Assembly (NCBI RefSeq): GCF_964213995.1
Contig: NW_027590190.1
Span: forward strand, 496,001-560,000
Source: Mustelus asterias
Taxonomy: Eukaryota
Length of the DNA: 64,000 nucleotides
Direction: 5' to 3'
Shown here: positions 1-64,000 of the stretch, in pieces
Layout: each line of letters starts with the position of its first letter
Numbering within the stretch: the stretch's first letter is position 1
Position numbers and translations under genes: made by a program
Notes under the pieces: generated by a model
The model's database searches: none
Told to the model about the DNA's origin: nothing
The model's input: only the letters and a program-made list of their open reading frames with translations

Positions 1-396
1 GTGAGTGTGTGTCTGTGTGTGTGTCTCTGTGTCTTTGTGCATGTGTGTCTGTGAGTGTGTGTTTGTGTCTCTCTGCGTGTGTGTCTGTGAGTGTCTGTGT
101 GTCTCTCTCTTTGTCTGTGTGTCTGTATCTCTGAGTGCGTGTGCGTCTGTGTGTGTGTGTCTGTATCTCTGTGAGTGCGTGTGCGTCTGTGTGTCTGTGT
201 GTGTGTGTTTGTCATGATCTGTTTGAGTGGGGGAGCAGGCTCAATGGGTCAAATGGCCTCCAACTGCACATATTTGAGATTCAAATACATTGACACACAT
301 GCATGCTGACACTCACACACACACACAGACACACAGACACACACACACACAGACACAGACACAGACACACACACACACACAGACACACACACAGAG
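1..396. repeat. Degenerate (TG)n tract, short CR1-tail spacer, then (CA)n tract
   Basis: TG-rich 1-212, CA-rich 293-396; same layout at 27916-28380 and 19076-19367. Confidence 0.85.
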
Positions 397-2892
397 AAAT
401 ATATACACAGTATTGACATATTTATTGACCATTTAATGTGACTGAATGCTACACATCCTGGTTTGCCGATGACACAAAACATTAGTCAGCATTGTAAGCA
501 GCGTAGCTGGAAACATCACATTGCAAAGAGTTATTCATATTTTGTACATGGACAAAACTGGTGGAGAGGTTTCAGTGCAGGGAAATGTAATTTGACACAA
601 CTTAGATTTAAAAGGGATAGAACAACGTACTTTAATAAATGATGAAATGACAGAAACAGTGGAAGCTCCAAATGTCCAGATATTTCACAGCTGAATTCGC
701 ACAAAACACACAGCAATGGATCTGATATTGCGGATTTGTTGTAAATGTGGTTAATCTCAGTACGGAGGCTGTCTTCATGTTACAATGTTAATCTGATCAC
801 TCTCATCAAAACAGGGTCAACATTTCTGTACAATGTGAGTGAATCATCAGCTCAAATAGTTCAGGTTCAATGTTTAAAATAACCAGTCACTTTTCTGTGG
901 CTGCTTTGGGAATGTCAGTGGAATGTAGTTCACAGTAAAGTGCGAACAATTGTATTGGGGAATAATTGGAAGCAGTTTCCATTGAGAGCTTCCTGCATTC
1001 TGGAAATGTGTGTGATCCATTCAGAGATAGGAAATGGACGGATGAATAAAGATGCAGTTTGTTGTGAATTACATGAGATTGTCTGCCTTGAAGATTCACA
1101 AGTTCCATGTGCTGAGAGAAAGGAATGATTAAACAATGTCTATAATTCAAATCCTTCAGACAAGTGAAAAAGCAGGAGAACAACTGAATCCACAAACGCT
1201 GCCACAGACAGTATTCGAAGCTTCAACTTCATGTTTGAATGTGAAGGGCTGATTGAAATAAACAGGAGGCCACAGTGGGATGCTGAGCAATTTGATTCCT
1301 GTTTTTCCTAAACTTCAAAATAAAAATCTGTGATGAAACATTCCTTGGACAGAGCAGAGGGAATTTTACTCTGTATTTAGCCCATTACAGTATTTGTGTT
1401 GGGAACATTTGATGAACAGTGCAGATTAAACATTATTCTTAACCGCTGGAATTTAAGTTGGGGGCTGATTTAATCAAACATTGAAAATAATGAGGGAAAG
1501 GGAGAGGCTGATAAGGAACAAGTTTTTCTGCTGGCTGGGAACTCCAGGATTTGGGAATATTTGAATGTTAGCCTCAGTTTAGAATTGTCGAAATGGAAAC
1601 ATTGCCAGATGTGGTGTGGAGTTAGTTTGAAACAATCTTCTGCAAATGGCTATTGATGCTCAGTCACTTGTTATTATTTTAAATCTGGGGTTGATAGATT
1701 TTTCTTAGTCCAAGGGGTTAAGAGACAGAGAGTTAGATCACAGATCAGCCAGGATCTTATTGAATATTGGAACAGGCTTTCAGGAAGATTGTTCCAGATT
1801 CCAAACACCCTCTTGATGAAGTGCTTTTCCTCACTTCACTTCTGATCCATTTCCCCATCATTTAGAATCTGTGCCCTCTAGTTCATGACCATCTCTTGAG
1901 AGGGAAGAGTTTCTCACTCTTTAACCTGTTGATACCCCTTAGGATCTTGAATCTCTCTCTCTCAAGTCTCCCCTCAGCCTTCTTTTCTCCAAGGAAAACA
2001 GTCCCAACCTCTCCAATCTACCCTCGTGGCTACGGATCTTATTCCCTGGAATCATTCTTGTGAATCTCCTCTGCACTCTCTCCAATGTCTTCACATCCCT
2101 CCTCAAGTACGGTGCCCAGAACTGGGCGCAATCTCCAGATGAGGCCTAACAAGTGTCTTATACAAATTCAATATGAACTCCTTACTCTTGTCCTCAATCC
2201 CTCCATTAATAAAAGCTGGGATACCATATACTTCATTTACTGCTCTCTCAAAGTGCCCTGCCACCTTCACTGACGTATGTACATATTAGAATCATGGAAT
2301 CCCTACAGTGCAGAAGGAGGCCATACAGCCCATCGAGCCTGCGCTGACAACATTCCCACCCAGGCCCTATCCCCGTGATGCAACGTATTTACCCTGATAA
2401 TACTGGCATGAATTGAGAAATGGTTAACGGACAGAAAACAGAGCTTAGGCACAAATGGGTCATTTTCAGGGTGGCAGGCTGTGACCAGCGGCTTATCACA
2501 AGGATCAGTACTCGGGAGCCCAGCTATTCACAATCCATATCATTGATTTGGACGTTTGGGATCAAATGTAATATTTCCGAGTTTGCAGATGACATGAAAG
2601 CATTTGGAAGTGTGAGTTGTGAGGAGGATGTAGACTCTTCAAGGGGATGTGGGAGAGGCTGAATTAGGTGGTGAAACCACACACGGAGTGTTGTGGACAG
2701 TTTTATCCTCTTACCTAAGGAAAGATATTCTTGTCCGAGAGGGACTTCAATGACATTTCACTGCATTAATTCCTGGGATGGAGGGATTGTCCTCTGAGGA
2801 AAGAAAATGGACTTTTACTTTATGCACTTGAGAAGCATGAGAGGTGACCTCATTCAAACTTGGACAATTCTTACAGGGCTCAGCAGGGTCGA

Positions 2893-3615
2893 GTCATAGA
2901 GGTTTACAGCATGGAAACGCGCTTTGGCCCAAATTGTCCATGCCGCCCAGTTTTTACCATTAAGCTAATCACAATTGCCTGTGTTTCGCCCATGTCCCTC
3001 TATACCAATCTTACCCATGTAACTGTCTAAATGCTTTTTAAAACATAAAATTGTACCCGCCCCTACTACTGCCCCTGGCAGCTCATTCCAGACACTCACC
3101 ACCCTCTGTGTGAAAAGAATTGCCCTCTGGACCCTTTTGTATCTCTCCCCTCTCACCTTAAACCTATGCCCTCTAGTTTTAGACTCCCCTACCTTTGGGA
3201 GAAGATATTGACTATCTAGCTGATCTATGCCCCTCATTATTTTATAGACCTCTATAAAATCACCCCTCAGTCTTCTACGCTACAGGGAAAAAAGTCCCAG
3301 TCTGTACAACCTCTCCTTAAAACCCAAACCATCATGTCCCGGTAGCATCCTAGTAAATCTTTTTTGCACTCTTTCTAGTTTAATAATATCCATTCTAAAA
3401 TAGGGTGAGCAGAACTGTACACAGTATTCCAAGCGTGGCCTTAACAATGTCTTGTACAACTTCAACAAGACATCCCAACTCCTGTATTCAATGTTCTGAC
3501 CAATGAAACCAAGCATGCTGAATGCCTTCTTCACCACTCTGTCCCTGTGACTCCACTGTCAAGAAGCTATGAACCTGTACCCCGAGATCTCTTTGTTCTA
3601 TAACTCTCCCCAACC
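2893..3615 (-). mobile_element. CR1 LINE 3' fragment (paralog ~14900-15620)
   Basis: RPRLEYCVQF, LERVQKRFTRMLPG, TRGHRFKV, FTQRVVSVWN motifs typical of the CR1 ORF2 C-terminus. Confidence 0.85.
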
Positions 3616-3745
3616 CCCAAACGTTAGCTGAGTAGATACAGGAAGAATGTTTCCCCCGGCTGGGGGCGGGGGGGCGGGGGGGGCTGGTGGTGTCTAGAAC
3701 CATGGCATAGTCACAGAGTAAGGGGGCAGGACATTTAGGACTGAG

Positions 3746-4825
3746 ATAAGAACATAAGAAATAGGAGCAGGAGTAGGCCATCTAGCCCCTCGAGCCTGCC
3801 CCGCCATTCAATAAGATCATGGCTGATCTGAAGTGGATCAGTTCCACTTACCCGCCTGATCCCCATAACCCCTAATTCCCTTACCGATCAGGAATCCATC
3901 TATCCGTGATTTAAACATATTCAACGAGGTAGCCTACACCACTTCAGTGGGCAGAGAATTCCAGAGATTCACCACCCTCTGAGAGAAGAAGTTCCTCCTC
4001 AACTCTGTCCTAAACTGACCCCCCTTTATTTTGAGGCTGTGCCCTCTAGTTCTAGCTTCCTTTCTAAGTGGAAAGAATCTCTCCACCTCTACCCTATCCA
4101 GCCCCTTCATTATCTTATAGGTCTCCATAAGATCCCCCCCTCAGCCTTCTAAATTCCAACCAGTACAAACCCAATCTGCTCAGTCTCTCCTGATAATCAA
4201 CACCCCTCATCTCTGGTATCAACCTGGTGACCCTTCTCTGCACTCCCTCCAAGGCCAATATATCCTTCCGCAAATAAGGGGACCAATACTGCACACAGTA
4301 TTCCAGCTGCGGCCTCACCAATACCCTGTACAGATGCAGCAAGACATCTCTGCTTTTATATTCTATCCCCCTTGCGATATAGGCCAACATCCCATTTGCC
4401 TTCCTGATCACCTGTTGCACCTGCAGACTGGGTTTTTGCGTCTCATGCACAAGGACCCCCAGGTCCCTTTGCACAGCAGCATGTTGTAATTTCTTTCCAT
4501 TTAGATAATAATCCAATTTGCTATTATTTTCTCCAAAGTGAATAAACTCGCATTTGTCAACGTTATACTCCATCTGCCAGTTCCTCGCCCACTCACTCAG
4601 CCTGTCCAAATCTCTCTGCAGACCTTCTACGCCCTCCGCACGATTCACTTTTCCACTTATCTTTGTGTCGTCTGCAAACTTTGTTACCCTACACTCAGTC
4701 CCCTCCTCCAGATCGTCTATATAAAAGGTAAATAGTTGAGGCCCCAGTACCGATCCCTGCGGCACGCCACTAGTTACCATCCGCCAACCAGACAAGCACC
4801 CATTTATTCCGACTCTCTGCTTCCT
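3746..4825 (-). mobile_element. CR1 LINE fragment with RT core (paralog 15778-16767)
   Basis: VPQGSVLGPQLF...KFADDTK RT motifs; short tandem 3' tail (ataagaacataagaa on + strand). Confidence 0.9.
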
Positions 4826-4849
4826 GTGAGGAGGAATTTCTTCCCTCAG

Positions 4850-5295
4850 AGTCATAGAGTGGTACAGTGAAGAAAAGGCCCTTCGACCCATTGAGTCTGC
4901 ACCAACAGTAACTTCCACTAAAGTTGTGCTAATCCAATTTTCCATCTCTTGTACCATATCTTTGAATGTTGTGATGTTTCAAGTGCTCATCCAAATGCTT
5001 TTGGAAGGTTGTAAGGTTTCCGACCTCCACTGCCTTCCCAGGCAGTACATTCCTGATTCCCATCACCCTCTGAGTGAATGTTTTTCTCAACTCTCTTCTG
5101 AATCTCCTGCCCTTTGCCCTAAAACTATGTCCCCTCATGATTGACCCCTCAACCAAGGGGAACAGCTGTTTCCTATTCACCCTGTCCATACCCCTCATAA
5201 TCTTATACACCTCAATCAGCCTTCTCTGCTCTAAAGAAAACAATCCAAACCTTTCCAGTCTCTCCTTATAGCTCAAATACTCCATCCCAGGCAAC
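4850..5295 (-). mobile_element. CR1 LINE 3' fragment
   Basis: LSYKERLERFGLFSLEQRRL...RGHSFR...FTQRV. Confidence 0.8.
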
Positions 5296-6180
5296 TTGCT
5301 GCTCCATATGCGACTGTGAGAATTGTCACAGATCAATCCCAATATCAGTGAGTAATCTCCAATGCAATAGTTTGTGACCAGGTTGTGCAACATGCATTGA
5401 AATGTGGCAATATGGAAGTTGGTTCACTCAGTTGGCTGGACAGCTGGTTTGAGATGCACAAAGTCTCCAACACGTCATGAAAGCCCAACCCTTTCAACCT
5501 TTCCCCTGGCCTGAGGTGTGGTAAATCACCGCCAGTGAGTTCTCCCCCTCAAAGGGGAGAGCAGCAGATCGTCATCTGGGACTGTGGTCACTTTCCCTTT
5601 ACCGATGTTCAACTTTATTTCCCTTCCTCAATTTCTGCTCATCTGCAAGAGACTCGAGCGAAATTCACCCAATCTTTCAACACCAATATTACACACACAA
5701 TACTGGAGCAATTGGACATTTCACACAACACCCAATAGCTGGTAACAAGACCAAACAAAAACTGTTCCAAACAAGAGTGGTGGCACCAGCTGACCCACAC
5801 AAATATATAACTTGAAAGGAATGTTTGTCTATCCATCCAGCTGACTCTCTTTCTCTGTCTACCTAACAGAGAGATTTTTCAGTGCAGTAACAACTGAAAC
5901 AGGGTAAAATGTAGGAATAAGAAAGACAGGAACTTGTGTAAAATAAAACTGAGACACAGGTGAGTTGAGTAATGAATGAAACAAGGCCGAACACAGCAGT
6001 ATCTCCGATGATGCTGAATGTAAGAGAAACAGATCAAATCTATTCCTGGGGAAGTGCAGCAACAGCTTAGAAATTGTCGGGTGTGGTGTAGATAGAGGCA
6101 TGGCTGCGTGCGTCAATAACTGTGACTTCACTGAGTGCATTGGAAACAGTGACATAGTTGAGTGAAGCAATAACTAAGTA

Positions 6181-7025
6181 AACAAAGAACAAAGAACAAT
6201 ACAGCACAGGAACAGGCCCTTCGGCCCTCCAAGCCCGCGCAGCTCCCCGGTCCAGGATTGAATCCTGAATCCAGGACCCCCGCCCATTTTTCCAGCCTAT
6301 CTACATACCAATATCCTATCCACCGAGCTGTCCCTCACAGCTACGATGCTTTGTTCATTACAACCTATTAACTCACCCCCACCCCCCCATTCCAGACCAT
6401 GTGATCTCCAGGGAGAGGCGAAAACCCAGAGTGAAAAACCCCAGGGCCAATATGGGGAAAAAGAATCTGGGAAATTCCTCTCCGACCCCCTGAGGCGATC
6501 GAAACGAGTCCAGGAGATCACAATGGCCCCGATCGGAAAATGCTTCCCAACCCTAGTCATTTCCACTTCCACGAACACCATATGAATTGAAACGAGAAAC
6601 AAGGAACAATTAGCCCGTGCTGCTCCCTGGTCCAAACTAGACCACTCTTTTGTATCCCTCCATTCCCACTCCGTTCATATAGCTGTCGAGATAAGTCTTA
6701 AACGTTCCCAGTGTGTCCGCCTCCACCACCTTGCCCGGCAACACATTCCAGGCCCCCACGACCCTCTGTGTGAAATATGTCCTTCTGATATCTGTGTTAA
6801 ACCTCCCCCCCTTCACCTTGAACCTATGACCCCTCGTGAACGTCACCACCGACCCGGGGAAAAGCTTCCCACCGTTCACCCTATCTATGCCTTTCATAAT
6901 TTTATACACCTCTATTAAGTCTCCCCTCATCCTCCGTCTTTTCAAGGAGAACAACCCCAGTTTCCCCAATCTCTCCTCATAACCAAGCCCCTCCATACCA
7001 GGCAACATCCTGGTAAACCTCAGGC
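6181..7025 (-). mobile_element. Young CR1 3' fragment with long 3' UTR
   Basis: RFTRMLPGMEGLGYEERLGKLGLFSL; near-identical to 26667-27667; TTCTTTG tail. Confidence 0.85.
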
Positions 7026-7115
7026 AACATCCTGGTAAACCTGGTAAAGACCAATTGTAGTATATACAGAGGGATAGCCCCATGCATTAAGAAGAAAAAC
7101 TGTATCTAGTTTGTA

Positions 7116-7403
7116 GGGGTGGCACAGTGGTTAGCACTGCAGCCTCTCAGCGCCAGGGACCCGGGTTCGATTCCCGACTTGCGTCACTGTCTGTGTGGAG
7201 TCTGCATGTTCTCCCCGTGTCTGGGTTTCCTCCGAGTGCTCCGGTTTCCTCCCACAGTCTGAAAGACATGCTGTTCGGTGGATTGGCCATGCTAAATTCT
7301 CCCTCAGTGAAGCCGAACAGTGCCGGAGTGTGGCAACTAGGGGATTTTCACAGCAACTTCATTGCAGTGTTAATGTAAGCCTACTTGTGACACTAATAAA
7401 TAA
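7116..7403 (+). mobile_element. tRNA-headed V-SINE (shark HE1-like)
   Basis: A-box-like TGGCACAGTGG, B box GGTTCGATTCC, V-domain tgcatgttctccccgtgtct...ccggtttcctcccacag, AATAAA tail. Confidence 0.85.
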
Positions 7404-8189
7404 CATTGAAACTGTATGAAGTGTTATATACACAGATACAGTGCTGAGGCAAAGAGAAATGGAGACATGCTCCACGTTCATTACCCAGACATGGTCTAGT
7501 TTATTTTTTATAAAGAGTGACATGGTTAAATGCAGTGATAATTTAAGCAGGTCCCCTCCCTAACAGCACTGTGGGTGTACCTACACCACATAGACAGCAG
7601 CGGGTTCAAGACGGCAGCTCACCACCACCTTCTCCAGGGCAACTAGGAATGGGCAATAAATGCTGACCTAGCCAGTGACACCCACATCACAAGAATCAAT
7701 AAATATTCATCTAACCCAGCACATTGTCCAATGAAATATCAATCCATACATGGTATTAATACAGTGAGAACTCAAAAAGGGTTGATTGTAGTGTCCACAG
7801 CAGCATGGTGTCATGTAGTATTCACTGAGACAACTGAGCGTATAAACAGCGACTGGGTTGAGTGCAGTGATAACTGGGAAAGGAGCGAATGTCCGGGATT
7901 CTCCGGCTGTTCACTCGTGGGGAATTCTCTGCTCTCGTACCCCTGCCTCTGGTTTCCTGCTAGCGTGAGGTGACTTCAATGGGAAATCCCATTGACAGCG
8001 ACAGGACCAAAAACTCCCTCTGCTAGTGAACGGTGTGTCACCTCTCACTGCCCAGAAAGCTGCTGAGGGGAGACTGGAGGATCCCAGAAACTATGTTAAA
8101 AATAGTCATATTGGCAACAGCAGGAAAATATTACATCCCAAACTCAGTAATATTCACAATGATATTCTCCAATCAGCTGAAGGGCAGCA

Positions 8190-8563
8190 TTTACTGATAC
8201 AAGACCCAGATTGTAATAACTGAGGGAGGTTTCGGGCAGAGATTACTGATACAAGGCCCAGATTGTAATAACTGAGGGAGGTTTCGGGCAGAGATTACTG
8301 ATACAAAGCCCAGATTGTAATAACTGAGGGAGGTTTCGGGCAGAGATTACTAATAACAGGCCCAGATTGTAATAACTGAGAGGTTTCGGGCAGAGTTTAC
8401 TGATACCAGGCCCAGATTGTAATAACTGAGAGAGGTTTCGGGCAGAGATTACTGATACAAGGCCCAGATTGTAATAACTGAGAGAGGTTTCGGGCAGAGT
8501 TTACTGATACAAGGCCCATATTGTAATAACTGAGAGAGGTTTCGGGCAGAGTTTACTGATACA
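8190..8563. repeat. 52-bp minisatellite, ~7 copies
   Basis: Unit gagaggtttcgggcagagattactgatacaaggcccagattgtaataactga. Confidence 0.9.
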
Positions 8564-8816
8564 TGATCCGGCAGGATTTACTGTTTGATAATCCAGCTGT
8601 TTGGCCCCGTTATGAGCACACCTTCCATGGCCATCAAGTCCACAAGTCGGCCTTGAACCCTTGAAGAATGAGAGGCGATCCCATTGAAACAGACTTAAAA
8701 TTCTTACAGGGAGTGACAGGGTGGATGTAGATTGGATGTTTCCCCTGGCTGGTGAGACTAGAACCAGGGGACACAATCTCAGAATCAGGGGCAGACCATT
8801 GAAGACTGAGATAACA

Positions 8817-9138
8817 NNNNNNNNNNNNNNNNNNNNNNNNNNNNNNNNNNNNNNNNNNNNNNNNNNNNNNNNNNNNNNNNNNNNNNNNNNNNNNNNNNNN
8901 NNNNNNNNNNNNNNNNNNNNNNNNNNNNNNNNNNNNNNNNNNNNNNNNNNNNNNNNNNNNNNNNNNNNNNNNNNNNNNNNNNNNNNNNNNNNNNNNNNNN
9001 NNNNNNNNNNNNNNNNNNNNNNNNNNNNNNNNNNNNNNNNNNNNNNNNNNNNNNNNNNNNNNNNNNNNNNNNNNNNNNNNNNNNNNNNNNNNNNNNNNNN
9101 NNNNNNNNNNNNNNNNNNNNNNNNNNNNNNNNNNNNNN
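8817..9138. other. N gap (others at 11994-12140, 12207-12419, 18563-18698)
   Basis: Runs of N, each next to TG/CA microsatellite or at its paralogous position. Confidence 0.99.
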
Positions 9139-9590
9139 GTGTGCGTGTTTTGTGTGTGTGCGTGTTTTGTGTGTGTTGGTGTGTGCGTGTTTTGTGTGCG
9201 TACGTGCCCCATGATCAGTTTGAATGCTGGCGCAGGATCGATGGGCCAAATGGCCTACACCTGCTCCTATTTTCCTTTGAGTTTTAAATACATTGACACA
9301 CACACCGGAGTGTGGGCGACTAGGGGATTCTCACAGTAACTTCATTGTAGTGTTAATGTAAGCCTACTTCTGAGACTAATAAATAAACTGAAACTGAAGG
9401 TCAAGGTGCTGCTGTGACAATGCACTCTTGTTTAAACACTCTGCAATGCTGAGACTGGGAGAAGTGACCAACAGGGGGCAGCATTGCAGCTTCTGTCTCC
9501 CTATTGAAACTGGGATTGTTGCTCCATCTGCTGCACAATCCCAACCCCATCCACTGGGGGCAATCTGGACAATGGCTGCAGACAGACCTC

Positions 9591-9780
9591 ACTGCGCATG
9601 CGAGGCAATGACACCCACCGCCGGCGGCCATTTTGCGTTGCCAAGGGAGACGGCCAGCGGCCATATTCCGTTGCCAACGGAGATGGCGGCGACCATCTTG
9701 CGTTGCCAGGGGAGACGGCATCGATGCGGCGGCGTCCCGCGCGCTGACCTCTGGGTGCATTCCCGTCCCGCACATGCGCA
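9591..9780. promoter_or_regulatory. CpG-rich promoter with NRF1-, YY1- and RFX-like motifs (copy 1)
   Basis: tgcgcatgcg; three ~33-bp units each with G(G/A)CCATnTT followed by GTTGCC-n-GGAGA(C/T); ~1 kb upstream of the ZNF exon. Confidence 0.6.
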
Positions 9781-10725
9781 CAGGCAGCCCCCGGCAGCGT
9801 CACAGCGACGCCTGGTGGCCAGGAAGGGCAATAGCAGCAGCACAGTCTCTGCCCAAAGGCTTCCCCAGTTCAGCTGCTCAGAGACACTGGGAATGTCTTC
9901 AAGTGGAAACTTCAGCTTCTCACATTCACCGCCTGTGTTCAGTCATTGTTTCCTAGACAACCTCTGTAGTCACATCACAAACAACTTGTTCACATTGAAG
10001 GCCATGGCAATCTGGACCATTCGGCTTCAAAGCCATTGAGCTTTGAAACTTCAATTGAAATGTTGGAGATGAGAGTTTATCGATGCAAGTCATGTTGCAT
10101 GTGGAACGCTCATGATGCCACAATTAGAGCGGTGCAGACATCTCACAGGGTTGTGTGACTGGAGGAGATGTCAGAGACGGGCTGGTTAAATATAGAGGGA
10201 CAGGGTCTGAAGCTAAGTTTTGGGTAAAAGATGGCAGTAATGTTGTGACATTAATTTAGCTTCAGATAGTTGCTGGGGAGGGGGATAGAGAGGTTGGGGA
10301 GTGATGTTTGTATTGGGGCAATCTCTCTCTCTCTCTCATCATGTATAGATATGAATCCATCTCTCACTCTCTATCTCTCTTTACCCATTGTGTCCAGAGT
10401 CTTGTGAAGGCGCAGGCCGGTGGCAGGTTCTGTTTCCTGAAGGACATTACCGAACCTGTCAGATTATTGTGACAATCCAGTAGTTTTCATGATCACTTTT
10501 TCCTCGCGCCGGCCCCACCAATGATCAGATTCATTCAGCTCAATTTCACAATCTGCCTTTGTGTTTTTGTGGGTTCTCTCTCAGTTCCTTTTTTCTGTTC
10601 TAACTCAATTTCCCAGGGTTTTAGAAGAGGAGGATTTGCAGTTGGGAAACTGAAACCAAATATGATATCGAAACCTGCTGGAGTTAGCCAATTTATTGTA
10701 ACCTGACTATCATTGTGTTTTGAAC

Positions 10726-11436
10726 ATGGAAGGAAAAAGCACCGTTTTTAGGGGAGAGAACCTGTACACGTGTTCTGTGTGTGGACAAGACTTCAGCCAA
10801 TCATCCAGCCTTTCAGAACATAATTGCAGTCACAACAGGGAGAAGCTGTGGAAATGTGGGGACTGTGGGAAGGGATTCGATTACCCACCCCAGCTGGAGA
10901 TTCATCGGGGCAGTCACAGTGGGGAGAGACCATTCACCTGCTCCCAGTGTGGGAGGGGATTCACTCCGTCAAACAGCTTACATATACACCAGAGAACTCA
11001 CACTGAGGAGAGGTCATTCACCTGCTCCCAGTGTGGGAGGGGATTCACTCAGTCAAACAGCTTACATATACACCAGAGAACTCACACTGAGGAGAGGCCT
11101 TTCACCTGCTCCCAGTGTGGAAAGGGATTCATTACCTCATCCCATCTGCTGAAACATGGGCGAATCCACACTGGAGAGAGGCTGTTCACTTGCTGTGTGT
11201 GTGTGAAGAGATTCACTCAGTCTTCAAACCTCTTTATATGCCCTGTTTGCCCTGTCTTTATATGCCCTGTTTGTGAACAGAATTCCCACTCACCTGAAGA
11301 AGGGGCTTGGAGCTCCGAAAGCTTGTGTGGCTTTTGCTACCAAATAAAGCTGTTGGACTTTAAGCTGGTGTTGTTAAACTTCTTACTGTGTTTACCCCAG
11401 TCCAACGCCGGCATCTCCACATCATGTTCTGCCTGA
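10726..11436 (+). pseudogene. C2H2 zinc-finger gene copy 1: 5 complete fingers plus a 6th cut by a Penelope-like repeat
   Basis: CxxC..HxxxH repeats with TGERP-like linkers; splice acceptor tcccag|g at 10616/10617; ATG 10726; frame reads on into the repeat. Confidence 0.85.
11231..11426 (+). mobile_element. Penelope-like pseudo-LTR fragment with hammerhead-like core (copy 1)
   Basis: CTGAAGA-a-ggggc-ttgga-gctcc-GAAA-gctt, followed by AATAAA; interrupts a zinc finger. Confidence 0.6.
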
Positions 11437-14400
11437 GTCAGAGGTGGGAGAAGATTCCATCAAGAGGAAATTGAATGGGAAGCTGAAGGGAAAATATTGA
11501 CAGGGTTACGGGGAGAGGGTGGTGGATTGGGAATAGTGAAACTGCTCTTGCAGTGTGTCGATCCAGGCTTGACGGGCTGAATGGCCTCCTGTGCTGTCAC
11601 CGTTCTATGATTCACACACAAGTTAACTTCTCAGTGTCTATTAGGCCCCACTCGTTCCTCCATGATCAGTTCCAGCATTTCAAGTTCAGATCCCAGTACT
11701 TTTTAGTTGGGGCATTGAGGAGTAAAACAGAAATAGGAATGAGAGTGTCGGTGCGCTTATGTTTTTGTATTTCTGTGTGTGTGTGTGTGTGAGAGAGAGA
11801 GACAGTTTCTAAGTGTGTGTAAGTGTCTATTTCAATGTGTGTTTCTGTGTGTGTGATTGTGTTTCTCTGCGTGTGTCTGAGTGAGTGTGTGTCTGTGTCT
11901 GTGTGTGTGTCTCTCTCTGTGTCTTTGTGCATGTGTGTCTGTGAGTGTGCGTTTGTGTCTCTCTGCGTGTGTGTCTGTGAGTGTCTGTGTGTCNNNNNNN
12001 NNNNNNNNNNNNNNNNNNNNNNNNNNNNNNNNNNNNNNNNNNNNNNNNNNNNNNNNNNNNNNNNNNNNNNNNNNNNNNNNNNNNNNNNNNNNNNNNNNNN
12101 NNNNNNNNNNNNNNNNNNNNNNNNNNNNNNNNNNNNNNNNGTGGTGGAGCAGGCTCGATGGGTCAAATGGCCTCCAACTGCACATATTTGAGATTCAAAT
12201 ACATTGNNNNNNNNNNNNNNNNNNNNNNNNNNNNNNNNNNNNNNNNNNNNNNNNNNNNNNNNNNNNNNNNNNNNNNNNNNNNNNNNNNNNNNNNNNNNNN
12301 NNNNNNNNNNNNNNNNNNNNNNNNNNNNNNNNNNNNNNNNNNNNNNNNNNNNNNNNNNNNNNNNNNNNNNNNNNNNNNNNNNNNNNNNNNNNNNNNNNNN
12401 NNNNNNNNNNNNNNNNNNNATATTTATTGACCATTTAATGTGACTGAATGCTACACATCCTGGTTTGCCGATGACACAAAACATTAGACAGCATTGTAAG
12501 CAGCATAGCTGGAAACATTACATTGCAAAGAGTTATTCATATTTTGTACATGGACAAAACTGGTGGAGAGGTTTCAGTGCAGGGAAATGTAATTTGACAC
12601 AACTTAGATTTAAAAGGGATAGAACAACGCACTTTAATAAATGATGAAATGACAGAAACAGTGGAAGCTCCAAATGTCCAGATATTTCACAGCTGAATTC
12701 ACACAATACACACAGCAATGGATCTGATATTGTGGAATTGTTGTAAATGTGGTTAATCTCAGTACGGAGGCTGTCTTCATGTTACAATGTTAATCTGATC
12801 ACTCTCATCAAAACAGGATCAACATTTCTGTACAATGTGAGTGAATCATCAGCTCAAATAGTTCAGGTTCAGTGTTTAAAATAACCAGTCACTTTTCTGT
12901 GGCTGCTTTGGGAATGTCAGTGGAATGTAGTTCACAGTAAAATGTGAACAATTGTACTGGGGAATAATTGGAAGCAGTTTCCATTGAGAGCTTCCTGCAT
13001 TCTGGAAATGTGTGTGATCCATTCAGAGATTGGAAATGGACAGATGAATAAAGATGCAGTTTGTTGTTAATTACATGAGATTGTCTGCCTTGAAGATTCA
13101 CAAGTTCCATGTGCTGAGAGAAAGGAATGATTAAACAATGTCTATAATTCAAATCCTTCAGACAAGTGAAAAAGCAGGAGAACAACTGAATCCACAAACG
13201 CTGCCACAGACAGTAGTCGAAGCTTCAACTTCATGTTTGAATGTGAAGGGCTGATTGAAATAAACAGGGGACCACACTGGGATGCTGAGCAATTTGATTC
13301 CTGTTTTTCCTAAACTTCAAAATAAAAATCTGTGATGAAACATTCCTTGGACAGAGCAGAGGGAATTTTACTCTGTATTTAGCCCATTAAAGTATTTGTG
13401 TTGTGAACATTTGATGAACAGTGCAGATTAAACATTATTCTTAACCGCTGGAATTTAAGTTGGGGGCTGATTTAATCAAACATTGAAAATAATGAGGGAA
13501 AGGGAGAGGCTGATAAAGAACAAGTTTTTCTGCTGGCTGGGAAATCCAGGATTTGGGAATATTTGAATGTTAGCCTCAGTTTAGAATTTTAGAATTGTAG
13601 AAATGGAAACATTGCCAGATGTGGTGTGGAGTTAGTTTGAAACAATCTTCTGCAAATGGCTATTGATGCTCAGTCACTTTTTATTATTTTAAACCTAGAG
13701 TTGATAGATTTTCCTTCGTCCAAGGGGTTAAGAGATAGAGAGTTAGATCACAGATCAGCCAGGATCTTATTGAATATTGGAACAGGCTTTCAGGAAGATT
13801 GTTCCAGATTCCAAACACCCTCTTGATGAAGTGCTTTTCCTCACTTCACTTCTGATCCATTTCCCCATCATTTAGAATCTGTGCCCTCTAGTTCATGACC
13901 ATCTCTTGAGAGGGAAGAGTTTCTCACTCTTTAACCTGTTGATACCCCTTAGGATCTTGAATCTCTCTCTCAAGTCTCACCTCAGCCTTCTTTCCTCCAA
14001 GGAAAACAGTCCCAACCTCTCCAATCTACCCTCGTAGCTACAGATCTTATTCCCTGGAATCATTCTTGTGAATCTCCTCTGCACTCTCTCCAATTTCTTC
14101 ACATCCCTCCTCAAGTACGGAGCCCAGAACTGGGCGCAGTCTCCAGATGAGGCCTAACAAGTGTCTTATACAAGTTCAATATGAACTCCTTACTCTTGTC
14201 CTCAATCCCTCCATTAATAAAAGCTGGGATACCATATACTTCATTTACTGCTCTCTCAAAGTGCCCTGCCACCTTCACTGACGTATGTACATATTAGAAT
14301 CATGGAATCCCTACAGTGCAGAAGGAGGCCATACAGCCCATCGAGCCTGCGCTGACAACATTCCCACCCAGGCCCTATCCCCGTGATGCAACGTATTTAC

Positions 14401-16767
14401 CCTGATAATACTGGCATGAATTGAGAAATGGTTAACGGACAGAAAACAGAGCTTAGGTACAAATGGGTCATTTTCAGGGTGGCAGGCTGTGACCAGCGGC
14501 TTATCACAAGGATCGGTACTCGGGAGCCCAGCTATTCACAATCCATATCATTGATTTGGACGTTTGGGATCAAATGTAATATTTCCGAGTTTGCAGATGA
14601 CATGAAAGCAGGTGGAAGTGTGAGTTGTGAGGAGGATGTAGACTCTTCAAGGGGATGTGGGAGAGGCTGAATTAGTGGTGAAACCACACACGGAGTGTTG
14701 TGGACAGTTTTATCCTCTTACCTAAGGAAAGATATTCTTGTCCGAGAGGGACTTCAATGACATTTCACTGCATTAATTCCTGGGATGGAGGGATTGTCCT
14801 CTGAGGAAAGAAAATGGACTTTTACTTTATGCACTTGAGAAGCATGAGAGGTGACCTCATTCAAACTTGGACAATTCTTACAGGGCTCAGCAGGGTCGAG
14901 TCATAGAGGTTTACAGCATGGAAACGCGCTTTGGCCCAACTTGTCCATGCCGCCCAGTTTTTACCATTAAGCTAATCACAATTGCCTGTGTTTCGCCCAT
15001 ATCCCTCTATACCAATCTTACCCATGTAACTGTCTAAATGCTTTTTAAAACATAAAATTGTACCCGCCCCTACTACTGCCCCTGGCAGCTCATTCCAGAC
15101 ACTCACCACCCTCTGTGTGAAAAGAATTGCCCTCTGGACCCTTTTGTATCTCTCCCCTCTCACCTTAAACCAATGCCCTCTAGTTTTAGACTCCCCTACC
15201 TTTGGGAAAAGATATTGACTATCTAGCTGATCTATGCCCCTCATTATTTTATAGACCTCTATAAAATCACCCCTCAGTCTTCTACGCTACAGGGAAAAGA
15301 GTCCCAGTCTGTACAACCTCTCCTTAAAACCCAAACCATCATGTCCGGGTAGCATCTTAGTAAGTCTTTTTTGCACTCTTTCTAGTTTAATAATATCCAT
15401 TCTAAAATAGGGTGACCAGAACTGTACACAGTATTCCAAGCGTGGCCTTAATAATGTCTTGTACAACTTCAACAAGACGTCCCAACTCCTGTATTCAATG
15501 TTCTGACCAATGAAACCAAGCATGCTGAATGCCTTCTTCACCACTCTGTCCACCTGTGACTCCACTGTCAAGAAGCTATGAACCTGTACCCCGAGATCTC
15601 TTTGTTCCATAACTCTCCCCAACCCCCAAACGTTAGCTGAGTAGATACAGGAAGGATGTTTCCCCCGGCTGGGGGCGGGGGGGGGGGGGGGGGGGGGGGG
15701 GTGGTGGTGGTGGTGGTGCGGGTGTCTAGAACCATGGCATAGTCGCAGAGTAAGGGGGCAGGACATTTAGGACTGAGATAAGAACATAAGAAATAGGAGC
15801 AGGAGTAGGCCATCTAGCCCCTCGAGCCTGCCCCGCCATTCAATAAGATCATGGCTGATCTGAAGTGGATCAGTTCCACTTACCCGCCTGATCCCCATAA
15901 CCCCTAATTCCCTTACTGATCAGGAATCCATCTCTCCGTGATTTAAACATATTCAACGAGGTAGCCTCCACCACTTCAGTGGGCAGAGAATTCCAGAGAT
16001 TCACCACCCTCTGAGAGAAGAAGTTCCTCCTCAACTCTGTCCTAAACTGACCCCCCTTTATTTTGAGGCTGTGCCCTCTAGTTCTAGCTTCCTTTCTAAG
16101 TGGAAAGAATCTCTCCACCTCTACCCTATCCAGCCCCTTCATTATCTTATAGGTCTCCATAAGATCTGCTCAGTCTCTCCTTATAATCAACACCCCTCAT
16201 CTCCGGTATCAACCTGGTGAACCTTCTCTGCACTCCCTCCAAGGCCAATATATCCTTCCGCAAATAAGGGGACCAATACTGCACACAGTATTCCAGCTGC
16301 GGCCTCACCAATGCCCTGTACAGATGCAGCAAGACATCTCTGCTTTTATATTCTATCCCCCTTGCGATATAGGCCAACATCCCATTTGCCTTCTTGATCA
16401 CCTGTTGCACCTGCAGACTGGGTTTTTGCGTCTCATGCACAAGGACCCCCAGGTCCCTTTGCACAGCAGCATGTTGTAATTTTTGTCCATTTAGATAATA
16501 ATCCAATTTGCTATTATTTCCTCCAAAGTGAATCAACTCGCATTTGTCAACGTTATACTCCATCTGCCAGATCCTCGCCCACTCACTCAGCCTGTCCAAA
16601 TCTCTCTGCAGACCTTCTACGCCCTCCGCACGATTCACTTTTCCACTTATCTTTGTGTCGTCTGCAAACTTTGTTACCCTACACTCCGTCCCCTCCTCCG
16701 GATCGTCTATATAAATGGTAAATAGTTGAGGCCCCAGTACCGATCCCTGCGGCACGCCACTAGTTAC

Positions 16768-17710
16768 TCCAGCTGTGGCCTAACCAACGCTCTGTACAAC
16801 TCCAACATTAACTCTTTGCTCTTCTACTCTGCGCCATGACTGATAAAAGCAAGTGTCTCATCTGCCTTCTTTACCACTTGATTCACCTGCTCTGCTGCCT
16901 TCAGGGATCTGTGAATAATTGCCCAAGATCCATATGTTCCTCTGAGCTTCCCAGTGTCCTGCAACTCATTAAATACTCCCTTGCCTTGTTACTGCTTCCA
17001 AAGTGCATCACCTCGCACCTATCAGGGTCAAATACCATCTGCCACTGCTCTGCCTATCTGACCAACCCAGCGATATCTTCCTGTAACCTACAACCTTCTT
17101 CACTATTAACCATCCTACCAATCTTGGTGTCATCTGGAACCTTGCTTATCATTGCCCCCGCATTATCATCTGTCTCATTTATGTATAACAACAATAAGCC
17201 CCCCAGCACGGAGCCTTGTGGTGCCCCACTGGACACCGGCCTCCAGCCACTCAAACAGCCTTCCAACACCACCCTTTGTGTCCAATTACTAAACCAGTTT
17301 CGGATCCATCTCGCCAAGGTTTCCTGAATTCCATGTGCTTCCAGGGTGGTAAATCTTTGGAATTCCCTATCCCAGAGGGCTGTGGAGGCTCAGTCATCGT
17401 TCACAGACTGAGATGGATAGGTTTCTACAGGCCCAGTCGACTCAATCTCTCCTCATACGACAATCCTGCCATCCCAGGAATCAGTCTGGTGTGCCTCCGC
17501 TGCTCTCCCTCTATGGTAAACGCAGCATTTCATAGTTGCAGAGACAAAAACTGTACACAATATTCCAGGTGTGGTCTCACCGAGGGCCTGTACAGCTGCA
17601 GTAAGACATCCTTGCTCCTTTCCTCAAGTTCTCTTGCAATGAAGGCCAACATACCATTTGCCTTCCTAACTGTTTGCTGTAGCTGCATGCTTGCTTTCAG
17701 TCTCTGGTGT
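16768..17710 (-). mobile_element. CR1 LINE fragments
   Basis: QRVVLEGCLSGWRPVSSGAPQGSVLG...PDDTKIG. Confidence 0.75.
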
Positions 17711-17714
17711 ACTG

Positions 17715-18203
17715 GGGCAGAGTTTACTGATACAAGGCCCAGATTGTAATAACTGAGAGAGGTTTAGGGCAGAGATTACTGATACAAGGCCCAGATTGTA
17801 ATAACTGAGAGTGGTTTAGGGCAGAGTTTACTGATACCAGGCCCAGATTGTAATAACTGAGAGTGGTTTAGGGCAGCGATTACTGATACAAGGCCCATAT
17901 TGTAATAACTGAGAGAGGTTTCAGGCAGAGTTTACTGATACCAGGCCCAGATTGTAATAACTGAGAGAGGTTTCGGGCAGAGTTTACTGATACAAGGCCC
18001 AGATTGTAATAACAGAGAGAGGTTTCGGGCAGAGATTACTGATACAAGGCCCAGATTGTAATAACTGAGAGAGGTTTTGGGCAGAGTTTACTGATACAAG
18101 GCCCATATTGTAATAACTGAGAGAGGTTTCAGGCAGAGTTTACTGATACAAGGCCCATATTGTATTAACTGAGGGAGGTTTCGGGCAGAGTTTACTGATA
18201 CAA
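17715..18203. repeat. 52-bp minisatellite, ~9 copies
   Basis: Same unit as 8190-8563. Confidence 0.9.
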
Positions 18204-18772
18204 GATCCGGCAGGATTTACTGTTTGATAATCCAGCTGTTTGGCCCCGTTATGAGCACACCTTCCATGGCCATCAAGTCCACAAGTCGGCCTTGAACCCT
18301 TGAAGAATGAGAGGCGATCCCATTGAAACAGACTTAAAATTCTTACAGGGTGTGACAGGGTGGATGTAGATTGGATGTTTCCCCTGGCTGGTGAGACTAG
18401 AACCAGGGGACACAATCTCAGAATCAGGGGCAGACCATTGAAGTCTGAGATGAGGAGGAATTTCTTCACTCAGAGGGTGGTGAATCTTTGGAATTTTCTA
18501 TTCCAGGGGGATGTGGAAGCCCAATCATTCAGCATGTTCAAGAGGCAAATCGATTGTGTGAANNNNNNNNNNNNNNNNNNNNNNNNNNNNNNNNNNNNNN
18601 NNNNNNNNNNNNNNNNNNNNNNNNNNNNNNNNNNNNNNNNNNNNNNNNNNNNNNNNNNNNNNNNNNNNNNNNNNNNNNNNNNNNNNNNNNNNNNNNNNCG
18701 TGTGTGTTTATTACTGTGTGCGTCTGAGTGTTACTGGGTGAGAATATCTGTTTCTGTGTGTTTTCATCGAAT

Positions 18773-19077
18773 CCTAGACTCCTACAGTGCAGAAGGAGGC
18801 CATTTGGCCCATTGAGTCTGTACCGACCACAATCCCACTCAGGCCCTATCCCCATTACCCCATGCATTTACCCGAGCTAGTCTCCCTGACGCGGAGGGAC
18901 AATTTAGCACGGCCAATGCACCTGAACCAGAACGTCTTTCAGACTGTGGGAGGAAACCGGAGCACCCGGAGGAAACCCACGCAGACACGGGGAGAACGTG
19001 CAAAGTCCGCACAGACAGTGACCCAAGGTGGGAACCGAACCCGAGTCCCTGGCACTGTGAGGCAGCAGTGCTAACTG
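18773..19077 (-). mobile_element. V-SINE with CR1-type tail
   Basis: Reverse-complement V-domain actgtgggaggaaaccggagcacccggaggaaacccacgcagacacggggagaac and tRNA-like head. Confidence 0.8.
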
Positions 19078-21199
19078 TGTGTTTGGTGTGTGTGTGTTTA
19101 TTGTGTTTGTGTGTGTGATTTATGTGTGTTTGTTGTGTGTGCGCGTGTTTTGTGTGTGTGCGTGTTTTGTGTGTGTGCGTGTTTTATGTGTGTTTGTGTG
19201 TGCGTGTTTTGTGTGTGTTGGTGTGTGCGTGTTTTGTGTGCGTACGTGCACCATGATCTGTTTGAATGCTGGCGCTGGATCGATGGGCCAAATGGCCTAC
19301 ACCTGCTCCTATTTTCCTTTGAGATTTAAATACATTGACACACATGCACGCTGACACACACACACAGAAAGATATACACAGTGTTGATGTATTTATTCAC
19401 CACTTAATGTGACTGAATGCTACACATCCCAGTTTACCAAAGACACACAATATTCAGCAGCATTGTAAACAGCGCAGCTGGAAACATCAAATTGGGGATT
19501 TGGTTTGAAAAAGGGTCAAAGCCTCTCTTGCTAAAGGCTGTTTGTCTATATTGTGCTGACAGTGATACACTGCCATCCTCTGCTGCCTGCTGGACATTGC
19601 TCCAGCCGCAGAGAGAGTGAAGTAGATCAGAAACTCACTGGGAGAGAATGCAGCTTCACACAGTATCCATCCAAAACGACAGGAGCATCAGCACACACAC
19701 AAGCTCCGTGTGGAGACTGAGAGGGGCTCAGTGTGGAACACAGACCTTCACACTAAACCTGGAAGGACATTGATAAAGAGTTTAAAACAAAACTTCAGCA
19801 AATGTTTTGAAACATTTTGGTCCGTGGAAAAGTGCAGTGTGTAAAAAGCTGAAGATGTTTCCATTTCACATCTTCCTGCTTTGGGGAAATGGGAGTTATC
19901 TTTGCATTTACAAGGATATGGGGAGGGAGGTGTTTGAATGGACATACAGCTTTTTGGGTGATTAAAGTGTTAACTTTGTTTCCAGAAGCTGTTTACAGTG
20001 ATTGTCCCGAGAGATTGTATTGTTTCAGTGATGTCGACGTCTCCAATACTTCAGACAGAGGAAGGAAACAATTTTCAAAAGGAAAGATTGGGGGAATCAC
20101 TACATTGAAGGTGTGAGGCCTCATCACTCTCTGTCTGGTTTTGTTCTGTAATCTTTACATGTTTAAACACTGAAACCTCTTGCCCTTGTTGGGAATATCA
20201 CTGCGGTTTGAGAAAAGCAAACACTGATCCCACACTAAACACCCCCCCAACACAGGACTGAGCAGAGAGTGTGAAATGTGACTGGTGTCAGAGTGGATTG
20301 TCAAACAGAAGGGATTTGAAAAATCTCTAAATGATTCATTGATTAAAAACTCTAACATTAATGTCCCGCATCATAAACATCTGCTTCATTATTGTATCTT
20401 TCTTTTACAGATCAAGTGATGGGTTGAATTTTGGACGGTGTAGATTTCCCTCAGCTGATTATTAAGATTCCTGATTGACACAAATACAATATCTGCTGTC
20501 GGTGACTCCAACAGTGAAATTCTCTCAGTTTATCATTCTGAATCTGTCACTGAGACAATTGTGGTCGGTAGTTCAGTTTTCAGTGTGAAATGTAGAAGGT
20601 AACTTTTGTTGCAATGTAATTGTAGTTAATAATTTTCCTGTAGTTTAAATCTCAGGTATAAATTAATAACTTTTCTCGTTCCTTATTCACAATTGTTCAT
20701 TTCCCGTGATGTTGAGCTCCGGTTTTCTCTTTCTGGTGTCTGGTACAGCTGTACAGATATTGGGCAGCTCAGAGCATAGGGGTTCAGATCTCATTGTGAA
20801 GCTCAAAGGTCAGATTCACTTTTGTTAACTTTAAAATCAATTTTCCTGTCAAATATTCTCTGAATTTTTAAATAAATATTGAATGTAAAATTAAATCTGA
20901 CTTTGCCAAGCTCTCTTTCTGTATTTCTCTGTTCGGAGTCTCTGATCGATGCTAAGGGCCTAGTATTTGAGGCTCTGAGCTGAACCCACAATCTGTCTGA
21001 TTCTGAGGGAAGATTACTGCCACTCAGATACAGCTGGCTGCAATATCCCCTTGAAATATATCTGTTGTGTAAAGAGCCACATGTTTTTTTTCCCCTGTGT
21101 CTGCTGTCCTTAAAGAACTATTGAATAATCTAAACATCCGCATTAATGATCACAGAACAAGGCCAACATGGGGGAATTGAGTATCAGGTTTAAAAGTTT

Positions 21200-21487
21200 T
21201 TTTATTAGTGTCACAAGTAGGGTTACATTAACACTGCAATGAAGTTACTGTGGAAAATCCATAGTCGCCATGCTCTTGCACCTGTTTGGGCAACTTGGGG
21301 AGAATTTAGCATGGCTGATACACCTAACCAGCGCGTCTTTCGAACTGTGGGAGGAAACCGCAGGACCCGGTGGAAACCCACGCAGACACGGGGAGAATGT
21401 ACAAACTCCACACTGACAGTGACCCAAGCCAGGAATCAAACCCGGGTCCCTGGCGCTGTGAGGCAGCAGCGCTAACCACTGTGCCGC
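21200..21487 (-). mobile_element. V-SINE
   Basis: Same head, V-domain and tail as 7116-7403, inverted. Confidence 0.85.
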
Positions 21488-21499
21488 ACCTCATCGATA

Positions 21500-22450
21500 A
21501 ATTGTGCAGTTGTGGATTGCACAGGATAGGAGGGATGTGATAGCACTGGAAAAGGTGCAGAGGAGATTCACCAGGATGTTGCCTGGCCTGGAGATTTTTA
21601 GTTCATCGAATCATAGAATCCCTACAGTCCAGAATGAGGCCATTCGACCCATCAAATCTGCACGGACTCTTACCCAGGCTTACCCCGTAAACCCACGTGT
21701 TTTCCCGCTAATCCCCCTAACCTATACATCGTGGGACCCTCAGGGCAATTTTGCATGGACAATGCACCCGGAGGAAACCCACGCAGACATGGGGAGAATG
21801 TGCAAACTCCACACAGACAGTAACCCGAGGCCGGAATTGAACCCGGGTCCCTGGCGCTGTGAGGCAGCAGTGCTAACCACTGTGCCACCGTGCCGCCACT
21901 CGAACTGAAGAGAGATTTTATAGACTGAGGGTGTGATCTTGCCACCTGTTGATGCCACACTCCCGCTCAGCGAGGTCGGAGAATCTGGTGACCAGCCAAA
22001 TCTCCTTTCACTGCAGTGGGATGGGAAAATCCTGCCGGCCTGAACGGTGATAAGATTCCACCCTGGGGTTGTTTTCCGTGAAGCAGAGGAGGCTGAGGGG
22101 GAACATGATGGAGATGGATAAGATTATGAGGGACATCGATAGAGTAGACGGGAAGAAAGCTTTCCCCTTGGTGGTGGGATCAATGACCAGGGGGTATAGA
22201 TTTAGGGTAAGGGGCAGGAGGTTTACAGGGGATGTGAGGAAAACCTTTTTCACCCAGAGGGTGGTGGGAGTCTGGAACTCTCTGCCTGAAAGGGTGGTGG
22301 AGGCAGAGACCCTCAGAACGTTTAAGAAGTGCTTAGCTATGCATTTGCAATGCCAAGGCTTACCAGGCCGTGAGCCAAGTTAGGTGATTTGTCTTTGGCC
22401 GGCACAGATGCAATGGGCCGAAGGGCCTTTTCTGTTCTCTAGACCTCCAT
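21500..22450 (+). mobile_element. CR1 3' fragment interrupted by a V-SINE (~21608-21897, -) and a MITE-like element (21928-22064)
   Basis: [15 protein letters not shown] ... FFTQRVVGVWNSLP; MITE ends agggtgtgatctt / aagattccaccct are imperfect inverted repeats. Confidence 0.75.
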
Positions 22451-23109
22451 TGCTAAAACACAACCTCACTGACCCAGCTTCTGGTCATCCATCCAAATCT
22501 CTCCCTCCACAGCTCGGGGACAAATCCTGCCGCGCAATCTTCCTTTGAAGTGGCTTTGGACATTTCATTCTCCGTGAGGACTTGTCCGGACAGTGGTTGC
22601 TGTTGTTGTGTTTGTCTCAGTGTCAGCTCAGAAACATGGACAACATGTTAGAAATGGCCGTCTCCCAGTGAGTGTGAGGACAGGGCAGGCTTTGAGCGAG
22701 GCCTGGGCCGCTCCCTGAAGGACACAGGGCCACCATTGTGCTTTTTGCTGACAAACAGAAAGCTTTCACCCCTCTCTCTCTCTCGTGTCTCATCTCACTC
22801 ACATTCTGCCCCTTCCATTCACTCTGTGCTGCGTTCTGGAGGAGGCTGCCAGCTTTATCCGCCACAGAGCATCTGCCAACAAGAACATCAGATGAAACTT
22901 TCCATTCCCCAAGTCCCTCTTTCCTCTCTGCTCCTCGCTGTCTTTCCGGAGGAAATGGGATGGGAAGCTGATGGGAAAAGATTTGCAGGGCTCCAGGGAC
23001 AAGGTGGAGCAGTGGGACTGGCTCGATTGCTCTAGCAGAGAGTCGACACCAGCTGAATGGGCTGAATGGCCTCCTTCATTCTGTGACTATTCTATGGTTG
23101 ACACACAAT

Positions 23110-23450
23110 AGATAGTCAATATCTTTTCCCAAAGGTAGGGGAGTCTAAAACTCGAGGGCATGGGTTTAAGGTGAGCGGGGAGAGATACAAAAGTGTCCAG
23201 AGGGGCAATCTTTTCACACAGAGAGTGATGAGCGTCTGGAACAAGCTGCCAGAGGTCGTAGTAGAGATGGACACAATTTTATCTTTTAAAAAGCATTTAG
23301 ACTGTTACATGGGTAAGATAGATGTAGAGGGATATGGGCCAAATGTGGGGAATTGGGACCAGCTTAGGGGTTAAAAGAAAAAGGGCAGCATGACAAGTTG
23401 GGCCAAAGGGCCTGTTTCCATGCTGTAAACATCTATGACACTATGACAAC
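23110..23450 (+). mobile_element. CR1 3' end
   Basis: LFTQRVMSVWNKLPEVVV; ctatgaca tail repeats. Confidence 0.75.
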
Positions 23451-23477
23451 TTGTCATTTGGGTCTCAACTTCAAGTT

Positions 23478-24107
23478 TCTAGGTGTCCAGATCACCAACA
23501 ACTTGTCCTGGTCCCCCCCATGCCGACACTATAATTGAGAAAGCCCACCAACACGTCTACTTTCTCAGGAGGCTAAGGAAATTTGGCATGTCAGCTACGA
23601 CTCTCACCAACTTCTACAGATGCACCATAGAAAGCATCCTTTCTGTATCACGGCTTGGTATGGTTTCTGCTCTGTCCAAGACTGCAAGAAATTACAAAAG
23701 GTCGTGAATGTAGCCCCGTCCATCACGCAGACTAGCCTCCCATTCATTGACTCTGTCTACACTTCCCGCGGCCTTAGAAAAGCAGCCAGCATAATTAAGG
23801 ACCTCATGCACACATTCTCTCTTCCACCTTCTTCCGTCAGGAAAAAGATACAAAGTCTGAGATCACGTACCAACCGACTCAAGAACTTCCCTGCTGCCCT
23901 CAGACTTTTGAATGGACCTGCTACATATTAGATTTATCTTTCTCTACACCCTACCTATGACTGCAACACTACATTCTGCACCCTCTCTTTTACTTCTCCC
24001 CGATGTACTCTATGAACGGTATGTTTTGTCTGTACAGCATACAAGAAACAATACTTTTCACTGTATCCCAATACATGCGACAGTAATAAATCAAATCAAA
24101 TCAAAAT
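23478..24107 (+). mobile_element. Rex1/Babar-like LINE 3' fragment (partial copy 28899-29067)
   Basis: KAHQHVYFLRRLRKFG...FYRCTIESILS / CITAWYG...KKLQKVV; (aaatc)n tail. Confidence 0.75.
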
Positions 24108-24730
24108 CCTCCCAATTCTTTCCTCCACGATAGGTCGCAGCATTTAAAGAACACGCCCAGGGCCCGGTGCTGAGTCTGAGGGTATGTGACTACAGTAAGG
24201 TGAGTGATACAGGAGGGTCTCACTGTCTGAGGGAGGTGAGTCTTAGCCGGGGGGTGCGTGAGTGACCCAGGTTAATCTGACACTCCAGGGACAGTTGGAA
24301 TGGAGCTTTCCCCCGGGCTGTCCCCTCCCCGTGTCTGCGTGGGTTTCCTCCGGGTGCTCCGGTTTCCTCCCACAGTCTGAAAGATGTGCTGGTTAGGGTG
24401 CATTGGCCGTGCTAAATTCTCCCTCAGTGTAACCCGAACAGGCACCGGAGTGTGGGCGACTAGGGGATTCTCACAGTAACTTCATTGCAGTGTTAATGTA
24501 AGCCTACTTCTGACACTAATAAATAAACTGAAACTGAAGGTCAAGGTGCTGCTGTGACAATGCACTCTTGTTTAAACACTCTGCAATGCTGAGACTGGGA
24601 GAAGTGACCAACAGGGGGCAGCATTGCAGCTTCTGTCCCCCTATTGAAACTGGGATTGTTGCTCCATCTGCTGCACAATCCCAACCCCATCCACTGGGGG
24701 CAATCTGGACACTGGCTGCAGACAGACCTC

Positions 24731-24923
24731 ACTGCGCATGCGCAGTAATGACACCCACCGCCGGCGGCCATTTTGCGTTGCCAAGGGAGACGGCCAGCGG
24801 CCATATTCCGTTGCCAAGGGAGACGGCGGCGGCGACCATCTTGCGTTGCCGGGGAGACGGCATCAATGCGGCGGCGTCCCGCGCGCTGACGTCTGTGAGC
24901 ATTCCCGTCCCGCACATGCGCAG
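24731..24923. promoter_or_regulatory. NRF1/YY1/RFX-like promoter (copy 2)
   Basis: Perfect palindrome ACTGCGCATGCGCAGT at 24731-24746; three YY1+X-box-like units. Confidence 0.65.
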
Positions 24924-25953
24924 AGGCTGCCCCGCCCCCCCCCCCCCCCTGTTCCGCCAACGAGCATGGGCCGGGCCGGAGTGGGCAAGAGGTGGCACTG
25001 GGAGGAGCAGCCCCCCGGGAGCGTTACAGCGACGCCTGGTGGCCAGGAAGGGCAATAGCAGCAGCACAGTCTCTGCCCAAAGGCTTCCCCAGTTCAGCTG
25101 CTCAGAGACACTGGGAATGTCTTCAAGTGGAAACTTCAGCTTCTCACATTCACCCCCTGTGTTCAGTCATTGTTTCCTAGGCAACCTCTGTAGTGACATC
25201 ACTAACAACTTGTTCACATTGAAGGCCATGGCAATCTGGACCATTCGGCTTCAAAGCCATTGAGCTTTGAAACTTCAATTGAAATGTTGGAGATGAGAGT
25301 TTATCGATGCAAGTCATGTTGCATGTGGAACGCTCCTGATGCCACAATTAGAGCGGTGCAGACATCTCACAGGGTTGTGTGACTGGAGGAGATGTCAGAG
25401 ACGGGGTGGTTAAATATAGAGGGACAGGGTCTGAAGCTACGTTTTGGGTAAAAGATGGCAGTAATGTTGTGTCATTAATTTAGCTTCAGATAGTTGCTGG
25501 GGAGGGGGATAGAGAGGTTGGGGAGTGATGTTTGTATTGGGGCAATCTCTCTCTCTCTCTCTCTCATCATGTATATATATGAATCCATCTCTCACTCTCT
25601 ATCTCTCTTTACCCATTGTGTCCAGAGTCTTGTGAAGGTGCAGGCCGGTGGCAGGTTCTGTTTCCTGAAGGACATTACCGAACCTGTCAGATTATTGTGA
25701 CAATCCAGTAGTTTTCATGATCACTTTTTCCGAGTGGCGGCCCCACAAATGATCAGATTCATTCAGCTCAATTTCACAATCTGCCTTTGTGTTTTTGTGG
25801 GTTCTCTCTCACTTCCTTTTTTCTGTTCGAACTCAATTTCCCAGGGTTTTAGAAGAGGAGGATTTGCAGTTGGGAAACTGAAACCAAATATGATATCGAA
25901 ACCTGCTGGAGTTAGCCAATTTATTGTAACCTGAATATCATTGTGTTTTGAAC

Positions 25954-26454
25954 ATGGAAGGAAAAAGCACCATTTTTAGGGGAGAGAACCTGTACACGTG
26001 TTCTGTGTGTGGACAGGACTTCAACCAATCATCCAGGCTTTCGGAACATAATTGCAGTCACAACAGGGAGAAGCTGTGGAAATGTGGGGACTGTGGGAAG
26101 GGATTTGATTACCCACCCCAGCTGGAGATTCATCGGGGCAGTCACAGCAGGGAGAGACCATTCACCTGCTCCCAGTGTGGGAAGGGATTCACTCAGTCAA
26201 ACAGCTTACATATACACCAGAGAACTCACACTGAGGAGAGGCCATTCACCTGCTCCCAGTGTGGGAAGGGATTCATTACCTCATCCCATCTGCTGAAACA
26301 TCGGCGAATCCACACTGGAGAGAGGCCGTTCACTTGCTGTGTGTGTGGGAAGAGATTCACTCAGTCTTCAAACCTCTTTATATGCCCTGTTTGCCCTGTC
26401 TTTATATGCCCTGTTTGTGAACAGAATTCCCACTCACCTGAAGAAGGGGCTTGA
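25954..26454 (+). pseudogene. C2H2 zinc-finger gene copy 2: 4 complete fingers plus a truncated 5th
   Basis: Paralog of 10726-11436; acceptor at 25844/25845; stop codon lies inside the Penelope-like repeat. Confidence 0.85.
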
Positions 26455-26570
26455 AGCTCCGAAAGCTTGTGTGGCTTTTGCTCCCAAATAAAGCTGTTGG
26501 ACTTTAAGCTGGTGTTGTTAAACTTCTTACTGTGTTTACCCCAGTCCAACGCCGGCATCTCCACATCATG
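26375..26570 (+). mobile_element. Penelope-like pseudo-LTR fragment (copy 2)
   Basis: Paralog of 11231-11426. Confidence 0.6.
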
Positions 26571-26666
26571 TTCTGTCTGAGTCAGAGGTGGGAGAAGATT
26601 CCATCAAGAGGAAATTGAATGGGAAGCTGAAGGGAAAATATTGACAGCGTTACGGGGAGAGGGTGG

Positions 26667-27667
26667 AGGATTTGGAATACTGCGTCCAGTTCTGGTCGCC
26701 ACACTCCCAGAAGGACGTGGAGGCTTTGGAGAGAGTACAGAGGAGGTTTACCAGGATGTTGCCTGGTATGGAGGGGCTTGGTTATGAGGAGAGATTGGGG
26801 AAACTGGGGTTGTTCTCCTTGGAAAGACGGAGGATGAGGGGAGACTTAATAGAGGTGTATAAAATTATGAAAGGCATAGATAGGGTGAACGGTGGGAAGC
26901 TTTTCCCCGGGTCGGTGGTGACGTTCACGAGGGGTCATAGGTTCAAGGTGAAGGGGGGAAGGTTTAACACTGATATCAGAAGGACATATTTTACACAGAG
27001 GGTGGTGGGGGCCTGGAATGTGTTGCCGGACAAGGTGGTGGAGGCGGACACACTGGGAACGTTTAAGACTTATCTAGACAGCTATATGAACGGAGTGGGA
27101 ATGGAGGGATACAAAAGAGTGGTCTAGTTTGGACCAGGGAGAGGCGCGGGCTAATTGTTCTTTGTTTCTCGTTTCAAGGCTTCATTCTATGATCATCTTG
27201 CTGGTGCCAGTACAGAGCGAGACTGCGGATAGTTGGGAACCTGTCTCGGGGGCAGGGAATTCAGATGGTGTTCGTAAAGCAGAAGTGGAAATGACTAGGG
27301 TTGGGAAGCAGTTTCTGATCAGGGCCAGTGTGATCTCCTGGACTCGTTTCGATCGCCTCAGGGGGTCGGAGAGGAATTTCCCAGATTTTTTTTCCCCATA
27401 TTGGCCCTGGGGTTTTTCACTCTGGGTTTTCGCCTCTCCCTGGAGATCACATGGTCTGGAATGGGGGGGTGGGGGTGAGTTAATAGGTTGTGATGAACAA
27501 AGCATCGTAGCTGTGAGGGACAGCTCGGTGGATAGGATATTAGGATGTAGATAGGCTGGAAAATTGGGCGGGGATCCTGGATTCAGGATTCAATCCTGGA
27601 CCGGGGAGCGGCGCGGGCTTGGAGGGCCGAAGGGCCTGTTCCTGTGCTGTATTGTTCTTTGTTCTTT
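26667..27667 (+). mobile_element. Young 5'-truncated CR1 with long 3' UTR, absent from unit 1
   Basis: Open ORF2 end LEYCVQFWSPH...MEGYKRVV*; empty paralogous site at ~11525. Confidence 0.9.
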
Positions 27668-27912
27668 GATTGGGAATAGTGAAACTGCTCTTGCAGTGTG
27701 TCGATCCAGGCTTGACGGGCTGAATGGCCTCCTGTGCTGTCCCCATTCTATGATTCATACACAAGTTAACTTCTCAGTGTCTATTAGGCCCCACTCGTTC
27801 CTCCATGATCAGTTCCAGCATTTCAAGTTCAGATCCCAGTACTTTTTAGTTGGGGGATTGAGGAGTAAAACAGAAATAGGAATAAGAGTGTCGGTGCGCT
27901 TATGTTTTTGTA

Positions 27913-27965
<53 letters not shown>

Positions 27966-28250
27966 CAGTTTCTAAGTGTGTGCAAGTGTCTATTTCAATG
28001 TGTGTTTCTGTGTGTGTGATTGTGTTTCTCTGCGTGTGTCTGTGAGTGAGTGTCTGTGTCTGTGTGTGTGTCTCTCTCTGGGTCTTTGTGCATGTGTGTC
28101 TGTGAGTGTGTGTTTGTGTCTCTCTGCGTGTGTGTCTGTGTGTCTCTCTCTTTGTCTATGTGTGTGTGTCTATGAGTGTGTGTGTGTGTCTGTATCTCTG
28201 TGAGTGCGTCTGTGTGTGTGTGTGTCTATGAGTGTGTGTGTGTGTTTGTG

Positions 28251-30603
28251 TGTGTTTGTCATGATCTGTTTGAGTGGGGGAGCAGGCTCGATGGGTCAAA
28301 TGGCCTCCAACTGCACATATTTGAGATTCAAATACATTGACACACATGCATGCTCACACACACACACACACACACACAGAAAGATATACACAGTATTGAC
28401 ATATTTATTGACCATTTAATGTGACTGAATGCTACACATCCTGGTTTGCCGATGACACAAAACATTAGACAGCATTGTAAGCAGCGCAGCTGGAAACATC
28501 ACATTGGAAAGAGTTATTCATATTTTGTACATGGACAAAACTGGTGGAGAGGTTTCAGTGCAGGGAAATGTAAACTGACACAACTTAGATTTAAAAGGGA
28601 TAGAACAACGTACTTTAATAAATGATGAAATGACAGAAACAGTGGAAGCTCCAAATGTCCAGATATTTCACAGCTGAATTCGTACAATACACACAGCAAT
28701 GGATCTGATATTGCGGAATTGTTGTAAATGTGGTTAATCTCAGTACGGAGGCTGTATTCATGTTACAATGTTAACCTGATCACTCTCATCAAAACAGGGT
28801 CAACATTTCTGTACAATGTGAGTGAATCATCAGCTCAAATAGTTCAGGTTCAATGTTTAAAATAACCAGTCACTTTTCTGTGGCTGCTTTGGGAATGTCT
28901 CTCTACACCCTACCTATGACTGCAACACTACATTCTGCACCCTCTCTTTTACTTCTCCCCAATGTACTCTATGAACGGTATGTTTTGTCTGTACAGCATA
29001 CAAGAAACAATACTTTTCACTGTATCCCAATACATGCGACAATAATAAATCAAATCAAATTAAAATCCTCCCAATTCTTTCCTCCACGATAGGTCGCAGC
29101 ATTTAAAGAACACGCCCAGGGCCCAGTGCTGAGTCTGAGGGTATCTGACTACAGTAAGGTGAGTGATACAGGAGGGTCTCACTGTCTGAGGGAGGTGAGT
29201 CTTAGCCGGGGGGTGCGTGAGTGACCCAGGTTAATCTGACACTCCAGGGACAGTTGGAATGGAGCTTTCCCCCGGGCTGTCCCCTCCCCGTGTCTGCGTG
29301 GGTTTCCTCCGGGTGCTCCGGTTTCCTCCCACAGTCTGAAAGATGTGCTGGTTAGGGTGCATTGGCCGTGCTAAATTCTCCCTCAGTGTAACCCGAACAG
29401 GCGCCGGAGTGTGGGGACTAGGGGATTCTCACAGTAACTTCATTGTAGTGTTAATGTAAGTCTACTTCTGACACTAATAAATAAACTGAAACTGAAGGTC
29501 AAGGTGCTGCTGTGACAATGCACTCTTGTTTAAACACTCTGCAATGCTGAGACTGGGAGAAGTGACCAACAGGGGGCAGCATTGCAGCTTCTGTCCCCCT
29601 ATTGAAACTGGGATTGTTGCTCCATCTGCTGCACAATCCCAACCCCATCCACTGGGGGCAATCTGGACAATGGCTGCAGACAGACCTCACTGCGCGTGCG
29701 CCGCAATGACACCCACCGCCGGCGGCCATTTTGCGTTGCCAAGGGAGACGGCCAGCGGCCATATTCCGTTGCCAAGGGAGGCGGCGGCGGCGACCATCTT
29801 GCGTTGCCAGGGGAGACGGCATCAATGCGGCGGCGTCCCGCGCGCTGACCTCTGGGAGCATTCCCGTCCCGCACATGCGCACAGGTCGCCCCGCCCCCTC
29901 GACAGACCCCCCTGCTGTCCCGCCAACGAGCATGGGCCGGAGTGGGCAAGAGGTGACACTGGGAGGAGCAGCCCCCGGGAGCGTCACAGCGACACCTGGT
30001 GGCCAGGAAGGGCAATAGCAGCAGCACAGTCTCTGCCCAAAGGCTTCCCCAGTTCAGCTGCTCAGAGACACTGGGAATGTCTTCAAGTGGAAACTTCAGC
30101 TTCTCACATTCACCCCCTGTGTTCAGTCATTGTTTCCTAGACAACCTCTGTAGTGACATCACAAACAACTTGTTCACACTGAAGGCCATGGCAATCTGGA
30201 CCATTCGGCTTCAAAGCCATTGAGCTTTGAAATTTCAATTGAAATGTTGGAGATGAGAGTTTATCGATGCAAGTCATGTTGCATGTGGAACGCTCACGAT
30301 GCCACAATTAGAGCGGTGCAGACATCTCACAGGGTTGTGTGACTGGAGGAGATGTCAGAGACGGGGTGGTTAAATATAGAGGGACAGGGTCTGAAGCTAA
30401 GTTTTGGGTAAAAGATGGCAGTAATGTTGTGACATTAATTTAGCTTCAGATAGTTGCTGGGGAGGGGGATAGAGAGGTTGGGGAGTGTGTTTGTATTGGG
30501 GCAATCTCTCTCTCTCTCTCTCATCATGTATATATATGAATCCATCTCTCACTCTCTATCTCTCTTTACCCATTGTGTCCAGAGTCTTGTGAAGGCGCAG
30601 ACC
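28251..30603 (+). repeat. Segmental duplication unit 3 (internally deleted, ends at Tx1 junction)
   Basis: 28251-28898 matches 12141-12918; 28899-30603 matches 23941-25645. Confidence 0.9.
29689..29882. promoter_or_regulatory. NRF1/YY1/RFX-like promoter (copy 3)
   Basis: Paralog of 24731-24923. Confidence 0.6.
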
Positions 30604-31714
30604 GGCGGAGAGGGGGGCTGTGGACGCCGGGGTGACCAGAATCGGGGACGTGCTCGATGAGAGAGGGGCGGGCTGGATGAGTCCCCGCGTGCTGGCTGAG
30701 CGCGCGGGGATGTCCGTCTGGCGCGCGGCCAAAGCCATCCTAGACCTTAGGACGGTCGTGCTCGGCCCCGAAACTGCACGCAAACTTGAGACGGCGCAGG
30801 CGTGCGGTGGGATCCCGCCCGAGCGTTCCCCTGTTCGGGCGGAATTCCACATTGGCCCAAAGCCTCAGCCCCCTCCCCTGGGTGAGGTGCCCCACAGCCT
30901 GAGCCGCCTCGCGGAAATGCCCTCCGTGCCTTTTTCTACCGCGCGGAGGCGTTTCCTGTGCGGGCTGCTGCTGCACACCCTCCACTACCGCCTCCTCGCC
31001 TGTCGCCCGGATACACCTTGGCGGGCCTTGTTGCCGCCGGGCGGCGGAGGTCCCCGCTGGAGGTCCCTCTACGGAGGGATCTCCCCCAATTACGTCGGGG
31101 ACCTGGGGTGGAGGGTGATGCATGCAGCAGTTCCGCACAACCGTAGGATTCACTGGTTCACGGGCTCCCAAGACTGCCCTTTCTGCGGCCTTGTGGAGTC
31201 CGTGGACCATGTCTATGTTGAGTGTCTTAGGCTGCACTCCCTTTATGTTTTCCTGAAGAACCTTTTATTGATGTTTTGTTTGCACTTCAGTCCCACGCTC
31301 CTGATCTACGGACACCCGGTGCGGAGAGGGGAGGGTCGGGATGGCGACCTCCTCGTGAACCTGCTCCTGGGCCTGGCGAAACGTGCCATTTACCGGTCCA
31401 GGCAGCGGGCGATCGAGGGGGCCGTCCATCCTGACTGTCTTCCCCTCTACCACAGCTACGTTCGCGGCCAGGTGTCCCTGGAGAGGGAGCATGCGGTGTC
31501 CACGGGCGAGGTTGACGCTTTCCGCGCCCGCTGGGCACCGCAGGGGTTGGGGTGCATTATTGACCCTAATAATCACATTTTAATTTGATGTTTTTAAGTT
31601 TCCTTTGCATTTTGATTTCTGTTCGGGCTGTTCCCCCTCCTTTTTGGGGAGCTGCCCCTTTTACTTTGTCCTGATTTAATTTGAGTTTGTTTACTTGGTT
31701 TGACCTAAAAAGAG
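30604..31714 (+). mobile_element. Tx1-clade non-LTR retrotransposon copy A (5'-truncated)
   Basis: Last ~325 codons of ORF2 (stop 31588) plus 3' UTR, near-identical to 37858-38968. Confidence 0.95.
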
Positions 31715-31746
31715 GTCTCTCTCTGAATGAAGATTGAGCTTCAGAC
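31715..31746 (+). repeat. Target/TSD motif 1
   Basis: gtctctctctgaatgaagattgagcttcagac between copies A and B. Confidence 0.85.
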
Positions 31747-32038
31747 GGCCTGAAACGTGCCTCCTCTGGGGCAGCGCCTGCACTTTGTTTCCGGGGTGAG
31801 GTGGATTCGTGTTCGCCCGAGTAGCGGGGGGCCCCGGGTCGGAGCCGGGCGGAAACTGTGGGTTTGTTTTCTTTTCTTTTTTTGTGAGTACCTTTATTTT
31901 TTTTTTCTCTCGTTTTTGCTCACGGAGACGCCCGGTTTTTGTTTTTGTTTTGTTGGGTTTGTTTGTTTTTCGCTCCCTGCGGGGAGGAAGGAGGGAGGTG
32001 AGCTGCTGCCTGCCTTGCCCGGCCTGCCTGTTGCCTGC

Positions 32039-32400
32039 CTGCCTGCCGTCTGGCCTGCTTACCTGCCTGCCGTCTGGCCTGCTTACCTGCCTGCCTGCCG
32101 TCTGGCCTGCTTACCTGCCTGCCTGCCGTCTGGCCTGCTTACCTGCCTGCCTGCCGTCTGGCCTGCTTACCTGCCTGCCTGCCGTCTGGCCTGCTTACCT
32201 GCCTGCCTGCCGTCTGGCCTGCTTACCTGCCTGCCTGCCGTCTGGCCTGCTTACCTGCCTGCCTGCCGTCTGGCCTGCTTACCTGCCTGCCTGCCGTCTG
32301 GCCTGCTTACCTGCCTGCCTGCCGTCTGGCCTGCTTGCCTGCCTGCCTGCCGTCTGGCCTGCCTGCCGGCCTGCTTGCCGTCTGGCCTACCTGCCGTCTG
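32039..32400 (+). repeat. 28-bp CCTG-rich tandem repeat in Tx1-B 5' UTR (~11-12 units)
   Basis: Unit ctgccgtctggcctgcttacctgcctgc. Confidence 0.9.
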
Positions 32401-32824
32401 GACTGCCTGACTGCCTGCTTGCCTGCCATCCGGCCTCTGGGGGGTGCGCTCTCCCCGGGGGGGGGGGGGGGGGGGAGGAAGAGAGGACAGGGAGTGACTG
32501 GAGGAGAGGGGGGGGGCGAAGGCGTTTGGACTGTCTCTTTTCCATCTGCAGTGGGGGGGGTGAAGACCTTTCCTATTTCCCCTACCCACTACTGCTGCCC
32601 CCAGGACCGGCACCCCCTCCCCTTTTCCCTCCTGACTGGGGCACCGGCCTTGTGCCTCATCTCCCTCCTGCTCCTCCAACCTCCTCTCTCCCTCTCTCGC
32701 TCCGGGGAGAGAGCACCTACACCCTTCCCCGCCTACCCCACCCTGCCTTATCTTCCCCATCCCACATACGCCCTGCCGTGCATCTGGGCAGTCTCGGGGT
32801 GGGCGTAGCACTTCCCCTGATACC

Positions 32825-34920
32825 ATGGCGACATCACCAGCGTCGCCGGTGGCAGGGCCTTCTCGGCCCACCTATGCGGGCGTGGCGGCTGCCAGAGCCC
32901 CCGCCGCTCCCAAGGCCCTGCCGCCATTCTCTTTAATCACGCGGCAGCTCGGGGTGAAGTGCTACGCCCACCCCGACATGTCTATCGAGGCCTGCGTTAA
33001 GGCAATGGCTGGGGTTGTCGGCCCCTCAGCCATTGTCGCGGCCTCGAAGATGTACGGCCGGGCTGTATTCTTCCTGAAGGCCGAGCGGGCGGTTCGCCTC
33101 GCCCTGGAAAAGGGGCTCACGGTGGGCGGGACGTTCCTGGCGGTGGACCCATTGGAGGCCACCGCCCACAAGATAGTAATATCAAACGTCCCGCCCTTCC
33201 TACCGAGTGAGCTCCTCCTCCCCCACCTCCATCTACTGGGGGAGGTCAGGTCCGGGGTGCAGCCGATCCCGCTCGGCCTTCGGGACCCCTCCCTCCGCCA
33301 CATATACTCCTTCCGGCGCCAGGTTTTTGTCCGCCTGGCCCGGGAGGAGGAACTGGAGGGAGGGTTCAATGTCCCCCACGAGGGGACCACGTACCGGGTC
33401 TTTTGGTCCGCGGACGGTGTGCGGTGCCATGCCTGTAAGGAGGCGGGGCACGTGAGAAAAAACTGCCCCGTCTCCAAGGCCGCCGACCACCAACCCAAGG
33501 CGGCCGCAGCTGGCACCGCAGCCCCCTCTCCCCCCAAGCGAGTACCATCTGCCCCCCCGCGAGGGGAGGCCACGCCGGCAGCAGCTGCCACCTCAGCTGC
33601 CGGCGGGGGGGGAGCGGAGCCCCCGCGCGGCCAAAAGGCCCATAAGGGACCTACAAAAAAGAAGGGGGGTACCGGAACCCCGGCCCCCAGGGAAAACACC
33701 CCAACCACCCCGGCAGCCGGCTCGGGGACCGCCTCAGTCTCCACCTGCGCCCCCCCCCCACCACCACCATCTGCCGGGCCCGTGGGCTCTCCGGGGCCTA
33801 GTGCTGGGTCCGGCGCCCGGGATCATGGGCCCGAGCATGGGGGGGTAAGCGACCCCGAGCCGGCAAAACTGGCGACGCCGCCACCTCGGGGGGACGTGAC
33901 GGGAGAGCAGGGGGGGCGCGGCAAGGCGAAGAGGGGCGGAGGGCGAGGGGCCTCGCCTGCCCGAGGGCAGGTTAACAAAAAGAGGCGGGGCCCCTCGGGC
34001 ACCGTAGAGTCCGAGGTCTGCGTGCCCCTCCCCCCTTGTGAGTCATCTCCTGCCGTGCCCCCACCTGTCTTTGTGCCTTGTCCCCAGAAAAAAGGGGGCA
34101 AGGCACCCTGTAAATCCAAGCATGTGTTGCCTCAGTCCCCCGGCGAGGAGTCTCCGGGGCCGGGTGGCAGCGGGGCCCCCACGGTTCCGTTCCACCCGGC
34201 CGGTTACAACCCGGAGTTCTTCTTCAGTCTGTCGGGGGACTGGGGCGACACTCCAATGTTCATGTCCTCGTGCGGCGGCGGCGAAGAGACGATCCACTCG
34301 TCCTCTCCGTCCCGACCTTGGACGCTGGACATCCCCAACCTCAGTCCGAAGGATACACCGGACCTGGGGGGTGTCCAAGCGTCTGGGGCGGGGGGGGGGC
34401 GGCTGGGCCGCCGTCGCACGGGGGCCCGCAATCCGGGAAAGGTGAGCCCGGGGGGAACCCCTCCTCCACCGATCCTGGGGGTGGGATCGGGGAGGGGCTA
34501 GGGCTAGTTGGTGGCTCCGTGCCGCCCGCCGTACGTCCTGCGGCGGGGGACTCGGAGTCGAGGGGCGACCGCCCTGAGGAGGTCAGCGGCTCGGTGGAGG
34601 GCACGGGGACACTTTCAGAGTCTGCCCAGAGCGAGGCGGGGGACTCCCTCGTGCCCCCCACCGAGTCGTCCCTCATCCCCTCCAAGGACCTCAGGGTCTT
34701 TATCCGTAACCATTCCGGTCGCTCCGACATAATCCGGCTAGCCCTCGGCCACTGGCCGGACCTGGCGCAGCTCGTCCGGTCCGTGAAGGCATGCTCGCAT
34801 GCCTCCGCGGGCCTGGAGAAAATAGAGCGGCGCTGGGTACTGCGGTTCCTCCACAGGCTCGAAAAGGTGGGGGGTGGACTGGTGAGAATTGCGCCAGCGC
34901 CCCCCCACACACCTAGTTAA
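32825..34920 (+). CDS. Tx1 ORF1 (gag-like, zinc knuckle), copy B; one frameshift in the G run near 34390-34399
   Basis: SIEACVKAMAGVVGPSAIVAASKMYG resembles Tx1 ORF1; CCHC knuckle CHACKEAGHVRKNC; copy C is in frame across this G run. Confidence 0.85.
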
Positions 34921-34948
34921 GTGGTGACGGTGGCACAAAGCTGCTGAC

Positions 34949-37900
34949 ATGAAGGTGACCATAGCCAGCCTCAACATCAACGGCAGCAGTGGGCCACACC
35001 GCAGGTTCCAGAACTTCTCGGTCCTCCGTGACGGGAAGTATGCGGTGTGTTTCCTGCAGGAAACCCACACCGTTCCGGGAGACGAAGCCCAATGGCTCCT
35101 GGAGTGGCGAGGGGGGGTCTACATGAGCCACCTCACGCTCGCTTCTTGCGGGGTGGCTATCTTGTTGGCCCCGCGTTATAAGCCGGAGATCTTGGGGGTC
35201 AAGGAGCCGGTGCCAGGCCGGTTGCTGCACTTGACGGTCCGTGAGGGGGGCGTGGTCATTCACTTGCTGAATGTCTACGCCCCGACCGCTGGACCGCAGC
35301 AAACGACTTTCTACGAGAAAGTGTCCGCTCACATCGACACCATCGCGGGGGGCGAATGCATTATCCTCGGGGGAGATTTCAACTGCATCCTCGAGGCACG
35401 GGACCGCACCGGCCCCTGGCTGCGCACTCCGGCGGTGGTGAAGTTGCGGGACCTGATCGGGTCCCACGACTTGGTGGACGTCTGGAGACATCTCCATCCT
35501 GGCTCCAGCGCCTTCACTTTCGTGAGGCCTGGAGTCGGAGCGTCCAGGCTCGACCGCCTTTACATTTCGAAGGCGCACGTGTCCGGCGTGTCCTCGGTCT
35601 CCATGCGGCCGGTGTCGAGCACGGACCACAGCCTGGTGTGGGCGGACTTTGCGCCGTCTCGCATCCGGCGGGGGTCCGCGTACTGGCACTTTAACAACAC
35701 GCTGCTGGAGGACGAGCACTTCCTGGACTCGTTCCGTCGATTCTGGGCCGGCTGGAGAAGGAAGCGGGGAGGCTTCCCCTCCTTGAGGCTCTGGTGGGAT
35801 GTGGGCAAGACTCACGTCTGTACCTTCTGTCAGGGGTACGCGAGGGGGTCGACAAAGAGGCGGAAATCCAGGCTCGAGGAGTTGGAGAAGGAGGTGCTCG
35901 ACCTGGAGGCACGTCTCAGTCGGCCTGACGCGGACCCGGCCCTGCGTTCGGAGTACAGGGAGAAGAAGGACGCGCTGCGAGACCTGCAGCTTGCCAGGTC
36001 TCGCGGCGCGTACGTGAGGTCGCGGCTCCAGTTCCAGGTGGACCTGGACCGCGGCTCCCCCTTCTTCTACTCGCTGGAAAGAGGGCGGGCTAACCGTCAG
36101 CAGCTCCTTACGCTGCTGGCCGACGACGGTTCCCCCGTCTCGGATCCGGAGGGCATCCGGGCCATTGCCCGGGAGTATTACACCTCGCTCTTCTCTCCGG
36201 ATCCGTCCAGCGAGGATGCCCGCAGACTTCTGTGGGAGGACCTGCCGCAGGTCAGCCCGGAGGGCGTCGGCAGGCTCGAGGCCCCTACCACCATGGCCGA
36301 GCTGACCGGCGCCCTAAATGGCCTCAGCCGGGGCAAGGCCCCTGGGCTGGACGGGCTGACAGTAGAGTTCTTCAGGGCGTTCTGGGACGTCCTGGGGAGC
36401 GACTACGCGGGGGTCCTGGGGGAGAGCGTCGCTACCGGGGAGATGCCCCTTTCGTGGCGCAGGGCCGTCATTGCCCTGCTGCCCAAGAAGGGGGATCTCC
36501 ACCTGCTCAAGAACTGGCGCCCGGTCTCCCTCCTCAGCACGGATTATAAAATCTTTGCCAGGGCTATGGCTTCACGCCTTGGATCCGTGCTGGACCACTT
36601 GATCCACCCTGACCAGTCCTACACGGTCCCGGGCCGTTGCATACATGACAATCTCCACCTGGTCCGGGACCTAATCCATCACACCCAGAGGGCTGGTCTG
36701 TCGGGCGCCTTCTTGTCATTAGATCAGGAGAAGGCGTTCGACAGGGTGGAGCACGAGTATTTACTCGGGACTCTGCGGGCATTCGGGTTCGGGACGCATT
36801 TTGTCGCCCGGATCCGATTACTGTACTCTGCCGCAGAGTGTGTGATTAAGGTTAACGGGTCCCTGACGGCGCCCCTTCGCTTCGGGAGAGGAGTACGGCA
36901 GGGCTGCCCCTTGTCCGGCCAACTGTATTCCGTATGCGTGGAGCCATTCCTGCGCCTCTTGCGGAGGAGGTTGTCAGGTTTGGTCCTGCGCGGACCGGAC
37001 GTAGGGGTGGTCCTGTCAGCTTACGCCGACGACGTGCTCCTCATGTTCACGGACCCGGCTGACCTGCGGAGGATGCGAGAATGCCAGGCGGTGTACTCCG
37101 CCGCGTCCTCCGCCAGGATCAACTGGGCCAAGTGCTCCGGACTCCTTGTCGGTCCTTGGGAGACGGACCCCCTCCCGGAGGAGCTCAGGCCTTTCACCTG
37201 GAGCAGGACCGACCTCCTCTACTTGGGGGCCCATCTCTGCCCAGCCGAGGAATCCTGGCCAGCGAACTGGCGGGAGCTGGAGGCCAAAGTCTCCGCCCGC
37301 CTGGGTCGCTGGACAGGACTGCTCCGAGTGCTGTCCTACGGGGCGCGAGCTCGCGTCATAAACCAGCTGGTCGCCTCCATGCTGTGGTACCGGCTGGTCC
37401 CTTTGACCCCTCCCCCTGGCTTTGTCACCGATATCCAGAGAACCCTCGTGCGGTTCTTCTGGGGCAATCGACTGCACTGGGTCCCTGCTGCGGTCCTGTA
37501 TCTCCCGCTTGAGGAGGGCGGACAAGGTCTGGTGTGCCTCCGCACTCAGATAGCGACCTTCCGCCTCCAGGCCCTACAGAGGTACCTTTACGTTGAGCCC
37601 CCTCCACAGTGGTGTGCCATGGCGACGTATTTCTTCCGCCAGTGGCACGGCCTCAATTATGACGTGCAGCTCCTGCATATCGAACTGGGGCGTGCTTCGA
37701 CCGCCCTGCAGGAGTTGCCCGTCTTTTACCAGGACCTCCTCACTGTCTGGAACAAGGTCGCCTCGCGACGCAGCTCTCCCCCGTCAGGAGTAGCGGCTCT
37801 CGTGCGAGAGCCGCTGCTCAGGAATCCGCTCCTCCAGCCGTATAACTTCAGGTGGCTGGCGGAGAGGGGGGCTGTGGACGCCGGGGTGACCAGAATCGGG

Positions 37901-38842
37901 GACGTGCTCGATGGCGGAGGAGCGGGCTGGATGAGTCCCCGCATGCTGGCTGAGCGCGCGGGGACGTCCGTCCGGCGCGCGGCCAAAGCCATCCTAGACC
38001 TTAGGACGGTCGTGCTCGGCCCCGAAACTGCACGCAAACTTGAGACGGCACAGGCGTGCGGTGGGATCCCGCCCGAGCGTTCCCCTGTTCGGGCGGAATT
38101 CCACATTGGCCCAAAGCCTCAGCCCCCTCCCCTGGGTGAGGTGCCCCACAGCCTGAGCCGCCTCGCGGAAATGCCCTCCGTGCCTTTTTCTACCGCGCGG
38201 AGGCGTTTCCTGTGCGGGCTGCTGCTGCACACCTTCCACTACCGCCTCCTCGCCTGTCGCCCGGATACACCTTGGCGGGCCTTGTTGCCGCCGGGCGGCG
38301 GAGGTCCCCGCTGGAGGTCCCTCTACGGAGGGATCTCCCCCAATTACGTCGGGGACCTGGGGTGGAGGGTGATGCATGCAGCAGTTCCGCACAACCGTAG
38401 GATTCACTGGTTCACGGGCTCCGAAGACTGCCCTTTCTGTGGCCTTGTGGAGTCCGTGGACCATGTCTATGTTGTGTGTCTTAGGCTGCACTCCCTTTAT
38501 GTTTTCCTGAAGAACCTTTTATTGATGTTTTGTTTACACTTCAGTCCCACGCTCCTGATCTACGGACACCCGGTGCGGAGAGGGTCGGGTCGGGATGGCG
38601 ACCTCCTCGTGAACCTGCTCCTGGGCCTGGCGAAACGCGCCATTTACCGGTCCAGGCAGCGGGCGATCGAGGGGGCCGTCCATCCTGACTGTCTTCCCCT
38701 CTACCGCGGCTACGTTCGCGGCCAGGTGTCCCTGGAGAGGGAGCATGCGGTGTCCACGGGCGAGGTTGACGCTTTCCGCGCCCGCTGGGCACCGCAGGGG
38801 TTGGGGTGCATTATTGACCCTAATAACCACATTTTAATTTGA
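34949..38842 (+). CDS. Tx1 ORF2: APE endonuclease, reverse transcriptase and C-terminal CCHC; intact 1297 aa
   Basis: SLNING, FLQETH, GGDFN, RLDRLY, TDH (APE); KNWRPVSLL, LDQEKAFDRV, GVRQGCPLS, YADD (RT); CPFC..H..C. Confidence 0.97.
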   Translation: MKVTIASLNINGSSGPHRRFQNFSVLRDGKYAVCFLQETHTVPGDEAQWLLEWRGGVYMSHLTLASCGVAILLAPRYKPEILGVKEPVPGRLLHLTVREGGVVIHLLNVYAPTAGPQQTTFYEKVSAHIDTIAGGECIILGGDFNCILEARDRTGPWLRTPAVVKLRDLIGSHDLVDVWRHLHPGSSAFTFVRPGVGASRLDRLYISKAHVSGVSSVSMRPVSSTDHSLVWADFAPSRIRRGSAYWHFNNTLLEDEHFLDSFRRFWAGWRRKRGGFPSLRLWWDVGKTHVCTFCQGYARGSTKRRKSRLEELEKEVLDLEARLSRPDADPALRSEYREKKDALRDLQLARSRGAYVRSRLQFQVDLDRGSPFFYSLERGRANRQQLLTLLADDGSPVSDPEGIRAIAREYYTSLFSPDPSSEDARRLLWEDLPQVSPEGVGRLEAPTTMAELTGALNGLSRGKAPGLDGLTVEFFRAFWDVLGSDYAGVLGESVATGEMPLSWRRAVIALLPKKGDLHLLKNWRPVSLLSTDYKIFARAMASRLGSVLDHLIHPDQSYTVPGRCIHDNLHLVRDLIHHTQRAGLSGAFLSLDQEKAFDRVEHEYLLGTLRAFGFGTHFVARIRLLYSAAECVIKVNGSLTAPLRFGRGVRQGCPLSGQLYSVCVEPFLRLLRRRLSGLVLRGPDVGVVLSAYADDVLLMFTDPADLRRMRECQAVYSAASSARINWAKCSGLLVGPWETDPLPEELRPFTWSRTDLLYLGAHLCPAEESWPANWRELEAKVSARLGRWTGLLRVLSYGARARVINQLVASMLWYRLVPLTPPPGFVTDIQRTLVRFFWGNRLHWVPAAVLYLPLEEGGQGLVCLRTQIATFRLQALQRYLYVEPPPQWCAMATYFFRQWHGLNYDVQLLHIELGRASTALQELPVFYQDLLTVWNKVASRRSSPPSGVAALVREPLLRNPLLQPYNFRWLAERGAVDAGVTRIGDVLDGGGAGWMSPRMLAERAGTSVRRAAKAILDLRTVVLGPETARKLETAQACGGIPPERSPVRAEFHIGPKPQPPPLGEVPHSLSRLAEMPSVPFSTARRRFLCGLLLHTFHYRLLACRPDTPWRALLPPGGGGPRWRSLYGGISPNYVGDLGWRVMHAAVPHNRRIHWFTGSEDCPFCGLVESVDHVYVVCLRLHSLYVFLKNLLLMFCLHFSPTLLIYGHPVRRGSGRDGDLLVNLLLGLAKRAIYRSRQRAIEGAVHPDCLPLYRGYVRGQVSLEREHAVSTGEVDAFRARWAPQGLGCIIDPNNHILI

Positions 38843-38968
38843 TGTTTTTAAGTTTCCTTTGCATTTTGATTTCTGTTCGGGCTGTTCCCCCTCCTTTTTG
38901 GGGAGCTGCCCCTTTTACTTTGTCCTGATTTAATTTGAGTTTGTTTATTTGGTTTGACCTAAAAAGAG

Positions 38969-38996
38969 GTCTCTGAATGGAGATTGAGCTTCAGAC
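38969..38996 (+). repeat. Target/TSD motif 2
   Basis: gtctctgaatggagattgagcttcagac between copies B and C. Confidence 0.85.
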
Positions 38997-39249
38997 GGCC
39001 TGAGACGTGCCTCCTCTCGGACAACACCCAGTTTTGTTTCCGGGGTGAGGTGGATTCGTGTTCGCCCGTGTAGCGGAGGGCCCCGGGTCGGAACCGGGCG
39101 GAAACTTTGGGAGGGAGGTGAGCTGCTGCCTGTTGCCTGGCCTGCCTGTCGCCTGACCTGCCTGCCTGTCGCCTGGCCTGCCTGTCGCCTGGCCTGCCTG
39201 TCGCCTGGCCTGCCTGTTGCCTGGCCTGCCGCCTGGCCTGCCTGCCGCC

Positions 39250-40290
39250 TGGCCTGCTTACCTGCCTGCCTGCCGTCTGGCCTGCTTACCTGCCTGCCGT
39301 CTGGCCTGCTTACCTGCCTGCCTGCCGTCTGGCCTGCTTACCTGCCTGCCTGCCGTCTGGCCTGCTTACCTGCCTGCCTGCCGTCTGGCCTGCTTACCTG
39401 CCTGCCTGCCGTCTGGCCTGCTTACCTGCCTGCCTGCCGTCTGGCCTGCTTACCTGCCTGCCTGCCGTCTGGCCTGCTTACCTGCCTGCCTGCCGTCTGG
39501 CCTGCTTACCTGCCTGCCTGCCGTCTGGCCTGCTTACCTGCCTGCCTGCCGTCTGGCCTGCTTACCTGCCTGCCTGCCGTCTGGCCTGCTTACCTGCCTG
39601 CCTGCCGTCTGGCCTGCTTACCTGCCTGCCTGCCGTCTGGCCTGCTTACCTGCCTGCCTGCCGTCTGGCCTGCTTACCTGCCTGCCTGCCGTCTGGCCTG
39701 CTTACCTGCCTGCCTGCCGTCTGGCCTGCTTACCTGCCTGCCTGCCGTCTGGCCTGCTTACCTGCCTGCCGTCTGGCCTGCTTACCTGCCTGCCGTCTGG
39801 CCTGCTTACCTGCCTGCCTGCCGTCTGGCCTGCTTACCTGCCTGCCTGCCGTCTGGCCTGCTTACCTGCCTGCCTGCCGTCTGGCCTGCTTACCTGCCTG
39901 CCTGCCGTCTGGCCTGCTTACCTGCCTGCCTGCCGTCTGGCCTGCTTACCTGCCTGCCTGCCGTCTGGCCTGCTTACCTGCCTGCCTGCCGTCTGGCCTG
40001 CTTACCTGCCTGCCTGCCGTCTGGCCTGCTTACCTGCCTGCCTGCCGTCTGGCCTGCTTACCTGCCTGCCTGCCGTCTGGCCTGCTTACCTGCCTGCCTG
40101 CCGTCTGGCCTGCTTACCTGCCTGCCTGCCGTCTGGCCTGCTTACCTGCCTGCCTGCCGTCTGGCCTGCTTACCTGCCTGCCTGCCGTCTGGCCTGCTTA
40201 CCTGCCTGCCTGCCGTCTGGCCTGCTTACCTGCCTGCCTGCCGTCTGGCCTGCTTACCTGCCTGCCTGCCGTCTGGACTGCCTGCCTGCC
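39250..40290 (+). repeat. 28-bp tandem repeat in Tx1-C 5' UTR (~36-37 units)
   Basis: Same unit as copy B, expanded. Confidence 0.9.
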
Positions 40291-40779
40291 TGCCGTCTGG
40301 GCTGCCTGCCGTCTGGACTACCTGCCTGCCTGCTTGCCGTTTGGCCTACCTGCCGTCTGGACTGCCTGACTGCCTGCTTGCCTGCCATCCGGCCTCTGGA
40401 GGGTGCGCTCTCCCCGGGGGGAGGGAGGAAGAGAGGACAGGGAGTGACTGGAGGAGAAGGGGGGGGGGGCGAAGGCGTTTGGACTGTCTCTTCTCCATCT
40501 GCAGGGGGGGGGGTGAAGGCCTTTTCCTAATTCCCCTACCCACTGCTGCTGCCCCCGGGACCGGGACCCCCTCCCCTTTTTCCCTCCTGACTGGGGCACC
40601 GGCCTTGTGCCTCATCTCCCTCCTGCTCCTCCAACCTCCTCTCTCCCTCTCTCGCTCCGGGGAGAGAGCACCTACACCCTTCCCCGCCTACCCCACCCTG
40701 CCTTATCTTCCCCATCCCACATACGCCCTGCCGTGCATCTGGGCAGTCTCGGGGTGGGTGTAGCACTTCCCCTGATACG

Positions 40780-42875
40780 ATGGCGACATCACCAGCATCG
40801 CCGGTGGCAGGGCCTTCTCGGCCCACCTATGCGGGCGTGGCGGCTGCCAGAGCCCCCGCCGCTCCCAAGGCCCTGCCGCCATTCTCTTTAATCACGCGGC
40901 AGCTCGGGGTGAAGTGCTACGCCCACCCCGACATGTCTATCGAGGCCTGCGTTAAGGCAATGGCTGGGGTTGTCGGCCCCTCAGCCATTGTCGCGGCCTC
41001 AAAGATGTACGGCCGGGCCGTATTCTTCCTGAAGGCCGAGCGGGCGGTTCGCCTCGCCCTGGAAAAGGGGCTCACGGTGGGCGGGACGTTCCTGGCGGTG
41101 GACCCATTGGAGGCCACCGCCCACAAGATAGTAATATCGAACGTCCCGCCCTTCCTACCGAGTGAGCTCCTCCTCCCCCACCTCCATCTACTGGGGGAGG
41201 TCAGGTCCGGGGTGCAGCCGATCCCGCTCGGCCTTCGGGACCCCTCCCTCCGCCATATTTACTCCTTCCGGCGCCAGGTTTTTGTCCGCCTGGCCCGGGA
41301 GGAGGAACTGGAGGGAGGTTTCAATGTCCCCCACGAGGGGACCACGTACCGGGTCTTTTGGTCCGCGGACGGTGTGCGGTGCCATGCCTGTAAGGAGGCG
41401 GGGCACGTGCGGAAAAACTGCCCCGTCTCCAAGGCCGCCGACCACCAACCCAAGGCGGCCGCAGCTGGCACCGCAGCCCCCTCTCCCCCCAAGCGAGTAC
41501 CATCTGCCCCCCCGCGAGGGGAGGCCACGCCGGCAGCAGCTGCCACCTCAGCTGCCGGCGGGGGGGGAGCGGAGCCCCCGCGCGGCCAAAAGGCCCAGAA
41601 GGGACCTACAAAAAAGAAGGGGGGTACCGGAACCCCGGCCCCCAGGAAAGACACCCCAACCACCCCGGCAGCCGGCTCGGGGACCGCCTCAGTCTCCACC
41701 TGCGCCCCCCCCCCACCACCACCACCATCTGCCGGGCCCGTGGGCTCTCCGGGGCCTAGTGCTGGGTCCGGCGCCCGGGATCATGGGCCCGAGCATGGGG
41801 GGGTAAGCGACCCCGAGCCGGCAAAACTGGCGACGCCGCCACCTCGGGGGGAAGTGACGGGAGAGCAGGGGGGGCGCGGCAAGGCGAAGAGGGGCGGAGG
41901 GCGAGGGGCCTCGCCTGCCCGAGGGCAGGTTAACAAAAAGAGGCGGGGCCCCTCGAGCACCGTAGAGTTCGAGGTCTGCGTGCCCCCCCCCCTTGTGAGT
42001 CATCTCCTGCCGTGCCCCCACCTGTCTTTGTGCCTTGTCCCCAGAAAAAAGGGGGCAAGGCACCCTGTAAATCCAAGCATGTGTTGCCTCAGTCCCCCGG
42101 CGAGGAGTCTCCGGGGCCGGGTGGCAGCGGGGCCCCCACGGTTCCGTTCCACCCGGCCGGTTACAACCCGGAGTTCTTCTTCAGTCTGTCGGGGGACTGG
42201 GGCGACACTCCAATGTTCATGTCCTCGTGCGGCGGTGGCGAAGAGACGATCCACTCGTCCTCTCCGTCCCGACCTTGGACGCTGGACATCCCCAACCTCA
42301 GTCCGAAGGATACACCGGACCTGGGGGGTGTCCAAGCGTCTGGGGCGGGGGGGGGGGCTGGGCCGCCGTCGCACGGGGGCCCGCAATCCGGGAAAGGTGA
42401 GCCCGGGGGGAACCCCTCCTCCACCGATCCTGGGGGTGGGATCGGGGAGGGGCTAGGGCTAGTTGGTGGCTCCGTGCCGCCCGCCGTACGTCCTGCGGCG
42501 GGGGACTCGGAGTCGAGGGGCGACCGCCCTGAGGAGGTCAGCGGCTCGGTGGAGGGCACGGGGACACTTTCAGAGTCTGCCCAGAGCGAGGCGGGGGACT
42601 CCCTCGTGCCCCCCACCAAGTTGTCCCTCATCCCCTCCAAGGACCTCAGGGTCTTTATCCGTAGCCATTCCGGTCGCTCCGACATAATCCGGCTAGCCCT
42701 CGGCCGCTGGCCGGACCTGGCGCAGCTCGTCCGGTCCGTGAAGGCATGCTCGCATGCCTCCGCGGGCCTGGAGAAAATAGAGCGGCGCTGGGTACTGCGG
42801 TTCCTCCACAGGCTCGAAAAGGTGGGGGGTGGACTGGTGAGAATTGCGCCAGCGCCCCCCCACACACCTAGTTAA
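40780..42875 (+). CDS. Tx1 ORF1, copy C; frameshift in the C run near 41983-41992
   Basis: Same N-terminus as copy B; continues in ORF 42012-42875. Confidence 0.8.
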
Positions 42876-42903
42876 GTGGTGACGGTGGCACAAAGCTGCT
42901 GAC

Positions 42904-45900
42904 ATGAAGGTGACCATAGCCAGCCTCAACATCAACGGCAGCAGTGGGCCACACCGCAGGTTCCAGAACTTCTCGGTCCTCCGTGACGGGAAGTATGCGG
43001 TGTGTTTCCTGCAGGAAACCCACACCGTTCCGGGAGACGAAGCCCAATGGCTCCTGGAGTGGCGAGGGGGGGTCTACATGAGCCACCTCACGCTCGCTTC
43101 TTGCGGGGTGGCTATCTTGTTGGCCCCGCGTTATAAGCCGGAGATCTTGGGGGTCAAGGAGCCGGTGCCAGGCCGGTTGCTGCACTTGACGGTCCGTGAG
43201 GGGGGCGTGGTCATTCACTTGCTGAATGTCTACGCCCCGACCGCTGGACCGCAGCAAACGACTTTCTACGAGAAAGTGTCCGCTCACATCGACACCATCG
43301 CGGGGGGCGAATGCATTATCCTCGGGGGAGATTTCAACTGCATCCTCGAGGCACGGGACCGCACCGGCCCCTGGCTGCGCACTCCGGCGGTGGTGAAGTT
43401 GCGGGACCTGATCGGGTCCCACGACTTGGTGGACGTCTGGAGACATCTCCATCCTGGCTCCAGCGCCTTCACTTTCGTGAGGCCTGGAGTCGGAGCGTCC
43501 AGGCTCGACCGCCTTTACATTTCGAAGGCGCACGTGTCCGGCGTGTCCTCGGTCTCCATGCGGCCGGTGTCGAGCACGGACCACAGCCTGGTGTGGGCGG
43601 ACTTTGCGCCGTCTCGCATCCGGCGGGGGTCCGCGTACTGGCACCTTAACAACACGCTGCTGGAGGACGAGCGCTTCCTGGACTCGTTCCGTCGATTCTG
43701 GGCCGGCTGGAGAAGGAAGCGGGGAGGCTTCCCCTCCTTGAGGCTCTGGTGGGATGTGGGCAAGACTCACGTCCGTACCTTCTGTCAGGGGTACGCGAGG
43801 GGGTCGACAAAGAGGCGGAAATCCAGGCTCGAGGAGTTGGAGAAGGAGGTGCTCGACCTGGAGGCACGTCTCAGTCGGCCTGACGCGGACCCGGCCCTGC
43901 GTTCGGAGTACAGGGAGAAGAAGGACGCGCTGCGAGACCTGCAGCTTGCCAGGTCTCGCGGCGCGTACGTGAGGTCGCGGCTCCAGTTCCAGGTGGACCT
44001 GGACCGCGGCTCCCCCTTCTTCTACTCGCTGGAAAGAGGGCGGGCTAACCGTCAGCAGCTCCTTACGCTGCTGGCCGACGACGGTTCCCCCGTCTCGGAT
44101 CCGGAGGGCATCCGGGCCATTGCCCGGGAGTATTACACCTCGCTCTTCTCTCCGGATCCGTCCAGCGAGGATGCCCGCAGACTTCTGTGGGAGGACCTGC
44201 CGCAGGTCGGCCCGGAGGGCGTCGGCAGGCTCGAGGCCCCTACCACCATGGCCGAGCTGACCGGCGCCCTAAATGGCCTCAGCCGGGGCAAGGCCCCTGG
44301 GCTGGACGGGCTGACAGTAGAGTTCTTCAGGGCGTTCTGGGACGTCCTGGGGAGCGACTACGCGGGGGTCCTGGGGGAGAGCGTCGCTACCGGGGAGATG
44401 CCCCTTTCGTGGCGCAGGGCCGTCATTGCCCTGCTGCCCAAGAAGGGGGATCTCCACCTGCTCAAGAACTGGCGCCCGGTCTCCCTCCTCAGCACGGATT
44501 ATAAAATCTTTGCCAGGGCTATGGCTTCACGCCTTGGATCCGTGCTGGACCACTTGATCCACCCTGACCAGTCCTACACGGTCCCGGGCCGTTGCATACA
44601 TGACAATCTCCACCTGGTCCGGGACCTAATCCATCACACCCAGAGGGCTGGTCTGTCGGGCGCCTTCTTGTCATTAGATCAGGAGAAGGCGTTCGACAGG
44701 GTGGAGCACGAGTATTTACTCGGGACTCTGCGGGCATTCGGGTTCGGGACGCATTTTGTCGCCCGGATCCGATTACTGTACTCTGCCGCAGTGTGTCTGA
44801 TTAAGGTTAACGGGTCCCTGACGGCGCCCCTTCGCTTCGGGAGAGGAGTACGGCAGGGCTGCCCCTTGTCCGGCCAACTGTATTCCGTATGCGTGGAGCC
44901 ATTCCTGCGCCTCTTGCGGAGGAGGTTGTCAGGTTTGGTCCTGCGCGGACCGGACGCAGGGGTGGTCCTGTCAGCTTACGCCGACGACGTGCTCCTCATG
45001 TTCACGGACCCGGCTGACCTGCGGAGGATGCGAGAATGCCAGGCGGTGTACTCCGCCGCGTCCTCCGCCAGGATCAACTGGGCCAAGTGCTCCGGACTCC
45101 TTGTCGGTCCTTGGGAGACGGACCCCCTTCCGGAGGAGCTCAGGCCTTTCACCTGGAGCAGGACCAACCTCCTCTACTTGGGGGCCCATCTCTGCCCAGC
45201 CGAGGAATCCTGGCCGGCGAACTGGCGGGAGCTGGAGGCCAAAGTCTCCGCCCGCCTGGGTCGCTGGACAGGACTGCTCCGAGTGCTGTCCTACGGGGCG
45301 CGAGCTCGCGTCATAAACCAGCTGGTCGCCTCCATGCTGTGGTACCGGCTGGTCCCTTTGACCCCTCCCCCTGGCTTTGTCACCGATATCCAGAGAACCC
45401 TCGTGCGGTTCTTCTGGGGCAATCGACTGCACTGGGTCCCTGCTGCGGTCCTGTATCTCCCGCTTGAGGAGGGCGGACAAGGTCTGGTGTGTCTCCGCAC
45501 TCATAGCGACCTTCCGCCTCCAGGCCCTGCAGAGGTACCTTTACGTTGAGCCCCCTCCACAGTGGTGTGCCATATTTCTTCCGCCAGTGGCACGGCCTCA
45601 ATTATGACGTGCAGCTCCTGCATATCGAACTGGGGCGTGCTTCGACCACCCTGCAGGAGTTGCCCGTCTTTTACCAGGACCTCCTCACTGTCTGGAACAA
45701 GGTCGCCTCGCGATGCAGCTCTCCCCCGTCAGGAGTAGCGGCTCTTGTGCGAGAGCCGCTGCTCAGGAATCCGCTCCTCCAGCCGTATAACTTCAGGTGG
45801 CTGGCGGAGAGGGGGGCTGTGGACGCCGGGGTGACCAGAATCGGGGACGTGCTCGATGGCGGAGGAGCGGGCTGGATGAGTCCCCGCGTGCTGGCTGAGC

Positions 45901-46787
45901 GCGCGGGGACGTCCGTCCGGCGCGCGGCCAAAGTCATCCTAGACCTTAGGACGGTCGTGCTCGGCCCCGAAACTGCACGCAAACTTGAGACGGCGCAGGC
46001 GTGCGGTGGGATCCCGCCCGAGCGTTCCCCTGTTCGGACGGAATTCCACATTGGCCCAAAGCCTCAGCCCCCTCCCCTGGGTGAGGTGCCCCACAGCCTG
46101 AGCCGCCTCGCGGAAATGTCCTCCGTGCCTTTTTCTACCGCGCGGAGGCGTTTCCTGTGCGGGCTGCTGCTGCACACCCTCCACTACCGCCTCCTCGCCT
46201 GTCGCCCGGATACTCCTTGGCGGGCCTTGTTGCCGCCGGGCGGCGGAGGTCCCCGCTGGAGGTCCTTCTACGGAGGGATCTCCCCCAATTACGTCGGGGA
46301 CCTGGGGTGGAGGGTGATGCATGCAGCAGTGCCGCACAACCGTAGGGTTCACTGGTTCACGGGCTCCGAAGACTGCCCTTTCTGTGGCCTTGTGGAGTCC
46401 GTGGACCATGTCTATGTTGTGTGTCTTAGGCTGCACTCCCTTTATGTTTTCCTGAAGAACCTTTTGTTGATGTTTTGTCTGCACTTCAGTCCCACGCTCC
46501 TGATCTACGGACACCCGGTGCGGAGAGGGGAGGGTCGGGATGGCGACCTCCTCGTGAACCTGCTCCTGGGCCTGGCGAAACGCGCCATTTACCGGTCCAG
46601 GCTGCGGGCGATCGAGGGGGCCGTCCATCCTGACTGTCTTCCCCTCTACCGCGGCTACGTTCGCGGCCAGGTGTCCCTGGAGAGGGAGCATGCGGTGTCC
46701 ACGGGCGAGGTTGACGCTTTCCGCGCCCGCTGGGCACCGCAGGGGTTGGGGTGCATTATTGACCCCAATAATCACATTTTAATTTGA
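42904..46787 (+). pseudogene. Tx1 ORF2, copy C, frameshifted
   Basis: Relative to copy B: 2-bp deletion near 45504 and 8-bp deletion near 45574. Confidence 0.9.
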
Positions 46788-46918
46788 TGTTTTTAAGTGT
46801 CCTTTGTACTTTGATTTCTGTTCGGGCTGTTCCCCCTCCTTTTTGGGGAGCTGCCCCTTTTACTTTGTCCTGATTTAATCTGAGTTTGTTTACTTGGTTT
46901 GGTTTGACCTAAAAAGAG

Positions 46919-46979
46919 GTCTCTCTGAATGAAGATTGAGCTTCAGACAGACTCAAACTTCCTCCTGTCTTCAACATCT
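46919..46979 (+). other. Target motif 3 continuing as putative exon 1 of the downstream ZNF gene
   Basis: Motif 46919-46948, then host sequence ending at donor ct|GTGAGT (46980); ATG at 46929. Confidence 0.6.
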
Positions 46980-47064
46980 GTGAGTAAAACACTTTCTTTT
47001 CTCACCCTTTCCATTTATTTTCTCATTCTGGGGGAAATTGTTGACTTGCAGCAACTGATCACGA

Positions 47065-47860
47065 GAAATAGAAGCAGGAGTGGCCACCAGGCCTTTGAAG
47101 CCTGTCCCGCCATTCAATCCGATCATGGCTGACTGATGCCGGTTTCAACTCCTTTACTGTGCCATTTCCCCATAGCCCTCTATTACCCAATCTTTCAAAT
47201 ATGTATCCACCTCCACTTTAAATACTTCTAACGATCCAGCCTCCACCACCCTTTGGGGCGGAGAATTCCAGAGCTTCATCATCCTCTGTGAGAAGAAATT
47301 CCTGCACACCTCAGTTTTAATGACTGACCCTTTATTTTGTTTGAGACTCTCCCACTCGTGAAAGTATCTCACCATCTACCCTGTCAAGCCCACTCAGGAT
47401 CTGAAATGTTTCAATAACCCCTTTGTCTTCAAAACTTCAAGGAACACAGGCCTTGACAATTTACTCCCTCTTGATAGGACAACCCTCCTATCCCAGGAAT
47501 TAGCTTGGTGAATTTCCTTTGGACTATGTCCAATATTACTATATCCTTGTTTAGATAAGGGGATCGAAACTGTATGCATTATCCCGGGTGAGGCATCACC
47601 AACACACTGTACAGTTGCAACAAAACCTCCCTGTTTTTAAACTCCAACCTCTTTGCAATAAAAGCCAAAATGCCATTTTCCTTCTTAACTCGTGTGGGAC
47701 CTGCCTGCTAGCTTTTTGTGATTCATGCACAAGAACACCAAGATCCCTCTGTACTTCACTCACCGGCAGCCTCTCTCATTTAGATAATCTCCCTGTTGAT
47801 TCCTCCTACTGAAATACATGACCTCACACTTCCCCACTTTAAACTCCATTTGCCACGTTT
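47065..47860 (-). mobile_element. Decayed CR1 fragment in ZNF intron (V-SINE follows at ~47915-48172, -)
   Basis: RNFFSQRMMKLWNS motif. Confidence 0.7.
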
Positions 47861-48937
47861 TGAAGACAGAGGGGTGACTTTATTGCATCTTCCCCAACTC
47901 TTGACTCATCTTTCCCAGGCCCTATCCCTGTAGCCCCACATTTTTACCCCACTAATCCACCTAATCTACATCTATTGGGACACAAAGGGGCAATTTAGCA
48001 TGGCCAATCAATCTAACCCGCACATCTTTGGACTGTGGGAAGAACCTGGAGCACTCAGAAATCCACACAGACATGGAGAGAATGCGCATACTCCACACAG
48101 ACTGTCACCGGGATTGAACCTGGGTCCCTGGCACTGTGAGGCAGCAGTGCTAACCACTGTGCTGCCATGGCACCCTTTTTAAATAAACTACAAGCACAGA
48201 TTTCTCTCGATCTACTTATATCTTCTTATATCCTCAAACAAATTGAGCAAATTTGTCAAACATAATTTATCTTTCATAGAACCATGTTGACGAGGTTTGA
48301 TTCTATTCAGCTTTCCTCAATGATTAGCTATTTGCTCTTTGATTATTGACTCCAGCGTCTTGCCAATAATAGATATTAAATTAACTGGCCTTATAGATCC
48401 CTGCCTTCTGCCTTTCTCCCTTTTTGACCAAGGTAGTCACATTGGCTGATTGCCAATCTTCTGATCTCTCCCGAAATCTAGCAAGTTACAAAAAATTTCA
48501 ACAAAATTCTCCACAATCTCTTCAGCAACCTCCATTAAAAAGCTAGCGTGCAGTTCATTGGGTCCTGGTGACTTATCCGCCCTTAGCCACTGAAGGGAAA
48601 GGAAGTGAGCCCAGTCTGTATATTTCAGACATTTTTGGTCCAGTCATATAGACATATATCTGTCTGGCCGCCTGCATGGAGATTCCCAGCTCTCTGTGTC
48701 CAGGACAGGAAGCAGTGAGCATGGATCTGTCAATCAGCCTCAATCAGCACCTTCAGGAGAATTGAGAGGGTGAATATTAGATACAGCAGAGTGAGAATGG
48801 AGGGAGAGTGTGTGGGATGGAGATTTACAGTTTTTGGGGAATGAGAGAGAAAAGAATGTTCCATAGAAACTAGAATTGTCTGTTCTGAATTTCTATCCTG
48901 TGCTGACATTGATGACTTTTGTAAATTCCTTTTACAG

Positions 48938-49789
48938 GATTTCAGAAGGTGAGAATTTATAGACAGAAATCTCAAACCAAACTTCACATCAATATCTGAC
49001 AGAGTCACTCAATTCATTGGGACTGAATATCACTGACCTTTGAATCTCGAAGGGGAAATGTTTCTCTGTTCTGTCAGCTTTTGAAGATTTTAAGCATCTG
49101 TGTGACTGGAAAAGCACCGAGACACACACACACCTGAGTAAGAGTGCTCCAGTGCACTGAGTGTGGAAAGAGCTTTAACCAGTTACACAGCCTGAAAATA
49201 CATCGCAGCATTCACAGCGGGCAGAGACTGCACCCATGGTCTGTGTGAGATTTAACTGATTGTTTAAACTACAGAGTCACAAGGACCCGAACCATGGAGA
49301 AACCGTGGAAATGTGTGGACTGTGGGAAGGGATACATGTGCCCATCTCGGCTGGAAATTCATCGACGCAGTCACACTGGGGAGAGGCCCTTCAGCTGCTC
49401 TGTGTGTGGGAAGGGATTCACTCAGTCATCCGAACTGCGGGATTCACACTGGGGAGAGGCCATTCTCCTGCTGTGTGTGTGGGAAGAGATTCACTCAGTT
49501 ACCCAGCCTGCAGATACACCAGCGAGTTCACACTGGGGAGAAGCCGTTCACCTGCTGTGTGTGTGGGAAGAGATTCAGTCAGTTATCCAACCAGCAGAGA
49601 CACCAGCGCCTTCACACTGGGAAGAGGCCATTCACCTGCAGTGTGGGTGGGAAGGGATTCACTCAGTTATCCAGCCTGCAGACACACCAGCGAGTTCACA
49701 CTGGGGAGAGGCCATTCACCTGCTCTCAGTGTGGGAAGGGATTCAGAGTTTCATCCCAGCTGCTGAGACACCAAGAAATTCACGAGTGA
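48938..49789 (+). pseudogene. C2H2 zinc-finger gene 3, coding exon; ~6 fingers from ATG 49294, frameshift near 49438
   Basis: Acceptor ttttacag|g resembles the exon starts at 10617 and 25845; MEKPWKC...HTGERPF repeats in two frames; one Cys>Gly finger. Confidence 0.85.
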
Positions 49790-49964
49790 TTCCAGGGGTT
49801 GGATTCTGCTGTTATTGTTTCTGCTCTCAATTACATCCAGAACTGCATTTAGTTCATTCTCACAGTTGGTCAATGGGGAGGGTCAGAGGGTTTCTTTCTG
49901 CTGGACTGGCCGGTCTCACCATTTTGCCTCCAGTGGCTGGTGCTCGGAAGTTAAGAGATATTTA

Positions 49965-50290
49965 GTCAGCATTTCTGTTTGAAAACCCCCAAATGCTCAT
50001 CCAATTTCCTTTGTAATTGTTTATTGTCTCCACTTCTTTCACCCTCATAGGCAGCGAGTTCCAGGTCATTACCATTCATAGCATCAAAATATTCTTCCTC
50101 ACATCGCCCCCCCTCCCCCCCCTCCCCCATCCCACATATCTGAACCAAAATCTGCACCCCCCTCGTCCTTGTCCCTTCAACTAATGGGAACAGCTTTTTT
50201 TTGTCCACCTTATCTAAACCTGTCAGAATCTTGTCCACCTCTATCAAATCTCACCTCAACCTCCTTTGCTCCAAGGGGAACAACCCCAGC
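49965..50290 (-). mobile_element. Decayed CR1 fragment
   Basis: IEVDKILTGLDKVDKKKLFPLVEGTRTRG. Confidence 0.7.
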
Positions 50291-51371
50291 CTGACATCGA
50301 CAATAAAGAACAAACTAACAGAATATGTTAATACCTGAAATCAAATGGGAATGTTTAATTTCTGTTTTAAAGATATTGTGAATATATTGTCCCGTACAAT
50401 AAAGAAATTGGAATAACTAACCTTGGGTGTGGTTGAATGGAATATATCAATCTGGTATCCACCTACAGTCTAGTGAATGTCTGGAATGTGTTGCTGGAAA
50501 TCCCTCCCTAACAGCACTGTGGGTGTACTTACACCTCAGGCATTGTAACAGTTCAGGAAGGCAGTGTTGGGGTTGACCATGTCCGAGGCAGCTACATACA
50601 GCCACATATTCTGTTATAATTGAAGGACTGCAGATTGAATGTGAGGCATTATGGGACTGGACTATCTTGACCACATTCCTGTGACTGCTCAGTTTCTACA
50701 ATCACGGACCATTAAAGCTGCTCAGCAGGGTCCCAACAGAAGACCTGGTGAGAATATTTACTCAGAATGAGTTAGAATTAAACTTATTCCAGGACTGGCT
50801 GGTGTTCAGCGCCTGAGATACCCGAATCTGTAAAAAGTGGGTCTGACCAATCAACAAACGATGATAGGTAGTTGGTAAAGAAGCGTTCTCAGGCATTATT
50901 TAAATTATTTTATCATAAATTTGTGGCCAATTTTTGAAAAGTTAGTTCGGCCACAAGAGCTGCCCATTAAGCTACCATTCGTCATTGTGTGTTATTGCTT
51001 TTGTATCATGAATGGATATTAGGAGCTTTGGTGTAGAACCAGTTATCACCAAAATCCTGTATTCCTTGCCCTGCTGACGGTGGTGAATGTCTTCGCGAGA
51101 TTGACCGAAGTACGTTAAAGATATGGACATATATGGAACATCGAGAAGTTGTTGGCTGGAGTAAATCTTCCAACACAATCACTACACTGCACATCAGATA
51201 TACCCGGTCTGCAAGCACATGATGTATTTCAAGTGTGACCCCAGCAAAGATCTTTCCCGTGATGTTATGACTGAGATATGCCTGTAGTTGTAGCAGTCTC
51301 TTCCATCGGTTTAGTTTGCAAAAAGTGTGATAAATTTGAATCAGGCATGTCTTATGGAATTGTGGGTGCCA

Positions 51372-51675
51372 TGGTGGCACAGTGGTTAGCTCTGTTGCCT
51401 CACAGTGCCAGGGCCACTTGTTTGGTTCCCGGCGTGGGTCAGTGTCTGTGCGGAGTCTGTACATTCTCCCCGTTTATGCGTGGATTTCTTCTGGGTGGTC
51501 CAGTTTCCTGCACAGTCCGAAAAGGCATGCTGGTAATGTGCGCTGGCCAGGCTAAATTCTCCCTCAGTGTACCCGAACAGACGGTATAGTGTGGCGACTC
51601 GGGGATTTTCACAGTGACTTCAAAGCACTGTTAATGTAAGCCTACTTGTAACATTAATAAATGAACTACAAACCT
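51372..51675 (+). mobile_element. Diverged V-SINE
   Basis: tggtggcacagtggttagc head, V-domain, tail as in 7116-7403. Confidence 0.75.
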
Positions 51676-52144
51676 TAAATCTTCCAGCAAGTAAGGAGAA
51701 TGTCATAAATGTTCAGAAAGATAGTAATTATTTTCACTAATGACCGTCCATTCACAATTTAATAAATGCATTCACCATTCATTCACAAAGGTTAATATAT
51801 TTAAAATTACTTTATGGAAGGTGGGTGACTGTCTAAGCTATAATTTATTTCACATTGCTAAGTGCATTCGGTAAGCTGGTGGTGAGCTGCCACCTTGAAC
51901 CGTTGCACAACCTGCAGTGTAGGTACACCCACAGTGCTGTTAGGAAGGGTTCTCCTGGATTCCGACCCAGCGACGTTAAAGGAGCGGTAATATATGTCCA
52001 AGTCAGGTTTATGAGCGTCTGGAGGGAAATATCCCGGCGGGGTAGTTCCAATTCACCAATTAACATCAATTAATACAGATAAACAATTATTTCACCAATT
52101 ATATTCAGCATTTTAATAAATGAAAAACATGGCGGATTCTGAAA

Positions 52145-52646
52145 ACTGAAACAAAAATAATAAATTCTGAAAATCTCAACAGGTCTGACAGCATCTGTGG
52201 TGAGAGAATAGAGTCAAAGTTTCGAATCAGGATGACCCTTTTTATATTTGGAGAAAATTGAAGAGGGCGATGGCATTGGGAAATGATGAGGGTGGAAAGG
52301 GATTAGGAAGTTTCTTTAGGATATAGTTAGTGATTGAGACGTTGATTCGGTCAGTTAGCATGGATAAGTTGATTATGATATTTGGGATCCGTATGTAAGT
52401 TGATGCAGCTTGTGTGTGGCTCGAAATAGTGCTTATAATTAAACAGTGCCTATTTGAACTATTCACATCTCACAACAAAGTTATGCAGCTTGTCTGACAC
52501 CTTGTTAGAAACAATGATAATCTTTCCAACGCATTAGGAATACTCTGCTGAAGGGTCATCCAGACTCGAAATGTTGGGTCCACTCTGTCTCCACAGATGC
52601 TGTCAGATCTGCTGAGATTTTCCAGCATTTTCTGTTTGTTTTCAGT
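52145..52646. mobile_element. Inverted pair of Penelope-like pseudo-LTR fragments
   Basis: 52145-52240 is the reverse complement of 52551-52646 (aagggtcatcc...cgaaa...ccacagatgctgtcaga...gagatttt). Confidence 0.6.
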
Positions 52647-55618
52647 ATTTCATTCTATACAACTTTGCTTTGAATAATTCATTGATATTAACATTTCTTG
52701 TCATTGTAATGGCCTTTTTGTCGCCAAGGATAAAAATCTGTCCCAGAATGCAGTGGGAAATTGAATGAATTTAGACTGAGGATCATGAGTCGCTACCCAG
52801 CAGTCTCTGCGCTTTAAACTCCTGATACATAGCTGGTGTGATGATTTCCACAGTAATGAAATGCATTAAAGTACCTTGCACCTAATATGATTTTACTGAA
52901 TTTTTAAATCCCGATTCATTATTACACAGTTTTGGGAAATAATGTAACACTTGTAGTTGTCCAGTGAGTTTCACAATATATCTGTTGCCACATTATTTAT
53001 TTTACAGCTTGTTACCTTCACTAATTTGGGTGAGGGCATGGTGAGTGATTTGCTGCACATGTTTCAAATATTACAATCCTCCCTCCTCAGCCAAATCATG
53101 TTCCCTCTTTCGATCTTGGATATGAATATTCAGTATCAGCAGAGAAATGAAACATCCGTGCCGCAGGAAAACGCCCTCTTCTTTTCGTGAGGATCAGCTT
53201 GCTAACTCCCGAGAAAATCGGGTTTGATTTCACCCAGACCCTCTGGAAGTATTGAAATTATTACACTGACAGAAATGGAATCAAGGAACTGTTTCAACTT
53301 CTGAACCAGTCAAGTACAAATATGGGAATGTGGAACAGTATCTTTCAGTACCATTTAACAATGCATCCATCAATCCGTTCACTGATTCCTCAATCAAAAT
53401 ATTCAGGCATCCAACTGATATTCATTTCATTCATTCAACGGTCATTCATTCCTGCATCAACACAGTCATTCATTTATTGTTTGCGCAGATTGTGACGTAA
53501 TATTAATTGAAGTGGCCCAGTGATCCAGAGACCCAGGACAATGATGTGGAGACAGGGATTTAAATCGGAGCATTGCAGCTGGTGGAATTTGAATTCAATT
53601 AATAAATATGGAACAGATGCTAATGGCGACCATCGGACCGTCTCTGATTCCCCAATGAGTGAAATCTGCCATCGCTACCTGGTCTCACAAGGATGTGACT
53701 CCAGATGGACAGCAAAATAGCTGACTCCTTAATATGTTCAGAAGTAGCCTAGAAAACCACTCAGTTCAAGGGAATTTGGGGCTGACAAAATGTGCCGGTC
53801 TTTGCAACCAAACATCCCATGGAAAGATAAAGGGAAAGAAAATACAAACAAACATGTTCATGTATCGTCTCTCTGAGACATTTCTCAGTTTGCCTGTAAT
53901 TCTTTCTATCCATCTAACACCATATCCTGATGTGTTGGAAAAATCATCATTGTTGCTAACAGGGTGCCAGAGAAGCTGCATAACTTTCCTTTCATTAGAG
54001 ATGGGAAAAATTCATCTAGATTTACAACTTTAAATAATTAAAGTGCCTCCAGTACTGTTGCTGGGTAGATTTATTTATAAATAGGCCTCATTGACAATGT
54101 GAAGGGTTTTAAGTTGGCTTGCAGCCAAGCGGTCAGTACTGAGGAAACAGATCTTTGATCTGCTGCTCAACACCCCCAGATGATTCCTGTCAATCACTTT
54201 GAGCATTTGACAGCAGTTTGGATTGCTGCCAAATACTGTGTGGGACAGATTAGCGTGAACGTGAATGGACAAAATGGGATTCAGCCATTTAAACAATAAT
54301 TGTTTCATTCCCACAAGAATGACACATTTTAAATCGTAATCATTCTAATCAAATATTTTCATTCAATGTCTGTTCATTATGTGAGTAAATAGTATCGCAA
54401 AACAATAATGTGACCAGATGCTTTTTCATTTGTATAACTTCCAAGTAAATGTCATTCCAATAATTAAAGTCTGTTCATTCACCACTTCATGAAATGCGAG
54501 AGAGAGATGTTGATGGTCCCAATTCCCCAATCAATTGAAATCAGTGCAATGGCATAAAATGCATCGAAATAATATTAAGAGAACATCATAAAACTGACAT
54601 GAACAGCGGGAATTCCTGGAATATTCTGAACGTTCTGTATCGCATTTAAACAGCAGCGTCTCTTGTACCTGATTAACACCCTATTCTATTGTACAGTATA
54701 ATCTGATTCCTGTTATTGAAGAGTTCCAATCATAGCTGCCAATAAGTGGAGAAATGATCAGTTCATAACCTGATTCAATGGAAGATAAAACATTTATTCT
54801 TGTGATATTGTGCAATGTGCCGCAAAGCCCTGATATCTTGTGTTCGCAATACCAGCGAATGTTAGACAGCCGGTGGCCGATCGAGTGAGCTGCAATGATC
54901 TGGATGCTGAAGGAGAACTTTAATGATCTCCGTGTCCGTTCCATTCATTAATTTCTCTGTCAAAAGTCGAGGTTAATTTTATGTTTCTCTGTCAACTCAC
55001 TATTTAGTTATCAGGAGGGCGGGATTCTTATTATTTTCAAAGGGCTGTCTTCGAGATTGGGGTAGTTTGACAAATATAAGGAGAAACATTGTATTGTGTG
55101 AGAGTTTCTTCTCATCTCCAAACCCAAATTGTACAGTGATAGCCATCCACACAGTAAATGCAATCACTTTGTTCATACCCCCTCATTTAGTTACAGAAAT
55201 CGGTAAAAATTATTCTGATAAATGATGCTTTATTATTGTAATGTGACAGAGACCCGGAATTGTTGCAACACAGACTGACGGTCTCTTTATTTTCAACAAA
55301 TGTTATTTCATCATTTTTAGATTTGTATTCTTCTTGGGGGCGTGGTAATAAAATCACCATATTTACAATGGTATTAGTTATTTTAAATAAAGAAATGATG
55401 AACTGCAATATCACCATCAGAAATAATGGAGACAATACAATGAACATACTCAGCCAAACAAATATCCCGACACAGACAAAATGTCCATTTTAATATTAAC
55501 CTATTGTAAATCTGGAAGTCCATTCTGTTGGGGTGTGGAAGGTGGGACCTGGATCCTGTCGCCGCCTCCAGCAGGGAATCAACAGGCGGCGCCTGGAAAG
55601 CCGCCCCCTTCTGCCGGC

Positions 55619-55628
55619 TATTTAAATA
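55619..55628 (+). promoter_or_regulatory. TATA-like box of the VH promoter
   Basis: TATTTAAATA ~90 bp upstream of the leader ATG, after a GC-rich stretch. Confidence 0.65.
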
Positions 55629-55716
55629 CCGCTCACCAGACCGGAATCCAACAGTCCGGGAGCTGGTTTGTTCACTGAGTTCCTGACACAACCATTTCCC
55701 CCAAATCACCAGAAGG

Positions 55717-55762
55717 ATGAGGTCGGCGATTTCTCTCAGTTTGTTGCTGACTTTCTTATCCG
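55717..55762 (+). CDS. IGHV: IgH V leader exon (MRSAISLSLLLTFLS G)
   Basis: 46-nt hydrophobic signal exon; phase-1 donor GTGAGT at 55763. Confidence 0.95.
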
Positions 55763-55893
55763 GTGAGTAGTTTTTTTTTCATTGTCTAAGTCTCCCAGTT
55801 ACTGTCTCAGTTTTAGTCCATCTCTGTAATATTCCAGAGTCAAAAATCATTACACCAGGATTAATCCTCGTGTTTTTTGATCTACTTTTACAG

Positions 55894-56198
55894 GTGTCCA
55901 GTCGGAGGTTGTGTTGACTCAGCCAGAGGCAGAGACCGGGCGTCCAGGAGGCTCCCTGACACTGACCTGTAAAACCAGCGGCTTCAGTCTTAGCAGCGCT
56001 TACATGCACTGGATCCGACAGGTTCCAGGACAGGGGCTAGAGTGGCTGCTGAGGTACTATAGTTCATCTAGCAACAACTACGCCCCAGCAATTAAAGATC
56101 GATTTACTGCGTCCAAAGACACTTCAAGCAACATCTTCTCTTTGGAAATGACGAGGCTGAAGACCGAAGACACCGCCATCTATTACTGTGCAAGACAC
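55894..56198 (+). CDS. IGHV: IgH variable exon, shark IgM-type VH, open and unrearranged
   Basis: Acceptor tttacag at 55893; [27 protein letters not shown]...[12 protein letters not shown]...RFTASKDTS...[10 protein letters not shown]. Confidence 0.97.
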
Positions 56199-56237
56199 CA
56201 CAGCGAGAGGAACTAGGGATGGACCCGAACAAGAACA
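56199..56237 (+). promoter_or_regulatory. V 23-RSS
   Basis: CACAGCG + 23 bp + ACAAGAACA. Confidence 0.92.
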
Positions 56238-56608
56238 GCTCGAGAGGGAATTCAGCAACTTCCATCATAACCTGAAGGTCAGTGCTTGTTTTAAATGTAG
56301 TATTAACGACAGTGACCAGAACAAAAACACAAACCGCTTCTGACAAACCCAACTTAGTGAAAATTAAACATTAAACCAAGAAAACACACAGACATAATGG
56401 GCTGAGCTTTTCACTCTGTTTATATTTACTGTTAACAGTTTCAGCAATTACACACCTGGATATAATGCTCGTTTTAATATTTCTGATACTTGGAGGAGAT
56501 GTTTCTAGATTGTGTTTTGTGAACTGCTGCATAAATTGTAAATTACATCGAAATAATGGTCTATTTGAAGTGAATATTGAGCGGCAGTACTGAACAGAGA
56601 CTGAGTGC

Positions 56609-56688
56609 AGTTTTTGTGCGAGTGTCTGTCACTGTGATACAGCAGTGGGTCACTGTGCTGAGCACAGCGACATCCTCATACAAAAACC
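56609..56688 (+). other. IGHD: D1 segment (56637-56650, atacagcagtgggt) with 5' 12-RSS and 3' 22-RSS
   Basis: AGTTTTTGT-12-CACTGTG | D | CACTGTG-22-ACAAAAACC. Confidence 0.92.
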
Positions 56689-56988
56689 TCATGGAAAGAG
56701 ATTGCTCAAATTGGTGATCAGTACCACAGCAGGATTTTCAAAGTAAACGAGGCTTCAGTGAAATAATGTGTGGAAGTAATATTAGTTTGTGAAAAGGTAT
56801 AAAAATCTTCCCATAAAATCTATATTTACCGATCTGCTAAATCGACACAGAGAGTTTAAAAGCATTCCGATCCCCTTTATAAATACAATGACCAGGACAA
56901 GCTGAAATATCTCACTCATTCGCTCGTGGATGAGGCAGAATCAGATTTTTGAGACAGCAGTGAAATTAAACAGTTAGCAGTCGGGCAC

Positions 56989-57057
56989 AGTATTTGTCAT
57001 GCTGTGTCTCACTGTGATAACTGGGGTGGCACAGCAGTTACTGTCAATACAAAAACC
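56989..57057 (+). other. IGHD: D2 segment (57017-57029, ataactggggtgg) with 12/12 RSS
   Basis: AGTATTTGT-12-CACTGTG | D | CACAGCA-12-ACAAAAACC. Confidence 0.92.
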
Positions 57058-57384
57058 CCTCAGCACTAATTGACCGAGACTGGGGCAGTGCTCTGTTTTC
57101 CAATCCAGCATTATTTACAGTGCTGTATTATTTATGTCCCAGCACTACACAAATAGCGAGAATTAACATGGGAAATTTATGATAACTATTTGATTATCAG
57201 TTGGTGTTTTCAATAACTTGATCATGTGATCCTCTATGAAATATAAAACATTAAGGTTATTTATGTAGAGCGAACGGTATCCACCAGTACAATAATAATT
57301 TCATGAAAATGCAGTGATTTGCTTTCCCTCTGGCTTGTGAATTTTTAAAATACTGATGGATTTCTGTCTATTTTGTGCAGAGAT

Positions 57385-57423
57385 GGTTATTGTATGACCC
57401 AGCCGAGAGAATGTGACACTGTG
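57385..57423 (-). promoter_or_regulatory. J 23-RSS
   Basis: GGTTATTGT + 23 bp + CACTGTG. Confidence 0.92.
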
Positions 57424-57471
57424 ACGCCATGGACTACTGGGGACAAGGGACCATGGTGACGGTGACTGCAG
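57424..57471 (+). CDS. IGHJ: JH segment (AMDYWGQGTMVTVTA)
   Basis: WGxG motif; donor GTAAG at 57472. Confidence 0.97.
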
Positions 57472-57699
57472 GTAAGAACCATGCATTTATTTAGTTAGTG
57501 TTTTATTTGAGTTTTTGTTTTATACTTTTTCTCGATTTTATTAATTCATTCGTTCAATGTAATGTGGTTTGGTGGATTCTGTGCTGAAAATCTTTACAAT
57601 GTTTCATGTGATCCTGCTTAAAATGGGGGTTATAGAATTCTACTGTTAATTGACAAAAGGTGATACTGAGTGATTCAGTCTCTTGTTGTGATTTGGTGT

Positions 57700-59700
57700 G
57701 TATCTGCTGAGGACATTGTGTGGCTGGGTTACTTTAAATGCCTTCCTTTTGTTAAGCAGTTCGGCGTTTCTTCAATGTTTAATCTCGGTGACATCTAGTG
57801 GCTGCGAGTTGCACCATCCACTGCACAAGTGTTTGAAATCTAACCCAATATTAACAAAATGTGTTAAAGTTTCTACTTTAATGTTGCGAACATGTTCCGC
57901 TTAATCACAATCTGGTTTTGTTATCTCATTGTTGTGCTTATTTTAATTATTAGTTGCTTTGGTGATGGTCAGATTGGCTGGATTTTAAATTGAGATTTTC
58001 TGCCAATGTGAAATTTGTTTCTGTTGCAACTGTTTGTAGAATTGAGCTGCTTCTGCATGAGCCGGGGTTCAGTCCCTCAGTGCTGCGTGTTTCTGGTGAG
58101 GAGGTTGTCTGGCTGGGTGACTTTGAATCAGTAAAATTTGTGAAATGGTTCGGAGATTCTGCATTGTTTACACTCGGTGACACTGAGCTGTTACACACTT
58201 TGTGATTGAATACAAACAGTCTGCGGGTTTTAAACTACTTGACGCGTGCCTGCAGACAGAAATCAGGCAGGCTTTATTGTATTTGTATTTTTTTAAATCG
58301 TAGCTGATAATTGCAGGTTAAACCAAACCACGGTTTATGCCACTCGTCCAAAACATAGTTTGCCACTGCATTCATAATTTGGGATACATGCCATGTTTAA
58401 CCTCGGTGGCATCTGACGGCTGCAGCTTTTACCCACCTAATATTTAAATATGTTTGAAATCTGTTTGAAATATGACCCAATATGAATAGAATGTGGTAAA
58501 ATTTCAATATTAATTTGTTGGACATATTCCACCTCCTCGCAATGCTATTGCTCTTATTCCAAATTTCTGTTTAGTTCAATCATTCATATACTTGGTGACG
58601 AGCTGGTTTGCCGGATTGAATATTGAGATTTCCTTGCAATCATATTTTTGATTTTGTTGAATGGATAATTGAGTTGCGTCCCCGTGAAACGGATTCATTC
58701 CCTCATTGATGTGTTTTGGTGTGTTTCTGTTGAGGAGGTTCTGTTGTTGGGTCACTAAGAAGGTTTAAAATGTGTGAAATGTTTTGGTGTTTCTGCATTG
58801 CTTAAACTCGGTGGCACTGAGCGGTTACACGTTTTCTGGTTAAATGCAAATAATCTATGAGTTTGAAAATCCTTGTAGGGAGAAAATAAGCAGGTTGTGA
58901 AAGAAATAAAATAAAGGTATTACAGCATTTTTATAAATTTTAACTAACTCTTAGAAATTAAAATAAATCATGTCTTACAACGCTCAATCGGACACTAAGT
59001 AGTTGCTGCAAAAACAAACTTCTCATTAACAAGTTTGATAGTAAAATTAATATAAATCAAACTGTTATTAATCGGTAACATAACTACATATTCACAAAAG
59101 ATTATTTTCTATTAATATCATTTCGCATTAATCGGCTTTAATAGTTCTGCTGTGTTTTGCATACAATTAACATGACCAAAAAAGTTTCTCGGCTGGAAAT
59201 ATTTTGTGATAATTCCAGAAACTATTTCCATGATAACATGCTGTTTCCACAGCAGCGCTCAGTTCAACAAGATACTTTGCATTAATTGTTATATCCCCGA
59301 TGAAGTTCGCATTCACTTAAATCTGAGTTTTGGAGAATAATTGGCAATAAAACGCTATTTGGCAATTTTTGTGCCTGATTATTACATTGTTTCTGTGCAG
59401 GCGCAGCATTCCTTCCAAGTCATTTGTAGTTGGATGCAGAGGTAATTAATCACTAATCTCATCTCAAAATTTGTGAAATGGTTTGGTGTTTCTCAATTGT
59501 TTCTGTATTGTTCCAACTCGGTGATCCTGAGCGGTTACACTTTTTCTAGCTAAATGAAAAAAACGAACTGCGTTTAAACATCCTTGTCAGGACAAAACAA
59601 ACTGGTATCGGAAAAAATAAAATAAATATATATTTGAGCATTTTATTCATGTTAACTGATGCTTGCAGATTAAAGTAAATCATGAATTACAATTCTTACT
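57700..59700. repeat. Diverged ~620-710-bp tandem repeats in the J-C intron
   Basis: Recurring ctcggtg cores at 57784, 58173, 58402, 58807, 59517. Confidence 0.75.
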
Positions 59701-61739
59701 GCGTCACTGTATCTCTGTTAGGGACATTACACTACCCTGGATCGGTTATATCTGATGTGCACATTTTCAGAAAAAAAAAAATATTTTTTGCCTAGTTTTC
59801 GAGATTTGAGATAGACAGGGAGAAATAGTTAAAAGTCGAAGGGAATTTTGAAATGAATATCAGTTTAATTTAAAAGAAGTTATTGATTTTTGTTGTTGTA
59901 GTTTGAAAATTGATCCCACAGTTTGAATAAATGTGACAGAGTGAACACAGTTTTCTGACAGGTGGAATTCGCTCACACTAAACAATTGTTCATATAATGG
60001 TGTTTGAATTGTCGTAAGGTGTCAACAGAAACTGGCTAGAGATTTACAATTTAATACTTGAAATTCAAATAATTAATTTTTTATAATATTATAATATTTT
60101 TATATTAGTAATATTTGCTCTGCATTTAATAATAACATCCTGTCTCCCATTACTGCTGAACATAGAATAGAATTATTGGATGAATAAATGACAGAATAGA
60201 AGAATTGATTCTATTTGAGCATTATGTTTAATTAGTATTAAATATTATACTGAAGAAAAAGTCTCGACTTATTTTGTGCATCATGTTTCAGTGTTGCAGA
60301 GGATTTGAATCAATTGTCCTCATTGTGTTTTTCATTGTTTAATTCAGAACTTCTTAATTTAAACAATATGTTCAGTAATTAAATTATATGGATGGTCCAA
60401 ATTATTAAATCTAGGAAGCAGCTTCATTGACCTCAAACTGCCAGGTCGTTACAGTATATACAAATTCAGAAACATGCATTCTTAACACGTTTGCAGGTTA
60501 TAATAAGGCATTTGGAGTAAAAGTGGAAATGAAAAAACATGACAATGTTATTCGATTGAAGCAAATGAATTACAGATGTCTGAATCTTTCCATTCAGTAA
60601 TTTGAAGTTTATTGTTTAAGATTTAATTGGAACCTAATTACTTCACAATGTTCGAGGCAGGGAAAGTTTTGAATGATTGAAAATTGATTTTATTAGGGAG
60701 TACAAATCAGCTAACAGGAAAAGTAACCGGCAATTAACAAAACAAAATATAATATTGGTGCTAATTAATTCAAAACAAAATACCTTGAATAATGCACGGG
60801 CGTGCAAAGTATCATCCGTTTCAGAGAATGTTTAATTGTATCGAAAATGAATTCAGAAACAAAACCTTTCTTTTATCAGCTATGCTTAGCTCGATAAGGT
60901 GTTTTACCTCGAATATTTTGTTGATTACATTTAATTAAGAAATTAGATCGAATCAGGCAATGATTTTCAATGTAAATGTTTCTTGGTTTATTTAATCCTT
61001 ACTGTGTCACTGTATCTCTGTCCGGGACATTGAACTGTCCTGAATCTGTTATTTTTGATTCCTAATTTTCAGCGAAATTACATTTTTACATAGTTTTCGA
61101 GAAGTGAGACAGACAGAGAGACATAATGAAAAATCGACAGGAGTTTTGAAATGAATATCAGTTTTATTTAAAAGAGGTTATTGATTTTCTGTTGTAAATT
61201 GATCATTGATCAATTAGAATCAAACAGTTTGAATTAAATTGACAGATTGATCATACCTACCCGCTGGAAAATCGATTGTTGCACCGTTTGTGTCTGTTCT
61301 GTTTCTGCGCGCGTGGTCACCGTGTTGGGCCAGGAAACTGCCTGACTGGTTGTAAAACTGCTGGTTCCTTCTGCTGTATTTCAGGGAGTGAAATTTGATT
61401 TATTTCTTCAATAAACTGGTATCTGTGAGAAATGTGACAGTTTGACTTGATGTTTGGCTCGGCGTCTCAGAAATGAGATCCCTAAAGCATATTGTGACCA
61501 TCAGAGAGAGCAGAAACGTCAGATTGTAGAGGGAGATTTGGATGATTTTTAACCAGTCATGTACCGGCCTTGGGAATGTTCGATGAGCAAATACAAAGTG
61601 AGATTTACTATATTATGCTCCGTAGTAAAGCAGTCCATGACCTGTTTGGTATGACAGTTGAAGGTTCAAATTCATTTGCATCTTATTTTTAATCTTCTAA
61701 AGCTATTTTAGAGTCATTTGCTCGGCCAGAAGCTTTAAT

Positions 61740-62150
61740 CATCAATAATTGTTCCTTGAGAAAGTGTTGATATGAAGCATCCTTGAATAACTGCAATCAA
61801 TATGCTGCAGGCATCCGCCGTGCTGTTAGGCGGAAGTTCCAGGATTTTGACCCAGAAGGAACTGAGGTATTGTTTCAAGTCAGGATGGTGTGTGTCTTGG
61901 AGGGGAGCTTGCAGGTGGTAGTGTTCATATGTGGCTGCTGCCCTTATCCTGTTAGGATATAAAGGCAACGGGTTTGGACAGTGTTTACTATGGAGCCTTG
62001 GTGAGTTGCTGCAGTGCGTCTTGTATATAATACACACTACTGTCACTGCTTGTTAGTGATGGAGAGAGAGAATAGGGTGAATGAGGGGGCGGATAATCCT
62101 GTGGGTGGCTTTGCCCTGGATTGTGTCAAATTTCTTGAGTTTTTACAGGT
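61740..62150 (-). mobile_element. Decayed L2/CR1-group LINE 3' end (related tails at ~7545-7700, 50495-50565, 51860-52030)
   Basis: Shared ccctaacagcac / gtgctgttagg tail motif. Confidence 0.55.
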
Positions 62151-62329
62151 TTCCCTCATTGAGGAAAGAGGAAATTATTCAATTGCGACGAATTGCGAAA
62201 GATTTAAATGTTTTTCCAACCCTTGGCCCGCGCTCCGTATTGTGCTCACTTGTCACTCCCACTTACTGTGTGAATGGGTGAGTATGTGTGGAGTGAGTGT
62301 GTTTTCCAGACTGAATCAGCCAAATAGAA

Positions 62330-64000
62330 ACTTATACACATCACACACTCTCACACACATAAATACTCTCATATTCTCTCACACATGCACACACACACAC
62401 ATACATACTCACACTTACTTTCTCTCTCATACGGTCTCTCTTACACACCCATACACATTCTCTCTCTCACGTTACTCATACACTCTCTCAATACAAATAC
62501 ATACATCGTCTCGCTCTCTCCATCAATCTCTCACATCCCCATACACAAAAGCGCTCACATCCCCACACACACACCCATTCTCTCTTATACACAGACACAC
62601 ACTCTCACATAAGCACAGTCTCACACTCTCGCGCACGCACTCTCACATGCACTCTCTCTCTTCCACTCTCTGTCACACACGCTCAAGCTGTCTCACATTT
62701 CTTCACATGCTCTCTCACAATTCCTCTTGCACACGCATCTCTCGCTCTCACACACACACACGCACATATTTCTATTTTTCTTGCGCACACTATCTCACAC
62801 CTCTACATTCTTGCTCTCACACACTGGCTCTCTCACAATCACTCTCTCACAAACATAGAACATGCACACACTCTAACACACACTCTTACACACAGACACA
62901 GTCTCTCACATAAGCACAGTCTCGCGCACACATTCTCTCTCTCACACACACACATGCACTATCCCTCTCACATTCCCTCTTCCGTACACTCTCACTTCGT
63001 CTCACACATTCCCATGCTCTCTCTCACTCATACGGACACTTGCACACGTATTCTCTCACACAGGCACATATTTCTCTCTCTTTCACACGCTCAGTCCCTT
63101 ACACATTATCTCACACATGCACAACCTTGCTCTCAAACACTGTCTCTCACAAACACCCTCTCTTTCACACGCACACAATCTCTCACACAGTCTCTCCTTC
63201 TCTTACACACGAACACACATGTATATACAATGTATCTCTCTTTAAACACTCCACCTATCACAGACACATGTTCTCTCAACAGTCAATTCACTCACACACA
63301 CTCACGCATCCACTCTGTCTAAGTTTCACACTTTTTCTCGCTCACACACACTCTCCCCGCCCCTCCACACACACACACACACACACTCACACTCACACAC
63401 ACACACACACACACACTCACACTCACACACACACATACACTCAAACACCCCACATTGCTTCTATCTCCCACACACATTGCACATATCTTTCTCACTCACA
63501 CGCCATCCCATGCACACTTTCACACACTGATGAACATATTATTTTGCTTTCCAATAGGCACTCCCTCTCACACACACTGTCTTTCACATGAACACAACAC
63601 TCTCCCACACACATACCCTCCCTCTCAGGCACACACACTCTCTTTCACAGACATCGTGTATCTCAAATAGACACACTCCCTTTCACATCAACATACACAC
63701 AATCACACACAGAAGTACTCTTTCACACAGACTCCCCACACACACACTCTCCCCGCCCCTCCACACACATACATTTTCAAGAAGAGACACACTGTCACAC
63801 ACAAAGAATAATTCTTCAAACACACATTCTGTCTCACACACACACATTATCTCACACACCCTTTCTCTCACGCACTCTCCCCTCTTGCACGCACAGCCCA
63901 CTGTCTCACACACGTGCAAACGCATTCTATCATACACAGGCATCCTCACACACACATTCTCTCTCTCTCCCTCTCTCTCTCTCTCTATCTCTCTCGCTCT
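62330..64000. repeat. Long degenerate (CA)/(CT) microsatellite
   Basis: Low-complexity CA/CT tract; its ORFs are H/T/S/L-rich artefacts. Confidence 0.95.

Follow-up and report, generated by a model that had tools for sequence, protein, structure and literature searches.

A Tx1-clade retrotransposon with a preference for exon 1 of a C2H2 zinc-finger gene family in the shark Mustelus asterias

Layout of the Locus

The window, meaning here the whole stretch of 64,000 nucleotides of Mustelus asterias DNA that was analyzed, contains three copies (A, B, and C) of a retrotransposon, followed on the same strand by an exon of a C2H2 zinc-finger (ZNF) gene (Table 1). The sequence CTAAAAAGAG terminates at 31714, 38968, and 46918 and one common motif adjoins all three 3′ ends, as the first-pass annotation of this DNA had reported. 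Its further reading, that the motif leads twice into the 5′ end of a next element and once into the host, is borne out as well, with GGCCTGA following at 31747 and 38997 and host sequence following the motif at 46918. The G directly after CTAAAAAGAG is the element's own, such that the element end is AAAAAGAGG and target duplications (TSDs) begin beyond that G. The donor that had been predicted shortly 3′ of the third motif, with a ZNF exon downstream, is also present on the + strand (GT at 46980, AG ending at 48937). Exon 1 of the host gene is non-coding, and the finger ORF begins in exon 2.

Table 1. Features of the locus, in window coordinates
Feature	Position	Strand	Basis or remark
Segmental-duplication block 5′ of copy A, including ZNF exon 25930–26454	20541–30603 (left end provisional)	.	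97–99% identical at 10 other loci, same junction into A
Copy A, 3′ fragment (1112 bp) of a Tx1 element fused to ZNF intron sequence, within the duplicated block	30604–31715	+	
A/B junction motif, copy of ZNF exon 1 start, largely the leader carried by B	31716–31746	+	
Copy B, full-length Tx1 element	31747–38969	+	
Diverged copy of remaining ZNF exon 1 at the 5′ end of copy B	31747–31786	+	Alignment A1 to host exon 1
Degenerate tRNA-Val-derived segment of copy B	31787–31856	+	Aligns with tRNA heads of sister subfamilies
Donor-like site GAG/GTGAGC, 5′ UTR of copy B	31993–32003	+	Putative donor; 58/60 copies; retrocopy L151 ends there
CCTG-rich tandem array of variable length, 5′ UTR of copy B	32005–32430	+	
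ORF1 of copy B, 558 aa	32825–34501	+	CCHC knuckle visible in sequence; intact copies ~700 aa
ORF2 of copy B, open, 1297 aa, APE endonuclease and reverse transcriptase	34949–38842	+	PF03372, PF00078
B/C junction motif	38970–38996	+	
Copy C, full-length, 5′ UTR variant unlike that of B, longer CCTG array, ORF2 frameshifted near 45540	38997–46919	+	
Host ZNF exon 1, insertion point to donor, non-coding	46920–46979	+	Same sequence element-free behind CCAAT/GGAA promoters; spliced retrocopy L020
Host ZNF intron 1 (predicted)	46980–48937	+	GT..AG ends; absent from L020
Host ZNF exon 2, C2H2 fingers, frameshifted in the window copy	48938–49790	+	

Copies B and C are both full-length and 98.0% alike, and each has closer relatives elsewhere than the other; indeed, the ORF2 region of B is nearer to 37 other copies than to C, in agreement with the earlier view that the two are not a simple tandem duplicate. 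The same annotation had taken copy A to be an independent insertion here, and this does not hold, as its 5′ junction is identical at 10 other loci examined. At those loci the junction is duplicated together with up to 10 kb of upstream DNA and with differing downstream partners, hence copy A is a segmental duplicate and the elements likely act as recombination points. A long 5′ transduction, in which copy A and its upstream DNA would have been inserted together at the site, was also considered; the left ends have neither target nor TSD and segmental duplication was preferred.

Positions 1 to 30604 of the window form a mosaic of internal duplications that are 95–98% identical, and two further ZNF exons (10702–11436 and 25930–26454) have no exon 1 of their own inside the window. 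The donor-like GAG/GTGAGC recurs at 39113–39123 in addition to 31993–32003, and is found in sister subfamilies too, while an acceptor-like CAG lies 3′ of the CCTG array at 32551. A tRNA call on the tRNA-Val-derived segment gave none in the one copy tested of the window's subfamily (L175).

Identity of the Element

ORF2 of copy B matches PF03372 at 6–227 and PF00078 at 512–760, and a Pfam search of its ORF1 gave no match. The best full-length named relatives of ORF2 are turtle elements (50%) and Xenopus Tx1L (49%), with identity to Tx1L rising to 61% in the reverse transcriptase (RT) region, and the best solved-structure matches of the endonuclease are L1-EN and the chimera of L1-EN that carries the Tx1L loop. 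In an RT tree of 23 rows, rooted at the midpoint and built without an L1 outgroup, the element is sister to a stingray sequence (100/99) within a set of eight rows that includes Xenopus Tx1L (100/99). The APE and RT domains and this grouping bear out the membership in the Tx1 clade that the first-pass annotation had assigned. The R2 clade is defined by a restriction-like endonuclease and a single ORF; what is found here is an APE domain and two ORFs. Copies show the signature of TPRT, namely a fixed 3′ end, variable 5′ truncation, and a TSD, which was accepted in 38 of 70 inspected ends of the TC type (defined below) and measured 14–15 bp in 26 of those. Both ORFs are open in 13 of 42 complete copies. 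In a tree of 3′ ends, the subfamily of the window (S1) forms one supported clade (96/90) nested among older types, with copies on and off the target intermixed in one young clade. Judged from these sequences, the element is a young Tx1-clade LINE subfamily.

The Host Target Is Exon 1 of a Multicopy ZNF Family

The 23-nt core of the motif has 444 exact matches in the genome, clustered on few contigs, versus none for a reversed control, and so its recurrence is not due to chance. The first 30 of these matches are all element-free, and most have CCAAT and GGAA boxes upstream and a GTGAGT-type donor downstream, the donor pattern itself occurring in at least 897 exact copies. The CCAAT, GGAA/ETS, and Inr labels used for these promoters are putative. 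When ten empty sites were followed for ~10 kb, nine had C2H2 fingers on the same strand and several of them long open arrays. Hence the motif does occur without the element, and empty motifs do lie upstream of ZNF exons, two of the points on which the earlier proposal of a ZNF target had been made to depend. Among 33 filled sites, 14 had homology to exon 2 within 1.4–3.8 kb, and among 30 empty sites 11 did.

The splice predicted between 46979 and 48938 is supported by locus L020, a spliced retrocopy in which exon 1 is followed without a gap by the counterpart of the window sequence from 48938 onward. A search for further spliced retrocopies returned a single match (L342), which has no exon context, and in a comparison of four contig sets with 45800–49900 an intronic SINE dominated the matches, and the exon 1–2 joint was absent among the joints listed.

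Insertion Shows a Strong but Leaky Preference

The 18-nt 3′ end of the element has 1433 matches in the genome, the first 30 of which are dispersed and have flanks starting with GCA, ACA, CCA, or TC. S1 is the TC type and was counted through its GAGG-TC ends (n = 298), of which 132 (44%) adjoin the motif and 166 lie without an exact one. Fifteen of the 132 belong to one mini-array on contig C89 and copy A recurs at 11 loci, so that the share of independent insertions is somewhat lower, about 39% once the mini-array and the known copy-A repeats are dropped. Kojima's rule for a target-specific Tx1 element asks for one sequence in more than 20% of flanks, and both values lie above it. The earlier claim that the element strongly targets the first exon of a ZNF gene family with many copies is thus confirmed by the 132 ends, and the strict sequence specificity claimed with it is contradicted by the other 166 and by most of 70 TC ends inspected. 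Four of these 70 were variants of the motif or motif-bearing and 66 lay elsewhere, mostly as short copies with TSDs of 14–15 bp. Hence over half of the S1 3′ ends are dispersed, mostly truncated and at weak TC sites, and targeting is leaky, a preference and not a strict specificity.

Full-length copies are distributed differently from the dispersed ends. Among 104 5′ ends genome-wide, all 60 full-length ones that were fetched come after the motif (as do 30/30 in an overlapping smaller set), and of 42 complete copies 38 have the motif at their 3′ end, namely 36 from the main count together with L187 and L220, in both of which it is the first 3′ end that adjoins the motif. Counted by eye, 21 of 25 on-target but only 13 of 66 off-target copies reach at least 1.5 kb (Fisher p = 2e-8). 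An ORF1 search that ignored the 5′ end placed nearly all of its best 150 matches on the same ZNF-cluster contigs; of six matches fetched outside them, four lay in satellite, one was a truncated older copy, and one followed a ZNF-type promoter.

The off-target sites yield a matrix, TSCT-N-YYY/TCTV, of about 7.5 bits, 3.4 of which are forced by the search pattern, with no preference past +4. Exon 1 scores well on it, yet the matrix predicts less than one hit on up to 2000 ZNF sites where dozens are seen, which means that something else concentrates insertions there. One might think of an element directed to (TC)n microsatellites that meets exon 1 merely through its short TC run, given that the site opens with 2–5 TC units and that the teleost Tx1 element Kibi targets (TC)n (PMC4494074). 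However, at least three TC units stand at the start of only 2 of 66 off-target flanks, with three more in L169, and the RT groups with Tx1L, apart from the two named teleost pol-like proteins in the tree, so that this idea is largely refuted and we give it next to no credence.

Do these counts reflect many insertions, or a few old ones multiplied by segmental duplication of ZNF clusters and homogenized by gene conversion, without real targeting? Copy A does lie in a block duplicated at 11 loci, and some host flanks cluster at 97%. On the other hand, across 31 distinct terminal junctions the element tails are a median 98.8% alike whereas the 600-bp host flanks are 56% alike; these junctions fall into 16–24 host-flank groups, depending on the threshold, and 31 upstream promoters fall into 21 groups. 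Such diverse host flanks around elements that are ~99% alike argue that many insertions are independent. Two on-target copies that are truncated, L093 and L095, are flanked at the site by perfect TSDs of 14 bp; truncation points differ at the same base, as at L094 and L095, where hosts 97% identical hold one full-length copy and one 180-bp copy. Together with the mixing of on- and off-target copies in one young clade and with empty sites that number hundreds, these data make multiplication by duplication very improbable. With TSDs of 13–15 bp, the 28–32 bp motif is not itself the target duplication but is partly a leader captured by the element.

The Motif at Element 5′ Ends Appears to Be a Captured Exon Leader

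In 13 of 13 single insertions the motif copy at the 5′ end differs from the host copy at the 3′ end. Two 5′ motif variants, present in 36 of 60 copies, occur in none of 31 host 3′ sites, and one 5′ variant is paired solely with one UTR type (9/9). Over its first 40 nt the element can be aligned with the remainder of exon 1, after which comes a decayed tRNA-Val. We therefore read the motif at element 5′ ends as element-borne and travelling with the element, and note that recombination between elements could be an alternative source of the disagreement between 5′ and 3′ flanks.

Traces of transcription are also found. At L182 and L293, which represent one duplicated event, the leader begins some 35 nt 5′ of the site, at a point that resembles an initiator, and is joined there to unrelated DNA; we take this joint, known from that one event, as the putative start of the RNA. 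L151 is a poly(A) retrocopy made up of the tail, the motif, and 140 nt of the next 5′ UTR, ending exactly at GAG/GTGAGC; it spans a tandem junction, and a read-through RNA must hence have existed. Among the loci examined no copy was spliced at the donor-like site of the 5′ UTR. From these traces it seems likely that the element has no promoter of its own and is transcribed from the host ZNF promoter.

Sister Subfamilies Use a Second Site in the Same Exon

Older relatives with an intact tRNA-Val head are inserted 13 bp before the exon-1 donor (site 2), about 45 bp downstream of the S1 site (site 1). Site 2 is matched exactly by 86 of 431 ends of the CC type (20%), and in other variants of the exon the GC and AC types occupy that position too. 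Two patterns were used to look for further fixed sites of the ACA and GCA types and gave 0 and 1 match, both types using site 2 in other variants of exon 1. In the sister insertions L160, L162, L163, L164, L289, L292, and L294 the 5′ TSD copy and the first bases of the element re-create a donor-like GTGAG.

S1 likely arose from the older site-2 lineage by capturing the upstream part of the exon and shifting its site by 45 bp. In the simplest history, as we infer it, the capture came about through co-transcription and the shift followed. At residues 15, 67, and 191 the S1 endonuclease is unlike every one of nine sister copies read; residue 191 lies where the hairpin loop that has been connected with target choice has its base. 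This difference would suit the view of the first-pass annotation that the endonuclease itself reads a long site, as in Xenopus Tx1L, whose endonuclease nicks almost exclusively its own site in vitro (PMC1950540), with off-target insertion as a relaxed side reaction. Nevertheless, the S1 hairpin is three residues shorter than that of Tx1L, insertions also occur at host sites whose motif is altered, and preference at off-target sites ends at +4; a long site read by the endonuclease is thus unlikely.

A Proposed Mechanism of Targeting

We now put forward a mechanism, which we hold to be reasonably probable, in which full-length copies insert at one base of the non-coding ZNF exon 1, carry a diverged version of that exon at their 5′ end, are likely driven by the host promoter, and are aided in targeting by RNA homology. 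The position, the 14-bp TSDs of truncated copies, the captured exon, and the many independent host loci are its established part. Specifically, the ZNF promoter would drive transcription from about 35 nt 5′ of the site, through the element, and on into the flank. The APE domain would then nick a degenerate ~12-bp site, TSCT-N-YYY/TCT, that exon 1 matches well. The RNA would pair with the target on both sides of the nick, and because it matches both sides, priming and above all 5′ joining would be favored at exon 1. The leader would overwrite the host's upstream copy, so that the site is re-made before every full-length copy and head-to-tail stacks become possible. Elsewhere, the same machinery would yield mostly truncated, promoterless copies. 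We favor RNA pairing on two grounds, the overwriting of the host copy by the leader and the much higher proportion of long copies among on-target insertions.

It should be noted that homology accounts better for completion than for the choice of site. A possible though rather doubtful alternative is that targeting is regional, the ORF1p/ORF2p complex being tethered to, or finding, the open germline chromatin of ZNF promoters, with a weak endonuclease preference picking the base and the leader aiding 5′ joining only. Several subfamilies do use different bases of the same 60-bp exon, copy L196 lies antisense in a promoter, and tRNA-Arg and 5S-derived inserts occur within the same exon. Copies that lie at a different base of this exon or promoter, or on its opposite strand (L196, L202, L101, and L167), and the leaderless tRNA-Arg chimeras at site 2 (L109) are equally compatible with such tethering. 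However, one base dominates in each subfamily (132 ends at site 1, 86 at site 2), dispersed copies retain the bases with which the site of their subfamily opens (TC, CCA, GCA, and ACA), and most off-target flanks inspected are not recognizable as promoters.

Relation to Known Systems and Implications

Published lists of where site-specific LINEs insert name rRNA, tRNA, snRNA, and spliced-leader genes, transposons, microsatellites, and telomeres (PMC4640811, PMC4494074). Our search of full-text papers turned up no LINE, whether of the Tx1 clade or not, with specificity for exons of ZNF or other protein-coding genes; a named shark family may exist in Repbase or Dfam. Tx1L of Xenopus laevis (UniProt YTX2_XENLA, P0005) is similar in its two ORFs, APE and RT domains, ORF2 (49%), RT clade, and target preference. 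Tx1L inserts into the DNA transposon Tx1D (PMC4494074, PMC1950540), whereas the shark element targets exon 1 of host protein-coding genes, bears a copy of that exon as its leader, and has more than half of its 3′ ends outside the target. Keno, Tx1-Mar, and SINEU, whose targets are U2 genes or transposons and whose heads are U1/U2 (Kojima 2015, PMC4494074), share with it a multicopy target, tandem insertions around a target copy, 5′ heads derived from small RNAs, two preferred positions per target, and a proposed transcription from the flank (PMC4494074). Unlike theirs, the head of the shark element combines tRNA-Val with a host exon. The 5′ extension of SINEU-2A comes from introns of RING/B-box genes, which the account given there describes otherwise than as a target (PMC4494074). 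Kibi and Koshi, teleost elements of (TC)n and (TTC)n, are likewise of the Tx1 clade, and the shark site opens with a TC run; unlike them, the shark element is not directed to microsatellites and lies on another branch of the tree, as far as named proteins allow.

R2 depends on transcription of its target, and co-transcribed target sequence strengthens its specific integration (PMC4494074). R2 (and R1) in 28S rDNA would work alike in both respects, a likeness that for the shark element is drawn from genomic traces. In contrast to R2, with its restriction-like endonuclease and Pol I rDNA, it is an APE-bearing Tx1 element at a Pol II protein-coding gene family, which would be a new class of LINE target. 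A Tx1 lineage that prefers a novel type of target is well supported; it probably lives in the manner of R2, and the mechanism of its targeting is inferred. Tandem C2H2 ZNF families have been tied to transposon silencing in tetrapods and zebrafish (a word search of that source gave no shark data; PMC10547256), and an element in their exon 1 could therefore be a parasite of a defense system or a partner of it. Speculatively, we envisage a Tx1 lineage specialized on exon 1 of a transposon-repressing ZNF family (a role taken from other vertebrates) that uses germline promoters, inserts under guidance of RNA from its captured exon, has walked its target stepwise, supplies a donor that perhaps keeps the host gene working, and whose copies are recombination points that reshuffle ZNF clusters. 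The young sister subfamilies, with endonucleases ~90% identical and sites 45 bp apart, allow a direct test of what makes a LINE change its target (endonuclease, RNA homology, or tethering), for which no fewer than 13 copies that have both ORFs open could be assayed.

Related Insertions

A tRNA-Arg followed by its 3′ trailer and the last ~15 nt of Tx1 is inserted at site 2, with a TSD, at L109 (1560–1720), L211, and L215; these inserts are probably template-switch products and would show how a tRNA head can arise. A 5S rRNA-derived insert occupies another base of exon 1 at L093, L099, L108, and L228, and at L049 a truncated Tx1 copy is fused to a U2 snRNA fragment beside a second U2 copy. Mini-arrays stand at ZNF exon 1 at L167 (C89; 20 units of the motif and a 104-bp tail) and L168 (C71; about 19 tails of 250 bp). 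Older tandem relatives that have an exon-1 leader and no tRNA head (L002, L003, and L165, on C2) lie away from ZNF clusters. Off-target TC ends, among the first 100 listed, cluster at 15–40 Mb of C8 (13) and 6.17–6.20 Mb of C14 (5), and L282, L283, L286, and L287 are near full-length copies in an ATCCA-type satellite on C21 and C23.
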